Shown: positions 1-64,000 of the stretch, piece by piece | Layout of the letters: the number at the start of each line of letters is the position of its first letter | How positions within the stretch are numbered: position 1 is the stretch's first letter | NCBI GenBank assembly: GCA_019745315.1 | Contig: JAIETH010000001.1 | Coordinates: 90,526-154,525 of the forward strand | From: Patescibacteria group bacterium | GTDB taxonomy: Bacteria > Patescibacteriota > Minisyncoccia > Phycocordibacterales > UBA918 | Reading direction: 5' to 3' | DNA: 64,000 bases | Translations under genes and position numbers: made by a program | The notes under the pieces: generated by a model | Databases searched by the model: none | Seen by the model: only the letters and a program-made list of their open reading frames with translations | Told to the model about the DNA's origin: nothing

Positions 1-807
1 TCTGTGTCTGCATTGTCTACAGACGAGCCAGCGACTCGATACCCATCGCTTGTAGAGGAGGTACTTCTTGACGGAGATACTCTCAAGGAGGGAACTCAAT
101 ATCTCCACATTCAGTTTAAGAGTGAAAGTGAGTGGGGGGCCGTAGCGCATCGGATGATTAGAATAGATCTCACTGCCCCAAAGAATGTTGAAGTTGGTGC
201 GCGGCACGATCAAGAAAATGGCATCGCTCTTATTCCTGAAGCAGAGGATGAGCTTTCAGGTATTGCGCATTACACAATTTCTATTGATGGAGGTGTGCCA
301 CAAAAGCTTTCTCCTGTGGAGGCAAAGCGCGGGTATGAAGTTGGTTTTTTAAATCCTGGAAGTCATACGGTAGAAGTAATGGCAGTAGATAAGGCAGGTA
401 ACAGTACAAAAACAAGCATGCCTCTTGTAGTTGTGGGTGCGAGCACTATGCCTATAAGTGAATCCACAATGCCATCGCTCTGGGTTCTCTTTACGTTCCC
501 TGGTATCTTCATACTTCTCCTTCTGTGCCTCATCTTTGCTCTTGTTGCCTCTATCAAGTCTGAACGTGAAGCATTAAAAACAAAAGAAGCACAACTCCGA
601 AAAGAAACGAAAGAAGTGCAAGATCAAATTGAAAAAATATTTTCTGCATTGCGCACAGAGATACATACACAAATGCAGTCACTTACTAAGCGACCACGCC
701 TCACGAAGAATCAACAAGCTGTTGTGGTGGGGCTCGAAAGTGCCCTTGCAGTCTCTGAAACACTTATCGAAAAAGAGATTATCGACGTACAAGAGATATT
801 AAAATAA
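1..807 (+). CDS. Hypothetical surface/membrane protein, 5'-partial at the window edge. Has an Ig-like beta-rich region, a C-terminal TM helix and a coiled-coil tail.
   Basis: ORF runs off the window start. Hydrophobic stretch 'LWVLFTFPGIFILLLLCLIFALVA' is followed by a charged, K/E-rich coiled-coil-like tail. Confidence 0.5.
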   Translation, partial: SVSALSTDEPATRYPSLVEEVLLDGDTLKEGTQYLHIQFKSESEWGAVAHRMIRIDLTAPKNVEVGARHDQENGIALIPEAEDELSGIAHYTISIDGGVPQKLSPVEAKRGYEVGFLNPGSHTVEVMAVDKAGNSTKTSMPLVVVGASTMPISESTMPSLWVLFTFPGIFILLLLCLIFALVASIKSEREALKTKEAQLRKETKEVQDQIEKIFSALRTEIHTQMQSLTKRPRLTKNQQAVVVGLESALAVSETLIEKEIIDVQEILK

Positions 808-884
808 GCCTATACGTGCTGATCGCGTATGCTCTCCTGCCAGAGGTGCTTTTGCGCTCGTGATATACTGAGTGTGTAGTTACG

Positions 885-1409
885 TTGAATATTATTCGGT
901 TCTGGGAGCTAATAGATACGTTACATATGCAAAATACATACATTGGTATAGCAGCTGGCTTGGTTTTGTTGCTGGGAGGATTGGCAACGGTTACCTATAT
1001 GCAGCAAAAAGATGCTGATACGGTTGAAGAGAGTGAGGTCATGGTTGAAACTGAGACTGAAACTACGTCACAAGAGATGCGTATTGATGCAAAGCATTTC
1101 TTCTCATCAAATGATGGAGTTCATACACTGGTTGGAGAAATACTCATGCCAACTCCGTGCGATCTTCTTACCTATACGCCAACCGTTCTTGAAAATGGAA
1201 AACGTGTAGAAATAGCGTTTTCAGTAACAAATAATTCAGGAGATTCGTGCGTACAAATGGTTACCCCTCAAAGATTTAGTGTGACTTTCAAAGCAGAAAA
1301 AGATGCGGTGATTGAAGCGTACTACCAGGGTGCGCGAGCGTCTCTCAATATATTTCCCGCGAAAGATGGTGAAGACCCTACAGATTTTGAGCTCTTTATA
1401 AAGGGCTGA
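885..1409 (+). CDS. Hypothetical membrane-anchored protein
   Basis: TTG/ATG start. N-terminal TM helix 'IGIAAGLVLLLGGLATV'. No recognisable family. Confidence 0.45.
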   Translation: MNIIRFWELIDTLHMQNTYIGIAAGLVLLLGGLATVTYMQQKDADTVEESEVMVETETETTSQEMRIDAKHFFSSNDGVHTLVGEILMPTPCDLLTYTPTVLENGKRVEIAFSVTNNSGDSCVQMVTPQRFSVTFKAEKDAVIEAYYQGARASLNIFPAKDGEDPTDFELFIKG

Positions 1410-1429
1410 TTTAGCATTCGTTTTAAGTA

Positions 1430-2725
1430 TTGTATATGACGCCTTTTGAACAAATCATTTCACACATTAGAAAAGCTTCTGGAACTCTTGCCATGAGTGA
1501 GGAGGAGCAGACTATTTTCAATACTCCCGATAGAAGTATTGAAAAAACTCTCACAATTGTAAAAGATAACGGAGAAACAGAATCGTTCCCAGCCTACCGC
1601 GTACAATTTAATAATGCGCGAGGTCCCTATAAAGGTGGTATTCGCTTTCATCCTGATGCTCATAGCGAAGAGGTGAAGGCACTTGCTGCAGCTATGGCTA
1701 TTAAGTGTGCCGTTGTCGGCGTGCCGTTTGGTGGAGCAAAAGGGGGAGTGATGATCGATCCTAAAAAATACAGCAAAACTGAAATTGAGCGCGTATCACG
1801 AAAGTATGCGCAGGAATTTAAGGAACATATTGGCGTTAATCGCGATATTCCAGCTCCAGACGTCTACACCAACGCTGAAGTGATGGCATATATCCTTGAT
1901 GAGTATGAAAAGTTAACAGGAGCAAGTGAGGCAGGTGTCGTTACGGGTAAGCCGCTCTCTCTCGGGGGAAGTGAAGGGCGAGATACTGCAACAGCACAAG
2001 GGGGTGCCTATGTATTAGGAGAACTTATTTCAAGACTTGGACGTACTCCAGCTTCTACGTCTGTTGCAGTACAAGGTTTTGGAAATGCAGGAGCAACGAT
2101 TGCATGCATACTGCATTCTTTGGGATATAAAATTGTTGCGGTGTCTGATAGTACTGGAACACTCTATGCAAAAAACGGACTTGATCCACAAAAGATTCTT
2201 CTCGCAAAGAAAAACACCGAGTCCATCTTGGGCGATTATTGTGATGATGGGGTATGTGACGAAAATATGTTGCGTAAGGATGGGGCAGAAGTGCTGGCAC
2301 CAGAGGCAGCCTTGAGTATCGCTGCAGACATTCTTATTCCTGCCGCTCTCGATAATCAGATTCGTGAAGATAATGTTGCTGTCGTTGTGGCGCCAATTAT
2401 TCTTGAGCTTGCAAATAATCCTGTGACTCCGCAAGCGGATCGAATACTCTTTGAGCGCGGTGTCGTTGTTGTTCCTGATGTCTTGGCGAATGCGGGAGGC
2501 GTTACGGTGTCATATCTCGAGTGGGTGCAAAATAGACAGGGATATTATCTCACCAAGGCTGAGGTAATGGATCGTCTCCAAAAAATAATAATTGCTGCGT
2601 ACGGTCGCGTCGAAGAAGCTGCTCGCACGCACACTCTCTCGCTCAGAGAGGGGGCGTACCTTGTGGGTGTTCGTGATATATATGAAGCTATGAAGTATCG
2701 AGGTCGCTTTGGGAAGGAAGGATAG
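1430..2725 (+). CDS. gdhA: Glutamate dehydrogenase (Glu/Leu/Phe/Val dehydrogenase family)
   Basis: 'KGGIRFHP', 'GVPFGGAKGG' and C-terminal 'NAGGVTVSYLEWVQN' are GDH family signatures. Confidence 0.9.
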   Translation: MYMTPFEQIISHIRKASGTLAMSEEEQTIFNTPDRSIEKTLTIVKDNGETESFPAYRVQFNNARGPYKGGIRFHPDAHSEEVKALAAAMAIKCAVVGVPFGGAKGGVMIDPKKYSKTEIERVSRKYAQEFKEHIGVNRDIPAPDVYTNAEVMAYILDEYEKLTGASEAGVVTGKPLSLGGSEGRDTATAQGGAYVLGELISRLGRTPASTSVAVQGFGNAGATIACILHSLGYKIVAVSDSTGTLYAKNGLDPQKILLAKKNTESILGDYCDDGVCDENMLRKDGAEVLAPEAALSIAADILIPAALDNQIREDNVAVVVAPIILELANNPVTPQADRILFERGVVVVPDVLANAGGVTVSYLEWVQNRQGYYLTKAEVMDRLQKIIIAAYGRVEEAARTHTLSLREGAYLVGVRDIYEAMKYRGRFGKEG

Positions 2726-2851
2726 ACGGTACTTTTGACAGAAAATACAGATATGATCTAATTCAGTTAGATCAGTACCCATACGGTTTTCGGTGAAGCA
2801 GGAATATATCCAGCTGTGCTCGTCACACAGTCAGCTTCTCAAAAAAACGGT

Positions 2852-3013
2852 ATGAAAATTTTTAGAGCCGTGGGACTCTTGATTTTCTTGTTCTTTGCGC
2901 AGGTTGTCGTAGGTGAAATGTTCAGAGCTGTCTCGAGTGCCGTTGTTGCAACTCTTGAGACACTTGAAACAGCTTCACATACAGCTACTGTGCAATTACA
3001 GAAAATCGAATAA
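2852..3013 (+). CDS. Possible small secreted/membrane protein (53 aa)
   Basis: 'MKIFRAVGLLIFLFFAQVVV...' has a signal/TM-like N-terminus. It is followed by a clean hairpin+T terminator at about 3022-3050. The RBS is weak. Confidence 0.25.
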   Translation: MKIFRAVGLLIFLFFAQVVVGEMFRAVSSAVVATLETLETASHTATVQLQKIE

Positions 3014-3066
3014 CCCACATACAGCGCCAGAATATTCTGGCGCTTATGCGTATGTGATATACTATT

Positions 3067-4116
3067 TTGTATATGCCGCGTCAGCTTACTGAACAGGTTT
3101 TCTTCTATGGGTTACTTGCGCTTGCAGGCTATGTGATATGGCAAATTTTTGCTCCGTTTGTAGGAGAATTAATTCTGGCAGCAATTATTGCAGTGGTCGC
3201 GTACCCTCTTTTCACACGATTATTACGTTTGATGCCAAAGCAAAGTAGAGGACTTGCCGCATTTGCGACACTAATCCTTATTGCGTGTACGATTTTTGCG
3301 CCGCTCTCGTTTCTTGCATATATTCTTTTTAACCAAGCTCTCGCTTTTTACAATAGTTTTGGGCAAGCAGGAGTGGCGAGCGCCGGAGACTCTCTCAATA
3401 TGCTCGAGGGTCTTATTAGACAATTCTTCCCTGACTTCGCATTTAACTTTGCACAGTATGCAAAATCCGCCTCAGGATGGGTTGCGGTGCATGTCGGAGA
3501 TATTTTTGCAGGAACTGCTTCAACCATCTTCAGTCTTTTTATAACGTTCATTGCACTTTTCTACATGTTTAAGGATGGATCATGGTTTGTCCGCAAACTT
3601 ATTTGCCTGAGCCCCCTTAAAGATACTGAGGACACATTGATTCTGGGTCGTCTCACAACTTCAATACGTTCTGTAGTCTTGGGGACACTTGCCGTAGCAC
3701 TCATACAAGGAATTCTGACATCGATTGGATTCACTATTTTCGGCATTGAGCAGGCAGTTTTGTGGGGAAGCGTTGCTGCGGTTGGAGCATTGATTCCAGG
3801 TATTGGAACAGGAATCGTGTTTGTTGTTGTTATTGCGATTACCTTCCTCTCTGGTTCGTATGGAGCTGCTATCGGACTTGCGCTGTGGGGAATATTTGCC
3901 GTTGGTCTCATTGATAACTTCTTGGGGCCATATCTTATGGGTCGAGGAGCTGAGCTCCACCCATTCTTAATCCTTATTGCTGTTCTCGGAGGAGTCTCCC
4001 TCTTCGGCCCTATCGGAATCCTTATTGGTCCTGTTGCGCTTACATTCTTCACAGTGCTTCTTGAGTTGTATAGTCTTCATACACAAAAGAAAGACGAAGA
4101 ACGATATGCTGGATAG
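3067..4116 (+). CDS. AI-2E family transporter (PerM/UPF0118)
   Basis: Polytopic membrane protein about 350 aa long with the typical AI-2E N-terminal 'LLALAGYVIWQIFAPFVGELILAAIIAVVAYPLF' and C-terminal helices. Confidence 0.8.
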   Translation: MYMPRQLTEQVFFYGLLALAGYVIWQIFAPFVGELILAAIIAVVAYPLFTRLLRLMPKQSRGLAAFATLILIACTIFAPLSFLAYILFNQALAFYNSFGQAGVASAGDSLNMLEGLIRQFFPDFAFNFAQYAKSASGWVAVHVGDIFAGTASTIFSLFITFIALFYMFKDGSWFVRKLICLSPLKDTEDTLILGRLTTSIRSVVLGTLAVALIQGILTSIGFTIFGIEQAVLWGSVAAVGALIPGIGTGIVFVVVIAITFLSGSYGAAIGLALWGIFAVGLIDNFLGPYLMGRGAELHPFLILIAVLGGVSLFGPIGILIGPVALTFFTVLLELYSLHTQKKDEERYAG

Positions 4117-4513
4117 ACACTTCTTAGATTCATTTCTCAAACTCAATCATACGTCTCCGACGATGAGTGATGAGGAAGTGTCGGCGGTTCTGAGTAAAGC
4201 GGGGTGGTCAAAATCTGAAATTGATAGTGCTCTTATTCTTCTTCAGAAGGGAGCGGTTCCTACTAGTTCACAAGGTAACGTACCATTTCGCCCTGATATG
4301 GAATTTTCTCCGTCGCAACTCTCGAGTCTTCTTGGTGTTGATGTGAAGCTTGATCCAAGTATTATGCGCGGAGCGAGTGCTTCGATTGATGGGCGAGAGG
4401 TTGTAGTCCGGACATTTTTTGGTTTTGGTATCGTATTGGTGTCGCTTTCCATTGCAGCTCTCATAGGTTTGGGGTCTATGCATTTCCTCGAGATCGGTCC
4501 ATTCGCACGATAG
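4103..4513 (+). CDS. Hypothetical protein with C-terminal TM helix
   Basis: Internal ATG of the 3977 ORF, chosen to avoid overlap with the transporter. C-terminal 'FFGFGIVLVSLSIAALIGLG'. Confidence 0.4.
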   Translation, partial: DMLDRHFLDSFLKLNHTSPTMSDEEVSAVLSKAGWSKSEIDSALILLQKGAVPTSSQGNVPFRPDMEFSPSQLSSLLGVDVKLDPSIMRGASASIDGREVVVRTFFGFGIVLVSLSIAALIGLGSMHFLEIGPFAR

Positions 4514-4516
4514 TAT

Positions 4517-5584
4517 TTGTATGGTATGAAAAAACAACAGTATATCTACGCAGGAATCTGCGCTTTTTTTATAGCAGTTTTTTTCTGGATGCTTTCGTTT
4601 TCATATGAATTTAACGAAGTCTGGAGTCGTATCTATCATCCTGATACTGCATCGCCATCTATGCTGTTTACAGGAGACGTTATGCTCGCTCGAAGTGTTG
4701 AGAAAAAGATGCGAGCAGGGGGGAATGACTATCCTTTTTCTGCGCTTGGATCGTTTTTAAAAGAGCATGTAGCAGTTGTTGCTAATTTTGAAGCGAGTAT
4801 TCCAGAAGTTCATGTACCAACTCCTGACATGGGCTTTAGTTTTTCCGTTGATCCAGCGTTCCTTTCTGGTCTCAAAGAAAATGGTATAGGATATTTAAGT
4901 CTTGCGAATAATCATTCGTATGATTTTGGGCCTGGTGAATATGCTCATACAAAGAGCGTATTGAAAGAATCTGGTTTTATTGTGGGCGGTGATCAGCGCA
5001 GCGTATCTTCTTTGGAGGTCATGTATACAACGCTTGGTGATATGCGGGTGGCGATAGTTCCTGTGTATTCAGTATTTGTTACTCCTGATATAGAAGAGAT
5101 CAAGGATACACTTGCTATAGCCGCAACGTCCTCAGATATACAAGTCATATATATACATTGGGGAGATGAGTACGAATTAGTTCATAATACGCAACAAGAA
5201 GTCTTGGCTCACGCCATGATTGATGCGGGCGCTGATGCAATTATTGGACACCATCCGCATGTCGTTCAAGACATACAGATATACAAAGGTGCACCTATCT
5301 TTTATTCGTTAGGCAACTTTATTTTTGACCAATATTGGAGCGTGGACGTGGAGCAAGGGTTGCTGGTGTCACTTCATTTTTTCGGTAGAGATAAGGTCGG
5401 TGTATGGAACTATGAACTTTTTCCAATACAAAGCTCTCGAAGTGTTCCGGCACATATGACATCTCCTGCTCGAGAAGAATTTTTGACAAAACTTGCAGAT
5501 CGTAGTGAAACGTCACTTGCTGCTGCTATTGCCCAGGGCACAATAGAAATTACTCATAAAAACCTTGCGCCAATTCCAAACTGA
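4517..5584 (+). CDS. CapA-family metallophosphoesterase (poly-gamma-glutamate synthesis CapA/PgsA-like)
   Basis: Motifs 'IHWGDEYE' and 'GHHPHVVQ' characteristic of the CapA family. N-terminal TM. Confidence 0.8.
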   Translation: MYGMKKQQYIYAGICAFFIAVFFWMLSFSYEFNEVWSRIYHPDTASPSMLFTGDVMLARSVEKKMRAGGNDYPFSALGSFLKEHVAVVANFEASIPEVHVPTPDMGFSFSVDPAFLSGLKENGIGYLSLANNHSYDFGPGEYAHTKSVLKESGFIVGGDQRSVSSLEVMYTTLGDMRVAIVPVYSVFVTPDIEEIKDTLAIAATSSDIQVIYIHWGDEYELVHNTQQEVLAHAMIDAGADAIIGHHPHVVQDIQIYKGAPIFYSLGNFIFDQYWSVDVEQGLLVSLHFFGRDKVGVWNYELFPIQSSRSVPAHMTSPAREEFLTKLADRSETSLAAAIAQGTIEITHKNLAPIPN

Positions 5585-5599
5585 TGGTTACATAGAGCG

Positions 5600-6181
5600 A
5601 TGTCAAAAAAGAACAGTTCACGGATGCCTCTTAATTTTGAACGAGACGAACTAATAGGGATTTTCGTGTGCCTCGTGCTCGCTATAGGGTTTTTTGTCGT
5701 TCTTCGATTCGAAGAGATACAGGGAGCTATCAAGCGCCACTATGATGCGGCTATTATAAAAGAAGAAAAAATCCCCGATATGGTATTTATTGATACAGAC
5801 AACAATCCAAAAGATGTACAGGCATCACTTGCGGGTGCATTTTCTGCGCAAGGTGAAGTAAAAAAACTAATTGTTGAAGATAGTGTGGTAGGTACAGGAG
5901 CAGAAGTAGTTGAAGGCTCTCGCGTAACCGTTCATTATATTGGAGCGCTTCAGGATGGTACAGAGTTTGATAATTCATATGCTCGCGGAGAGGCTTTCTC
6001 GTTTACCGTTGGAGGAGGTACTGTTATTAAAGGATGGGACACAGGTCTTATCGGTATGAAAGAGGGAGGTAAGCGACTTCTCGTTATTCCTTCGAACCTT
6101 GCGTATGGAGATAGTGCCGTTGGTCCTATACCAAAAGGTTCAACACTCCTCTTTTCTATTGAACTTATTGCTGTTAAATAA
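5600..6181 (+). CDS. FKBP-type peptidyl-prolyl cis-trans isomerase, membrane anchored
   Basis: 'VHYIGALQDGTEFDNSYARGEAFSFTVGGGTVIKGWDTGLIGMKEGGKRLLVIPSNLAYGD' is a canonical FKBP domain. N-terminal TM. Confidence 0.85.
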   Translation: MSKKNSSRMPLNFERDELIGIFVCLVLAIGFFVVLRFEEIQGAIKRHYDAAIIKEEKIPDMVFIDTDNNPKDVQASLAGAFSAQGEVKKLIVEDSVVGTGAEVVEGSRVTVHYIGALQDGTEFDNSYARGEAFSFTVGGGTVIKGWDTGLIGMKEGGKRLLVIPSNLAYGDSAVGPIPKGSTLLFSIELIAVK

Positions 6182-6183
6182 TA

Positions 6184-7431
6184 ATGAGTACAAAGCCAGT
6201 TTCTTTTACTGTTGTACAAAAGATACCAAAGAGCTTAGGGCGCGCGGGCGTTATTCATACGCCGCATGGTGATATAGAGACACCTGCGTTTGTAGTGGTT
6301 GGTACGAAAGCAAGCGTAAAGAGCTTGATGCCTGAAGATTTGCGTCAGTATGTAGGGAATCAGGTAACGCTTGCAAACACCTATCATTTATTTTTGCAGC
6401 CAGGACACGAAGTGGTGAAGGCGGGAGGGGGATTGAATGCTTTTGCGCATTGGGAGACACCAACAATGACTGACTCAGGAGGGTTTCAAGTATTTTCTCT
6501 TGGGGCTGCGTTTGGAAAAGGTGTAACGAAGTTTGCGAAAGGTGACGTAGAGACTGAGCTGCCTGCGCGCGCTGAACTCAATGTCTATAGTGAAAAGCAT
6601 GCCGCAGATCATGGCAAGCTCTGTCAGATTGACGAAGACGGAGTGACGTTCACCTCACATATTGATGGCTCGCTTCATCGATTTACCGCAGAGCGATCTA
6701 TTGAAATTCAACATGCGATTGGAGCGGATATTATTATTGCATTCGATGAATGTACGTCGCCAACAGCTGATCGCGCATACCAAGAAGAGGCAATGCATCG
6801 CACACACCGCTGGGCGAAGCGCTCTGTATTGGCTCATAAACAGAATTATGAAGCGTTAAAGAAGCAAGGGCTCTTTGGTGTCGTGCAAGGTGGTCGCCAT
6901 CTTGATTTACGTGCTGAAAGCGCTCGCATATTGGCATCCATGGATTTCGATGGCTTTGGTATTGGCGGATCTTTTTCAAAAGAAGATCTCGGAGATTCTT
7001 TGCGGGTAGTGAATGAAGTCTTGCCAGACGATAAGCCTCGGCACCTCCTTGGTATCGGTGAGCCAGAAGATATTGTTGAAGGTATTTTACAAGGATGCGA
7101 TACGTTTGATTGTGTCCAGCCGACGCGCATTGGACGCACAGGAACCATCTATGTGCATACCGGAGCTATGAAGACGACTCCCTGCGGCACATTTACCTAT
7201 CCTGAAACAAAAAAGATTAGCGTTAGAAATGAGCAGTATAAAACTGATCATTCTCCACTCGACCCACTCTCAGACGGGTATGTTGCCCAGAAATATACAA
7301 AAGCGTACCTCGCACACCTTTTCCGCGCAGGAGAAATCTTGGGTCCTCACCTCGCATCAATTCACAACCTCTATTTCATAACGAACTTCACTAAAAATTT
7401 GCGAAAACAGATTTTAGAAAAGAGCGCATAG
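6184..7431 (+). CDS. tgt: Queuine tRNA-ribosyltransferase
   Basis: 'LANTYHL', 'LLGIGEPEDIVEGILQGCDTFDCVQPTRIGRTG' are TGT catalytic and zinc-site regions. Confidence 0.85.
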   Translation: MSTKPVSFTVVQKIPKSLGRAGVIHTPHGDIETPAFVVVGTKASVKSLMPEDLRQYVGNQVTLANTYHLFLQPGHEVVKAGGGLNAFAHWETPTMTDSGGFQVFSLGAAFGKGVTKFAKGDVETELPARAELNVYSEKHAADHGKLCQIDEDGVTFTSHIDGSLHRFTAERSIEIQHAIGADIIIAFDECTSPTADRAYQEEAMHRTHRWAKRSVLAHKQNYEALKKQGLFGVVQGGRHLDLRAESARILASMDFDGFGIGGSFSKEDLGDSLRVVNEVLPDDKPRHLLGIGEPEDIVEGILQGCDTFDCVQPTRIGRTGTIYVHTGAMKTTPCGTFTYPETKKISVRNEQYKTDHSPLDPLSDGYVAQKYTKAYLAHLFRAGEILGPHLASIHNLYFITNFTKNLRKQILEKSA

Positions 7432-7466
7432 TAGAGAAATTTTTTAGTTTGGTATACTGAACAGTA

Positions 7467-9557
7467 ATGTCCGTATTTAATTTAAAAACAGATCATCGTC
7501 CGGCAGGCGATCAGCCTAAGGCTATTGAGGCGTTGATTAAGGGCGTTAAAGCTGGTCAAAAGCATCAGACGCTTCTTGGTGTGACTGGATCAGGAAAAAC
7601 GTTTACGGGAGCTAATGTAATACAAGCTATTGGAAAACCAACGCTGGTTATTGCGCATAATAAGACTCTCGCAGCGCAGCTTGCACAGGAATATCGAGAC
7701 TTCTTTCCTGATAACGCAGTGCATTATTTCGTTTCATACTACGACTACTATCAGCCTGAGGCATACATGCCAACGTCTGACACCTATATTGAGAAAGAAG
7801 CACAGATCAACGAAGAGATTGATCGATTGCGGCATGCATCCACCCAGGCACTTTTGACACGGAAAGACGTGATTATTGTGGCATCAGTATCATGTATCTA
7901 TGGACTCGGGTCTCCTGAGCAGTATGAGCGCGTGCATAAAAAGATTGTAAAAGGGTATGCGATCACGCGCGCTGAGATGATACGCCTTTTGGTGTCGATG
8001 TACTTTGAACGAACAAACGCGGATTTAAATCCGGGCGAATTTCGTGCAGTAGGAAACTATGTTGAGATTATGCCTGTCAATGAGCGCGTGGTGTATCGTA
8101 TTTCCTTTGATGAGAAGGGTGTTGCTCTCATTACCAATATTGACGCAATCACCAGAGAAATACGCGAGGCTGACGTTGAAGTATTTTTCCTATTTCCAGC
8201 CAAACACTTTGTGACCCCAGAAGAAGAGCGTGTTGCAGCTATCACTGACATTGATCTTGAGCTCAAGGATCAGTTAAAGAAATTTAATGAGGCAGGGAAG
8301 ATTCTTGAGGCGGAGCGTATTAAGCGGAGAACCCAATATGATTTGGCGCTTATGCGTGAGGTTGGGTACTGCAATGGTATTGAAAACTATTCACGACACT
8401 TCGACAGACGCGCGCCGGGTGAGCCACCGTTTACACTTCTTTCATATTTCCCACACCTACCAGACGGAACTCCTGATTTCCTTACCATTATTGATGAGTC
8501 ACACGTAACTATTCCACAAATTGGTGGTATGTACGCAGGAGATCGTTCTCGTAAAGATACGCTCGTTGAGCACGGCTTTCGTTTGCCGAGCGCTGTCGAT
8601 AACCGACCACTGACGTTTGCTGAATTTGAAGAACGTGTGGGACAGCGTATCTATACCTCAGCAACTCCTGGTACGTATGAGTACGAACATTCAAAAGAAC
8701 CACATGGCAAAATCGTTGAACAGATTATTCGTCCAACAGGACTTGTTGATCCACTGATTGAAATACGTGGCGTTATACAGGAAGGTGAGTATCCGGGACA
8801 GGTGCGTGATTTCATCGAAGATGCAGTTTCGGTCATTAAAGGTGGCGGGCGTGTTTTGGTGACCACGCTCACCAAGGCAATGGCAGAAGATCTCTCAGAG
8901 TTTCTTAAGGAGCGAAATATAAAAGCGGAATATATTCATAGCGATATTAAAACGATTGATCGTATTACTATTTTGACGCAATTCAGACGAGGTGTATTTG
9001 ACTGTCTTGTAGGAGTAAACCTCCTTCGTGAAGGACTCGACTTGCCTGAGGTAGAGCTTGTATCAATTCTCGACGCTGACAAAGAAGGATTCCTTCGTTC
9101 TGAAACGTCTTTGATTCAAACTATTGGTCGCGCCGCTCGAAATGTGAAAGGACACGTCGTTCTCTATGCTGACACGATGACCAAGTCGCTGGAAAAAGCT
9201 ATCGGTGAGACGAATCGAAGGCGCGATATTCAGCTTGCGTACAATAAGGAGCACAATATAACTCCGGTAACAATTAAAAAAGCGATTAAAGATATCACGG
9301 AGCAAATGTCGACGGAGCACACCAAGGCAGTGTCGTCACTCCTTTCCATCGATACTGATATCTATGAGAAAAATCCAAAAGCATTCATAAAAGAGAAGAT
9401 TCTTCAGATGAATGAAGCGGTAAAGATTCTTGATTTTGAAACAGCAGCGCTCATTCGTGACGAAATAGAATTTCTTGAGGAGTCGACTGCAAAAAAAGTA
9501 AAAAAAGCAAAACGCGCAGCTGTTGCTAAGATAAAAAAGGAGCACGGTAAAGAGTAA
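7467..9557 (+). CDS. uvrB: Excinuclease ABC subunit B
   Basis: Walker A 'GVTGSGKT', helicase motifs, UvrB beta-hairpin region, and a C-terminal UvrB/UvrC interaction motif. Confidence 0.95.
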   Translation: MSVFNLKTDHRPAGDQPKAIEALIKGVKAGQKHQTLLGVTGSGKTFTGANVIQAIGKPTLVIAHNKTLAAQLAQEYRDFFPDNAVHYFVSYYDYYQPEAYMPTSDTYIEKEAQINEEIDRLRHASTQALLTRKDVIIVASVSCIYGLGSPEQYERVHKKIVKGYAITRAEMIRLLVSMYFERTNADLNPGEFRAVGNYVEIMPVNERVVYRISFDEKGVALITNIDAITREIREADVEVFFLFPAKHFVTPEEERVAAITDIDLELKDQLKKFNEAGKILEAERIKRRTQYDLALMREVGYCNGIENYSRHFDRRAPGEPPFTLLSYFPHLPDGTPDFLTIIDESHVTIPQIGGMYAGDRSRKDTLVEHGFRLPSAVDNRPLTFAEFEERVGQRIYTSATPGTYEYEHSKEPHGKIVEQIIRPTGLVDPLIEIRGVIQEGEYPGQVRDFIEDAVSVIKGGGRVLVTTLTKAMAEDLSEFLKERNIKAEYIHSDIKTIDRITILTQFRRGVFDCLVGVNLLREGLDLPEVELVSILDADKEGFLRSETSLIQTIGRAARNVKGHVVLYADTMTKSLEKAIGETNRRRDIQLAYNKEHNITPVTIKKAIKDITEQMSTEHTKAVSSLLSIDTDIYEKNPKAFIKEKILQMNEAVKILDFETAALIRDEIEFLEESTAKKVKKAKRAAVAKIKKEHGKE

Positions 9558-9617
9558 AAATTTGCCTTTCTATAGGTTTGTGGTTTACTAATTTCGGATC
9601 CAAAACGGAGGGGGGTA

Positions 9618-9965
9618 ATGGCGTTACTCAAGAGACTTGTTGTTGGGCATGTGCAGACTGAGTTTCAAAAAATGCTCGACAATGCGTATCCCAGAAAAGC
9701 GAAAGAAGTCGGTGTTTCATACACTGCATCGCTTTTGGAATCTCCTATTTGCGGCCCATTTGGCTTGCACTGTTGTTCAAAAAAGTTTCTCACCAAGCTT
9801 ACGTACAGACAACAATTTCGTGCTGTGCGTACATTTAGGGCGGGGTCGTTTGTGTGGGTGGCAGAGACTCGTGGACAGGTATCTCTCCGAATATGCTCCG
9901 CATGCTTAAAGGTCGAACTTCCTCGTATGTCGACCGAGATTGTCTCGCGAAGGCGAGGTATGTAG
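9618..9965 (+). CDS. Hypothetical small basic Cys-rich protein (115 aa)
   Basis: Strong SD 'GGAGGGGGG' 5 nt upstream of the ATG. Lies in the roughly 430-nt uvrB-uvrA spacer. No family recognised. Could alternatively be a non-coding region. Confidence 0.3.
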   Translation: MALLKRLVVGHVQTEFQKMLDNAYPRKAKEVGVSYTASLLESPICGPFGLHCCSKKFLTKLTYRQQFRAVRTFRAGSFVWVAETRGQVSLRICSACLKVELPRMSTEIVSRRRGM

Positions 9966-10076
9966 TGTGGTTTTTTAAATCAAGGCCCTGATCACGTGTC
10001 AGAGGCTTTTTCTTTGGTGTGTTATACTCTTTTCATATATTATGCGCATACAGCGCCAGGTTTGGTATTTTTGTAT

Positions 10077-12710
10077 ATGGTAGAAAAAAGAAATGAAAAA
10101 AAAGGAGGGGCGAAAGCACACGGGGATAAAATCATTATCCGCGGAGCGCGCACGCATAACCTTAAGAATGTTTCGCTCGAAATTCCCCGAGATAAGATGG
10201 TGGTATTTACCGGACTTTCAGGGAGCGGTAAGTCATCTCTTGCATTCGATACTATCTTTGCTGAGGGTCAGCGCCGCTATGTCGAATCTCTTTCTGCGTA
10301 TGCACGACAATTTTTGCGTCAGATGCAGAAGCCTGATGTTGATGAAATTTTAGGACTTTCTCCCGCAATCTCTATTGATCAGACCAGTCGCTCAAATAAT
10401 CCTCGCTCAACAGTTGCAACGATTACTGAAATTTATGATTACCTGCGTATTCTCTATGCGCGTGTAGGGCAGCCATACTGTCTTGATGTTGATACTCCTA
10501 TACAAAAACTTTCACAAGACGAAATTCTTGGAATCATCCTCTCTTCAATTGAATCTCGTGATATCAAGGCAGGCAAGACACAAGTGCTCGGCGTTGATCT
10601 CTCGCATGCGCAGATTCGAATTTATGCTCCTGTTGTTGTTGGGCGTAAGGGAGAGTACTACCAACTTCTCTATGATCTTCTTGGTAAAGGGTACGAGGAA
10701 GTAAAGATAGATGGCGAACGAAAAAAGCTTCGTGAACGTATTGAACTCCAAAAAACAAAACGTCACACGATCGATGTACTTGTTGACTCTATTTTTGTCA
10801 CAGAATTTATCAATGATAAAAAAGGAGCGCATGAGCGTCTATCTGAAGCAGTTGAGCGCGCGCTTGGTGAGGCAGGAGGGTTGGTGAAGATTGAGGCAGC
10901 TGACGGTACTGAACGAACTCTCTCAGCGAAATTTATTTGTCCTATCGACGGATCATCGTTTCCTGAAGTTGAACCACGCCTCTTCTCATTTAACTCTCCG
11001 TATGGCGCGTGTCCTGAATGTAACGGGCTTGGAACGGTAGGGATTTTCAATAGTGATGAATGTACGGTGTGTAAGGGTGCGCGTCTGCGACCTGAGGCAC
11101 TGCGTGTATACCTCAAAGGTGGAAAAGATGGAGGACTTGGGAAAAATATTGTTGATTTCACGAATATGACTATTCGTGAAGCATATGATTTTATTGACGA
11201 TCTGTCTCTTACCAAGCAACAGCAAGAAATTGCGTGGCCAGCACTTCGAGAGATTATCGACCGTTTGCAGTTTATGTTGAACGTTGGTATCGAGTACCTC
11301 ACCCTTAATCGCCGCGCGAACACTCTTTCAGGAGGAGAAGCACAGCGCATCAGACTTGCGTCTCAGTTGGGAAGTGGGCTTGTGGGAGCGCTCTATGTAC
11401 TCGATGAGCCGACTATTGGTCTTCATCAGAGAGATAATGATCGACTTATTAAAACACTCACCAGTCTTCGTGATCTCGGAAACACCATCATTGTCGTTGA
11501 GCATGATGAAGATACTATTTTTGCATCAGACTATATTGTCGATATCGGACCAGGAGCTGGCGTCCATGGAGGAGAGGTGGTGGTATCGGGATACCTTGAT
11601 GAATTGCTTGGTGCAAAGAAGAATACCTCTGGTTCAGTAACGCTTTCGTATTTGCGCGGAGAGAAAAAAATTGAAATTCCGGAAGAACGTCGCACGGGAG
11701 AGAAAGGTTCACTTAAAATTCAAGGGGCGAGCGCATTCAATATTAAAAATGTACACATCGATATTCCACTTGGTCGTTTGATTGCCGTTACGGGTGTTTC
11801 AGGAAGCGGAAAATCAACGTTTATGTATGAGATTGTGCATAAGAACTTGCGCTCTCGACTTGAGAAGGCGTATCGCACACCACATACCTATAATGCATCG
11901 AGCTTTACCGGCACTGAGTACCTCGGGCGTACTGTTCTCATCGATCAGTCTCCAATTGGTCGTACGCCTCGCTCAAATCCAGCTACCTATACAGGAGCAT
12001 TCACCCATATTCGTGATCTATTTGCAGGATCAAGCGAAGCGCGCGCACGCGGCTGGAAGTCAGGACGTTTTTCATTCAACGTGAAGGGTGGTCGTTGTGA
12101 GGCGTGCCAAGGAAATGGAATGATCGCGGTTGAGATGCACTTCTTGCCGACAGTCTTTGTGGTGTGTGATGTGTGTGATGGGAAGCGCTTCATGAAAGAA
12201 ACGCTTGAAGTTAAATATAAAGGAAAAAATATTCACGAAGTGCTGCAGATGACCATTGAGCAGGCTATTGAATTCTTTGTTGATATCCCGTCGGTTCATG
12301 AACGATTAAAAACACTTCAGGAGGTAGGGCTTGGATACTTGCAGCTCGGACAAAGTGCTACAACGCTTTCAGGAGGAGAGGCGCAGCGTGTCAAAGTATC
12401 TGCAGAGCTTTTCCGCCAGCATACGCAAAAGACAATCTATCTTCTTGATGAACCAACGATTGGTCTCCATTATGAAGATGTTAAAAAACTTATTGATATT
12501 TTGCAGAGCCTCGTTAATCACGGAAATACGGTGATGGTCATTGAGCACAACCTTGATCTTATTAAGTGTGCTGACTACGTGATTGATATCGGTCCAGAAG
12601 GAGGAGTGGGAGGAGGTCAGATTGTTGCAAAAGGTACCCCTGAAGAAGTGGCGAAAACGAAGGGTTCACATACCGGTCATTACCTCAAGAAAGTTCTCTC
12701 TCAGAAATAA
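10077..12710 (+). CDS. uvrA: Excinuclease ABC subunit A
   Basis: Internal ATG of the 9996 ORF. Two ABC ATPase modules '[10 protein letters not shown]' and 'GVSGSGKST', two ABC signatures 'LSGGE(A)QR', and zinc-finger cysteines. Confidence 0.95.
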
Positions 12711-12721
12711 AAAAATCCCTT

Positions 12722-13042
12722 CTAGGGAAGGGATGCTATCTTTTGTTTGATCTTGAGAGTCCACGTGCGGAATGCATCTTCTGCGCGGAGAGCATCCATT
12801 TCAAAGATCAGCACATTCCAGCGAGGATCAGCATCTCCTCGCGCACATGCTTCGGGACTCAGATTTCTGTCCTTCGTCTCGAGAGGCATCTCTCCGAACA
12901 TATGGAAAAAGATTCGACCCCAGTAGCGGGTGTCATGTGCTTCTGGTGGTGAGCCGGTGAGAGCTTCATATTCTGTCCACGCGAGCGCGAATGCTTGAGT
13001 CAGTGCAACTCGAGGACTTAACAAAGTCTGGCCATCTGGCAT
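12722..13042 (-). CDS. Hypothetical protein, visibly GC-rich cassette
   Basis: Complete ORF with RBS 'GGAGA' and a -10-like 'tatatact' upstream. Shares a bidirectional hairpin terminator with uvrA. GC-rich third codon positions, unlike its neighbours. Confidence 0.5.
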   Translation of the reverse strand: MPDGQTLLSPRVALTQAFALAWTEYEALTGSPPEAHDTRYWGRIFFHMFGEMPLETKDRNLSPEACARGDADPRWNVLIFEMDALRAEDAFRTWTLKIKQKIASLP

Positions 13043-13146
13043 GGCGCTTCTCCATTGTTAGGGGTTTTCTAGGATCCCAGTATATACTTTTTTGTGTATA
13101 GAAAAAGGTCAGGGGTTCCTGGCCTTTACGGAGGGACGTTGTTTCT

Positions 13147-13304
13147 TAGTGATCCATCGGGTCCCATATAGAGAAAGATGAATTGAAATGATCAGAGGCT
13201 TCTTTTGCCTCCAAGAACTTGGGCCATACCCAGATGGCGGCGGCGAGAGTTGCGATTCCGCCGATAGGCCATACAAGCCAAGAAAGGGTAGAGTAAGTGC
13301 ACAT
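13147..13304 (-). CDS. Possible small membrane protein (52 aa), below the ORF-track size cutoff
   Basis: ATG preceded by 'GGGAGA' and an extended -10 'tatggtattacag'. Hydrophobic core 'LSWLVWPIGGIATLAAAIWVW'. A 10-bp hairpin with a T-run lies downstream on the - strand. Confidence 0.4.
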
Positions 13305-13379
13305 GGCCGTCGTCTCCCAGTCTTTTTATTGTTTTTCCCCCTATTTCTGTAATACCATAGAAGTTGAATCACTGTCAAA

Positions 13380-14621
13380 ATGAATAAAGAACAACTTTCA
13401 AAAAGTAAAAAGAAACTTCCTGATGCACCTGGTGTGTATTTTTTTCTTGGCGCTAAAAAAGAAATTCTCTACATAGGAAAAGCAACGTCGCTCGCGAATC
13501 GTGTCCGCAGTTATTTCACTGATGACATTCTCGAGAAACGAAGTCCGCTCATTGAAAAGATGGTTATCGAGGCAAAGACTATTGAATGGACAGTGACTGA
13601 TTCTGTTCTTGAAGCATTGCTTCTTGAAACAAATCTCATACGGACACATAAGCCGCGCTATAACACCATCTCCAAAGATGACAAGAGTTTTAATCATTTG
13701 GTAATCACTAAAGAAGAATTCCCACGCGTTCTCATTGTGCGCGCAAAAGACCTGGCAGAGAAATTTGAAACGACAGAGATTCGCTCAGTGTTTGGCCCGT
13801 TCACTAGTGGTGGGCTTTTGAAAGAGGCACTTAAGATCATTCGAAAAATATTTCAGTTCTATGATACGCATACACCAATAGATAAAGCACGTTCTAAGAT
13901 GGCGAGTGGGAAGATAAACTTCAACCGACAGATCGGTATTTATCCAGATAACACCTCGAAAGAAGACTATCAAAAAACAATTCGTCATATTGAACTTTTA
14001 TTTGAAGGAAAAAAGAATACGATCCTCAAAGAGCTTGAGCGCGATATGAAGCGCTATGCGAAAGAGCGTAAGTTTGAAGAGGCTGGTGTGGTAAAAAAGA
14101 AAATTTTTGCGCTCACCCATATTCAAGATGTCGCGCTCATAAAAGAACGAGATCGTGTCTATAGAGATGATCGAACGATCAGAGTTGAGGCATACGACGT
14201 TGCGCACTTAAGTGGCACAAGTATGGTGGGCGTTATGACAGTGGTTGAATCTGGTGAGCCAGATAAGGCGAGCTATAGAAAGTTTAAAATACAGACAGTT
14301 ATTGGTGCAAATGACACAGCGGCACTTGCTGAAATTCTTAATCGACGCTTGGGACACACTGAATGGCCGCTTCCACAGTGCATTGTTGTTGATGGAGGGG
14401 TTGCACAAAAGAAACGTGCTGAATCAGTCTTAAACACTGCAGGAGTGCACATACCGGTAGTTGCAGTGGTGAAGGATGAACATCATCGTCCTAAGCGAAT
14501 TTTGGGCCCTCAGAGCCTTGTTTCGAGTCTTGAGAGTGACATCATTCTTGCAAATGCTGAAGCACACCGTTTTGGTATTGGGTATCACCGCGATCTTCGC
14601 AAAAAAAGTAACTTTGGGTAA
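13380..14621 (+). CDS. uvrC: Excinuclease ABC subunit C, short form with no obvious C-terminal HhH domain
   Basis: N-terminal GIY-YIG ('GVYFFLGAKKEILYIGKATSL', 'R...Y'), a UvrB-interaction region, and a C-terminal RNase-H-like endonuclease region ('AYDVAHLSGT', 'VVDGGVAQ'). Confidence 0.85.
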   Translation: MNKEQLSKSKKKLPDAPGVYFFLGAKKEILYIGKATSLANRVRSYFTDDILEKRSPLIEKMVIEAKTIEWTVTDSVLEALLLETNLIRTHKPRYNTISKDDKSFNHLVITKEEFPRVLIVRAKDLAEKFETTEIRSVFGPFTSGGLLKEALKIIRKIFQFYDTHTPIDKARSKMASGKINFNRQIGIYPDNTSKEDYQKTIRHIELLFEGKKNTILKELERDMKRYAKERKFEEAGVVKKKIFALTHIQDVALIKERDRVYRDDRTIRVEAYDVAHLSGTSMVGVMTVVESGEPDKASYRKFKIQTVIGANDTAALAEILNRRLGHTEWPLPQCIVVDGGVAQKKRAESVLNTAGVHIPVVAVVKDEHHRPKRILGPQSLVSSLESDIILANAEAHRFGIGYHRDLRKKSNFG

Positions 14622-14642
14622 CGCACGCGTGTTTTATACGAT

Positions 14643-14729
14643 ATGACCATTGGATTTATTGGGCAAGGTGAGAAAGCGCGGGCTGAACATGCTGGGAGTA
14701 TGTTCAGAATCTTGCGAGATATCTTTTAA
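14643..14729 (+). pseudogene. Remnant copy of the 5' end of the downstream dehydrogenase gene ('MTIGFIGQGEKAR...' vs 'MIMKIGFIGQGWIGK')
   Basis: A 29-codon ORF whose first about 12 codons closely match the start of the 14824 gene at nucleotide and protein level, then diverge to an early stop. Confidence 0.35.
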
Positions 14730-14745
14730 AAAGTATCCACAAGAT

Positions 14746-14797
14746 GTACTGCTTCTGTAAGAAGGCTTTCGCAAGGTGTACAGCTTCTGTAAGAAGG
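14746..14797. promoter_or_regulatory. Two 20-bp direct repeats (gtacTgcttctgtaagaagg / gtacAgcttctgtaagaagg), each a near-palindrome, 32 bp centre to centre. Candidate tandem operator.
   Basis: Directly visible repeat immediately upstream of the 14824 gene. Confidence 0.4.
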
Positions 14798-14823
14798 GAT
14801 AGGCGCGTTGAATATATTTCACA

Positions 14824-15681
14824 ATGATTATGAAAATCGGATTTATAGGGCAGGGTTGGATAGGAAAAAATTACGCAAATGATTTTGAGGCGCGCGGGTA
14901 TGATGTTGTACGATATTCTCTCGAGACAGAATATATCGATAACAAAGAAAAAATAAAAGAGTGCCCAATTGTATTTATTGCTGTTCCTACACCAACCACA
15001 GAGCAGGGATTTGATGATTCCTATGTACGAAGTGCGCTTGGTGTCGTAGAAGCCGGTACGAGTGTTGTTATTAAATCGACACTTCTTCCTGGCACAACCC
15101 AAGCGTTGCAAAAAGCCTTTCCTGAGCTCTTTGTATTCCATAGCCCTGAGTTTTTGGTAGAAAAAACAGCTGCGTATGATGCTGCGCACCCTAATAGGAA
15201 TATTATCGGTATTCCTGAGGATGGTGAGGTGTATCGTGCCAAGGCACATGAAATTCTCTCTGTGTTGCCAGACGCACCCTATACACGAATCATGGACGCA
15301 CGCGATGCTGAGTTTGTGAAATATGCAGGCAATTGTTTTTTGTTCACCAAGGTTATTTTTATGAACATGCTTTATGATGTTGTGTTGCAATCTGGTGGCA
15401 CGTGGGATGCGGTACGTGATGCACTTATACACGATCCCCGTATTGGTGTGAGCCATACGGAGCCAGTCAATGCGGGCGGGCGTGGTGCAGGAGGTCACTG
15501 TTTCATCAAAGACTTTGAAGCATTTCGTCGTTTATACAGCGAACATGTCGGTGACCCACTCGGAGATGCAATTCTGTCGGCGGAAGCAGGTAAAAATATA
15601 GAACTGCTTCGTGCATCAGGAAAAGATCTTGATCTGGTGCGTGGAGTGTACGGAGAAAAATCACTCCACGCACACGACTAA
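14824..15681 (+). CDS. UDP-glucose/GDP-mannose dehydrogenase family protein, truncated, lacking the C-terminal UDP-binding domain
   Basis: N-terminal Rossmann 'KIGFIGQGWIGK' and the catalytic-Cys motif 'GGHCFIKD' (cf. GGSCFPKD) are present. Only 285 aa. Confidence 0.65.
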   Translation: MIMKIGFIGQGWIGKNYANDFEARGYDVVRYSLETEYIDNKEKIKECPIVFIAVPTPTTEQGFDDSYVRSALGVVEAGTSVVIKSTLLPGTTQALQKAFPELFVFHSPEFLVEKTAAYDAAHPNRNIIGIPEDGEVYRAKAHEILSVLPDAPYTRIMDARDAEFVKYAGNCFLFTKVIFMNMLYDVVLQSGGTWDAVRDALIHDPRIGVSHTEPVNAGGRGAGGHCFIKDFEAFRRLYSEHVGDPLGDAILSAEAGKNIELLRASGKDLDLVRGVYGEKSLHAHD

Positions 15682-15721
15682 TGGTAGTTTTTTATACACT
15701 TCTATACTATTCTAAATACAT

Positions 15722-16702
15722 ATGCAGCAGCGCACACGAGTAGTGGTCCTCCGCGGAGGCCCAAGCGAAGAATACGAAGTGTCTCTTAAGACGGGGCAGG
15801 TCGTTATTTCTGCTATTAATACAGAAAAGTACGATGTCCTTGATGTGGTTATAACAAAAGCAGGGGAATGGCTCTTGCGTGGCATGTTACGCGAGCCGCG
15901 CGATATTTTGAGTCACGTTGATATTGTGTTTCTTGCACTCCATGGTGGGTATGGTGAAGACGGAACTGTGCAGCGCTTGATCGATTCTCATGGTGTGAAA
16001 TATACCGGTAGCCGCGCATTTCCTTCGGCGATGGCATTCAATAAAGCAATGACCAAAGATCGGATGAAAGATAAGGGGATCAAGATGGCGCAGCACATGA
16101 TTGTAGGGAAAGACATGCTTCCGAATCTGCATGGCACTGTTTCAGCGATTTCTGCACTCTTTGGCCCTCGCTATATCGTAAAGCCTATCGCAAGCGGCTC
16201 TTCAATCGGAACTATTTTTGCTGAAAGTCCTATCATGCTCGAACAAGCACTTCGCACGGCGCTCGGTGTCTATGACCAAGTGCTTGTCGAAGAATATATC
16301 GCAGGCAAGGAGGCAACCTGTGGTGTTGTTGAAAACTTCCGTGGCAAGAATCACTACGCATTACCACCCATTGAGATTGCGCACACCGGGGACGTATTCG
16401 ATTATCAAGCAAAATACGGCGGAGGTACTGAAGAAATTTGTCCGGGACGATTTTCTCGTGCTGAAAAAGAAGAGATCGAGAGTCTTGCTATACTTGCACA
16501 CACTGAGCTCGGACTTTCACACTACTCACGATCAGATTTTATTATCGCGAACGATGGTATTTATTTTCTTGAGGTGAATACGCTTCCTGGGCTCACGACT
16601 GAATCCCTTCTTCCAAAGTCTCTTGAAGCGGTGGGATGTTCCTACAGTGATTTTATCGAGCATCTCCTCATGCTCGCTCATCGTCATCCACGAGGTATCT
16701 AA
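15722..16702 (+). CDS. ddl: D-alanine--D-alanine ligase
   Basis: 'RVVVLRGGPSEEYEVSL' N-terminal domain, ATP-grasp core, and C-terminal 'FLEVNTLPGLT'. Confidence 0.9.
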   Translation: MQQRTRVVVLRGGPSEEYEVSLKTGQVVISAINTEKYDVLDVVITKAGEWLLRGMLREPRDILSHVDIVFLALHGGYGEDGTVQRLIDSHGVKYTGSRAFPSAMAFNKAMTKDRMKDKGIKMAQHMIVGKDMLPNLHGTVSAISALFGPRYIVKPIASGSSIGTIFAESPIMLEQALRTALGVYDQVLVEEYIAGKEATCGVVENFRGKNHYALPPIEIAHTGDVFDYQAKYGGGTEEICPGRFSRAEKEEIESLAILAHTELGLSHYSRSDFIIANDGIYFLEVNTLPGLTTESLLPKSLEAVGCSYSDFIEHLLMLAHRHPRGI

Positions 16703-16705
16703 TGT

Positions 16706-17023
16706 ATGCGCTCACTCATTCCAAAAAAGAAAGGTCGTTTTTCAAAAGATGATGCAGAAAAGCATCTACAAGCTCTTTCTGGGTGGCATGTGAATCCAAC
16801 GCATACAATGATTTCAAAAATATTTATTTCTCAGAACTTTATTCAAGGTCTTTCCTTCATAGCAAAGATTGCAGTGCATGCTGAGGTGCTTGGTCACCAT
16901 CCTGATATTGAACTCTCGTACGGAAAGGTGGTAGTGAAGCTCACGACCCATGATGCAGAAGGGTTAACAAAGAAAGACTTTGAACTGGCGGAGCGTATAG
17001 AGGGGTTACGGCAAGAGCGGTAG
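16706..17023 (+). CDS. 4a-hydroxytetrahydrobiopterin dehydratase (PCD/DCoH)
   Basis: Signature 'AEVLGHHPDIELSYGKVVVKLTTHD' matches the E-x3-HHP-x5-Y-x3-V-x3-L-T-TH pattern. Confidence 0.85.
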   Translation: MRSLIPKKKGRFSKDDAEKHLQALSGWHVNPTHTMISKIFISQNFIQGLSFIAKIAVHAEVLGHHPDIELSYGKVVVKLTTHDAEGLTKKDFELAERIEGLRQER

Positions 17024-17257
17024 GGAAGAGTCTACACAGGAAAGACCTGTGTAGAGCAAAAGGAGTGGTTTGACTCAGAGGCAGAAAATTCGTATTATAT
17101 GCGTGCCCTGAAGACGAGCTTTCTTTGGGGTGTTCAAAGAAAGAGCGCGTGGTATATTTTCATTCGCTGGGCCTGAACTTTTTTAATTAAAAAATTAAAA
17201 AAAGCGGGCCCTGCACTCGAAGAAAATAAAAACAAGCTTTTATTTTGCTTCTCGTTT

Positions 17258-17330
17258 GGGCCCGTAGCTCATCTGGTAGAGCGCCTCACTTGCACTGAGG
17301 AGGCGGCAGGTTCGAGTCCTGTCGGGTCCA
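17258..17330 (+). tRNA. tRNA-Ala (anticodon TGC)
   Basis: Cloverleaf with acceptor GGGCCCG/CGGGTCC and a G3:U70 Ala identity pair. D-arm GCTCATCTGGTAGAGC. Anticodon loop CTTGCAC. T-arm GCAGG-TTCGAGT-CCTGT. Discriminator A. CCA not encoded. Confidence 0.9.
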
Positions 17331-17343
17331 CTGATATACAAAA

Positions 17344-17367
17344 CACCGGCTTTATGCCGGTTTTTGT
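17344..17367 (+). terminator. Rho-independent terminator after the tRNA (caccggc-tttat-gccgg + TTTTTGTG)
   Basis: GC-rich hairpin plus T-run 14 nt after the tRNA. Confidence 0.55.
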
Positions 17368-17407
17368 GTATCAGGTTGGGTGACCAGGGACTCGAAAAGG
17401 TTGCCAG

Positions 17408-19057
17408 CTATTTATTTTTAAAATAGCGACAACCTGTACTGAACATGTAATGTTCGAGTCCTGTCGGGTCCACATCGTCAGAGTTTTGTTCGCAAAACTC
17501 TTCAAATATCCTTGCAGTACTTAGTGAATCAGAGGTTCGAAAGGCCTCTGATTTGCTGTATGTCAGACGGCTATCAAAAAGGAAGAAAAAGAGCCTCTGT
17601 TGTTCTATTGGACTCACAGAATCCCAGATCGTTATTGGGCTTTTGAGCATCTTCGTTGCTTTATCAAAGGCGGTTCGAAATGGAACTTTTAGGTCCCCAT
17701 TTTGTCCTGGCTTCATATCTTTGAGTTCTTTCGCCAATTCTTCGATCCTTTTCTCATATTGTTCTCGCACAAGATCACTTCGAGTCCTCGATGCGCTGTC
17801 AGTCAATTCTCTAATTTCTTGTTCGATCCTTTCGCACTCCCTAGCATTTGCTGTTTGCTTGCTTCGTAAATCATGAACTTCTTCCTTCCACACACGACTG
17901 AAGGTAAGATCGAGGATCTCATCCATCTCTTGCTTGATCGCGTTGCGTTTTACCAAAGCGCGAAAATCTTCCTCAATCTTCTTTCTCTGAATAGCCTTTG
18001 ACCTCAATGAACATCCCTTGTGGATGCAGTAGTAATAGTAATAAGGATTCTTTTTGTGGTTGCTTGATCGAGCCGCAGTCAATTTGCTCTTACACTCTGA
18101 ACAAAGCACTAATCCACGCAAAGGGAATTCCGGAGAAATGTCCTGGCGAACCCATGCTTTAGAAGAATCCTTTTGTAAACGTCGTTGAATCTTTTCAAAT
18201 GTTTCTACAGAAATGATCCCTTTATGCTTTCCAGGTCGTCGGGCTACACCCCATTTTGGATATTCAATATCACCGCAGTAGGCGACATCCCTTAGGATAT
18301 TAGAAACATCCGTGAGATGTCCTTCCGCTGTTCTTCTCTCCCAGAATTTATTTTCAAAAAGGAATCGCGCAACATCAATCTGCCTGACAAATATTCCAGA
18401 AGCAAAACCCTCAAGGGCTTCCTTCAAGATCTTTGCATCCTGGTTAGGCACTAGAACTTTTCCATGCAGTGGGTTTTTCACCATATCGAATCCGCGCTTC
18501 TTTCCAAAAGTGTAATAGCCAAGATCGAGCCTGGCTTTCATTTTCTGAATAACTTGTCGCTGGTTTTGTTTACGCTCTAGTTGAGCCTGGCCGGACATAA
18601 TCAGTTCGGCGAATTCACCCTCCGGACTCTCATCAAAATTATAGTTTAGACAACGGAGCAAAACTTGGCGGTTTCTAAATGCCTGCCTTAGTTTGAAATG
18701 GAATTCAACATTTCTTGAAAAACGCTTCAGATCATCAAATACGACTATAAATTTCTTGTGGGGATTTGCATCAATATATCCAATAAGTTCTCTCATTGCA
18801 GGTCGCTTCATAAAATCACCTCCACCCGTGAAAGTGTCAGGGAATGTCTTGATGTAAGGTACTCCGATCAATCGGAGATCATTTACACAGCGTCCTTCTT
18901 GGCTTGTCAGACCGGAGCCTTCCAATTCCTGTTTCTTTGAAGAAACGCGAGCATAAACAAGACCTTCTCTGCCGAGAAAGGGATTTTTGTTTTCTAAATC
19001 TTGGATTATTTCTTTATGGAGTTTTTTTATACTCATATAATTCTTGCCGTATAACAT
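17408..19057 (-). CDS. Large serine recombinase (resolvase/invertase-type N-domain plus recombinase and zinc-ribbon C-domains)
   Basis: 'GLVYARVSSKKQ' catalytic-Ser motif. 'NPYYYYYCIHKGC' zinc-ribbon-like cysteines. About 549 aa, typical of LSR integrases. Confidence 0.85.
   Translation of the reverse strand: MLYGKNYMSIKKLHKEIIQDLENKNPFLGREGLVYARVSSKKQELEGSGLTSQEGRCVNDLRLIGVPYIKTFPDTFTGGGDFMKRPAMRELIGYIDANPHKKFIVVFDDLKRFSRNVEFHFKLRQAFRNRQVLLRCLNYNFDESPEGEFAELIMSGQAQLERKQNQRQVIQKMKARLDLGYYTFGKKRGFDMVKNPLHGKVLVPNQDAKILKEALEGFASGIFVRQIDVARFLFENKFWERRTAEGHLTDVSNILRDVAYCGDIEYPKWGVARRPGKHKGIISVETFEKIQRRLQKDSSKAWVRQDISPEFPLRGLVLCSECKSKLTAARSSNHKKNPYYYYYCIHKGCSLRSKAIQRKKIEEDFRALVKRNAIKQEMDEILDLTFSRVWKEEVHDLRSKQTANARECERIEQEIRELTDSASRTRSDLVREQYEKRIEELAKELKDMKPGQNGDLKVPFRTAFDKATKMLKSPITIWDSVSPIEQQRLFFFLFDSRLTYSKSEAFRTSDSLSTARIFEEFCEQNSDDVDPTGLEHYMFSTGCRYFKNK
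17452..17473. repeat. 22-nt exact direct copy of the tRNA-Ala 3' end (positions 17310-17331). Putative att/integration scar.
   Basis: 'gttcgagtcctgtcgggtccac' occurs twice. The second copy lies inside the last codons of the serine recombinase gene on the opposite strand. Confidence 0.8.
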
Positions 19058-19271
19058 TCCGGCACAATGACTCTATATATTCTAACCTTTTTAGAATGAC
19101 TTCATCCGGCGTTTTGTAGTCTTTCAAGGACTTCCGGTATTCAGCAATCGAGACTAGAGGTTTCTCTTGAGAAGCCTCGACTATTTCTGGATTTCCCTCG
19201 CCAACCCTATTCATGGCGGTAGGGATCCTCCATTTCAGAGGCTCGAATAGCGAGTGACACCAAGGATCCAA
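19014..19271 (-). CDS. Hypothetical small protein. Overlaps the recombinase start and the upstream ORF in another frame.
   Basis: 85-aa ORF translationally coupled to the recombinase. No family recognised. Confidence 0.35.
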   Translation of the reverse strand: MDPWCHSLFEPLKWRIPTAMNRVGEGNPEIVEASQEKPLVSIAEYRKSLKDYKTPDEVILKRLEYIESLCRNVIRQELYEYKKTP

Positions 19272-19539
19272 TACAGGTCGCTTGCTGGGGGGTCATAGGA
19301 TCCGTCCTGACCCTGTTTATCGTGTCCTCAAGAAGAACTAGCATCTCGGATGGACGCCTCACTGGAAGCCGTTTTAGTGGCTTTCCAGGCCTTCTAGTCT
19401 TAGGGGATGATCCTCCTTTCCGGACCGCAATTCCACGGGCTTCCGCTGTACTTGGATCATGGGTAAAGCAAAACTCCCGACCATGTAGCGCGTAGGCCTT
19501 GCATCGACTGTCTTCTTTTGTCTTGTGGATACAGCGCAT
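19207..19539 (-). CDS. Hypothetical small Cys/His-containing (Zn-finger-like) basic protein, possibly a recombination directionality factor or regulator
   Basis: 'CIHKTKEDSRCKAYALHGREFCFTH' C-x9-C...H-x4-C-x2-H pattern. Basic, Pro/Arg-rich middle. Preceded by a roughly 270-nt structured leader. Confidence 0.35.
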   Translation of the reverse strand: MRCIHKTKEDSRCKAYALHGREFCFTHDPSTAEARGIAVRKGGSSPKTRRPGKPLKRLPVRRPSEMLVLLEDTINRVRTDPMTPQQATCIGSLVSLAIRASEMEDPYRHE

Positions 19540-19843
19540 GAGTTTTGCTTACTCTCGGCGCTACCCACCCACAAAAAATTCGCGAAGATTCGGGTTCGTT
19601 TTTCCTCACTAGAAACGGAAAAGGGACCTGAACCCCCGCGACCGTAGTCGTGGATGAGTTCAGATCCCTTAGGATTCCGAAGCCGAATCAGTCGATTCGC
19701 TTTATCGAGTTTACCTTTGGACCGTGTTTCTCCCGTGGGAAAAGCAAAGCCAAAGACTCAATAGCACTATCAACCTATGCTTATATTCTAACTCGTTGAG
19801 AAAACCTGTCAAAGGTTATTCAACTTGTCAGGCTCCATGAAAA

Positions 19844-20110
19844 CTAAAGGATGCTAATTTTGTCTGCCGCTTCTTCTGTCGATTTTTTGTCGGCAGTAAT
19901 CTTTGACTTCAACTTCACCAACTCCTTTTTGAGCAATTGCTTTGCTCTTTCTTTTTCCTCGGCCGAAGAAAAATGTTTGTTCTCAAACTCTTCGATCTTT
20001 CGGTCCATTTCCTTGAGTTTCTTTTTGTTGGCCACCATAAATATTGGAGCCATAAAACCTGCTAAGAACAGACCGATGAAGATCGCTACTACAAGAATGA
20101 TGATTATCAT
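19844..20110 (-). CDS. Small membrane protein with coiled-coil tail (88 aa)
   Basis: 'MIIIILVVAIFIGLFLAGFMAPIFMVA' TM followed by a K/E-rich helix. Confidence 0.45.
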   Translation of the reverse strand: MIIIILVVAIFIGLFLAGFMAPIFMVANKKKLKEMDRKIEEFENKHFSSAEEKERAKQLLKKELVKLKSKITADKKSTEEAADKISIL

Positions 20111-20356
20111 AAATTTGCTTGATCGACTTCTCTAATAATGCCCGCTAGGTTTTCCGTTTACACACAGAAAACCCGCCACGGGTAGGAGCCGAAGCCCCTC
20201 GTACAGGTTTCCCCATACGGCGATCAAGCAACCCCATGACGGGTTTTCTATGCTTGATCGACTTTTGACCATACCTTTGACCGGAGTCAAAGGGTTAGGC
20301 CCAACATATTCAGTTGTAAATACATTATACGATATTTTTGATTCCACTTACAGACT
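20111..20356. repeat. Structured non-coding region. Contains the 14-nt direct repeat 'tgcttgatcgactt' (20116-20129 and 20251-20264), an inverted 10-nt copy (20221-20230), and additional perfect hairpins (e.g. 20274-20293).
   Basis: Repeats and palindromes read directly from the sequence. No convincing ORF. Confidence 0.5.
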
Positions 20357-20404
20357 ATGCGAACAAGTCTAGAAATGGTGGTGTTTTTGTACTATAATGA
20401 ACTC

Positions 20405-21400
20405 ATGGCAAAGGCTACTAAAAAGAAAGCCGCACTAAGCCCTATTGAGGCCCTTGAAGCCTCAAGAAATAGCAGGGTGATTGTTTATTTTACAGGGGAC
20501 AGAAAACCTCAACCGTTTTCAACATTGGTTGGTATTGATGTACTCCCTGCATTCAAGGCTGTTCTCAAAAAAATTGGTAATACAAAAAAGATCACACTTG
20601 CCCTCTACACTAATGGGGGACATTTGGATACTCCTTGGCCTCTAATACATTTGATCAGGGAACACGCTGAAGAATTCGAGGTGCTTATTCTTGAGAAAGC
20701 ATTGAGCGCTGGAACTATGATTGCCCTAGGAGGCGATAAGATTGTCATGACGCCTCATTCTTTTTTGAGTCCTATTGATCCTGCAACCAATTTCCAAGAC
20801 GAGGAAAATCAGAAAATGAAGCGTTTTGAAATTGAGGATGTGATTGGGTATATAGATTTTGTTAGAGACAGAATCGGGATCACTGAACAACAGGCTTTGA
20901 TGGAAATCATGAAAGATTTGACTAAGGAAGTAAATCCTACTCGTCTTGGGTCTATTCATCGTACCCATGCTTTGGTTAGACGATTAGCAACAAAACTACT
21001 ATCGCTCCACAAAGAACCAGTGTCCGAAAGACAGACAAAGGAGATTATTGATCATTTGGCTCAAAAACTTTTTTCTCATAGTCATTTGATAAACAGGAAG
21101 GAAGCAAAAGAGATTGGTTTCGATAACATCATTGAATATGCCGATAAAGCAACTGAAAAGGCGGCTGATAATTTGATGACATACTATTCAGACTATCTCA
21201 AAATCGATGAGGAGTTTGAGCCTCTAAAGGAGATTGGCGAAAAAGAAGTAAAGAAAGAAATTCCACTAAGTCTAGCCGTAGTTCACTCCAAAGATCTCAA
21301 GTATGACTTCAAGGCAAATTGCGTAATTACAAAAGCCCCAGATCCAAACGGAAATCCTGGGATCAGAGTCGATATGAAATCTAAGTGGGAAAAAATATGA
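20405..21400 (+). CDS. ClpP/SppA/SDH-superfamily serine peptidase (crotonase-fold protease)
   Basis: 'LSAGTMIALGGDKIVMTPHSFLSPIDP' matches the ClpP-like G-x-S-x-G ... P motif pattern. About 330 aa with a non-protease C-terminal extension. Confidence 0.6.
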   Translation: MAKATKKKAALSPIEALEASRNSRVIVYFTGDRKPQPFSTLVGIDVLPAFKAVLKKIGNTKKITLALYTNGGHLDTPWPLIHLIREHAEEFEVLILEKALSAGTMIALGGDKIVMTPHSFLSPIDPATNFQDEENQKMKRFEIEDVIGYIDFVRDRIGITEQQALMEIMKDLTKEVNPTRLGSIHRTHALVRRLATKLLSLHKEPVSERQTKEIIDHLAQKLFSHSHLINRKEAKEIGFDNIIEYADKATEKAADNLMTYYSDYLKIDEEFEPLKEIGEKEVKKEIPLSLAVVHSKDLKYDFKANCVITKAPDPNGNPGIRVDMKSKWEKI

Positions 21401-21639
21401 AATACAACTCTCAAACAATATCAATAGGCAGTGATAGACAGAATTTCAAGACAAGCCTTGAAATAGCGGGTAATTTGAATGTTGGAGGAATTGTATATTC
21501 TACGCGACAAAATGGGTGGTTCATACAAACACAAGGTCCTGAAATAAAAAAGAACGAGCCATCAGGAGAATATGTAGAACTAAGTAAGGAAGAAGAAAAG
21601 AAGTTCTACAAGAAAGCCTTGGAGAAGAAACTTCTGTAA
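21397..21639 (+). CDS. Hypothetical small protein
   Basis: ORF overlapping the protease stop by 4 nt (operonic). K/E-rich C-terminus. Confidence 0.35.
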   Translation: MKYNSQTISIGSDRQNFKTSLEIAGNLNVGGIVYSTRQNGWFIQTQGPEIKKNEPSGEYVELSKEEEKKFYKKALEKKLL

Positions 21640-21642
21640 ATT

Positions 21643-22146
21643 ATGTATGCGGAACAAGGCCTACTCGATCCAACAACGCTTTACCAGGGAGATCTCATAG
21701 AAGATTTTCCTTTTCATGACCTTGATTCCCATTCTTCTGTAGTTAGAAACGAGAGTGGTACCCTAGTTGAACAAGCCACAGAGGATCAAAACTATCTTGC
21801 TCTCATTGAAACAAAGAAAAGGACAGTGATGATACTATCTCAAACTTGCGATATACAAAGGCGTACCCATGTCATTGTTTGTCCTATTTTCGATCTTCAA
21901 GAATACAGTAGAACTATCTCAAGGGATAAAGTTGAGGCTCTAAAAAAGAGAACAATAAACTATCTTTTTTATCTTCCCGCACATGGTAATTTTCAGGAAT
22001 CGTTTGCTGATTTACAACAGATTCACTATGTACCTCTAGAAACCATGAACTCCTACAAAGACAAGAGGGTTTTATCTTTGAGTGATTTGGGGAGACATCA
22101 TCTTTCTTGGTCCTTAGCATCTTTGTTTGGTCGGCCAGCATCGTAA
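21643..22146 (+). CDS. Hypothetical protein (167 aa)
   Basis: Begins 4 nt after the previous ORF. No recognisable motifs. Confidence 0.45.
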   Translation: MYAEQGLLDPTTLYQGDLIEDFPFHDLDSHSSVVRNESGTLVEQATEDQNYLALIETKKRTVMILSQTCDIQRRTHVIVCPIFDLQEYSRTISRDKVEALKKRTINYLFYLPAHGNFQESFADLQQIHYVPLETMNSYKDKRVLSLSDLGRHHLSWSLASLFGRPAS

Positions 22147-22522
22147 GTCTAGTTCTATATCCCTATTGTGGTAGTTGGATTGAAAGATCTCTAAGAAAAT
22201 TCAAGCGCTCTTTGAAGCGTAGGGCTTGATTGGTAGTACTCCCAAAAGCGAGATAGGTAGGTTTTCAGGTGGTTCGAAGTTTTATATACTGTGTCCACAA
22301 AATACGAAATAATCTCCCAAACGGGAGATTTTTCGATTTTGTGGAAAGCGCAGCCATATCGCTTTTGCGATGGCGAGCTGGGGTCGAGAGCACTTAGGCT
22401 TTTGTGAATACTTGGAACAAAAGACTTAGTGACTCGTGACCACTGGTGGAAGCCAAGGTGCGCTCGCGGAAATTTTGCCTAAAGCAAAATTATCTGTAAC
22501 CACAAAAAAGAGCGTTTTGTAT

Positions 22523-22867
22523 TCACGCTCTTCGTCTTCCGGCTTCTTCTCGTTCGAGTATCTCCTCATATTCTGCAGTGACGGTCTCCACATCATCTGG
22601 TTGTATAACCAGTGCTGCAATTAGGTCTCGTGCACGCATCTGGAGAAAGAAAATGGTGGGCAGTGATTTGCCGATCGCATACCTGACCACTGCCTCATGA
22701 ATTTTTCCAGCTACCACATACGCACTCATGTAGTATCCTGCGATAGAAAAGAACTCAGGAAAAAGGTCTTCCGGCAATCTATCCAGATCGGCACTCCCGA
22801 GAGAGATGCATTCAAGCTTATCTTTCATCTCACGGAAAGGGTGCAGTCGAATCAATCGTGATGCCAT
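22523..22867 (-). CDS. Hypothetical protein, GC-rich cassette
   Basis: Start set at the internal Met 'MASRLIRLHPF...', chosen on composition alone (the stretch upstream of it in the ORF is AT-rich); no RBS was checked. GC-rich third positions. Hairpin+T terminator downstream on the - strand. Confidence 0.4.
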   Translation of the reverse strand: MASRLIRLHPFREMKDKLECISLGSADLDRLPEDLFPEFFSIAGYYMSAYVVAGKIHEAVVRYAIGKSLPTIFFLQMRARDLIAALVIQPDDVETVTAEYEEILEREEAGRRRA

Positions 22868-23029
22868 GACTTTTCTCCCATCTGAGAGGATGAAAAGAAC
22901 TATATACAGAAAACATATACAAGGGAGCCTTGTCAACGAACACTATGAGTATATTGATTATCTTAAAATAATATGGTATAAGTTTTTTATATTGTATAGT
23001 GCAATACGTACATTTAAGGAGAATTTGGA

Positions 23030-23464
23030 ATGGCTCAAGGAGAAAAAATACTCCTTCTGGACGGAGAGAAGTCGAGGCGTGAAGGAATTGCTAAGCTTCT
23101 CACGGAATGGGGTCATAGGGTTGCTGCGGAGCGGTGTCCTGATACGGCGTGGCGATTGATTGAGCAGTACCCGAACTCCTTCACTGTTGTCATCGCTCCC
23201 GCCAACACGTCGCGTGGTAGCGGCACTGACTTCCTGGCTCGTGTTTCGTCTGGGATGAATACGCCGCCCCACCTGATCGCTCTGTGTGTCGCCCTCCATC
23301 ACTATCGGCGATATCTGCCGGATGTGATTGCGGACTTTGGGGGACACTGCGTTTCTGCGACCTGGCTTTGTGATGACGGAACGAACTACCCGCATCTCCG
23401 GGGTGTGATCGAAAACCTGAAGATACGACCCATTCTCTCGGTGACCGATACCAAAGACCACTAG
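23030..23464 (+). CDS. Receiver (REC)-like domain protein, degenerate (pseudo-receiver?)
   Basis: 'KILLLDGEKSRREGIAKLL...' has CheY-like N-terminal topology, but the acidic pocket and phospho-Asp are not conserved. GC-rich. Confidence 0.45.
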   Translation: MAQGEKILLLDGEKSRREGIAKLLTEWGHRVAAERCPDTAWRLIEQYPNSFTVVIAPANTSRGSGTDFLARVSSGMNTPPHLIALCVALHHYRRYLPDVIADFGGHCVSATWLCDDGTNYPHLRGVIENLKIRPILSVTDTKDH

Positions 23465-23488
23465 GTCTTCTGTATCGGTCTTTTTTAT
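23443..23488 (+). terminator. Hairpin (gaccgatac...gtatcggtc) plus T6 terminator of cassette 1. The 'TTTTTTATTTCC' motif is shared by the following cassettes.
   Basis: Seen directly. Analogous hairpin+T-run elements follow each of the seven cassettes. Confidence 0.6.
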
Positions 23489-23507
23489 TTCCAATTTCAG
23501 AAGGCAC

Positions 23508-23536
23508 TGTACAAAAACATATTACATGGTATAATT
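23508..23536 (+). promoter_or_regulatory. Sigma-70-type promoter for cassette 2: -35 'tgtaca', 17-nt spacer, extended -10 'TGGTATAAT'
   Basis: Read from the sequence. The same 'tatggtataa' element recurs upstream of cassettes 1, 4 and 5 and other genes. Confidence 0.45.
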
Positions 23537-23583
23537 CCTGCCGGATTTGCACCCGCAAGTCTCTCAGTATTCGGAGAGCCATA

Positions 23584-23967
23584 ATGGCACAAGCAAGGAT
23601 TCTCTTGGTTGAAGATGAACGGTTTTTGCGGAGCATGTACACTATGCTCCTCGAAGGGGCAGGTTATGAGGTTTTCTCTGCCGTAAACGGCGAGGAGGCA
23701 GAGGAAAAGCTGGAGCTCGGATCTTTCGATTTGATCTTGAGCGACAACAATATGCCGTTCAAGGATGGCGTGGATGTGCTTCGGGCTCTTCGCGCGGCAG
23801 GGAATGCCATCCCATTCATCCTTATGAGCGGGCGTCCTTGGCTTGATGACGGTACTGGCCTCGAGGATTTGTGCGCGTCCCACGGGGCGCAGTTCATCCA
23901 GAAGCCTGCTCAGAACAAGGTCCTTCTCGCCGCCATCGAGGAGATGCTCGCAGCCAAATCGGCATAG
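23584..23967 (+). CDS. Single-domain response-regulator receiver (CheY-like)
   Basis: 'RILLVEDE', phospho-acceptor context 'FDLILSDNNMP', and conserved 'T/S' and 'KP' ('FIQKP') positions. Confidence 0.85.
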   Translation: MAQARILLVEDERFLRSMYTMLLEGAGYEVFSAVNGEEAEEKLELGSFDLILSDNNMPFKDGVDVLRALRAAGNAIPFILMSGRPWLDDGTGLEDLCASHGAQFIQKPAQNKVLLAAIEEMLAAKSA

Positions 23968-24124
23968 GTTTCAAGATTGAGGAGTACCCGGGTGGACATG
24001 TGTCCATCCGGTTTTTTATTTCCATTCTCAAATACTTGCAATAGCTCAAATTATATGTTCCAATGCGTTTAGAGTCACACACAAAATCGTGTGAGTGGCA
24101 AAACCAAAACTGGAGGCTCATACA

Positions 24125-24508
24125 ATGAAGCGAATCTTGATTGTTGAAAGTGACGAAGCTCTTGCGGCAGAGCTGACAGAGATGCTGAAGGAGCATCTCG
24201 TGGTGACGGTGCCGAGCACTGTCACTGCATGGGTGTTGATCGAGGAAGGGCCGCCGTTTGATCTTGTGATCACGGATGTCGACAAGATCTCCGAGATGAG
24301 CGGGGTCCAGCTTCTCACGAACATGAAGGCGCAGTCTGTACCGAGCGCATGCGTGCTCATGAGCAGCGGCACCCACCACGACGGACAGTTCCTGCCTGAT
24401 ATTGCCCACAGGCTCGGCATCGAATTCATGCTCAAGTCGAGTATCCGCATTCGGTTTGTTCTTCCTCTCGTGGAGCGCCTTCTTGGTGTCACACGCGCCG
24501 CGGCATAA
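24125..24508 (+). CDS. Single-domain receiver (REC)-like protein
   Basis: 'RILIVESDE', 'FDLVITDVD'. Start taken at the internal Met. Confidence 0.6.
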   Translation: MKRILIVESDEALAAELTEMLKEHLVVTVPSTVTAWVLIEEGPPFDLVITDVDKISEMSGVQLLTNMKAQSVPSACVLMSSGTHHDGQFLPDIAHRLGIEFMLKSSIRIRFVLPLVERLLGVTRAAA

Positions 24509-24566
24509 GCCGCACCAATCCCTCTCCGCTTGCGAGTGGGATTTTTTCATACCCGGATACAAAATA

Positions 24567-24596
24567 TTGCAATTATTGTATTTCTATGGTATAAAA
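24567..24596 (+). promoter_or_regulatory. Promoter for cassette 4: -35 'ttgcaa', 18-nt spacer, 'TGGTATAAA'
   Basis: Read from the sequence. Confidence 0.4.
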
Positions 24597-24644
24597 CAGG
24601 TGGAAATTTCGCAGCTGTGCGGAATTCAGTGAGGGGGAAGTAGC

Positions 24645-25034
24645 GTGGCAAAAACCATTTTGGTCGTTGATGATGATGACGGCGTCCGCGAAGAGCTCGC
24701 GGAACTGATCGAGCTTCCGGGGCGGATCATCGTGATCGCCAAAAATCCGGAAGAGGCCCTCCGGCTCATCGATGGGGGTCTCAAGCCCCACTTGATCATC
24801 TCCGATCTCAACATGCCGCCGTATATGGACGGCTTCACCATGTTCATGGTGATTCGCCGCCTCAAGCGGTTTCCGTTTAACTTCATTCTGATGAGTGCGA
24901 GAGATAATCTGGACGGGGTGTCGCTCGCGGAGCTTTCGCGCAGGTACTCGTTCGAGTTCATCAGCAAGGGCTCTCTCCGAGGATCAGAGATCCTTCCGAT
25001 GGTCGCGCGCCTCCTCGAGAGTCTCGAGGTCTGA
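24645..25034 (+). CDS. Single-domain response-regulator receiver (CheY-like)
   Basis: 'ILVVDDDD', 'HLIISDLNMP', 'FISKG'. Confidence 0.85.
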   Translation: MAKTILVVDDDDGVREELAELIELPGRIIVIAKNPEEALRLIDGGLKPHLIISDLNMPPYMDGFTMFMVIRRLKRFPFNFILMSARDNLDGVSLAELSRRYSFEFISKGSLRGSEILPMVARLLESLEV

Positions 25035-25100
25035 GGGCCTCTCGCGCAGGTGTTTAAAAACACACCTGCGCTTTTTTATTTTCATACAAAACCATAGAGC

Positions 25101-25131
25101 TTGATAGTGCCATATTTTTATGGTATAAAAT
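25101..25131 (+). promoter_or_regulatory. Promoter for cassette 5: -35 'ttgata', 17-nt spacer, 'TGGTATAAAAT'
   Basis: Read from the sequence. Confidence 0.45.
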
Positions 25132-25179
25132 ACTTCAGAAATTTCGCCCCACGGCGACATCCGCAGGAGGTCAACCAAA

Positions 25180-25635
25180 ATGGCTCGTGTGCTCTGCGTA
25201 GATCCAGAAAACGAAGAATTGATAGTGCAGGTGATCCGAGGGATCGCTGATCACGGTCACACCGTGCATATGGTCCCGAGCCTTTTTCAAGTGCCCATCA
25301 CCGTGAGTCAATTCTACTTCGATCTCATGGTCGTGGTTGATGACCCTCTCGATTTCGATTTCGAGCGGCTCAAGGTTTTTCACGCAGCTCGATGCCGCGT
25401 GATTCCTCCTGACAATCTTCCACTGCCGCATCTTCTCGTCGTGTGTCCGGTGAGCATTCCTCCTCCTCGAGTGTGGAAGCTCAACTCACTCCGCATGCAA
25501 GTGCGGGAACCAACAAGTTACGTGGTGCTGGGGAAGAGCGATCAAAAACCCTGTCCGCTCTACGAGCACTTGAAGCCGCTCTTTCCGTCTGTTCTCCCAG
25601 AGCACACGCTCTGGACAGAACCTGTCCAAGCCTGA
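25180..25635 (+). CDS. Receiver-like domain protein, degenerate
   Basis: 'RVLCVDPENEE', 'FDLMVVVDD'. Pro-rich C-terminus. GC-rich. Confidence 0.4.
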   Translation: MARVLCVDPENEELIVQVIRGIADHGHTVHMVPSLFQVPITVSQFYFDLMVVVDDPLDFDFERLKVFHAARCRVIPPDNLPLPHLLVVCPVSIPPPRVWKLNSLRMQVREPTSYVVLGKSDQKPCPLYEHLKPLFPSVLPEHTLWTEPVQA

Positions 25636-25743
25636 CTCTCATCCGCATCTGCGGATTTTTTCTTTATTGCACATACAAATTATTTATGCGATCTTTTTAG
25701 AGGATAGTGCACATCCCGTGCTCACAATCAAAACGAGGGTGTT

Positions 25744-26211
25744 ATGGAAAAAAAGTTCGCACCGAAAGTGTTGATCGTCCATACCAGCGTTTGTGCTCGC
25801 ATATGCATTCGCGTGCCGCTTATGAGAAAGCATCGCGTGCGCGGTGTCAGCTGCGGAGAAACGGCTCTTTCTGTTTTTCGGATGGGTTTTTTTGATCCGG
25901 ATCTGGTCATCATAAACTACGCTCTCTCGAAAGATATGTCGGGCATGAAGCTTCTCGGCGCTCTTCGTGAGAAGACCTCCATGCGCGCAGTTCCTTTTTT
26001 TTCAGGTCCGGTGGTGGTGCTGGGAGCGTCCGAGACCGCAGAGCGTACGAGGAAATTGGAGACGCTCTGCGCACGGCGAGATGCGGTCTATATGTCCAGT
26101 TTCAGCTGCTGGCCGGAAGATCTGGCGAGGCTCGCACGAATCGTTAATGGTCAGCTTGATCCGTATGGATCAGAAGAAGAGGGCGAACGCTCATTATCGA
26201 CGAAAGTCTGA
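25744..26211 (+). CDS. Receiver-like domain protein, degenerate (Asp to Asn at the acceptor position)
   Basis: 'KVLIVHTS', 'DLVIINYAL', 'VVVLGAS'. Confidence 0.4.
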   Translation: MEKKFAPKVLIVHTSVCARICIRVPLMRKHRVRGVSCGETALSVFRMGFFDPDLVIINYALSKDMSGMKLLGALREKTSMRAVPFFSGPVVVLGASETAERTRKLETLCARRDAVYMSSFSCWPEDLARLARIVNGQLDPYGSEEEGERSLSTKV

Positions 26212-26336
26212 AGAGTACCCGAGACATGTTCTCGGTTTTTTTATTTCCCACCATACTCTTGATCCGTATCTTTTTTCATGTCACTATCTTTGCTCGGGGC
26301 GCGCAGTGCGTCCCTTGTTCTTTCCGGGGAAGATTC

Positions 26337-26768
26337 ATGCAACATGTATTGTGTGTGGGAGATGGTCAACATATCGACGCGATGCTGAGGAGCGGCGTCG
26401 AACGCATCGAAGGCCAGACCATCAAGGTGACATCAGTGCAGACGACAGAGGATGCGCTCCTCCATCTGCGTGCCGCCAACGACGAGCCGTGCCTTGTCGT
26501 GATCGCTCTGCCATTTCGCACATGCATGAATTTCATGCGCAGCCTGCGGCAGCCTGATGGAAACAAGCAGCAGCTCTTCGAAGGGCCCTTCGTTTTCGTC
26601 GGGCAGTCGAATGGCTTCATTCGCTCGAGGATGCTGTACAAGTTCGTCGCACTGCTTCACGGCATCTGCTACGACACGGAGTGGACGAAGGTCACTCCCG
26701 TACTCTTCGAGCGGCTCGTCAGGACGCTGCTTGATCCCTACGGCATGCTGTATCAGGAAGCAGCATAG
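26337..26768 (+). CDS. Receiver-like domain protein, degenerate
   Basis: Internal Met 'MQHVLCVGDGQ', 'CLVVIALP', 'FVFVGQS'. Followed by a 'cacacgccccgcgtgtgg'+T6 terminator. Confidence 0.4.
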   Translation: MQHVLCVGDGQHIDAMLRSGVERIEGQTIKVTSVQTTEDALLHLRAANDEPCLVVIALPFRTCMNFMRSLRQPDGNKQQLFEGPFVFVGQSNGFIRSRMLYKFVALLHGICYDTEWTKVTPVLFERLVRTLLDPYGMLYQEAA

Positions 26769-27208
26769 CCTCCCAACAACCCCACACGCCCCGCGTGTGG
26801 TTTTTTATGCTATGTGTTGCGGTTTCAGCATTTTGCTTATAATAAAATTATACAGGATGCAGGGAATAGGAAATCGCCGAACTCTCCTTAGAGTCCGGCG
26901 ATGGCGACAGGAGTGTGTACTCCTAGTCCGCAAGTTGCTTCACTGCGATGAGGTCGAGTGTCTCTCTCAGCATTTGGCCGCTCATGTCCGAAACCTCTCG
27001 GACATAGTCTGCCTGTGCGTTCGTATGAGAGTACTGCTCCCATGCGAACATACCCAGCATTGCAGCAAGAAAGAACATCGCGTATTCGTACTTCACTGTG
27101 ATTCCCCCTCAGGAATGTGTTTTAATATTATACTATTATATTAAATAAAGTCAATAGTCTGTGTAAACGCGTAAATGGCGCGCTTTTGTATTGTATAATC
27201 ATAGCAAT

Positions 27209-28288
27209 ATGTTCCGATGGCTCAAGAAACACTTCATTCCGCATCATGGGAATGGACATCAGCCACACTTTCTTCGTGAAAGAAATATCCGTGCGCTCAT
27301 TGTGGTGGTGCTGGTGGCTGAGCTCTGCCTCCTTGTTTTCCCATTTGTACCAGCCCTTCGCTTTACCAATAGCAACTTCATCACCTCAGTACTTCCTGCG
27401 GTTTTAAATGACCTCACTAACGAAGAGCGTGAGACACAGAGTTTTGCGACACTTACTGTCAATCCAGAATTGAATGCTGTTGCGGAACTTAAGGCGCGTG
27501 ATATGGCAGAAAAAGGATACTTTGCGCATACGAGTCCTGAAGGAAAAGAGCCGTGGTATTGGTTTAACTATGTGGGATATGACTATGAATATGCAGGAGA
27601 GAATCTTGCAGTTGATTTTGTCGACTCAGAAGATGTGACGAAGGGCTGGATGAATTCTCCGACACATAAGGCAAATATTTTGAAAGGGGTATACACAGAG
27701 ATGGGTACGGGTGTGGCAACTGGTATCTATGAAGGACGCGAGACTATTTTTGTTGCACAAGTGTATGCGCGTCCGAAGAGTGCTGCACCAGCCCCCACAA
27801 AGACTGTGGAGACATCTATTCCTGCGGTGGTGCCCTCTGCATCGTCTAACACTGAATCTGTTCCAGCCCCAACGCCACTTGAGGTTTCTGTGCCGGAAGG
27901 TTCAGTGGAAACAATTATTCTCGAAGAAGTGCGTGACGCTGTTGCGGAAGAGCAGGAGCAGACAGGAATTGCATTCGATGTGCCGACAGTGCTTGGTGTT
28001 GATACATCTCAAGCAGGAACGACACAGGCGAGCATGTTTGATAAATTTATTACCTCTCCGCAGCGTGTCGCTAATGGCGTGATCGGATTCCTTGCACTCC
28101 TTCTTGCTGTTGCGCTCATACTTAAGATGCTTATTCGTATGGATAAACAGCATCCTGTCCTTATAACGAACGGTCTTGCAGCGCTCACGATTGTCCTTGG
28201 TGTTTTCACCACTAACACATTTCTTGAAGAGAGGGATCAGGTCGTGACCACATCCTACGCAAGTTTTTACGAAGAAACACTTGAGTAA
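27209..28288 (+). CDS. CAP (SCP/PR-1/YkwD-like) domain protein with N- and C-terminal TM helices
   Basis: 'GYFAHTSPEG', 'GENLA', 'WMNSPTHKANIL' are CAP-domain motifs. Low-complexity Pro/Ala/Ser linker. Confidence 0.7.
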   Translation: MFRWLKKHFIPHHGNGHQPHFLRERNIRALIVVVLVAELCLLVFPFVPALRFTNSNFITSVLPAVLNDLTNEERETQSFATLTVNPELNAVAELKARDMAEKGYFAHTSPEGKEPWYWFNYVGYDYEYAGENLAVDFVDSEDVTKGWMNSPTHKANILKGVYTEMGTGVATGIYEGRETIFVAQVYARPKSAAPAPTKTVETSIPAVVPSASSNTESVPAPTPLEVSVPEGSVETIILEEVRDAVAEEQEQTGIAFDVPTVLGVDTSQAGTTQASMFDKFITSPQRVANGVIGFLALLLAVALILKMLIRMDKQHPVLITNGLAALTIVLGVFTTNTFLEERDQVVTTSYASFYEETLE

Positions 28289-28326
28289 TTGAGAACGGAG
28301 ATGCTTTTTGCTACTATACCCTCACT

Positions 28327-29196
28327 ATGACTTATAGCGTTATTCTCTTTTATAAATACGTCACCATTGATGCGCCAGAGCTCCTTATGGAGCGGGAGCG
28401 CGCGGTGTGTGAGGTTTTGGGACTCACTGGTCGCGTGATCATTGCGACTGAGGGTATTAATGCAACGCTCGAAGGTACTACAGAAGCAATTGCAAAATAT
28501 AAAGCACATCTTAAAAAAGATAGTCGGTTTAAAAAGGTTGATATAAAAGAAACTGAAGGGAAGGGAGATCTGTTTCCACGCCTTTCTATTAAGGTGCGGT
28601 CTGAAATAGTGACATCACACTTGCCTGCGTCTATTAATCCACGAGTCGATACCGGTGTGCACCTCGCGCCTTCTGAGCTTAAAAAGTGGTTTGAGGCAGG
28701 AGAAGATTTTGAGATTATCGATATGCGGAATGACTACGAGTATGCGGTCGGGCATTTCAAAAATGCGCGCCCGAGTGGTATGAGTGATTTCAAAGATCTT
28801 CCAAAGGTAGCAGAGCGCTATAGCGATATTAAGGATAAAAAAGTGATCACGGTGTGCACCGGTGGTGTGCGCTGTGAGAAGGCGAGTGCCTATTTGAAAT
28901 CGCAGGGATTCACGAATGTGTATCAGCTTGAAGGGGGAATTCACCGTTATATGGAAAAGTATCCGGCACAAGAATTTTTGGGTACACTCTATACGTTTGA
29001 TGGACGTGTCACTATGGATCTTGGAGCGCACAACCATGAGGTTATAGGGGTGTGCGTGCACTGTGGCGAGAAAACAGAACGGTTTGCGGATTGTGCGCTT
29101 AAGTCATGTGGTAATCACTTCATTGCATGTACTGCATGTCGCGATGAGAGTGATCAGGTGTATTGTCAGGATCATGTGGCAGCTTTCGTGTCATAG
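28327..29196 (+). CDS. trhO: Rhodanese-domain tRNA U34 hydroxylase TrhO (UPF0176/YceA family)
   Basis: 'ILFYKYV', a rhodanese active-site loop 'CTGGVRCEKAS', and a C-terminal Cys cluster. Confidence 0.8.
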   Translation: MTYSVILFYKYVTIDAPELLMERERAVCEVLGLTGRVIIATEGINATLEGTTEAIAKYKAHLKKDSRFKKVDIKETEGKGDLFPRLSIKVRSEIVTSHLPASINPRVDTGVHLAPSELKKWFEAGEDFEIIDMRNDYEYAVGHFKNARPSGMSDFKDLPKVAERYSDIKDKKVITVCTGGVRCEKASAYLKSQGFTNVYQLEGGIHRYMEKYPAQEFLGTLYTFDGRVTMDLGAHNHEVIGVCVHCGEKTERFADCALKSCGNHFIACTACRDESDQVYCQDHVAAFVS

Positions 29197-29266
29197 TGCG
29201 CACACCGCTAGTACAAAAAAGAGATGGTGCAGTATATACTGAGTGTACTATCCTGTAATAAAATAT

Positions 29267-30478
29267 ATGGAAACAGATTCTTCTGAAGAAACAGCTTTGA
29301 ACTCTCATTCAACTCCTGACGCCACTTCGACTCCGGATACTGATCAGAAAAAGACTACTGCTTTTAAAACGACAGCTATGTCTGTCGGTTTTTTTGTACT
29401 CTGCGCCGTTGCTGCGATTGCTGTTGCGTACTTCCTTCATACGAGAGACGGGTCGTCAGGTGATTCTGCAGAAAAGAAGAGTGATGAGTCAGGCTTCTCA
29501 CTTTCACGACTTCCGATTACCTTTGGTAAATGTCTTGATTTCACTGTTCATGATGTAGTGAATGGTTTTGTAGTAAATAGCTGTGACGTAGGGACTGATG
29601 TTACTCGTGCGCTTTTGACAGGAAATACCACCATTGAAGGTTCAGTGGATCAATCAAGCTATTGTTCTCGTTTTGATGAATCGGGGTATGAGTATTCAGT
29701 GGGTAACTACATGCAGGTTGCAACCACGTCTCGCGCACTCTTGCCACAGGTGCTCGGAAAATCCCTTGAAAAAATATGTATTGAGTCGTATCAGTCGACG
29801 GGAGGGAATGTTTCATTTAATGTGACGCAGCTCGAAGTAGAATATTCTCGACAAAAAGGGCGTACCGAAGTATTTGCGCTTGGCGAGACAAATACAGTGA
29901 AAGACATTTTTGCCGTCTCCACGCAGTGCTATAACTACATGCCTGCGAACTGTTCGATACGAATACTTCCAAATGGATACGGGCTTACTGAAAATACCTA
30001 CGTACCAAAAACGTCTGAATCACTTTCTCATGTTCAACGAGTTGGTTCACGTGTCTACATGGAGTGGGGATTTGGAGATGCTGGTGTCTACTCTTCAAGC
30101 TACCTCTACTGGGATCCAGCGACGAATGGAGTAACAGGAACTCGCGTTTCCGGTGAAGGGGAGCGCATGGCGACATTTGGTCGTGTTGAATCTGCAAAAT
30201 CGTATCAATTTGAAGTTGCGTACCCAAGTTCTATGTCTCTTCTTGAAGATAGCGGACTTTTGACATATAGAGTCGAAGGAGGTCAACGCTCACTCATAGG
30301 GACACAAAAAGTTTTTCGAGATTCCGCCTCTCCTGATATCAGTCTTTCGCTCTCACTCTATCCAGAATATCCAAGCGATGAATATTCACGAATTCTTTTA
30401 AATGTATATGCTGAAGGAAAGAGTGAGACATACTACTTTGACACAACGACAGAGACCTTGATTCCGGTGACGTATTAG
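29267..30478 (+). CDS. Hypothetical membrane-anchored extracytoplasmic protein
   Basis: Ser/Thr/Asp-rich N-terminus, then TM 'VGFFVLCAVAAIAVAYFL'. A bidirectional terminator lies downstream. Confidence 0.5.
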   Translation: METDSSEETALNSHSTPDATSTPDTDQKKTTAFKTTAMSVGFFVLCAVAAIAVAYFLHTRDGSSGDSAEKKSDESGFSLSRLPITFGKCLDFTVHDVVNGFVVNSCDVGTDVTRALLTGNTTIEGSVDQSSYCSRFDESGYEYSVGNYMQVATTSRALLPQVLGKSLEKICIESYQSTGGNVSFNVTQLEVEYSRQKGRTEVFALGETNTVKDIFAVSTQCYNYMPANCSIRILPNGYGLTENTYVPKTSESLSHVQRVGSRVYMEWGFGDAGVYSSSYLYWDPATNGVTGTRVSGEGERMATFGRVESAKSYQFEVAYPSSMSLLEDSGLLTYRVEGGQRSLIGTQKVFRDSASPDISLSLSLYPEYPSDEYSRILLNVYAEGKSETYYFDTTTETLIPVTY

Positions 30479-30525
30479 AAAAACCGCCTTCCTTTCGGAT
30501 GGCGGTTGTGTGGTGAGGCGATGCC

Positions 30526-30840
30526 TCAGTTCTTGAGGAAGGGCTGCACTCGCGATTGTATCGCGGCGAGCGCTTCAGCTTCGATCCTGTCGACGTCTTC
30601 CGGCGTCAGGTTCTGCGTGAGGGCGATCATCTCGCGCGAGCTCGGGTCTTCCTTGAGCCGGAGTTCATAGATGATCGCGAGTTGAAGCGGGGTGAGATCC
30701 TTGATTGTCGCGGTGATCAATCTCGCGAGCTCCTTATTCAGAAGACGTTGTTCGGGCGTGGACCAGTCCACCGCTCCTTGAGCACCGTCTCCGGTATTGA
30801 AAAAGCGTTTGCTGTCTCGGCCGCTTCTTGTATGGAACAT
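30526..30840 (-). CDS. Small sigma-70 region-4-like HTH protein, GC-rich cassette
   Basis: 'LTPLQLAIIYELRLKED...REMIALTQNLTPEDVDRIEAEALAAI' resembles sigma region 4 / LuxR-type HTH. Strong RBS 'GAGGGGG' before the internal ATG. Confidence 0.45.
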   Translation of the reverse strand: MFHTRSGRDSKRFFNTGDGAQGAVDWSTPEQRLLNKELARLITATIKDLTPLQLAIIYELRLKEDPSSREMIALTQNLTPEDVDRIEAEALAAIQSRVQPFLKN

Positions 30841-30907
30841 GATAACCCCCTCGGTTTGGGTTTTTACCCACAAACATCATACAACTAAGGCTATGCTTGT
30901 CAAAAAA

Positions 30908-31996
30908 CTACTTACCTTGACCGTAGTATTCTTTGAGAGAAGTGACATGTTCTTCGTAGGTGATTGAGCAGTGGAAACCACCATCTCTGTCATGGAAGTA
31001 GAACATACAGTCTGTTTTTCGAGGATTCAATGCTGCGAGTATTGCGTCGAGAGAAGGATTTGCAATTGGCGCTGGAGGAAGTCCTTTGTTTTCATACGTA
31101 TTGAACATTGAGTTGATGTATTTGTCATCAGGTACTACGTTCGGCCACCATTTTGTTTGATGTTCAGTACCTTTTGCATACTGGAGCGTTGCGTCAATCT
31201 GAAGTTTCATACCGGCAAAAAGACGATTCCAGATAATTCCTGAGATATAGCGCATATCTTCAAAGTCGTATGCTTCGCGTTCAAGAATAGATGCGATGGT
31301 GAGTGCGTCAGCAAGAGAAACTTTCTCTGCGATATCTTCTCCATATCGAGCCAGAACTTCTTTTTTAAAGTGCTCATTCACAATCACCGCGACTTCTTTC
31401 GGAGATGCGCTTTTGCCGGTGATGTATGTGGATGGAGTGAATTTCCCTTCGCTCAGAGAGGGTTCAGCAGAAATAATCTCTTCTATAAAGAGCGCTCGCT
31501 CTTCTTCGGTCCAGTCTAAAATTTCTCCAAAGTTGTATGCGACTTCTTCTTTGCGTTCTCCTGATTGGATAACAAGAATGCGTCCTGTGGGAGAGGCAAT
31601 ATTTTGATAGAGCGGTATGTGGGTGAGGGTTGCGAGAACTCGACTAAACCAGCTTTCCTTTGAGCGTGTTGCAAGTGGTTCTTCTGTTATTGCTTCAACA
31701 AAAAATTCATCAACGTCAGGATTTTCGGTAATTAATTGTGCGCTCGGATCTACGCCGATAGGAAAAGGCTTATTGGCTGCAGACCCCCAGAGAGATTCGC
31801 CTGGGCCTTCCACCACTCGTCCTATTACTACATAGGTGCCGATAAGTACAAGTGCGATGCCTGCAGCCGCAACGCCTCCTCCATAGAGAGCGAATGTTTT
31901 AAGAGGGGAGAGAGAAGAAGACTTTTTCTCGTGCGGCGCTGTATAGAATTTCAACGGAAAATGTTCGCGAGTGCGTTTTTTGGGATTCAACTTCAT
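30908..31996 (-). CDS. mltG: Endolytic murein transglycosylase MltG (YceG-like)
   Basis: N-terminal TM, and a C-terminal 'FNTYENKGLPPAPIANPS...' YceG signature. Confidence 0.85.
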   Translation of the reverse strand: MKLNPKKRTREHFPLKFYTAPHEKKSSSLSPLKTFALYGGGVAAAGIALVLIGTYVVIGRVVEGPGESLWGSAANKPFPIGVDPSAQLITENPDVDEFFVEAITEEPLATRSKESWFSRVLATLTHIPLYQNIASPTGRILVIQSGERKEEVAYNFGEILDWTEEERALFIEEIISAEPSLSEGKFTPSTYITGKSASPKEVAVIVNEHFKKEVLARYGEDIAEKVSLADALTIASILEREAYDFEDMRYISGIIWNRLFAGMKLQIDATLQYAKGTEHQTKWWPNVVPDDKYINSMFNTYENKGLPPAPIANPSLDAILAALNPRKTDCMFYFHDRDGGFHCSITYEEHVTSLKEYYGQGK

Positions 31997-32126
31997 GTTC
32001 TATAAGTATCGCATATGTTGTGTTGACTGTCTTTGTGAGGAGTGGTGTATTATTGACTTTTTCATATAAAATGGTACTTTGTGGGTGGACAAAAACGTCC
32101 AGAATCCAACTGAGGGGTGTCAGACC

Positions 32127-32612
32127 ATGACCGATTCCGCCGCCGTGCCGACCATCCTGGAGCAGGTCCAGGCCGCGCTCGCCGCCATCAATCTCGGGGA
32201 TGTGAAGTTCCCGGAGTTCCACAAGTGCCGGCACTATGAGTCGCTCGATCTGACGCCGAGCGACCACTTGAAGCGGCTGTTCGCCCTTCGGTGGCAGATC
32301 GAACAGCGTCTCGAGCGGTCCATGGAGGCGCTGAAGGGCATGAGGCGCAGCGAGGTCAGCGAGGGCGTGCTGAAGAACATGGCTCGTGATGGCAACGCGG
32401 ACGTCATGCTCTTCCAGGCTGTCGGCGCGCTCGTCAACGCCGAACTCAATCGCGAGCTGGGCGAAGTCGCCATCACCAAGCCCCAAGAATTCCTCGACAT
32501 GGTGGTGGTCGAGCCTGGCTGGAAGCTGGGGTGGATCAACCACCCGGAAGGGATGGTCGTCCATGCTCTGGTTCTCGATCTCTTCGGCGGAAAGCGGCAG
32601 CGGCGCCACTGA
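32127..32612 (+). CDS. Hypothetical protein, GC-rich cassette
   Basis: Internal Met 'MTDSAAVPTILEQ'. GC-rich third positions. Followed by a 'ggcgcccgtgagggagccg...'-type hairpin + T7 terminator. Confidence 0.45.
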   Translation: MTDSAAVPTILEQVQAALAAINLGDVKFPEFHKCRHYESLDLTPSDHLKRLFALRWQIEQRLERSMEALKGMRRSEVSEGVLKNMARDGNADVMLFQAVGALVNAELNRELGEVAITKPQEFLDMVVVEPGWKLGWINHPEGMVVHALVLDLFGGKRQRRH

Positions 32613-32750
32613 TTCTGTTCTTCGGCCTCCTGGCCAACGGCTCCCTCACGGGCGCCGTTTTTTTATACCCAAACAGACGCCAGGAGTGGAAAACAATTTT
32701 GAAAAGAGGTCACTCTCTGCTATACTCTGGCTGATTTTCATTGTCTATTT

Positions 32751-33554
32751 ATGATTTCTACAGCATACGCAGCAACTGCGGCAACAGAAGAAGTGGTAAA
32801 AGAGGGTCTTTCTATCCACATTGCTCCAACTATCATAGGACATATTGGCTCAATGCCACTTACCAACACCATTGTCACTGCGTGGTTCGTGCTTCTTTTG
32901 GTGCTCGGTATCGCATTTTATTTCCGAAAGTCGTTTAAAACACTCCCTTCAAAGGGGCAGGTGTTGGTTGAAACCGTTATTGGGGGAGCATATGACTATA
33001 TGGCGGAAACTCTGGAGAGCAGAGAGCTTGCACGTAAGTTTTTCCCGGTGATCATGACGATTTTCATATTCATCCTGTCATTGAACTGGGTGGGGCTCCT
33101 TCCAGGAGTGGATAGTATCGGAATCTATGCGGAGCATGGCGGACACGAAACACTGGTGCCGTTCCTCCATCCGGCAAATACTGATCTCAATATCACGATA
33201 GCGTTTGCGATTGTGGCAGTTCTCACGATTGAGGCAGCGGGTATTATGCTCCTTGGTTTCTTGAAGTACGGAGGCAAGTTTGTTACGTTTAAGTCCCCAC
33301 TTGCGTTTGTGATTGGAATCATTGAACTTATTGGGGAAATAGCGCGTCTTATCTCATTCTCATTCCGACTTTTCGGAAACATTTTTGCAGGGAAGACGCT
33401 GTTGGTGGTTGCGATCTTCTTTATACCGTTTGTGATGCCGGTGCCGATACTTGCGTTTGAGGTTTTTGTAGGCTTCATCCAAGCGTTGGTATTTTCAGTG
33501 CTGACACTGGTATTTATCAAGCTTGCGATAACGGAGCATAGTGATGCACACTAG
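32751..33554 (+). CDS. atpB: F0F1 ATP synthase subunit a
   Basis: Polytopic. 'RLISFSFRLFGNIFAG' contains the conserved Arg helix. Confidence 0.9.
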   Translation: MISTAYAATAATEEVVKEGLSIHIAPTIIGHIGSMPLTNTIVTAWFVLLLVLGIAFYFRKSFKTLPSKGQVLVETVIGGAYDYMAETLESRELARKFFPVIMTIFIFILSLNWVGLLPGVDSIGIYAEHGGHETLVPFLHPANTDLNITIAFAIVAVLTIEAAGIMLLGFLKYGGKFVTFKSPLAFVIGIIELIGEIARLISFSFRLFGNIFAGKTLLVVAIFFIPFVMPVPILAFEVFVGFIQALVFSVLTLVFIKLAITEHSDAH

Positions 33555-33567
33555 TGAGTAACCATGA

Positions 33568-33849
<282 letters not shown>

Positions 33850-33990
33850 AGCATTCCCAAAAGTTTCATCTGCGTCGTCGTTTTTCGTCGCAAAAGTCCT
33901 CACCGTACACACCAGTACGACTCGAACTTTTGCTCCTCAACTTCTCGCATCTGAACCCTTTTTGAAACGCTTTAAACAATAACTATTGCT

Positions 33991-34437
33991 ATGCAGGAAA
34001 TTATCAACGCATTCGGTATCGACTGGCGACTCATCGTCATTCAAATATTTAACTTTGCCCTTTTGCTCACTGGGCTCTGGTATTTCCTGTATACACCAGT
34101 GCTTACCATGCTTGAGAAGCGTCAGAAGACTATTGAAAAAGGTCTTGCTGATGCAGCGTTGGCAGAACAGGCGCTCACAGGAGCTGAGACTGAAAAAGCA
34201 GCTATCGTGAAAGCGGCGCATGACGAAGCGACTGCTGTTTCGCTTCGCGCGAAGGCATATGCTGATGAAAAATCAGCAGCGCTTGTGCGTGAAGCAGAAG
34301 AGAAAACGACTCGCATGATGGAAGAGGCAAAGAAGGCAGGTCTCGAGCTCCAAAACAGACTCTATAAAGAAAGTGAGGCAGAAATCGCACGCACTGCACT
34401 CCTTGCAGCAGAAAAGATTTTGAAGCAACGCGCATAA
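33991..34437 (+). CDS. atpF: F0F1 ATP synthase subunit b
   Basis: N-terminal TM then a long Ala/Glu/Lys-rich helix. Operon position. Confidence 0.8.
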   Translation: MQEIINAFGIDWRLIVIQIFNFALLLTGLWYFLYTPVLTMLEKRQKTIEKGLADAALAEQALTGAETEKAAIVKAAHDEATAVSLRAKAYADEKSAALVREAEEKTTRMMEEAKKAGLELQNRLYKESEAEIARTALLAAEKILKQRA

Positions 34438-34438
34438 C

Positions 34439-34825
34439 ATGAACCACACCGTGTATAGAGATGCTACTCTCCGCGCACTCGCGTCAGGTACTTCGCCTGA
34501 GGTAGTGCTTTCTGGATTGCAAAAAACTCTCGCACGTCGAGGTCATACAAAGTTGTACGGAGCTGTTTTGAAAGAGGTGCTTGCGTCTCTTTCAAAGAAA
34601 GAAGCAGACGGTATAGCAATCATACTCCTTGCGCGAAAAGAAGATGAAGGAACATATGCAGAGGCAATCAAAGCGTTTGTACACACCGCGCACGCGACAG
34701 GTACCCGCATTGTTGTCGACGAATCAATAGTAGGGGGATTTATCGCACAGACCACAACCACAAAACGAGATCAGAGCTATAAAGGTTCTCTTGTAGCTCT
34801 CTATCGATCATTAACCGCAGGATAA
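34439..34825 (+). CDS. atpH: F0F1 ATP synthase subunit delta (short OSCP-like)
   Basis: Operon position between b and alpha. C-terminal 'RIVVDESIVGGFI' resembles the OSCP C-terminus. Confidence 0.6.
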   Translation: MNHTVYRDATLRALASGTSPEVVLSGLQKTLARRGHTKLYGAVLKEVLASLSKKEADGIAIILLARKEDEGTYAEAIKAFVHTAHATGTRIVVDESIVGGFIAQTTTTKRDQSYKGSLVALYRSLTAG

Positions 34826-34846
34826 TTTAATCACTAACACATTACT

Positions 34847-36412
34847 ATGAGCAATCCAATCATCGAACGTATTCAAAAGGAAATCGAATCTCTTGATACA
34901 TCCTCAAAGGATGAGCAGATTGGGCGCGTGGTCACTGTGGGTGATGGTGTTGCTGAGATCGAAGGACTTGTCTCGGCACAGATGTCTGAAATGGTGGTGT
35001 TTGACGAGAGTGAAGGGAAGACTCTTGAGGAGACCATTGCGCACAAGGATGCGCTCTATGGACTCGTACTCAACCTTGAGGAGGAGTTGGTGAAGGTGGT
35101 GGTGCTTGGAGATACTGCGCGTATCAAAGAGGGAATGACTGCGCGTCGTACAGGAAAGCTTTTGAATATTCCAGTTGGAGACGCAATTATCGGTCGCGTG
35201 GTGAATCCGCTTGGAGACGCTATCGACGGAAAGGGCGCAATTGCAACCGATAGAGAGATGCCGATTGAGCGCATTGCGTATGGTGTAATGGATCGCGATT
35301 CAGTAAACACTCCAATTCATACCGGTATTAAGGCAATTGATGCAATGATCCCGATTGGTCGTGGTCAGCGTGAGCTTATCATTGGAGATCGCGCTACAGG
35401 CAAGACAACGATTGCGATTGATACTATTTTAAATCAACGATTTGAACCAAAAGAAACTCGCCCTATTTGTATTTATGTAGCGGTGGGGCAGAAAGAGTCA
35501 AAGACTGCGCGCATCATGGGCGAATTGCAGGAAGCAGGGGCTCTTGAATACACCATCATCGTATCAACTTCAGCATCTGACCCTTCAGCATTGCAGTATC
35601 TTGCACCATTTGCGGGAGCTGCTATCGGAGAGTATTTCATGGAGAAAGGGAAGGATGCTCTCATTATTTACGACGATCTTTCAAAGCATGCGGTTGCATA
35701 TCGCCAGATGTCACTTCTTCTTCGTCGCCCACCAGGACGCGAGGCATACCCAGGAGACATCTTCTACTTGCACTCACGTCTTCTTGAGCGTGCTGCAAAG
35801 TTGAATGAAAAACTAGGAGGAGGTTCTCTTACGGCTCTCCCTATCATTGAGACACAAGAGGGAGACGTGTCTGCATACATTCCAACAAACGTTATTTCAA
35901 TTACTGACGGACAGATCTTCCTTGAGACTGATCTCTTCAATAAAGGAATTCGTCCAGCATTGAACGTTGGTATCTCAGTATCTCGTGTGGGGTCTTCAGC
36001 GCAAACAAAAGCAATGAAGAAAGTGTCAGGAAAGATTCGTCTTGAGCTCGCACAGTTTCGAGAACTTGAAGCCTTCATGCAGTTCTCTCAGGACTTGGAT
36101 GAAGATACAAAGAAGCGTATTGAGAGCGGACGCAAGTACACTGAGCTCTTGAAGCAGAAGCAGCACCAGACGATGCCGTTTTATCATCAGGTTGTGTCTC
36201 TTTATGGTGCAAACGGAGGATTGCTTGATGGGGCGAAGGTTGAGGATGTGAAGAAGATTGAAGAGGAGTTCATTGGATTTCTTGAGCGCGATCGCGCAGC
36301 GATTGTGGAATCTATTCGCGATACACGTGCGATTAGTGATGAGGTAGACGGTATGCTCAAGGCAGCAATCACTGACTTTAAGGTTGCATTCCCAGCATTC
36401 TACGCAGCATAG
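34847..36412 (+). CDS. atpA: F0F1 ATP synthase subunit alpha
   Basis: '[13 protein letters not shown]' P-loop, '[14 protein letters not shown]'. Confidence 0.95.
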
Positions 36413-36431
36413 TCGAGACGATACATAACGT

Positions 36432-37340
36432 ATGGCACTCAAAGACATAAAAAACAAAATACGCGCCACAGACCGCACTCGCAAAGTTACCAAAGCGATG
36501 GAGGCAGTGTCAGCGGTGAAGATGCGCAAGAGCCAGGAGCGTGCGCTCTATAACCGTGGATATGCTGAAGCGGCGCTCCGTATTCTTAATAATGTGCAAA
36601 ACACTCCTGACATTGCCAAGAGCCCGTACATCATTAAAGAAGGGGCTCGCGAATGTATTGTGGTTATCACTTCAGACAAAGGACTTGCAGGAAGTCTTAA
36701 TAGTGCGGTGCTAAAACTCGTTGAGACATACACAAAAGGGAAAGATCCAGAATCTATCGTTGCTATCTGTCTTGGACGTAAAGGATATGAATTTTGTCTT
36801 CGAAAAGGATTTGATATCCCATATTTTGCGGTGCAGGTGCGTGATGAAATTTCTATTGATGATTTGGCAGAGGTCTCTGAGCACGCAGTGCGCGCATACC
36901 AAACCGCTGATGTGCGTATGCTTTCTGTGTTTTTCCAGAACTTCATAACAACATTTGCTCAGGAGGCAGCGCGTCGCCAGCTCTTGCCGTTGAGTTCTGA
37001 AACAATTGTCGACATGATCAAGGGAATCATTCCAAAGTCAGGTCGTTACAGTGAGAGCGAGGTTCGCACCAAAGGAGCAGATTACACATTTGAACCAAGT
37101 AGCGAAGAAGTTTTTAATACGCTGATTCCAGAGCTGACGCATATTCTTCTTTATCATGCGCTTTTGGAAACGAAAGCCTCCGAGCACTCGGCCCGCATGG
37201 TCGCGATGAAGAATGCATCGGATAACGCAAAAGAAGTTTCCAAGAAATTAACACTCAAGTACAACAAGGCACGACAGGCAGCAATCACAAGAGAAGTTTC
37301 AGAGATCACCGGAGGAATGGAGGCGATGGCACAGAAATAA
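36432..37340 (+). CDS. atpG: F0F1 ATP synthase subunit gamma
   Basis: 'ALKDIKNKIRATDRTRKVTKAMEAVSAVKMRK' N-terminus and C-terminal 'ITREVSEITGG'. Confidence 0.9.
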   Translation: MALKDIKNKIRATDRTRKVTKAMEAVSAVKMRKSQERALYNRGYAEAALRILNNVQNTPDIAKSPYIIKEGARECIVVITSDKGLAGSLNSAVLKLVETYTKGKDPESIVAICLGRKGYEFCLRKGFDIPYFAVQVRDEISIDDLAEVSEHAVRAYQTADVRMLSVFFQNFITTFAQEAARRQLLPLSSETIVDMIKGIIPKSGRYSESEVRTKGADYTFEPSSEEVFNTLIPELTHILLYHALLETKASEHSARMVAMKNASDNAKEVSKKLTLKYNKARQAAITREVSEITGGMEAMAQK

Positions 37341-37353
37341 ATTAACAACATAA

Positions 37354-38724
<1,371 letters not shown>

Positions 38725-38877
38725 TATGCCCCAAATTCCCTCATCTGCATTGTTGCGAACATCGGCGCTCACTCACCGTATACTCAATACGACTCGTTTC
38801 TCGCCTCGTTCGCGCCGCGCAGCTGAGGTTTTTGGAACATATTAATTTTTGCAAAAAGGAGTATAGTAAAAAAATAT

Positions 38878-39111
38878 ATGAAACTACGAATTGCGCGCGT
38901 TGGAGAATCACTCTTTGAAGGAGACGCTCTTTCTTTGAATCTTCCCGGAAGTGAGGGAGATATGACGATTCTTCCAGGGCACGCACCCCTTATCGCAACA
39001 CTTCGTGCGGGTACTGTCCGTGTTGTTGATGCTGCCAAAGAGCATAAAGAATTTGAAATCAAAAAAGGTCTCGTAGAGATATCAAACAGTGAAGTGATTG
39101 TACTGGTTTAA
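38878..39111 (+). CDS. atpC: F0F1 ATP synthase subunit epsilon (N-terminal beta-sandwich only)
   Basis: 'MKLRIARVGESLFEGDA...LPGHAPLIATL'. Only 77 aa. Confidence 0.75.
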   Translation: MKLRIARVGESLFEGDALSLNLPGSEGDMTILPGHAPLIATLRAGTVRVVDAAKEHKEFEIKKGLVEISNSEVIVLV

Positions 39112-39131
39112 TATATTAAAAAATCCCTAGA

Positions 39132-39383
39132 ATGGATCTACTCAAAGCACCAAAGCAATTTGTCGACAGTGTAGCTGGAGGATTCACTGATGAGCATTTT
39201 ATTCTTGCCATGCTTTCGGGAGAGAGCGGGCAGGCGTACGCGGCGACTCCTAAGCACGCAAAGCGCATTGCGCAGTGGCTCACGTATCAGGTCGGAGAAT
39301 ATGAAAAGAAGCACGGAAGAATAGACACAGAATGGACGCCTGGCATGAAAAGCCCTATCCAATCAGAGGACTTGGGCAAATAA
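39132..39383 (+). CDS. Hypothetical protein
   Basis: ORF only. Confidence 0.35.
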   Translation: MDLLKAPKQFVDSVAGGFTDEHFILAMLSGESGQAYAATPKHAKRIAQWLTYQVGEYEKKHGRIDTEWTPGMKSPIQSEDLGK

Positions 39384-39431
39384 TACCAGTCGGTAGTTTT
39401 AGAAAAATAACTTTCTGATACACTAAGGGCT

Positions 39432-39938
39432 ATGGAATATATATTTATGATTGTGCCAGTTGTATACAAACTGGCACTGACTCTTGGAATAGGGTCTTCA
39501 ACGTTTGCACTTATTTTCTTTATACAGTCAAAGCAGGATGGAATTGTTGATGAGACAGAGCGACGGTTTTTGCGTACAGTGATCACTGTTATGCGCGTGG
39601 GAATGGTGGGTATTGTTGCCTCACTTCTTTTCTATACATACGCATTTTGGAATAGTGCAGTAAACCTATTTGCTGATCCGATCTTCTTGATGGAGTCGAC
39701 AATAATGACTGTGATTATCCTCAATGCAATCTTGATGCAGTTTAGGGTAATGCCTATGTGGCTTGGTCCTGCTATTGCGGGGGCAAGCTGGTATTCACTC
39801 TTCTTCCTTACCAGTGTGCCGTTTACTGTGACTAGCTATGGAATGTTCATTACCTACTATGCGCTCTTTGGTGCGGTGTTCTACGGCGTGTTTACAATCA
39901 TTCAGCACTTCTTCTCTCCAAAGCCAAAAGTGATCTAA
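39432..39938 (+). CDS. Hypothetical polytopic membrane protein
   Basis: Four to five hydrophobic helices. Confidence 0.5.
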   Translation: MEYIFMIVPVVYKLALTLGIGSSTFALIFFIQSKQDGIVDETERRFLRTVITVMRVGMVGIVASLLFYTYAFWNSAVNLFADPIFLMESTIMTVIILNAILMQFRVMPMWLGPAIAGASWYSLFFLTSVPFTVTSYGMFITYYALFGAVFYGVFTIIQHFFSPKPKVI

Positions 39939-39972
39939 TTGAAATCAAAAGCCTTTCTGCTACAATAACGCG

Positions 39973-40203
39973 ATGTTAAAAAATTTTTTGATGCGCAAGA
40001 TGCTTCAGTCACAGACGAAGAATCTTCCAAAAGAACAGCAAGACCAAGTAATGATGATGCTTGAAAAGGACCCCGATTTGTTTATGAAGATTGCTCAGGA
40101 GGTACAGGAAGAAATGAAGAAAGGAAAAGATCAGATGGCGGCTGCGATGGCGGTGATGCCAAAGTACCAAGACAAACTCAAGGAGTTGATGGGTCCGAAG
40201 TAA
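39973..40203 (+). CDS. Hypothetical small Met/Lys-rich protein
   Basis: ORF only. Confidence 0.35.
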   Translation: MLKNFLMRKMLQSQTKNLPKEQQDQVMMMLEKDPDLFMKIAQEVQEEMKKGKDQMAAAMAVMPKYQDKLKELMGPK

Positions 40204-40223
40204 TATTCCTATAACAATCCTGC

Positions 40224-40805
40224 ATGCAGAAAAAAAAGATCTTTGTTCTTCTTGGTAATCCTGATTCAGATTCTTTTTCAGGCACAGTAGCTACGACGTA
40301 TGTTGATGCTGCAAAGGCAGCGGGGCATGAGGTTGAGCGGATTAATATTGGAGATCTTGCTTTTGATCCTATTCTTCACAAGGGATACAAAGAGATACAA
40401 GCTCTTGAGCCAGATCTTGTTCGTGTGCAGGAGGTATGGAAGTGGGCTGATCATGTAGTTATTATCTATCCGAACTGGTGGTGCACCATGCCAGCTCTTC
40501 TCAAGGGTATGTTTGATCGTATGTTCCTTCCAGGATTTGCATTTAACTTTGATAAGCAAACAAAAAAAATTATTCAAAGACTTTCTGGGAAAAGTGCGCG
40601 CGTTATTGTGCTCGCCGGAACACACAGCCCGTTTATGACCTGGTGGAAGTTTGGAGACTTTACGAACGAAATAGCAAAAGGAATCCTTGGTTTTGCAGGA
40701 ATGAAAACGAAAGTGTCCTCATATGGTCCATGCGACAAGGTGGATCAAGAATGTCGCGCGAAGTGGCTGAAAGAAGTGGCACAGCTCGGCTCGGAAGCGG
40801 TGTAG
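40224..40805 (+). CDS. NAD(P)H dehydrogenase (quinone) / flavodoxin-like fold family (NQO1/MdaB-like)
   Basis: 'KIFVLLGNPDSDSFS', 'YPNWWCTMPALLKGMFDR'. Confidence 0.75.
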   Translation: MQKKKIFVLLGNPDSDSFSGTVATTYVDAAKAAGHEVERINIGDLAFDPILHKGYKEIQALEPDLVRVQEVWKWADHVVIIYPNWWCTMPALLKGMFDRMFLPGFAFNFDKQTKKIIQRLSGKSARVIVLAGTHSPFMTWWKFGDFTNEIAKGILGFAGMKTKVSSYGPCDKVDQECRAKWLKEVAQLGSEAV

Positions 40806-40862
40806 TCACTTTATAGCTTTTTATGTGTGTGTTGTGTATAGTGCTCTCACACTTGTTTTAGT

Positions 40863-41960
40863 ATGAATATCTCTGTCGGCATTGTAGGACTCCCAAACGT
40901 TGGTAAATCAACGCTTTTTAATGCGCTCACTCGCAGCTCTGTTCCTGCCCAAAACTATCCATTTTGTACCATTGACCCTTCGGTGGGAATTGTGCCGGTT
41001 CCAGATCCACGTCTTAAGACGCTCTCTGGTATTTCAGGATCAGAGAAAACAATTCCAGCTGTTATTGAATTTGTTGATATTGCAGGTCTTGTGAAGGGTG
41101 CTTCAACAGGAGAGGGGCTCGGAAATCAATTCCTCGCTAATATCCGCGAGGTGGATATGATTGCTGAAATGGTTCGTATCTTTGAAGACGACGATATTAT
41201 TCATGTTGCCGGAGAAGTAAATCCACTTTCTGATATTGAGGTTATTAATCTTGAATTGATACTCTCTGACTCTGAGACAGTTGCGAAACGACTTGTGGCA
41301 GCGGAGCATAATGCAAAGCGCAATGATGCGCAGGCAGCAAAAGAGCTACCGGTATTTGAAAAGCTGGCAAAACACCTTGCAGCAGGGAAGCTTGCAAATA
41401 CACTTCCGCTCGAAGAGGATGAAGAAAAGATTGCATACGGTCTTCATCTCCTTACTAAAAAACCAATTCTTTATATTTTTAATAAAAAGAGTTCTGCGCA
41501 GAACCTCGACGAGCAGAATGATCCGCGATGGCAGGCGCTCATGGATATGGTTGAGGAGACCGGATCACAATATGTGGTTGTGGATGCTGGAGTTGAAGAC
41601 GATCTCAAAGACCTTGATGAGGAGGAGAAACTTGAATTCAGGCGTGAATATGCAACCTTGGATTCTGGGATCGATAATTTGATTCGTGCATGTTATGAGA
41701 AGCTTGGTCTCGCGTCATATTTCACTACAGGAGAAAAAGAGACACGTGCATGGACTATTGCGCGAGGTTCAACGGCACCAGTTGCGGGACAGGCAATCCA
41801 TACTGACTTTAAGGATAAATTTATCCGAGCACAGGTTGTTGCTTTTGAAGATTTGGTGCGTGCAGGAAGCGTTGCAGCAGCTCGTGAGACAGGAAAGCTT
41901 CGTACTGAAGGAAAAGAGTATATTGTGAAGGATGGAGACGTGATTGAGTTTTTGATTTAA
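40863..41960 (+). CDS. ychF: Ribosome-binding ATPase YchF
   Basis: 'GIVGLPNVGKSTLFNALT', TGS C-terminal domain. Confidence 0.9.
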   Translation: MNISVGIVGLPNVGKSTLFNALTRSSVPAQNYPFCTIDPSVGIVPVPDPRLKTLSGISGSEKTIPAVIEFVDIAGLVKGASTGEGLGNQFLANIREVDMIAEMVRIFEDDDIIHVAGEVNPLSDIEVINLELILSDSETVAKRLVAAEHNAKRNDAQAAKELPVFEKLAKHLAAGKLANTLPLEEDEEKIAYGLHLLTKKPILYIFNKKSSAQNLDEQNDPRWQALMDMVEETGSQYVVVDAGVEDDLKDLDEEEKLEFRREYATLDSGIDNLIRACYEKLGLASYFTTGEKETRAWTIARGSTAPVAGQAIHTDFKDKFIRAQVVAFEDLVRAGSVAAARETGKLRTEGKEYIVKDGDVIEFLI

Positions 41961-42073
41961 AGAAGAAATACATCCTAAAAACAGACGTTTGTGCTATTTG
42001 CGCAAACGTCTGTTTTGGTATATTACGGTACCAATGTCCAATGCCGGGCAGAGATCTTTGAGGAGATCCTCAG

Positions 42074-42739
42074 ATGACAAGGCCGAAACCCAATATCTTC
42101 GTGATGGAGAACGATGGGGCCATTCGGGTCGGGGTTCGTCCCGATGGCCCGCATGGCTTTTCTCACCGAACACGGGATCTGAAAGACAGTGTGCCTGTCT
42201 TCCTTTCCAAGAATACTCCTCCTCGCTTCAAGGGAAGGGTGCTGGTTGAAGGCATTCTCTCGAAGAGCGAGAAAGGAGTCTTTCACATATCGCAGAGGCG
42301 CTCCTGGCGCGGCGCGCTGCTTCATGTGAGGGTGAGCCCCGATTTCCTCTTTCCGTCACATGTAGGCACGCACCTGTCTGTGGAAAATGCCTATCCGGGC
42401 ATCGAACACAGTGGTGGGTTCTTCTTCCAGATGGGGAGACGTGCCTCTACGTCTCAAGTGCAGTGGGCTGCGCTTGAAGAAGGAATGTCTATCCATGTTG
42501 CCGACACTGGCGGTATTCATGTTCGATACCTCAGGGTCACATGGACGGGCGACTGGCTTCAGGTTCTGCCAGCAACAAAGGAGGGGGTCGCGCAGACGCT
42601 GGTTGATCGCCTTCTTCGGCAAAGAAATCCCACCCATGTCGCCCTGACATGGACTTATGCAACGCTCCGAAGGCTCGAATGTCGGGCGCTCTGGCCAGCG
42701 ACGCTCGAGAGACGGTTGCGGGAACTGTCGCACAGGTAA
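42074..42739 (+). CDS. Hypothetical protein, GC-rich cassette
   Basis: GC-rich third positions. 'TTGGTATATTACGG' promoter-like element upstream. Hairpin + T6 'ATTACC' terminator downstream. Confidence 0.45.
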   Translation: MTRPKPNIFVMENDGAIRVGVRPDGPHGFSHRTRDLKDSVPVFLSKNTPPRFKGRVLVEGILSKSEKGVFHISQRRSWRGALLHVRVSPDFLFPSHVGTHLSVENAYPGIEHSGGFFFQMGRRASTSQVQWAALEEGMSIHVADTGGIHVRYLRVTWTGDWLQVLPATKEGVAQTLVDRLLRQRNPTHVALTWTYATLRRLECRALWPATLERRLRELSHR

Positions 42740-42804
42740 TGCACTCACGGGTGCATTTTTTATTACCTTTACTCGTAATCTTTTTTACAGCATAATGTAC
42801 GGAT

Positions 42805-43758
42805 ATGAATGAAAAAAATACACCGCGAGATTTTTTCTTGCACGCAGGGGCTTTTATTACTCTTTATTTTAGTGCTATTGCTCTTATCACATTACTCTTT
42901 GCGGTAATCAATCAGGCGTTCCCTGATCCACTTTCTGTACAGTACTACTACGATCCATACACAGGGCCAATACGTTTTGCAATTGCGTCCCTCTTTGTGC
43001 TTACGCCACTTACGGTCTATCTTTTTTATATAGTACAGAAAGAAGCCCGTCTCATTCCTGAACGACGCACCCTTGGTGTGCGTAAATGGTTGACGTACAT
43101 TACGCTCTTTATTGCAGGGATTACTGTAGTGGGAGATTTGATTGTATTGATCGACAGTTTTCTTGGGGGAACACTTCCGACACCATTTCTTTTGAAAGCA
43201 GCACTTCTCCTCGTGGTTATGGGTGGAGGGTTGTGGTATTTCTTGCTTGATATTCGTGGGTATTGGATGGAGCACGCTGCAGGTTCACGATATGTAGGTA
43301 TTGGAGTTCTTGGTGTGGTGTTGGGCTCTATTGTTGGAGGAATGATGCTTATCGGAAGTCCTATGATGCAGAGAGATTTGCGTATTGATAACCAGCAAGT
43401 ATCTGACCTTAGCAGTATCTCTCAGTCAGCTTTGAGCTACTGGCAGCAGACAAAGAAGATTCCAGCGACTCTCGACGCAATGGAGAATGACCTTGGATGG
43501 TACCAGATTCCAAAGAGTCCAGAAGGACAACCTGCATATGAGTATATTCCTGTAAGTGACCTCTCATTTAAGGTGTGTGCGACATTCAAGCGTGAGTCAA
43601 CAGATGACATTAATGCAAATGTAATGTACCAAGGACAAGGATTTGTTGAAGAAGGTGAACAATGGAAGCACAAAGCTGGATACACCTGCTTTACTCGCAC
43701 CATTGATCCAGCATTGTTTAATCCGATGCCAGTAGATCTTCCGGTTACACCATTGTAG
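42805..43758 (+). CDS. Hypothetical membrane protein (five TM helices plus a C-terminal extracytoplasmic domain)
   Basis: Hydropathy pattern read from the translation. Confidence 0.55.
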   Translation: MNEKNTPRDFFLHAGAFITLYFSAIALITLLFAVINQAFPDPLSVQYYYDPYTGPIRFAIASLFVLTPLTVYLFYIVQKEARLIPERRTLGVRKWLTYITLFIAGITVVGDLIVLIDSFLGGTLPTPFLLKAALLLVVMGGGLWYFLLDIRGYWMEHAAGSRYVGIGVLGVVLGSIVGGMMLIGSPMMQRDLRIDNQQVSDLSSISQSALSYWQQTKKIPATLDAMENDLGWYQIPKSPEGQPAYEYIPVSDLSFKVCATFKRESTDDINANVMYQGQGFVEEGEQWKHKAGYTCFTRTIDPALFNPMPVDLPVTPL

Positions 43759-43771
43759 ACGCTCCTTATAC

Positions 43772-46219
43772 ATGCAAAAAAAGTTTGATCACGTTGCGAT
43801 AGAAAAAAAATGGCAGGAACAGTGGAAGGCGCGTGATATTTATAGAACAGAAGAAATATCAGAGAAGCCAAAAGCATATGTTCTTGATATGTTTCCGTAT
43901 CCTTCGGGAGAGGGTTTGCACGTGGGTCATCCAAAGGGCTATATAGCGACAGATGTCTATTCTCGCTTTAAGAAGATGTCAGGGTTTGAAGTATTGCATC
44001 CGATGGGATGGGATGCTTTTGGTTTGCCTGCTGAAAATTATGCAATCAAGAATAAAGTGCACCCACGAGTTGCGGTTGAGAAAAATATTGCAAACTTTAA
44101 GGCACAACTTAATCAGCTTGGTTTTAACTATGACTGGAGTCGCGAGATAAATACGACTGACCCGGAATACTATAGATGGACACAGTGGATTTTCTTAAAG
44201 CTCCTTGAGAAAGGTCTTGCGTATCAGTCATACGAGCCTATTAACTGGTGTCCTTCGTGTCAGACAGGTCTTGCGAACGAGGATCTTGAAAGTGATGGAA
44301 CCTGTGAGCGATGTGGAAGTGTGGTAGAGAAGCGTCCAATGCGACAGTGGGTGCTGAAGATTACGGAGTATGCAGATCGGATGCTTCAAGATTTAGATAG
44401 TCTGGCGTGGCCAGAGCATATCAAAAACCTTCAGCGTAACTGGATAGGTCGCTCGGTTGGAGCAGAAATTTCTTTTGCTCTTTCGACAGGAGATTCTGTG
44501 ACGGTATTTACAACCCGCCCCGATACACTCTTTGGCGCAACGTATTTGGTACTCGCTCCTGAGCATCCGCTTGTTGAAAAGCTAAAAAGCGCAAGTACAA
44601 ATGCTGAGGCTATTACGTTTTACCAGCATGAAGCTGCTCGCAAAAAAGATATTGAACGTATTGCTGAGGGGAAAGAGAAAACAGGTGTACCACTTCTCGG
44701 TGTGACCGCACAAAATCCTGCAAGTGGAGAGACTATTCCTGTCTTTATCGCTGATTATGTGCTCGGACACTATGGAACGGGGGCGATTATGGCGGTTCCT
44801 GCGCACGATGAACGTGATTTTGCATTTGCACAGAAATATGAGCTTTCTATAAAGCCTGTTGTCGAAGGAGGTGGAAATATACACTATAGTGATGTTCTGG
44901 GTGATATTGAAAAAGCTAATGCAGCTGAGACTGTAAATAATAAACCTTTTACAGGAAACGGGTATTTGATTAATTCACCAAGTTTCAATGGTCTTTCTTC
45001 AGAAGAGGCGAAGAAAAAAATTACTGAATCAGTTGGGGGAAAAGAAACGAAAACATACAAGATACGTGACTGGGTCTTTTCTCGACAGCGCTACTGGGGT
45101 GAACCAATTCCAGTTATTCATTGTGAGAAATGTGGCGTAGTACCCGTGCCAGAGAATCAGCTTCCTGTGACGTTACCTGAAGTGGAAGAGTACGCTCCAA
45201 CAGGAACAGGAGAGTCGCCTCTAGCTGATATCGAGAGTTGGGTTAATGTGCCGTGTCCTACCTGTGGAGGTCCTGGAAAACGAGAGACTAACACAATGCC
45301 ACAGTGGGCAGGGTCTTCATGGTACTACCTACGATTTATTGATCCACATAATGCATCTGCACTTGTTGATGTTGATAAAGAGAAAAAGTGGTCTCCGGTT
45401 GATGTCTATGTGGGGGGAGATCATGCAGTCCGACATCTTATCTATGCACGCTTCTGGCACAAGTTTCTTTATGACATTGGGGCGGTAAGTACTATTGAGC
45501 CATTTGCGCGTCTTGAGTTTCTTGGGTTTATTCTTGCTGAAGATGGTCGGAAGATGTCTAAGCGATGGGGGAATATCATCAATCCTTCAGTTATTGTGGA
45601 AAAGAACGGTGCCGATACCCTCAGAGTCTATGAAATGTTTATGGGGCCTTTTGAAAACACTATTGCGTGGAGTACAGAAGGGCTTATAGGAGCACAACGC
45701 TTTCTCGATCGGGTATTTGGGCTCCGTGAGCATATTACAGAGACTGAAAATACTCTGGTGACCACCCTTATACACGAAACCATTCAAAAAGTGGCGAGTG
45801 ATATTGAGCAGTTTAAGTTCAATACCGCTATTTCTGCGATGATGATCTTTTTGAACCTTGCAGAGAAGGAAGGTCTGTCGAAGGAGAGCTATATGTCGTT
45901 CTTAAAGCTCTTGGCACCATTTGCTCCCCATGTGACTGAAGAGTTGTGGGAGACTTTGGGAGAGAAAGAATCCATACATCAAGCCGTATTTCCTGTTGCT
46001 GATACATCAGTGTTGGCAAAAAAAGAAGTAACTATCGCAGTGCAGTGTAATGGAAAGATGCGAGGTGTGGTAACTGTTCCGAGTGGAAGTACTGAAGAAT
46101 ATGTGAAAAAAGCCGTCCTTTCTGACGCAGTATTGCGTGAACATGTAGAGAAAGTAGGGGAGGCCCGGGTCATCTTTGTGGAGAACAAAATAATCAGTTT
46201 TGTTGGGGTAGGGGTCTAA
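43772..46219 (+). CDS. leuS: Leucine--tRNA ligase
   Basis: 'PYPSGEGLHVGH' HIGH and 'KMSKR' KMSKS motifs, plus CP1 editing region. Confidence 0.95.
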   Translation: MQKKFDHVAIEKKWQEQWKARDIYRTEEISEKPKAYVLDMFPYPSGEGLHVGHPKGYIATDVYSRFKKMSGFEVLHPMGWDAFGLPAENYAIKNKVHPRVAVEKNIANFKAQLNQLGFNYDWSREINTTDPEYYRWTQWIFLKLLEKGLAYQSYEPINWCPSCQTGLANEDLESDGTCERCGSVVEKRPMRQWVLKITEYADRMLQDLDSLAWPEHIKNLQRNWIGRSVGAEISFALSTGDSVTVFTTRPDTLFGATYLVLAPEHPLVEKLKSASTNAEAITFYQHEAARKKDIERIAEGKEKTGVPLLGVTAQNPASGETIPVFIADYVLGHYGTGAIMAVPAHDERDFAFAQKYELSIKPVVEGGGNIHYSDVLGDIEKANAAETVNNKPFTGNGYLINSPSFNGLSSEEAKKKITESVGGKETKTYKIRDWVFSRQRYWGEPIPVIHCEKCGVVPVPENQLPVTLPEVEEYAPTGTGESPLADIESWVNVPCPTCGGPGKRETNTMPQWAGSSWYYLRFIDPHNASALVDVDKEKKWSPVDVYVGGDHAVRHLIYARFWHKFLYDIGAVSTIEPFARLEFLGFILAEDGRKMSKRWGNIINPSVIVEKNGADTLRVYEMFMGPFENTIAWSTEGLIGAQRFLDRVFGLREHITETENTLVTTLIHETIQKVASDIEQFKFNTAISAMMIFLNLAEKEGLSKESYMSFLKLLAPFAPHVTEELWETLGEKESIHQAVFPVADTSVLAKKEVTIAVQCNGKMRGVVTVPSGSTEEYVKKAVLSDAVLREHVEKVGEARVIFVENKIISFVGVGV

Positions 46220-46294
46220 ACCTGGGTTGGGGTCAAAACTTGACGTATATTTATAAATATGATACAAACAAGCATACAACTATAAAAAACAGAT

Positions 46295-47326
46295 ATGTCT
46301 AGTATGTCATTTAAACCTAAACAAGCGACCAAAAAGCTTCTCGGAGCCCTTTCTCCTCGTGCCCAGGATGTCCTGACAAAGCGCTATGGACTTGATACCG
46401 AGGCACATTCTCATACCCTTGAGGCTATTGGACAGATCTACGGCATCACTCGCGAGCGCGTGCGTCAGATTGAGAATCACGCTCTTCACTCTATTCAGAA
46501 ATCAGATGCGTATAAAGAGTTCAAAACTCTCTTTGAGGAGCTTGAAACCGAAGTTGCACGCCTTGGACATATCATTGCTGAGCACGAACTTCTTGAAGCT
46601 TTGGGTAAGGACTCATCATCAAAAAACCACGTATTTTTCTTATTGACTCTCGGAACTCCATTTACACGCTCAAAAGAGGATGATGACTTCCATCACCGTT
46701 GGCACACAGAGCCAAAGGTTGCAGACATGGTAGAAAAAGCTCTTGCTCGTATGCACGAGTCTCTCTCTGAGGATGATCTTCTTTCAGAAGAAGATATGAT
46801 GAAGCGTTTTGTAGAGAATCTTGATGAAGCTGTTGCTCGTGAGAATGACGAAGCGACACTCTACCGATGGCTCGGACTTTCTAAGCGTATTGCAAAGAAT
46901 CCACTTGGAGAATGGGGGGTTGCCTCAAGTCCAAATGTGCGCGCAAAGGGAATTCGCGATTTCGCATACCTTGCAGTTAAGCGTCACGGTTCTCCAATGC
47001 ACTTTAGAGAAGTTGCAAAATCTATTGAAGAACTTTTTGCTCGTCAGGCTCATGTAGCAACATGTCACAATGAATTGATTAAAGATAAGCGTTTTGTACT
47101 TGTTGGACGCGGTCTTTACGCACTCACTGAATGGGGATACTCAGCAGGAGTTGTAAAGGATGTACTCCGCGAAATTCTTCGCAAAGAAGGAGCTCTTACA
47201 CGAAATGAGATTATCGATCGTGTGCGTCGCGAGCGCTATGTGAAGGACAATACTATTGTGGTAAACCTCCAAGACCTCGCCCTCTTCAAGAAGCTTTCTG
47301 ATGGACGATACGCACTTGCTGACTAA
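46295..47326 (+). CDS. Protein with N-terminal sigma-70 region-4 HTH and an unknown C-terminal domain
   Basis: 'LSPRAQDVLTKRYGLDTEAHSHTLEAIGQIYGITRERVRQIENHALHSI' strongly matches sigma r4. Confidence 0.55.
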   Translation: MSSMSFKPKQATKKLLGALSPRAQDVLTKRYGLDTEAHSHTLEAIGQIYGITRERVRQIENHALHSIQKSDAYKEFKTLFEELETEVARLGHIIAEHELLEALGKDSSSKNHVFFLLTLGTPFTRSKEDDDFHHRWHTEPKVADMVEKALARMHESLSEDDLLSEEDMMKRFVENLDEAVARENDEATLYRWLGLSKRIAKNPLGEWGVASSPNVRAKGIRDFAYLAVKRHGSPMHFREVAKSIEELFARQAHVATCHNELIKDKRFVLVGRGLYALTEWGYSAGVVKDVLREILRKEGALTRNEIIDRVRRERYVKDNTIVVNLQDLALFKKLSDGRYALAD

Positions 47327-47391
47327 TACTATAGACATAGCCCACACAAAAGCCTCCATGATTGGAGGCTTTTGTTATACAATAAGAGTAC

Positions 47392-48738
47392 ATGTCACAG
47401 AAAGGGAATCCTATCCAAAGCTTCCTCCATTTTTTCGATGATTTCGGACTCAATAGCGTTTGGATTTTAGTTGTATTTGGTTTTGGAATGATTGTGTTTG
47501 CGCTTTCAGTTATTCCAATACCAGCAAGTCGTTGGCTTGGTATTGCATTTGCAACGAGCCCGCTCTGGCTTCCGTACGTGCTCTTCTTTATCTTTTTTAA
47601 GAAATGGCTGTATTACATCCAGCTTCACTTTTGGCTCGCACAAGGGAGAACAACACTTGAATTACAGTTCCCACAAGAAATATTTAAGTCGCCCCTTGCT
47701 ATGGAGATGGTGTTGACGCAGATGTATCAAACTGCAAGTCCTGACAACCATATTCAGACCTATTGGGATGGGAAGCATCCTCCGACCTATGGACTTGAAA
47801 TAGTCTCAGATGGTGGACGAGTATCTTTTTATATAAATACTCCTGCAAAGAAGTTTAAAAATATGTGGGAGACGCATCTGTATGCTCAATATCCGGGCAT
47901 TATTGTGCGAGAGCTGCCGGTTGATTACACTGCGGCGGTGCCATGGGACCCAAAGCGTTTTTTGTATTTCTCCATTCACTACATGCTTAAAAAGCCTGAT
48001 GCGTATCCGATTAAAACATACATTGATTACGGACTTGATCAGGATCCAAAAGAAGAATTTAAAATTGATCCACTTGCACCAGTTATTGAAACACTTGGCT
48101 CTATCGGTCCTGGAGAAAAGATGTGGATTCAAATTCTCATCAGTGCTCACCGTAAAGAAGATTTTAAGGTAGGGAGCTTGACTGCAAAATCAGACTGGAA
48201 AGAAGCAGTCCAAAAAGAGATTGACGGTATTGCACAGCGAGACACAAAAACAAAAAAAGGTGCAGCTGAAACAGAGATGGCGCCTCGTGTGACGCCAAAA
48301 GAAAAAGATACACTCATAGCTCTTGAGCGAAGTCTTTCAAAGTATGCGTTTAATACAAAGATTCGTACGATGTATATCGCTGAGTCAGACAAAGCACTGC
48401 CAGGAGAGCGTATTGGGCCTATGGTAGGTTTTTGGCGACATCTCGATGATATCTCTCGGAATAGTATTGGTCTTATTTGGCGAACTGACGTGAACTGGCC
48501 ATTATGGCAGGATCGTTCAGGAAAGCAGCGGCTTCATATGAAGCAGGAGGAGCTTCATGAATACAAGTTGCGCGAATATGAGGAAAAAACTCCTACAGAT
48601 CATGGCTTTATTATGACCACTGAAGAATTGGCGACCCTCTTTAGACCTGTTGGTCAAACTGTTACGACCCCTACTCTTGAACGGGTTTCTTCTGCCCGCT
48701 CTGAACCTCCAGCGAATTTGCCGCGTGGTAATGTATAG
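47392..48738 (+). CDS. Hypothetical membrane protein (448 aa)
   Basis: Two N-terminal TM helices. No recognisable motifs. Confidence 0.5.
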   Translation: MSQKGNPIQSFLHFFDDFGLNSVWILVVFGFGMIVFALSVIPIPASRWLGIAFATSPLWLPYVLFFIFFKKWLYYIQLHFWLAQGRTTLELQFPQEIFKSPLAMEMVLTQMYQTASPDNHIQTYWDGKHPPTYGLEIVSDGGRVSFYINTPAKKFKNMWETHLYAQYPGIIVRELPVDYTAAVPWDPKRFLYFSIHYMLKKPDAYPIKTYIDYGLDQDPKEEFKIDPLAPVIETLGSIGPGEKMWIQILISAHRKEDFKVGSLTAKSDWKEAVQKEIDGIAQRDTKTKKGAAETEMAPRVTPKEKDTLIALERSLSKYAFNTKIRTMYIAESDKALPGERIGPMVGFWRHLDDISRNSIGLIWRTDVNWPLWQDRSGKQRLHMKQEELHEYKLREYEEKTPTDHGFIMTTEELATLFRPVGQTVTTPTLERVSSARSEPPANLPRGNV

Positions 48739-48741
48739 CCT

Positions 48742-49731
48742 GTGAACGAATCCATGCCTCCCTTGATTGCAGAGCGAAAATCACTGCCTACGAAAGTAGT
48801 TTTCTTTACTGTTTCTTTTCTATTGTTACTTTTTATTTTTGTGGTGGTGCGTATTAATTCAGCACCAGATGATTTTCCGATTGGCGAACGTGTAGTGATT
48901 GAAGAGGGAGCAAGCCTTAATGATATAAGTCATACGCTTGCACGTAAGAATATTGTACGCTCAGCGTTTCTCTTTAGAGGTATTGTTATTTTCTATGGCA
49001 AAGAAGAATCACTTCGTGCCGGGCCTCATGTGTTTGTCGAGCCACTCACAGCGTTTGGAGTTGCTCGCTCTTTTATACAACAATCTTCGCTTATAGCTCC
49101 TGCTCGAGTCACTATTCCTGAAGGTTCTCGTTTATCTGAGTTTGATGCGCTTCTTCATGCTGCAGTCCCTGAGATTCCGGAAGGTGCGCTTATAGAAGCG
49201 GTCGGCGGAGAAGAAGGAGTATTATTTCCGGATACGTACTTTATCCCAGAGACATATATCGTTCTTGATGTTGCGTCTCTCCTTACAGAGACATTTGCTG
49301 AAAAACTTGCGCCATATAGAGATGCCATTCTCGCATCTGGTTTCACTGAACGAGAAGTTATAATACTCGCTTCTATTCTTGAAAAAGAAGGAAGTGATGC
49401 AGAGTCTATGCGTCTCATATCAGGCATTCTTCAGAAAAGGCTCTCTATAGGAATGGCGTTACAAGTAGATGCGACATTTACCTATCTTCTTGGCAAAACA
49501 AGCGCAGAGCTGACTTTGAATGATTTAGAAATAGATTCTCCGTTTAATACCTACAACAATAGAGGATTGCCCCCATCTCCTATAGGAAGTCCAGGTATTA
49601 AAGCTATTGAGGCCGTATTGAATCCGACGGAGTCTCCATATCTCTACTATCTCACTGATGAGGACGGTGTGTTCTATTATGCAGAGACATTTGAAGAGCA
49701 TAAGAAAAATAAAGAACGTTACTTGCGGTAG
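48742..49731 (+). CDS. mltG: Endolytic murein transglycosylase MltG paralog (YceG-like)
   Basis: 'FNTYNNRGLPPSPIGSPG' YceG signature. N-terminal TM. Confidence 0.8.
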   Translation: MNESMPPLIAERKSLPTKVVFFTVSFLLLLFIFVVVRINSAPDDFPIGERVVIEEGASLNDISHTLARKNIVRSAFLFRGIVIFYGKEESLRAGPHVFVEPLTAFGVARSFIQQSSLIAPARVTIPEGSRLSEFDALLHAAVPEIPEGALIEAVGGEEGVLFPDTYFIPETYIVLDVASLLTETFAEKLAPYRDAILASGFTEREVIILASILEKEGSDAESMRLISGILQKRLSIGMALQVDATFTYLLGKTSAELTLNDLEIDSPFNTYNNRGLPPSPIGSPGIKAIEAVLNPTESPYLYYLTDEDGVFYYAETFEEHKKNKERYLR

Positions 49732-49770
49732 ATTCTTGTGCTCCGTACCATTTATCGGTACTCTCTTGAT

Positions 49771-50859
49771 ATGAGCGTGGCAAAGAAAGTCGTATTTGTG
49801 GGAATGTCAGGGGGCGTTGACTCGTCTGTTTCGGCGTATCTGCTTAAACAGCAGGGCTATACGGTCGTGGGTGTTTTTATAAAGGTATGGCACCCAGATT
49901 TTTTGGAGTGTCATTGGGAACAGGAGCGGCTTGATGCTATGCGCGTTGCGGCACATCTTGAGATACCGTTTCTTACGTGTGACGCAGAAGATGCGTACAA
50001 AAAAGATGTTGCTGACTACTTTATAGCTGAATATAAAGCAGGACGAACACCTAATCCTGACGTGATGTGCAATACCTTCGTTAAGTTTGGAAGATTTTAT
50101 GAATTTGCTCGGGAGCGGGGTGCTGATTACATAGCGACAGGTCATTATGCTCGTGTGGTCAAAGATGGAGATCGGTCTGTGTTGCTTCGAGGTATAGATA
50201 CAGAAAAAGATCAGAGCTATTTTTTATGGAATATTGCGGAGGAGGCACTCTCTCACACACTTTTTCCTATTGGAGACCTTACGAAAAAAGAAGTGCGTGT
50301 CATCGCAGAGAAGGCAGGTCTTCCTACTGCAACGAAGGATGAAAGTCAAGGTGTGTGTTTCTTGGGGCATATTGATATCCCTGAATTCCTCGCTCACTTT
50401 ATTGAGTTACATGAAGGAGAAGTTCGCACTGAAGAGGGGGTGGTTATAGGTTCTCATAGAGGATCAGAGCTTTTGACTATCGGACAGCGACATGGATTTA
50501 CGATTGATACTACTCGTACGTCAAATAATTCTGAAACAGCGCCATACTATGTAATTGAGAAAGATGTGGCCACTAATACAATTACTGTCTCGCATAAAAA
50601 ACCAGAAATACACAAAGAAGGTTCACGACTCATCCTTTCATCTGCTCGGTGTGACGAAGGAGTTATCAATGCTCCAATACATGTGCAAACACGCTACAGA
50701 CAAATACCAATTCCTGCTCGTATAGAACGCATTTCAAATTCCCTCGTTGAGATTTCTCTTTCTGGGATAGCGGAGTATCCTGCTGTCGGTCAGTTTTGTG
50801 TTATATACGCAGGCGATAGAGTGTGTGGAGGTGGTATCATTGAGGACATACGAGTTTGA
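49771..50859 (+). CDS. mnmA: tRNA-specific 2-thiouridylase
   Basis: 'VVFVGMSGGVDSSVSAYLL' PP-loop. Catalytic Cys region 'GVCF'. Confidence 0.9.
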   Translation: MSVAKKVVFVGMSGGVDSSVSAYLLKQQGYTVVGVFIKVWHPDFLECHWEQERLDAMRVAAHLEIPFLTCDAEDAYKKDVADYFIAEYKAGRTPNPDVMCNTFVKFGRFYEFARERGADYIATGHYARVVKDGDRSVLLRGIDTEKDQSYFLWNIAEEALSHTLFPIGDLTKKEVRVIAEKAGLPTATKDESQGVCFLGHIDIPEFLAHFIELHEGEVRTEEGVVIGSHRGSELLTIGQRHGFTIDTTRTSNNSETAPYYVIEKDVATNTITVSHKKPEIHKEGSRLILSSARCDEGVINAPIHVQTRYRQIPIPARIERISNSLVEISLSGIAEYPAVGQFCVIYAGDRVCGGGIIEDIRV

Positions 50860-50867
50860 AATAATCT

Positions 50868-51707
50868 ATGCCACACAGTATTAATGTACGAAAAGCAGAC
50901 GGAACGCTCGAGGCTTTCAGAATGGAAAAACTCACTGACTCTTTGAGGCGCTCGGGAGCAACGGATGGGGAGGTGGTACATATAACGCGAGACATAGAAA
51001 AAACACTCGTTGACGGTATGACGACCGAAGCGATTTACAAAAAAGCCTTTACCCTATTGCGGAGTGGGGAGCATTTGACCGCTGCTCGTTATTCACTCCG
51101 ACGCGCCATGACAGGACTTGGCCCGACAGGATTTCCGTTTGAAGATTACCTCGCTCGTCTTTTTACGTATCAGGGATACAGTGTGGATGCTCGCGTGGAG
51201 CTTCAGGGGAAATGCATTTCTCATGAAATTGATATGCTCGCATTTAAAGAGGGGGTATGTCTCATAGGAGAAGCAAAGTTCCATGCACAAGTTGGTGTGA
51301 AGTCTGATGTACAAGTTGCATTGTATTCGCACGCACGATTCCTTGATATTGCGAGTGTTCCTATGCAAGGGAAGCTTGCCAATACTAAGCTTGAGTCATA
51401 TCTCATAACGAATACAAAGTTTACTTCGATGGCAATACAGTATGCAGAATGTGTCGGTACGCACTTGCTCTCATGGGATTATCCGAAGGTAGGGAATCTC
51501 CAGGAATTGATTCAAACATCAGGACTCTATCCAGTGACAGTTCTTCAGACACTCTCTCTCGCAGAGAAACGAAGTCTTCTTTCACAGGGTACTGTGCTCT
51601 GTAAAGATATTCTTGACAACGATTCTGTATTAAGTTCTATTGGTGTTTCTCGTACGAAAATAAGCCGTGTTTTAGACGAAGGTTCACGTCTCTGTATAAT
51701 TAAATAG
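50868..51707 (+). CDS. ATP-cone domain fused to a Mrr-like restriction-endonuclease (PD-(D/E)xK) domain
   Basis: N-terminal 'VRKADGTLEAFRMEKL...' ATP-cone. 'IDMLAFKEGVCLIGEAKFH' D...EAK nuclease core. Confidence 0.6.
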   Translation: MPHSINVRKADGTLEAFRMEKLTDSLRRSGATDGEVVHITRDIEKTLVDGMTTEAIYKKAFTLLRSGEHLTAARYSLRRAMTGLGPTGFPFEDYLARLFTYQGYSVDARVELQGKCISHEIDMLAFKEGVCLIGEAKFHAQVGVKSDVQVALYSHARFLDIASVPMQGKLANTKLESYLITNTKFTSMAIQYAECVGTHLLSWDYPKVGNLQELIQTSGLYPVTVLQTLSLAEKRSLLSQGTVLCKDILDNDSVLSSIGVSRTKISRVLDEGSRLCIIK

Positions 51708-51751
51708 GCTATGTTATACTATCAGCCATTAATAATGGTTAGTATTCCTAT

Positions 51752-52312
51752 ATGGATGAACAGAAACAAAAAACAGTCGTAGCGTTTGTAGTTGGGTTGC
51801 TTATTGGAGGGTTGTTGGTTTGGATTTTTTCAATCACACCAGACAACAAAAAGTCGTCTGATACAAAAAACACATCGGAATTTACAGAAAATACAGATGA
51901 AAATGCGTCTGATACAAATAAAGCTACTTCATCAGAGGAGAAAAAAGACGAAGTTATATCAACTGGGATCGTAGTAGAGAATGGTTCAGGTTCTATCGTA
52001 GTTGAGGATCAGTCTGCTGGTCTCTCTGTGGCAATTGCTTCAGTGCTTATGCCAGTTTCAAATGGATGGATTGTAGTTCATGAAATTAATGACGATGGCA
52101 CCTTGAGTAACATTCTCGGAGCTGCACGCTTCAGTGAGTCTGAAGACTTGATGCCAAAGTCAGTAGAGTTACTTCGCACAACTAAGGCAGGAGCAACATA
52201 CAAAGTAGTTATTTACGGAGGAAACGAAGATCGTATGTTTGATAAGGTTGCAGATATGCCTATCACTATGACAGGAGGATACCGAATTGAAGATTCATTT
52301 GTTGCGAAGTAA
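51752..52312 (+). CDS. Hypothetical membrane-anchored protein
   Basis: TM 'VVAFVVGLLIGGLLVWIF' then a Ser/Thr/Asp/Glu-rich linker and a beta-rich domain. A bidirectional terminator lies downstream. Confidence 0.5.
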   Translation: MDEQKQKTVVAFVVGLLIGGLLVWIFSITPDNKKSSDTKNTSEFTENTDENASDTNKATSSEEKKDEVISTGIVVENGSGSIVVEDQSAGLSVAIASVLMPVSNGWIVVHEINDDGTLSNILGAARFSESEDLMPKSVELLRTTKAGATYKVVIYGGNEDRMFDKVADMPITMTGGYRIEDSFVAK

Positions 52313-52384
52313 ATTACATACTTTGAAACACAAAAAAGCACCTCTCGAGGTGTTTTTTTGTATGAAAAAACTCTCCAAAGAGAG

Positions 52385-52678
52385 TTAGTTGAGTCTTGAG
52401 TTGAACAGAGACCACGTTTTGTCTCTGCGATGCAGAGAAATGAAGTCGGCGATCTCCAACCTGATCCACACTTCTGCAGTGGGATCGGAGGTTTTCGTGC
52501 CAGGTGTGTGGGTCACGTGGTCAATTTCTACGGTCAGCTCACTTAGAGTCATTTCGTCGCCCTTGCTTGGAGGGAAGAGGAAAAGCATATCCTGCTTCAG
52601 TGTTCTCCCCGTATCCATGGGTGCTTTGCCTTCTTCAGTAAGGACTTCTTCGATGGTCACGGGCAATGTAATAAACAT
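52385..52678 (-). CDS. Hypothetical protein, moderately GC-rich cassette
   Basis: RBS 'GGAGG'. 'ttatatggtaattatag' -10-like upstream. Terminator downstream on the - strand. Confidence 0.4.
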   Translation of the reverse strand: MFITLPVTIEEVLTEEGKAPMDTGRTLKQDMLFLFPPSKGDEMTLSELTVEIDHVTHTPGTKTSDPTAEVWIRLEIADFISLHRRDKTWSLFNSRLN

Positions 52679-52795
52679 TTGACCTCCAATAACGATCTAA
52701 AAACTATAATTACCATATAACATTAATAGTATTACGTCAATATATTGTGCAGATAGTATAAGTTTCAATGACCTCGCGTGATACAATGGGCTTCT

Positions 52796-53602
52796 ATGGG
52801 TTTTGGGTATAGTGTGCGTAAAAAAGAATACTGCTTTGATCCTGTGCGTCACGGGAAAAAGAGTACAAGTCCGTATGCTATTAGTCGTTCTAAAATTGAT
52901 CTCTTCGTAGAGTGTCCCCGTTGTTTCTATCTTGACCAGCGTCTTGGTATTAAGCGACCAGATAGCTATCCGCTTACGCTTAATAATGCAGTTGATGAGT
53001 TGATGAAACGTGAGTTTGATCTTGTGCGTGTAAATAAAGAGCCGCACCCTCTGATGGAAGAAGCAGGAATTGATGCTGTTCCATATACTCATAAAGATCT
53101 TGAATTGTGGCGAGATGCTATGAAAAATGGTGTTAAATATCTTGAACCAGAAACAAATTTGATTATACGAGGAGGGATTGATGATGTATGGGAAAACAGT
53201 CAAGGAGAATTACATGTTGTTGATTACAAGGCGACAAGTAAAAAAGAGCAAGTCACCCTTGATGCTGAGTGGCAAAATGCATATAAGCGACAAGTTGAGG
53301 TGTACCAGTGGCTTTTTCTGAAAAATGGATTCAAAGTATCTCCGATTGCATATTTTGTGTATGCAAATGGTAATTCAGATGCAGATACGTTTGATGCGAC
53401 CCTTGAATTCGACATGACTATTATTCCGTACACAGGATCTACGGACTGGATTCAAGGGACTGTCGAGAAGCTATATGCATGTCTTATGGAAGAGAGTACG
53501 CCAAAAGCAGGGAAGGATTGTTCGTACTGCATGTATCGCGAGGTTGCGGGAAAAACTCTCTATGCTGAAATGGTTGCACAAAAGAAAAAGCAAAAAGAAT
53601 AA
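52796..53602 (+). CDS. Cas4-like/RecB-family PD-(D/E)xK nuclease with probable Fe-S cysteines
   Basis: 'VECPRC' N-terminal Cys pair, 'GGIDDV...ELHVVDYK' nuclease motifs, C-terminal 'CSYC'. Confidence 0.6.
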   Translation: MGFGYSVRKKEYCFDPVRHGKKSTSPYAISRSKIDLFVECPRCFYLDQRLGIKRPDSYPLTLNNAVDELMKREFDLVRVNKEPHPLMEEAGIDAVPYTHKDLELWRDAMKNGVKYLEPETNLIIRGGIDDVWENSQGELHVVDYKATSKKEQVTLDAEWQNAYKRQVEVYQWLFLKNGFKVSPIAYFVYANGNSDADTFDATLEFDMTIIPYTGSTDWIQGTVEKLYACLMEESTPKAGKDCSYCMYREVAGKTLYAEMVAQKKKQKE

Positions 53603-53608
53603 TATTGT

Positions 53609-53908
53609 ATGGAACTATATATCACTTCTTCAGCTCGTAAGAAAAACATACCTACGCCGTTTGCTGAGGCAGTGCGTGCGGTGGTGCGGAAGATTCCAAG
53701 AGGAGAAGTTCTTTCATATAAAGAGGTGGCAGAGCGTGCGGGGAGTCCTCGTGCATATCGCGCAGTAGCGACCGTTATGGCACATAATTTTGACTCGACC
53801 GTGCCATGTCATAGAGTTATAAAAAACGATGGTACTCCTGGAGGGTATAATCGAGGAGGCGCTTCTAAAAAACGATTACTTCTCATAGAGGAAGGGGTTT
53901 CAATTTAG
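53609..53908 (+). CDS. ogt: Methylated-DNA--protein-cysteine methyltransferase, single DNA-binding/catalytic domain
   Basis: 'VPCHRVI' active-site Cys motif and a winged-helix region. Only 99 aa. Confidence 0.75.
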   Translation: MELYITSSARKKNIPTPFAEAVRAVVRKIPRGEVLSYKEVAERAGSPRAYRAVATVMAHNFDSTVPCHRVIKNDGTPGGYNRGGASKKRLLLIEEGVSI

Positions 53909-53909
53909 T

Positions 53910-54494
53910 ATGATGTATTCATATCGTATCGAGCAGGCGATTCGTGCAGCGACAGTATTGCACCAAGGGCAATTTCGCCGTGGTAAGGCGCCATTCCCAT
54001 ACGTATCACATCTTTTTTCTGTTGCATGCATTATTGCTGATTATACAAAGGATGAAGATATTGTGATTGCGGGACTTCTCCACGACACTCTTGAAGATAC
54101 TGAATACACGGCAGAAGAGCTTGCGGCAGACTTCGGATCACGTGTACAGAGTATTGTGCTCGGAGTTTCAGAGCGTACTGATCCAAAAGATCCTCGTCCG
54201 TGGTTTGAGCGCAAAGATGCGTACATTGCTACTCTTGCGAATGCGAGCGAAGAATCTCGTATCGTTGCTGCGGCTGATACCATTCATAACTTACGTTCAG
54301 TTATCGAGGAATATCAAGGAAATTTCGAACGATATCTCCTCGATTTTGGTGGCTCACTCGAGCAACGCCTCTCGTTATATGAACGAAAAAGCCAGGTCTT
54401 TAATGAGGGTATTGAAAATGCTATTGTTGAGGAGTTCAATCATGTGTTTGAAGAGTATAAAAACTTTATTCGGCAGGAGAGTACTCTACTATGA
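53910..54494 (+). CDS. HD-domain hydrolase (RelA/SpoT-type, small alarmone hydrolase-like)
   Basis: 'H...HDTLEDT' HD motif. Starts 2 nt after ogt. Confidence 0.7.
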   Translation: MMYSYRIEQAIRAATVLHQGQFRRGKAPFPYVSHLFSVACIIADYTKDEDIVIAGLLHDTLEDTEYTAEELAADFGSRVQSIVLGVSERTDPKDPRPWFERKDAYIATLANASEESRIVAAADTIHNLRSVIEEYQGNFERYLLDFGGSLEQRLSLYERKSQVFNEGIENAIVEEFNHVFEEYKNFIRQESTLL

Positions 54495-55777
54495 AAATAC
54501 CAAAACAATTTCGGCACGAAAGCACCATAGAGAACGCTGAGGAGTATCTCTATACAAAAAATGGCTTACGGGTGCTCTATGTTCATATTCCTGGATGTGA
54601 CGCAGTCATTTCTAATATTGTGTACCTTGTTGGTGCTCGGCACGAGGCGCGTGGCAAGACGGGTATTGCGCATATGCTTGAGCATATGCTTTTCAAGAAC
54701 ACGAAAGATAAGCATGGAAAAAAAGTACCTGTTCCTCGATATATTCCCCTTCAAAATAAAGGTGCGAGCTTGAACGCTTCTACATGGATCGATCGAACCA
54801 ATTACTACTTTGTAATGCCTCCGCAGTATCTTGGAGAGATGCTCCAGGCTGAAGCAGAGCGTATGCGAGGGTTAATTCTTACACCCAAAGAGTTTGCTCC
54901 TGAACAACAGAATGTGCTTTCTGAATATGAAATGTATAGTGAGAATCCTGAATTTATACTTAACGCTGCGGTAACTGCTCAGGCATTTGTATCACACGGA
55001 TACGGTCATGAAACGATTGGATATAAATCAGATATTGAAAATCTCACGTGTGAGGATTTACAGTCGTTTTATGACACATACTACTGGCCTAATAATGCAT
55101 ATCTCGTGATTGCGGGAGATATTTCTCGAGAAACAGCTTTGAATTGTGTTGATGAGCATTTTTCTCATATTCCAAAATCTCCGAAACCTATTCCACAGCT
55201 GGCAATCGTAGAGCCCTCGGCTCTCGGTGCGCGTTCAATATATATCGAACGAAAAAACCCTGTGACATTAACGATGCGTTCATATGTTGCGCCTCGTGCG
55301 CAAGACCCTGCGTGGATTCATGCGTATATTGCACTCACGTATCTCGCGTCAGGCAAATTGTCACCGCTCTATAAAAAACTCGTTGAAACAAATAAAGCTT
55401 CCTCTATTACTCCGTCACTGATGCCGTCCTATGATCCATTTCTCTTTTCAATTACCTGCACCGTATCTCAAGGAGTAATGCCAGAGGATGTGCAGAAAAT
55501 CATGGAAGCAGAAATAGAATCCCTGAAAGCGCATCCTATTTCTCTTAAAGATTGTGCGCGTATAAAAAATAAGTTGATAGCAGATATGTTGTATGGTCGC
55601 GATGGTGCTCAGGCTGTTGCACGAGAGCTGACTGAGTACATAGCCGGAGGAAGCTGGAAGCATTACTTCAGTGTTATTGAGGATATTGAAAATACATCTA
55701 GTGCTGATATACAAAGTTTTGCAAAAAAATGGCTTGATACTACGTCATGTATAACAGGTACGTTCAAAGGAATATGA
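54491..55777 (+). CDS. M16-family zinc peptidase (active subunit)
   Basis: 'HMLEHMLF' HxxEH zinc motif. Confidence 0.85.
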   Translation: MKIPKQFRHESTIENAEEYLYTKNGLRVLYVHIPGCDAVISNIVYLVGARHEARGKTGIAHMLEHMLFKNTKDKHGKKVPVPRYIPLQNKGASLNASTWIDRTNYYFVMPPQYLGEMLQAEAERMRGLILTPKEFAPEQQNVLSEYEMYSENPEFILNAAVTAQAFVSHGYGHETIGYKSDIENLTCEDLQSFYDTYYWPNNAYLVIAGDISRETALNCVDEHFSHIPKSPKPIPQLAIVEPSALGARSIYIERKNPVTLTMRSYVAPRAQDPAWIHAYIALTYLASGKLSPLYKKLVETNKASSITPSLMPSYDPFLFSITCTVSQGVMPEDVQKIMEAEIESLKAHPISLKDCARIKNKLIADMLYGRDGAQAVARELTEYIAGGSWKHYFSVIEDIENTSSADIQSFAKKWLDTTSCITGTFKGI

Positions 55778-57087
55778 AACACGAATACACATACACAGAG
55801 GGTGGAGAAGGAAAGGATGGTCTACATGTCCTCACTATTGTGTCGCCAGAAGATGATGTGGTGCGTCTGCATCTAACCTCTAATCTTTCTCTGTCTGGCA
55901 AAGACTCCCTCTTTATACAGTTTTTTTCAGATATGCTTGAGAGAGGAAGTCGTATGTATACAAAAGATGCATATGAAGAGGCCTTGGAGACGCTTGGGGC
56001 GCAGGTGGCAATAGATGCTCTCGACGCATCTCTCCATATAGAAATGACATGTAGAAAAAGTGTTGTGGAGGATGTTGTTTCGATACTTGTAGCGACACTG
56101 AGTCGACCAGTATTTCTTCCAAAAGAAATAGAAAAACTCAAAAAAGAATACGCACAACATCTCCATGAAGAGAAAGATAATAGTCGGGCATTATCATACG
56201 GAATGTTTGCACGACACATCTATTCTGAAAATGAAGTAGGGTACGTACCAACCCTTGCTGTTCGTACTGCACAATTAAAAAAAATCACACAAAAAACATT
56301 GAGAGATATGCATACTCTTTTTGTGTCGGGTGTATGGCACCTTAGTGTTTGTGCAGATTCTTCGGTCTTTAGCAAGGTAGTTCCTCAGCTATCAGCGCTT
56401 CATGTGTCGACTGTGCGTGCACAAAAAACTGCTCCAGTAGCTACGCTACTTCCTCAAAAAGAAGAATTTCTTCTTGTCCCGGAGAAGCAAAACATAGAGT
56501 TTTTTATGGGTAATAGACTTCCTCTCACTCTTGCAAACGAAGACTTCCTCGCATTTTCATTTGGTATTGATGTGTTGGGAAAGCGCGGCGGGTTTGCGGG
56601 TCGCCTCATGAGTACCGTACGAGAAAAAGAAGGGCTCACGTATTCAATTTATGCATGGATACAAGGGGTAACTACGCGCCGCTCCGGTCATTGGCAAATC
56701 TTTACATTTTTTACTCCAAAAGATGCATGGCGTGGCATTACATCGACTATGCGTGAAGTGACACAGCTTATCGAAAAAGGTGTATCTGAGGCTGATGTAA
56801 AGCGTTTTAAAGAATTGCTTACAAATCAATTTCAACTCGCTCATGAATCAAAAGCTTCCACACTCGCTCTCTATCATGCGGCGGCGGTAGGAGGGCGCTC
56901 TCCTGAGGATGTTGCGACATATCCAACCCGCATACAAAAACTAACTAAAAAAGAAATTAATGCAGCTCTGGCTACCTACCTCAAGCCAGATGCGATAGTG
57001 ATCACGAGGGCGGGCGCAACAGGTACCATGGGAGATCGTCCTGTCGGCGTTGCGTCATTGAAGAAAGGTATAAATGTGAGACAATAA
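55774..57087 (+). CDS. M16-family peptidase (non-catalytic partner)
   Basis: M16 fold by similarity of organisation. Lacks HxxEH. Overlaps the previous gene's stop. Confidence 0.7.
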   Translation: MKHEYTYTEGGEGKDGLHVLTIVSPEDDVVRLHLTSNLSLSGKDSLFIQFFSDMLERGSRMYTKDAYEEALETLGAQVAIDALDASLHIEMTCRKSVVEDVVSILVATLSRPVFLPKEIEKLKKEYAQHLHEEKDNSRALSYGMFARHIYSENEVGYVPTLAVRTAQLKKITQKTLRDMHTLFVSGVWHLSVCADSSVFSKVVPQLSALHVSTVRAQKTAPVATLLPQKEEFLLVPEKQNIEFFMGNRLPLTLANEDFLAFSFGIDVLGKRGGFAGRLMSTVREKEGLTYSIYAWIQGVTTRRSGHWQIFTFFTPKDAWRGITSTMREVTQLIEKGVSEADVKRFKELLTNQFQLAHESKASTLALYHAAAVGGRSPEDVATYPTRIQKLTKKEINAALATYLKPDAIVITRAGATGTMGDRPVGVASLKKGINVRQ

Positions 57088-57092
57088 GCCGT

Positions 57093-57320
57093 ATGATTAC
57101 GTTATATACAGCGCTGACATTGGGGACAATTGGGAAATTGATACTGGGTATTGCAGTTCTGCGTGTACACGCCTATATTATCAAAGAGCATAGGATAGAT
57201 GATGTCGTCCTCCGCGCCATGAAGCGAGAGCGTTACATCACTGTTGGAGGCGTTATTCTGATACTTATTGGATACGCCATGGAGATCTATTTTTACGCGA
57301 ATGTGCCTTTAGTACTCTAA
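57093..57320 (+). CDS. Hypothetical small membrane protein
   Basis: Two hydrophobic helices. Confidence 0.4.
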   Translation: MITLYTALTLGTIGKLILGIAVLRVHAYIIKEHRIDDVVLRAMKRERYITVGGVILILIGYAMEIYFYANVPLVL

Positions 57321-57323
57321 TTA

Positions 57324-59201
57324 GTGTATATGTCTGGAGAAGAAATACGTTCTAAATATTTAGAATTCTTTAAGCGCCACGATCATGCGGTTATTCCGTC
57401 GTCTGCACTGGTGCCTGAGAATGATCCAACAACTCTTTTTACCGGGAGTGGAATGCAGCCTCTTGTCCCATACCTTATGGGAGAGGTACACCCGAAAGGA
57501 ACTCGTCTCACAGACTCACAAAAATGTTTTCGTGCAGAAGATATTGATGAGGTTGGAGATAATCGCCATACAACCTTTTTTGAGATGCTTGGAAACTGGT
57601 CTCTCGGTGATTACTTCAAGAAAGAACAACTTCGATGGTTTTTCACATTTCTTGTTGATGAAGTAGGTCTTGATCCCCAGAGGATTTATGTGAGTGTATT
57701 TGCAGGAGACGAATCTTTGGGAATTCCAAAAGACGATGAGGCTGTCGCTATCTGGAAAGAACTCTTTCTTGAGCGTGGTATAGAGGCGCACGATGTATTT
57801 ATCGGTTCTGAAGAGGATGGATATGAGAAAGGTATGCAAGGAGGTCGTATCTTTTACTATGATGCTGCAAAAAACTGGTGGAGTAGAGCAGGAAAGCCAA
57901 GCAAGATGCCTGTTGGAGAGATCGGTGGACCAGATAGCGAAGTTTTTTATGATTTTGGTCCTGAATACGCAACCCATCCTGACTTTAAAGATAAAGAACC
58001 GCATCCAAACAGTGACTCAGGACAATTCCTTGAAATAGGAAATTCTGTTTTTATTGAATATATAAAACAAGAAGACGGATCGTTTACAAAACTTCCTCAA
58101 AGAAATGTTGATTTCGGAGGAGGGCTTGAACGTATTGCTGCGGCGCGCGTAGGTACGCCGGATGTGTTTAAGGTGGATCTTTTGTGGAATGTGATAGAGC
58201 AAATCCAAACTCTTTCAGGCAAAAAGTATGAGGACAATCTTGTTGCATTTCGTGTGGTGACTGACCATATTCGAGGAGCTACCTTTATGATTGGGGACGG
58301 TATACATCCTGGAAATACTGAGCAGCCGTACTTCGTGCGTCGCTTGGTGCGCCGTGCGGTGCGCTACGCTGATATGCTCCGAATTCCTGCAGGTGAGCTT
58401 AAAAACCTGTCTCGTAGCGTTATAGAGACCTATAAAGGGCACTATACAAATCTCAGAGAGAAGCAGAATGAAATAATTGATGCGATTGGGAAAGAAGAGG
58501 AGCAATTTCGTAAAACACTTGAACGAGGACTTAAAGAGTTTGAAAAAATTAAAGAGTCTCATATAGATGGACCAACTGTTGCGCTTCTCTTTACTACATA
58601 CGGTTTCCCGTATGAACTTATTCTTGAGGTAGCAAAAGAGTCTGGAAAAACAGTCGACGAGGCTGGTTTCAAAGAGGAGATGCAGAAACATCAAGAGCTT
58701 TCTCGCGCAGGAGCTGAGCACAAGTTTAAAGGAGGACTTGCTGATCACTCAGAAAAAGTTGTGCAGTATCACACTGCAACGCACCTTTTGCTTGCAGGGC
58801 TGCGAAAAGAACTAGGAGATCACGTGCATCAGGCTGGATCTAATATTACCGGCGAGCGACTTCGTTTTGACTTTACGCATGGAGAAAAGGTAAGTGGCGA
58901 TGTACTCCGCAAAGTTGAAGTATTTGTAAACGACGTTATACAAAAAGGAGCAGAGGTGACAATGGAGATTCGTGATAAAGAAGAAGCGCGAAAGGATCCA
59001 ACCATTGAGGCAAGTTTCTGGGAGCGATATCCTGATCAGGTAAAGGTGTATTCGATGACAGGGGAGAATGGTGAACTCTACTCTCGCGAGTTGTGTGGTG
59101 GGCCTCATGTGCAAAATACAAAAGGTATAGGAACCTTTAAAATCCAAAAAGAAGAAGCTGTCGCTGCTGGGATTCGTCGTATCAAGGCCACCTTGGAATA
59201 A
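57324..59201 (+). CDS. alaS: Alanine--tRNA ligase (short form)
   Basis: Class II N-terminal 'FFKRHDHAVIPSSALVP...TLFTGSGMQ', editing-domain 'HTATHLL...H', 'CGGPHV'. 625 aa, lacking the long C-terminal Ala-rich/DHHA1 region. Confidence 0.9.
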   Translation: MYMSGEEIRSKYLEFFKRHDHAVIPSSALVPENDPTTLFTGSGMQPLVPYLMGEVHPKGTRLTDSQKCFRAEDIDEVGDNRHTTFFEMLGNWSLGDYFKKEQLRWFFTFLVDEVGLDPQRIYVSVFAGDESLGIPKDDEAVAIWKELFLERGIEAHDVFIGSEEDGYEKGMQGGRIFYYDAAKNWWSRAGKPSKMPVGEIGGPDSEVFYDFGPEYATHPDFKDKEPHPNSDSGQFLEIGNSVFIEYIKQEDGSFTKLPQRNVDFGGGLERIAAARVGTPDVFKVDLLWNVIEQIQTLSGKKYEDNLVAFRVVTDHIRGATFMIGDGIHPGNTEQPYFVRRLVRRAVRYADMLRIPAGELKNLSRSVIETYKGHYTNLREKQNEIIDAIGKEEEQFRKTLERGLKEFEKIKESHIDGPTVALLFTTYGFPYELILEVAKESGKTVDEAGFKEEMQKHQELSRAGAEHKFKGGLADHSEKVVQYHTATHLLLAGLRKELGDHVHQAGSNITGERLRFDFTHGEKVSGDVLRKVEVFVNDVIQKGAEVTMEIRDKEEARKDPTIEASFWERYPDQVKVYSMTGENGELYSRELCGGPHVQNTKGIGTFKIQKEEAVAAGIRRIKATLE

Positions 59202-59310
59202 TTTTAAAAAACTATATATGCGGTTATTGCATATATAGTTTTTTTATGTTCTAATAATTTTAGAATACAACATACAGTACAAGGAGTACGTTTCGTGGAC
59301 ATCCATAGGA

Positions 59311-59394
59311 TGCGCGAACTTGAAGAATTAGAGAGCCTTCTTGGTATTTCATTTCAAGATCTTGAATGCCGCTCTTACGCATATCTCATATAAC
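59311..59394 (+). pseudogene. rnc: Out-of-frame 5' segment of rnc ('MRELEELESLLGISFQDLE...')
   Basis: Encodes the conserved RNase III N-terminal 'LExLLGYxFxD' block in a frame that stops after 27 codons. The main rnc ORF continues in the +1 frame. Confidence 0.5.
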
Positions 59395-59967
59395 GAGAAG
59401 GAGAATAATGAAGCTTTTGAGTTTCGAGGTGATCGGGTTTTGAACCTTGTCATGGCGGACGCGCTCTGTGAAGCTTATCCCAGAGCAACTCCCGGAGAGT
59501 TAAGCGATCTTCTTCAAAGTTGGACAAGTAATAAGATTCTTACCCGGATCGGGAATCGTTTCGGAATATATAATTTTTTATTGCGACAAGAGCTGCTCAC
59601 TGAAGGTATGGTTGCTGATGCTGTTGAAGCACTTATTGGTGCCTACTTTTTCGAGAATGGATACGATAAAACAGCGCAATTTGTACTGCAACTATTTGGA
59701 AAAGAGGTGGTGAATATTGATACTATTAATATTCACTCCAAGACTCTTTTGCAGAACGAAACGCGTAGGATTTGGAAGAAGGCGCCCGAGTATGTTTTGT
59801 TGTATGTAGATCCTGAAAGAGCTCTTTTTTGTTCAGAGGTCCGTGTAAAAGGGGCATTTCTCGGTTTTGGGCTCGGAGGTACAAAAAAAGAAAGTGAGCA
59901 GGAGGCCGCATATGCAGTGCTGCAAAAATTAAAGAGTGGGAGAATTCCTACTATAGCCAAGCGTTAA
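59341..59967 (+). CDS. rnc: Ribonuclease III, N-terminally disrupted by a frameshift (see findings)
   Basis: 'ALTHISYNEKENNEAFEFRGDRVL' (cf. ALTHxSY...NERLEFLGD), C-terminal dsRBD 'GFGLGGTKKESEQEAAYAVLQKL'. Confidence 0.7.
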   Translation: MVFHFKILNAALTHISYNEKENNEAFEFRGDRVLNLVMADALCEAYPRATPGELSDLLQSWTSNKILTRIGNRFGIYNFLLRQELLTEGMVADAVEALIGAYFFENGYDKTAQFVLQLFGKEVVNIDTINIHSKTLLQNETRRIWKKAPEYVLLYVDPERALFCSEVRVKGAFLGFGLGGTKKESEQEAAYAVLQKLKSGRIPTIAKR

Positions 59968-60041
59968 CGCTTGGCTTTTTCTATCCCCATAAAGTCGAGT
60001 CTTTTGTTAAATGATGCCGTTCTTCGCCTATAATAGAGATA

Positions 60042-61235
60042 ATGATTTTCAGTTTTGGGAAGCATGATACCAATTATGGCGTTATTGTTGACGTGCACTC
60101 GGGGAGCGTTGGTATTGCTCTGGTTCATAGCGATCCTACAAGTAACAAGCCTAAAATACTTTTTTCTTTTAGAGAGTACTTAAAAATTCTTGATGCTCCT
60201 GATACGCCAAGCTTGCTTCGGGCACTCACTGCTGCGCTTGCTGTTGCAACAGAGGCGCTTTCTAAAGACGGGATGCGTGTACTTATGGCGCACGACACAA
60301 AGGCACGTATTAGTAAGGTTTTGTTGGTGTGTGGAGCTCCGTGGGCACAGACCGTCACACGCTTTATTCATGTCGAGGATACTGAGCCATTTGTTATCAC
60401 TGAGGAAAAGGTGAAGTCCCTCATTGTTGAGGCAGAACGAAGAGATGAAACTGAGCTGAAGACATCAGATTTGCTTAAAGAATTAAATGTGAGCTTAGTT
60501 GAGCGCGCTGTTGTTAATACAGCGATAAACGGATATTTCGTTGAAGATCCGTACGGTAAAAAAGGAACAGAGTTTTCTCTCGCTCATATCTCAGGTCTCA
60601 TCCCAGAAATTATAGTAAAGGGAATTGAAAGCCTTGAACATAAAGCGTCGCTTCATGTGGTGCGAAAAACTCATACCTTTGCACTCGTACTGTTCTGTGT
60701 TGTGCGTGATCTTTACCCAAAAATAACGCAAGCCTTGATTGTCGACATATCAGGAGAAGCTACTGAGCTTTGCATTATGCAGGAAGAAGTTCTCATGGAG
60801 ACCTGTGTGTTCCCATATGGTACCCATTCGTTTGTGAGAGACATTGGTGCTCTGCTTAATAATACGTTTCCAGAAGAAGTTTTAGGTCATTTGCGTGAGT
60901 ATGGCCCAGAGTCAGATGAAAAAATTAAGAAAGCAGTGACGGTGACCCAAGAGCGATATCTTAAAAAGCTTGAAGAAGCTCTCATTCTTTTGGAAGAGCG
61001 ATATACTATTCCACGTCATTGTATTCAGGTTACCAGTAAAAATCTTGGCGCTTTCTTTGATCCCTTGATTGAAGGATTTATTACGAAGTATAAAAGTAAA
61101 GAAGTACGCTCTTTCATCTCTCTCAATAAAGATCTTCTATCAGAAAAAAAAGACGCCGAACAAAATAAAGATGTCTTTTTTGTTGTAGAAGCACGCTTTT
61201 TCCACAAACTACATGCATGTGGAGAAATTACATAG
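60042..61235 (+). CDS. Hypothetical protein, possibly ASKHA/actin-like ATPase fold
   Basis: 'YGVIVDVHSGSVGIALV' resembles a phosphate-1 motif. Weak. Confidence 0.45.
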   Translation: MIFSFGKHDTNYGVIVDVHSGSVGIALVHSDPTSNKPKILFSFREYLKILDAPDTPSLLRALTAALAVATEALSKDGMRVLMAHDTKARISKVLLVCGAPWAQTVTRFIHVEDTEPFVITEEKVKSLIVEAERRDETELKTSDLLKELNVSLVERAVVNTAINGYFVEDPYGKKGTEFSLAHISGLIPEIIVKGIESLEHKASLHVVRKTHTFALVLFCVVRDLYPKITQALIVDISGEATELCIMQEEVLMETCVFPYGTHSFVRDIGALLNNTFPEEVLGHLREYGPESDEKIKKAVTVTQERYLKKLEEALILLEERYTIPRHCIQVTSKNLGAFFDPLIEGFITKYKSKEVRSFISLNKDLLSEKKDAEQNKDVFFVVEARFFHKLHACGEIT

Positions 61236-61262
61236 TTAAAGAATGGTATACTTCTTTTACAC

Positions 61263-62672
61263 ATGACTCAAAAATGGAATTTACAAGACATTGTTCCTCC
61301 CGATCGTTCAAAACGTAATGCTGAACGCAGAGAAGGTCAGGCATCACGCCAAGCACCAGCTCGTGAGATGCGTGTAGCGCCTCAGACACCTTTATCACCA
61401 AAAGAGCCGCCGCGTCCAATGCTCGATACTATGCCTCCTGTCGATACTTCTTCTTTTGAAGAGAAGAATTCGTATATGAATGCTGAAAAAACTACAAAAA
61501 AGTTTAACCAAGGAGATGGGGGAGTTATACGAAAGTATATCTATGGAGGACTCGGCCTGGTTGCCATTGGTGCATTAGGTTTCCTGGTAACCATTATTCT
61601 CAATGGTGCAGAGATTACGGTAAAGCCAAAGACGTATGACACAACCGTCCAGGCGTCATTTTCTGCTAAATTAAAACCTGCAACTGGAGAATTGGGGTAT
61701 GAAATACTCACCCTCACTGAAGAAGGTGAGCGACAAGTGGCTGCAAAGGGTACTGAAGATGTAAAGCAGGCTGCGGCAGGTGAGATCACTGTATTTAATT
61801 CCCATAGCGCTTCGTCTCAAAGATTGATCAAGAGCACTCGCTTTGAAGCTGATGGAGGACGTATTTACCGAATCACTGAGGCAATTGATATACCAGGATA
61901 TAAAAAGGCAGCAGATGGAACAATTACTCCAGGTTCGATAAAGGCTCGTGTAGTAGCTGATGGTACAGGAGAGAGCTATAACCTTACTTCAGGAAAGCTC
62001 AGTGTACCGGGACTTAAAGGTAGCGACCAATACACGAACATATATGCAGAAGTAGGAGTTTCTGGGATTGTGGGTGGATTTGAGGGAGCAAAGTTTATTA
62101 TCGAAGAAGCTGAGCTTATGGCTGCAAAAGAGGCGCTTCATGCCGAACTGAAGACAAAGCTTACCAGTCGCTTGAGCGCTGAGCGTCCAAATGGTTTCGT
62201 GGTCTACGAGCCTGCAATTACTTTTTCAACCACATCGCTTCCTCCAGGGGAGGGTGGGTCTCAAGTTGCGATTATAAAAGAACAGGTTTCTCTCGTAGCT
62301 CCGCTTTTTAATGAGACAACGTTCTCATCGTTCATTGCAAAAAATACACTTGCCGGGTATAAAGGAGAGTCTGTTCGACTTGAAGACCCGACGGCCCTCA
62401 CGTTTGCCTACGACGGCGAAGTCCCACAGAATCTTGGTGCCGCTGAAGCAATATCATTCAAACTTTCTGGAGCTATACGAGTTATCTGGAACTTTGATAG
62501 TCAAGCGCTAAAAGAAGAGTTGAAGGGAGCTCCTGAGTCAACCCTTCCTGCAATTTTGGCAAAATATGAGGCTATTGATAAGGCGAAGGCGGTTATACGT
62601 CCAATATGGAAGAATACCTTCCCTAAAGACCCTGAAGATATCGTGATTACAGAGACGCAGGAAATCGAATAA
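61263..62672 (+). CDS. Hypothetical membrane-anchored protein with a large extracytoplasmic domain
   Basis: Basic N-terminus, TM 'GGLGLVAIGALGFLVTIIL'. Confidence 0.5.
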   Translation: MTQKWNLQDIVPPDRSKRNAERREGQASRQAPAREMRVAPQTPLSPKEPPRPMLDTMPPVDTSSFEEKNSYMNAEKTTKKFNQGDGGVIRKYIYGGLGLVAIGALGFLVTIILNGAEITVKPKTYDTTVQASFSAKLKPATGELGYEILTLTEEGERQVAAKGTEDVKQAAAGEITVFNSHSASSQRLIKSTRFEADGGRIYRITEAIDIPGYKKAADGTITPGSIKARVVADGTGESYNLTSGKLSVPGLKGSDQYTNIYAEVGVSGIVGGFEGAKFIIEEAELMAAKEALHAELKTKLTSRLSAERPNGFVVYEPAITFSTTSLPPGEGGSQVAIIKEQVSLVAPLFNETTFSSFIAKNTLAGYKGESVRLEDPTALTFAYDGEVPQNLGAAEAISFKLSGAIRVIWNFDSQALKEELKGAPESTLPAILAKYEAIDKAKAVIRPIWKNTFPKDPEDIVITETQEIE

Positions 62673-62753
62673 TATGCATATTTTACAGGTTTTTATGGCT
62701 TATACAGTCCGTATGTTGACGATCTTTCCTAAGTCTGTTAAACTCAAGCTCGT

Positions 62754-62972
62754 TTGATGGACATTCAGACAGAAGACAACCTCACATATGGTGTTGTGGA
62801 GGAGGCACTGCCTGATGCTCTTTTTCGTGTAGAAACAGACGACGGGAAAAAAGTACTTGCCTATCTTGCGGGAAAAATGCGAAAATTTCGCATACGAGTC
62901 CTTGTAGGAGATAAAGTAGGTCTCGTCATGGATCCATACGGAGGGAAGAGTCGTATCACCAAAAGACTATAA
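62754..62972 (+). CDS. infA: Translation initiation factor IF-1
   Basis: S1-like '[43 protein letters not shown]'. Confidence 0.9.
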
Positions 62973-63005
62973 GAAAGAGAGGTACGAAAAAATCTATACA
63001 ACAAT

Positions 63006-63122
63006 ATGAAAGTACGATCATCAGTAAAAAAGTTTAGTCCAGACGACATCATTGTTCGTCGTCGTGGTCGTATTTACGTAATCAATAAGAAGAAGCCTCG
63101 TCATAAGCAGCGCCAAGGCTAA
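63006..63122 (+). CDS. rpmJ: 50S ribosomal protein L36, cysteine-free variant
   Basis: 'MKVRSSVKK...[21 protein letters not shown]' matches the L36 frame but has no Cys/His zinc ligands. Below the ORF-track cutoff. Confidence 0.8.
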
Positions 63123-63148
63123 CTATTGCTAAGTCATTTACATAATTT

Positions 63149-63526
63149 ATGCGTATTTCTGGTATCACTATCCCTGACAAGAAACGAATTGAGTTCGGTC
63201 TCACTGCTGTATATGGTGTGGGTCGTCCTCGAGCAGAGGAAATTCTAAAGGGTCTCAATATTCCTCTTGGAACTCGTCCAACAGAATTGACTCCTGAGCA
63301 GGAACAGTTGATACGCGAGAAGGTTGAATCTTTCACCATTGAAGGAGAGTTGCGTCGAGAGACATCTGCGCACATCAAGCGACTCAAAGATATCAAGGCA
63401 TACCGAGGTATGCGCCATGCAAAACGACTTCCTGCTCGTGGTCAGCGCACAAAGACGAATGCGCGCACATTGAAGGGAGTACGTAAGACGATGGGAAGTG
63501 GTCGCCGTAAGGTTGAGAAGACATAA
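63149..63526 (+). CDS. rpsM: 30S ribosomal protein S13
   Basis: 'MRISGITIPDKKRIEFGLTAVYGVG'. Confidence 0.95.
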   Translation: MRISGITIPDKKRIEFGLTAVYGVGRPRAEEILKGLNIPLGTRPTELTPEQEQLIREKVESFTIEGELRRETSAHIKRLKDIKAYRGMRHAKRLPARGQRTKTNARTLKGVRKTMGSGRRKVEKT

Positions 63527-63553
63527 ACAAGCGCTATAACGATTGAAACACCT

Positions 63554-63982
63554 ATGGGTAAGAAACGAATCATAAAAAAGAGCGGAGGAGACCAGTCAGG
63601 ATCATCGACTGCGCTTTCTCGTATTCCAAAGAAAAAAGTAGAGTCTGGTATCTTGAATGTTACTGCGACATTTAATAACACCATCCTCACACTTGCAGAT
63701 TCAAAGGGAAATGCACTTATTAGCGCATCAAGTGGTGCACTTGGTTTCAATGGTTCTCGTAAGAGCACACCATTTGCTGCAGCAAAGGTTGGAGAAGTTA
63801 TTGCTGACAAGGCTCTGCAGATGGGCATGAAAGAGGCTTCAGTTGTTATTAAGGGTGTTGGAGCGGGACGTGAGTCAGCGCTTCGCGCATTTGCTGGTAA
63901 GGGGATCAATGTGGTAAAGATTAGTGATCGGACACCGGTTCCTCACAATGGACCACGTCCACCTAAGGCTCGTCGTGTTTAA
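63554..63982 (+). CDS. rpsK: 30S ribosomal protein S11
   Basis: 'ASSGALGFNGSRKSTPFAA...INVVKISDRTPVPHNGPRPPKARRV'. Confidence 0.95.
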   Translation: MGKKRIIKKSGGDQSGSSTALSRIPKKKVESGILNVTATFNNTILTLADSKGNALISASSGALGFNGSRKSTPFAAAKVGEVIADKALQMGMKEASVVIKGVGAGRESALRAFAGKGINVVKISDRTPVPHNGPRPPKARRV

Positions 63983-64000
63983 TATTTTATAGCGTATGAT

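Follow-up and report, generated by a model that had tools for sequence, protein, structure and literature searches.

The closest described counterparts of the locus presented here include the single-domain response regulators (CheY, Spo0F and DivK are examples) and the pseudo-receivers, of which those characterised in bacteria are mostly domains within larger regulators. Both the single-domain response regulators and the aspartate-less pseudo-receivers are established classes (PMC12632262, PMC4395418), and by a five-residue definition, a receiver missing any of five residues counts as a pseudo-receiver (PMC12632262). The 64-kb window, meaning the whole stretch of candidate-phyla-radiation Patescibacteria DNA that was analysed, carries seven small receiver-type genes in tandem on the + strand (23030-26768). 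NCBI annotation contains the same seven genes (MBX9906392-398), with R5 in a shorter form of 121 aa. The genes and the two ORFs bordering them are:

22523..22867, − strand: negA, a 114-aa ORF with no family match, divergent from R1 (MBX9906391)
23030..23464, + strand: R1, 144 aa, aspartate-less pseudo-receiver with DG / A / C at the DD / D / T positions
23584..23967, + strand: R2, 127 aa, canonical receiver, ED / D / S / F / K-P
24125..24508, + strand: R3, 127 aa, receiver with D, S, F and K, the acidic pair replaced by E-S
24645..25034, + strand: R4, 129 aa, canonical receiver, DD / D / S / F / K, GTG start
25180..25635, + strand: R5, 151 aa, lineage-specific protein, N-terminal ~90 aa weakly REC-like
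25744..26211, + strand: R6, 155 aa, aspartate-less pseudo-receiver, HT / N / G, C-terminal LDPYG motif
26337..26768, + strand: R7, 143 aa, aspartate-less pseudo-receiver, GD / A / G, R6 paralogue with LDPYG motif
26923..27096, − strand: ORF of 57 aa, hydrophobic in an N-terminal stretch, closing the GC-rich block on the right

An earlier sequence-only reading had described seven consecutive + strand receiver ORFs in 22523-27100. The seven ORFs lie inside that range, which also takes in the two − strand, non-receiver ORFs. One of these, negA, forms the left edge of the lineage-specific block and has a native-like third-position GC content (GC3 0.43, long ORF), while the 57-aa ORF has a GC3 of 0.66, its own promoter-like site (27154-27127) and its own terminator (26902-26873).

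Matches to Pfam Response_reg above the gathering score were obtained for R2 (1.4e-18), R4 (1.4e-12) and R3 (2e-7), and hhalign comparison with a generic REC alignment gave 95% for R1 and 93% for R6. The AlphaFold model of R7 (pLDDT 72) shows a (beta-alpha)5 fold with TM 0.67 to the RcpA/Rcp1 receivers. REC identity is thus confirmed for six of the seven genes by Pfam (R2-R4), profile comparison (R1, R6) or structure model (R7), and the proposal that all seven are REC proteins fails to extend to R5, which gave no significant REC match in Pfam, hhalign and further searches. The R5 structure model is unusable (pLDDT 35), and the sole hint comes from residues 1-89, which in a profile-profile comparison match the RECs of the array itself (56%, E 1e-4); as its N-terminal ~90 aa are REC-like only weakly, the R5 fold is not established. 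The GC-rich DNA also contains long alternative-frame ORFs, e.g., one of 222 aa on the − strand at 23894-24562, and the related contig L159 looks chimeric in its first 1.2 kb, as might be expected if the true genes lay on the opposite strand or in another frame, or if the block were a metagenomic mis-assembly from another organism. This is hardly credible and largely refuted: the Pfam matches fall in the + frame, which the low dN/dS identifies as coding, the alternative-frame products are less conserved (72.6% vs 92% for R3), several of them gain stops in relatives, and independent assemblies from different samples join the array to the same native flanks.

The full DD/D/S/K set is present in R2 and R4 together with the aromatic switch residue, located three positions before the K, in agreement with the earlier view of two clearly canonical members. 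R3 is nearly canonical but has lost one metal-binding acid (E-S instead of DD) and, lacking one of the five residues, is therefore a pseudo-receiver by the five-residue definition (PMC12632262). The phospho-acceptor Asp is absent from R1, R6 and R7. From these residues R2 and R4, and more tentatively R3, are predicted to be phosphorylatable single-domain response regulators, while R1, R6 and R7 are aspartate-less pseudo-receivers, possibly joined by R5. Signal peptides are not visible, the N-termini beginning directly at strand beta-1, and the Pfam scan found no extra domains attached to the receivers.

In their length of 127-129 aa, their composition of a receiver alone and their full active site with aromatic switch, R2 and R4 resemble CheY, Spo0F and DivK, and R3 comes close to this pattern. 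Unlike those regulators, the array brings together seven paralogues without a known partner, and their alleles diverge by as much as 49% at the protein level among strains that share 97-99.5% identity in housekeeping proteins. As the earlier reading had noted, kinases and output domains are missing nearby: the tested ORFs of the 64 kb contain no kinase, output domain, che, flagellar, pilus or sporulation genes. HisKA, HATPase and Hpt had no match in 52 ORFs scanned against Pfam, which are nearly all window ORFs of at least 150 aa, with 59341-59967, 3977-4513 and overlapping alternative-frame ORFs lying outside that scan. Unlike most characterised pseudo-receivers, R1, R6 and R7 stand alone, side by side with canonical receivers. 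They share with the ALR and PsR pseudo-receivers a receiver fold or profile without the Asp and other active-site residues (PMC4395418, PMC12632262), yet R6 and R7 form a subfamily with an LDPYG tail found nowhere else. Neither this subfamily nor the R5 family was found outside this lineage, no close relative of R4 turned up in 185,579 species-representative genomes or the JGI metagenomes, and the array as a whole was not found outside a narrow Patescibacteria lineage. The statement that such an array is "not a described system type" nevertheless exceeds the evidence, as its protein classes are established (PMC12632262, PMC4395418). Pairwise identity between paralogues is 19-36%, which supports the earlier view that the array is not a recent amplification.

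The regulatory elements of the array, all on the + strand, are:

22954..22982, +: R1 promoter-like site, TTGATT, 17 nt, TGGTATAAG (extended -10)
23443..23492, +: R1 terminator, GACCGATAC...GTATCGGTC hairpin, then TTTTTTATTTCC
23508..23535, +: R2 promoter-like site, TGTACA, 16 nt, TGGTATAAT
23988..24023, +: R2 terminator, 10-bp hairpin, then TTTTTTATTTCC
24525..24550, +: R3 terminator, hairpin and ATTTTTTCAT
24567..24612, +: R4 promoter and leader, TTGCAA, 17 nt, TGGTATAAA; leader with GAAATTTCGC and a small hairpin
25044..25083, +: R4 terminator, 10-bp hairpin, then TTTTTTATTTTC
25101..25147, +: R5 promoter and leader, TTGATA, 17 nt, TGGTATAAA; leader with GAAATTTCGC
25641..25666, +: R5 terminator, hairpin and T-run
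26219..26248, +: R6 terminator, hairpin, then TTTTTTATTTCC
26782..26810, +: R7 terminator, 8-bp hairpin, then TTTTTTATGC

A hairpin with a T-run follows all seven genes, and terminator-like sites number 23 in the array region (5.1 expected), compared to 18 in a 19.6-kb control region (17.1 expected). Promoters of the form TTGnnn-17-TGGTATAA precede only R1, R2, R4 and R5 (with a spacing of 16 nt in R2), and these make up four of the five places in the 64 kb where a -35 box is paired with TGGTATAA as extended -10. The promoter and leader of R5 are homologous to those of R4, whose small leader hairpin keeps its stem in relatives. It is thus supported that each gene is separately terminated and that at least four have their own promoter, while R3, R6 and R7, having no clear promoter upstream, may depend on read-through or co-transcription. 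The same promoter and terminator had been assigned to every gene; this is correct for the hairpin and T-run but not for the promoter, and the exact TTTTTTATTTCC motif follows three genes, with one mismatch after a fourth. Nor are the spacers AT-rich as had been described, since their GC of 0.40-0.49 (first spacer 0.25) is ordinary for this genome (short intergenic DNA 0.395, whole window 0.448). Tandem same-strand short ORFs with hairpin-forming spacers are also seen in integron gene-cassette arrays. However, the hairpins here are short GC stems with T-runs, i.e., terminators rather than attC sites, at least four of the cassettes carry their own promoters, and no tyrosine (IntI-type) integrase was matched among the ORFs scanned, a serine recombinase being the only recombinase found.

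Relatives could be compared for the left part (L002 and L158), the middle (L003-5) and the right part (L157, only 3 kb). These independent assemblies from different samples show the same gene order between the same flanking genes, and the order and number of array genes are constant among the relatives seen. Compared to L002, the flanks have a dS of about 0.10-0.12, while R1 reaches 0.28, R3 0.34 and R2 1.27; negA is 93% identical. Compared to L157, the CAP protein is 93% identical (dS 0.37), whereas R5 (53%), R6 (51%), R7 (70%) and the fast-evolving 57-aa ORF (69%) are saturated in dS, although the CAP flank, not the array, could be the recently exchanged part, as the L157 sequence spans only 3 kb. 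Blocks of 98-100% identity adjoin blocks of 55-70%. In R1, 20 differences from L002 fall in codons 49-72, a recombinant block, and three in codons 1-48. The R2 allele of L002 shares only 51% identity, yet its active site is complete ([ED]D, D, S, F, K-P in both alleles), and R3 and R4 alleles likewise retain theirs. R2 divergence begins just upstream of the ribosome-binding site and ends ~15 nt past the stop, before the hairpin, so that the ORF has been replaced almost exactly while the surrounding spacers are about 95% identical; L157 has the R5 promoter almost without change. Breakpoints fall in the spacers that hold promoter, leader and terminator, or these spacers are the conserved stretches, and the pattern shows that the locus evolves as divergent alleles are exchanged via homologous recombination. 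R4 is frameshifted in L002 and L158, and the longer R4 product predicted from contig ERZ22067504, a third one, suggests that the frameshift is present there too; single cassettes can be lost. Each ORF tested is under purifying selection, with dN/dS of about 0.1-0.4 (0.12-0.36 vs L002/L003, 0.16-0.26 vs L157). These hypervariable mosaic coding parts inside a conserved regulatory scaffold had gone unnoticed before.

As claimed, GC3 is high in the seven genes, at 0.56-0.75, whereas 43 other ORFs average 0.380 (sd 0.056). The four-fold sites of the array (A.14, C.30, G.34, T.22) match those of the GC-rich orphan gene 42074-42739, unlike background and ATP synthase genes. Together with the R4 frameshift in one strain and the orphan families of R5, R6 and R7, this composition would fit a functionless recent import whose donor had about 55% GC and which is now subject to neutral decay in a genome richer in AT. 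Such an origin is distinctly unlikely. Every cassette tested is under purifying selection, residues are conserved between alleles even at 51% identity, promoters and terminators are conserved, and every relative seen has the same gene order. Moreover, GC3 is constant between alleles saturated at synonymous sites (R5 0.586/0.579, R6 0.558/0.553, R2 0.648/0.685) and AT<->GC differences are symmetric (51:52), so there is no trend towards amelioration. High GC3 is a stable locus property rather than a fading trace of import, a stronger result than the unameliorated codon usage first claimed.

The array adjoins a tRNA-Ala gene within a variable interval that has tRNA-Ala/Ddl on one side and a conserved CAP-domain gene on the other, a setting that had also escaped earlier notice. 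In a Minisyncoccota relative the UvrC-Ddl ... CAP-YchF-LeuRS order is preserved, but the interval holds other genes. The array resembles strain-variable islands found beside tRNA genes, among which are small accessory or orphan immunity gene arrays, in its tRNA-Ala neighbour, host-unlike composition, absence from a distant syntenic relative, small independent ORFs and mosaic recombination. Unlike such islands, its members, with R5 as a possible exception, belong to one fold family rather than being unrelated cargo, the relatives seen do not vary in gene order or number, and there are no toxin remnants and no integrase of its own, the upstream serine recombinase being a separate insertion missing in L002. 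The array could also be a polymorphic interaction module caught in an arms race, the opponent being a phage, a competitor or the cell that hosts this probable episymbiont, and the array proteins serving as targets, decoys, immunity-like binders or effectors. Negative frequency-dependent selection would then preserve old allele lineages, which would be exchanged cassette by cassette within spacers that stay conserved. Deep divergence limited to ORFs between conserved regulatory spacers and flanks, independent transcription units, the disrupted R4 cassette, the position beside a tRNA integration site and the host-unlike composition are in line with this possibility. Yet it appears rather unlikely, as PADLOC found no match to known defence-system proteins, the block contains no toxin, nuclease or secretion gene, no viral relatives were found and signal peptides are not seen. 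Furthermore, dN/dS well under 1 does not indicate positive selection, the conserved phosphorylation residues of R2-R4 suggest genuine phospho-signalling, and accessory islands may become hyperdivergent without an arms race.

The explanation we consider moderately likely is that this Paceibacteria-type Patescibacteria genome carries a lineage-specific accessory island whose genes encode single-domain response regulators together with pseudo-receivers. Deep allelic divergence is not expected of ordinary cytoplasmic signalling proteins, and a signalling network alone leaves the hypervariability and the maintained GC3 unexplained. As the coding parts vary while promoters, terminators and neighbours are conserved, what is unusual here is how the genes are arranged and how they evolve, rather than the protein type, which is well known, and a new system is not proven. 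With no kinase or Hpt protein seen in the tested ORFs of the window, and no target, phosphotransfer is something we purely infer. In an accessory signalling island, the phosphorylatable members would obtain their phosphoryl groups either from kinases whose genes lie elsewhere or from small phosphodonors, and would work by protein-protein contacts, like CheY, Spo0F and DivK, while the pseudo-receivers may act as phosphorylation-independent binding partners or competitors within the same network.

The seven tandem plus-strand genes of the array (R1-R7, numbered 5' to 3') are best explained as an accessory island of single-domain response regulators and stand-alone pseudo-receivers (PsRs), in which alleles are exchanged by recombination and which was found only in a narrow lineage. 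The sequence-only reading had described 22523-27100 as an array of seven receiver (REC) cassettes. Seven consecutive plus-strand ORFs of 127-155 amino acids (aa) are indeed found at 23030-26768 and were called by NCBI as the same genes (MBX9906392-398), but the range also spans two minus-strand ORFs.

Genes and ORFs of the array region
23030-23464, plus strand: R1, 144 aa
23584-23967, plus strand: R2, 127 aa
24125-24508, plus strand: R3, 127 aa
24645-25034, plus strand: R4, 129 aa
25180-25635, plus strand: R5, 151 aa
25744-26211, plus strand: R6, 155 aa
26337-26768, plus strand: R7, 143 aa
22523-22867, minus strand: negA, 114 aa, family match absent
26923-27096, minus strand: small ORF, 57 aa, hydrophobic N-terminus

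The window belongs to a metagenome-assembled genome of Patescibacteria (candidate phyla radiation). The NCBI entry MBX9906395.1, annotated as "response regulator [Patescibacteria group bacterium]" on a contig of 315,805 bp, is identical to R4. For R5, NCBI places the start at Met31, giving a 121-aa product (MBX9906396.1). The 151-aa form is more likely, as the 30 codons upstream of Met31 (25180-25269) are conserved in the alleles on two related contigs, L003 and L157, and a good GGAGG ribosome-binding site precedes the longer form. That the real genes lie on the opposite strand or in other frames was ruled out, since ORFs in those frames show lower conservation and acquire stop codons; dN/dS in the plus-strand frame is 0.12-0.36.

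Receiver identity was judged against the curated gathering score of Pfam Response_reg (PF00072; 30.2 bits) and by profile-profile comparison, for which 44 unrelated receivers were aligned. R2 (67.5 bits, 1.4e-18), R4 (48.2, 1.4e-12), and R3 (31.6, 2e-7) score above the Pfam threshold, R6 (18.3 bits, 0.0027) and R1 (13.6 bits, 0.077) fall below it, and R5 and R7 gave zero matches to this profile. The profile-profile comparison returned 99.7% for R4, 99.6% for R2, 97% for R3, 95% for R1, 93% for R6, 58% for R7, and 0.9% for R5. R6 and R7 are paralogues (BLASTP 1e-6, hhalign 72-84%) with the common motifs F-[ES]-GP and LDPYG. In the AlphaFold model of R7 (pLDDT 71.7, pTM 0.67), a (beta-alpha)5 sandwich, five strands alternate with five helices, and a further short helix lies at the C-terminus. 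At TM 0.6-0.67 the model resembles RcpA and Rcp1, which are phytochrome response regulators, and many other receivers. For R5, the AlphaFold model was unusable (pLDDT 35), an exhaustive HMMER search of 1.84 billion representatives returned one 55% relative and nothing further, and its profile found no match among PDB sequences; the sole positive sign comes from a profile built on the receivers of the array itself, which residues 1-89 match (56%, E 1e-4). Taken together, the profile matches, the R6/R7 paralogy, and the R7 model indicate that six of the seven genes are predicted receivers, R7 by its modeled fold, with R5 unproven. The earlier view that all seven are RECs therefore stands for R2, R3, and R4 by Pfam and for R1, R6, and R7 by profile comparison or structure model, but not for R5. 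Searches of R1-R7 with Pfam and NCBIfam found no second domain, as in single-domain response regulators.

Canonical receivers carry five residues, namely an acidic pair, the phospho-acceptor Asp, a Thr/Ser, and a Lys, which were read from the alignment. All five are present in R2 (E-D, D, S, K-P) and R4 (D-D, D, S, K) in every allele seen, with an aromatic switch residue three positions before the Lys, in agreement with the two clearly canonical receivers claimed. R3 has D, S, F, and K, with E-S replacing the acidic pair. The Asp position is occupied by A in R1, N in R6, and A in R7, in both alleles of each, and the residues of R5 had no placement in the alignment. These states are unchanged in every allele found, even in the R2 allele at only 51% identity. 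Aspartate-less receivers (ALRs) are defined by a missing phosphorylation-site Asp and PsRs by the loss of any of the five residues (PMC12632262), and both stand-alone receivers and ALRs are established classes (PMC4395418, PMC12632262). Judged by their residues, R1, R6, and R7 are predicted ALRs, and R3 is a PsR because the second acidic residue is missing. The best-supported assignment is that R2, R4, and probably R3 would be single-domain response regulators, and R1, R6, R7, and perhaps R5 pseudo-receivers.

Each cassette had been proposed to carry its own terminator, and a GC hairpin followed by a T-run does lie 3' of all seven genes. The array region contains 23 terminator-like sites against 5.1 expected, compared with 18 against 17.1 expected in a 19.6-kb control stretch. 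The claim of a shared T-rich terminator motif holds in part: TTTTTTATTTCC is exact after R1, R2, and R6 and has one mismatch after R4, but is not found after the rest. Likewise, the same promoter architecture was found before R1, R2, R4, and R5, in which a TTGnnn/TGTACA box precedes an extended -10 TGGTATAA by 17 nt, or by 16 nt at R2. These sites make up four of the five occurrences in 64 kb; upstream of R3, R6, and R7, no convincing promoter was seen. The promoters and leaders of R4 and R5 are homologous, with TATTTYTATGGTATAAAA, then 9-10 nt on GAAATTTCGC, and then a small hairpin, despite undetectable similarity between the two proteins. The palindrome-containing leader motif GAAATTTCG(C) (24603-24611 and 25138-25146), 9-10 nt past the -10 box of R4 and R5, is kept in L157, and the stem of the following hairpin is conserved while the loop varies (CGCAGCTGTGCG vs CGCAAAAATGCG); this motif could be an operator or an mRNA-stability element. 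No significant RNA family was found in the array spacers.

Upstream of the array lie UvrA, UvrB, UvrC, a UDP-glucose dehydrogenase fragment, Ddl, a pterin dehydratase-like ORF (assigned via the orthologous gene in L002, a related contig covering the left of the array), and tRNA-Ala. Downstream follow a CAP-domain protein, a rhodanese-type UPF0176 protein, YceG, and the ATP synthase operon. As had been claimed, the tested ORFs of the window include no histidine kinase, Hpt, che, pilus, or DNA-binding output gene, and kinase and Hpt domains were absent from the 52 window ORFs scanned (nearly all ≥150 aa). Homologues of the CAP-domain protein, ~50% identical, occur in Paceibacterota, Minisyncoccota, and Taylorbacteria. 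In L162, from Minisyncoccota, the order UvrC-Ddl ... CAP-YchF-LeuRS-sigma-YceG-MnmA is kept, and the interval at the array position holds an ABC transporter and other genes and no array; the array is thus a lineage-specific filling of a variable interval. It has the features of a genomic island, namely atypical third-codon-position GC (GC3), an adjacent tRNA-Ala, and absence from the syntenic L162, and the block has no integrase of its own. Two YceG-like (MltG-type) genes are present in the window, at 30908-31996 (minus strand) and 48742-49731 (plus strand), one of which stays in place in the conserved LeuRS-sigma-YceG-MnmA block.

Between tRNA-Ala and the array, and immediately following the tRNA gene, lies a 4.9-kb insertion (~17475-22415), absent from L002 and from L158, which also covers the left of the array.

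Features of the insertion and its border
17258-17331, strand not given: tRNA-Ala, left of the array
17408-19057, minus strand: large serine recombinase, PHROG integrase 1.7e-55
20184-20301, minus strand: LOOT RNA, full-length, Rfam RF03000, 78.6 bits vs gathering score 46.4
20357-21400, strand not given: SDH/ClpP-like protease

Several small ORFs are also carried. The last 22 nt of tRNA-Ala (GTTCGAGTCCTGTCGGGTCCAC) are repeated exactly at 17452-17473, just ahead of the insertion, and this repeat looks like an att site. The 4.9-kb insertion (17310-22443 in the window) is probably a small integrative element or a prophage remnant. Within this strain-specific insertion, the LOOT RNA is oriented divergently to the protease gene and lies immediately upstream of it, and the mobile-element setting of this orphan RNA motif may inform on it.

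The array diverges far more than its surroundings. Compared with L002, the 5.3-kb left flank is 95.8% identical at the nucleotide level (dS ~0.10-0.12), and its proteins are nearly unchanged (UvrC 99.5%, Ddl 99.1%, and UDPG-dh 97.2% identical), against 85.3% nucleotide identity for the array overall and protein identities of 92.1% for R3 (dS 0.34), 89.6% for R1 (dS 0.28), and 51.2% for R2 (dS 1.27). A similar pattern is seen on the right side.

Divergence from L157, the related contig covering the right of the array
CAP: protein identity 93%, dS 0.37, dN/dS 0.04
R5: protein identity 53%, dS saturated, dN/dS not computable
R6: protein identity 51%, dS saturated, dN/dS 0.20
R7: protein identity 70%, dS 1.31, dN/dS 0.16
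57-aa ORF: protein identity 69%, dS 0.86, dN/dS 0.26

The spacers are 60-83% identical to those of L157, at or above the neutral expectation from CAP (synonymous sites ~71%), and almost no change is seen in the promoter of R5 or over the 55 nt that precede R6. The identity profile is mosaic, with blocks of 98-100% beside blocks of 55-70%. Within R1, codons 49-72 hold 20 differences, 15 of them at third positions, against 3 in codons 1-48. The promoter, first leader hairpin, and terminator of the R2 cassette are ~95% identical, and divergence extends from just upstream of the ribosome-binding site to ~15 nt past the stop codon. The substitution spectrum is ordinary (transition/transversion ~2, no A bias). 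The index of dispersion of differences is uninformative on recombination, as the flank is over-dispersed too owing to an indel-rich spacer. This pattern is the signature of old, divergent alleles exchanged by homologous recombination, with each protein under purifying selection. In L002 (7583-7970) and L158 (4005-4562), the R4 orthologue carries a frameshift near codon 35-45, and the longer 185-aa R4 product called on ERZ22067504, a third contig, suggests that this contig shares the change; a single cassette hence appears dispensable.

The GC-rich third positions noted from the sequence are real, with GC3 of 0.56-0.75 for R1-R7 and 0.66 for the 57-aa ORF vs 0.380 ± 0.056 for 43 other ORFs; GC1 and GC2 differ little from those of other ORFs. 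The claimed AT-rich spacers were not found: spacer GC is 0.40-0.49 (0.25 in the first), like the 0.395 of ordinary short intergenic DNA in the window, so that these spacers are not unusually AT-rich. Translational codon selection is unlikely as the source of the high GC3, since at four-fold sites the third base (A/C/G/T) is.14/.30/.34/.22 in the array, with G and C raised equally, and the ATP synthase genes are without such bias (.32/.15/.23/.30; background.29/.16/.20/.36). Between alleles GC3 is maintained (R5 0.586/0.579, R6 0.558/0.553, R2 0.648/0.685, R7 0.615/0.736), and AT<->GC differences between close alleles are symmetric (51:52). Thus no simple amelioration of foreign DNA is under way, and the codon usage has, as proposed, not ameliorated across saturated synonymous divergence. 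Three candidate sources of the high GC3 remain: the alleles may circulate in a gene pool richer in GC, conversion in a recombination hot spot may be GC-biased, or composition itself may be under selection. A second GC-rich orphan gene at 42074-42739 (within 41975-42770) encodes 221 aa with GC3 of 0.60 and no match in Pfam, NCBIfam, or PHROG. Its four-fold third-base composition (A.135, C.294, G.349, T.222) is the same as in the receiver array, and so is its layout, with an upstream hairpin, a TGGTATATT extended -10 (TGGTATAT-type promoter), and a hairpin plus TTTTTTATTACC terminator. The cassette style is thus not unique to receivers, and this gene suggests a possible wider class of GC-rich stand-alone units in the genome.

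Only a few short metagenomic contigs (L001-L005, L157-L160, and one more without DNA) yielded close relatives of the array. Where these overlap, the array is recovered with equal gene order and number (negA-R1-R2-R3-R4-R5..., R3-R4-R5-R6..., and R5-R6-R7-small ORF-CAP), as the proposed check in related genomes called for. Several assemblies show the same flanks, ruling out the array as an assembly chimera. The first 1.2 kb of the JGI contig L159 (1-1206) is unrelated DNA fused mid-R5, with a 410-aa ORF of 52% GC whose N-terminus resembles MotA/ExbB; an assembly chimera is the most likely cause, a real junction being possible, and this segment was left out of comparisons. A scan with R4 of 185,579 species-representative genomes and JGI metagenomes found no match that spans most of the protein with identity above 38%, and the R5 and R6/R7 families are confined to the array's lineage. 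IMG/VR contained no relatives of R4 or R6/R7, and a phage origin of the array was rejected. Among ~150 comparator loci with R4-like receivers, none outside the lineage had at least four adjacent small REC-only genes, and receivers there cluster with large kinases. No literature on receiver arrays in Patescibacteria was found.

The array also differs from known systems. Chemotaxis CheY is linked to che, flagellar, or pilus genes and has CheA as its partner; no such genes are found in the window. Integrons have an IntI tyrosine integrase, attI/attC sites, and promoter-less cassettes; here, the ORFs scanned include no tyrosine integrase, the serine recombinase being their only recombinase, the hairpins are terminators with T-runs, and four cassettes have their own strong promoter. 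Targets of diversity-generating retroelements (DGRs) come with a reverse transcriptase, a template/variable repeat pair, and adenine-specific substitutions, and DGR-type mutagenesis was rejected, as the window ORFs have no reverse transcriptase domain, long internal repeats are absent, and there is no A bias. A known anti-phage defense system had no support either: PADLOC models gave nothing specific, and the matches, at best 17.7 bits with an E of 5e-4, were all marginal and fell mostly on the N-terminal receiver part of R2 and R4. The statement that this is not a described system type goes too far, as the individual proteins belong to, or derive from, the receiver superfamily, in which stand-alone receivers and ALRs are established classes. 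What is unusual is that seven stand-alone genes lie together in a reduced genome, that alleles are replaced with ORF precision inside a regulatory scaffold that is itself conserved, and that the GC-rich composition is stable.

In such an island, phosphoryl groups may reach the receivers from unlinked kinases or small donors, and the receivers may act via protein-protein contacts. Ordinary signaling does not explain the hypervariability. It could be speculated, as a rather unlikely alternative, that the array is a polymorphic interaction module in some antagonism. In its full form, which we consider improbable, very old and widely differing receiver and PsR alleles would be swapped among strains, roughly ORF by ORF, into a conserved scaffold of promoter, leader hairpin, and terminator and kept by frequency-dependent selection because the proteins serve as targets or decoys in an antagonistic interaction involving phage, competitors, or host signaling. 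The GC-rich composition would then be a by-product of very frequent recombination through GC-biased conversion, or of a shared gene pool moving between lineages.

Patescibacteria have very small genomes and, as a rule, few signaling genes, and this bacterium has a reduced genome and is probably episymbiotic. That ~4 kb is spent on seven receiver-fold proteins, each gene having its own terminator, and that the tested ORFs of the window hold no kinase, suggests that the proteins matter to the organism. Cytoplasmic signaling proteins do not normally evolve in this manner, with coding parts at 50-70% protein identity and promoters, terminators, and neighbors at 80-98%. Should selection for diversity lie behind the pattern, the receiver fold would have a new use here, one that might offer a way into the host or phage interactions of these uncultured bacteria. 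Should recombination in an accessory island be the whole cause, the array would still be a clean case from nature of a recombining block that keeps its GC3 high within a genome richer in AT.
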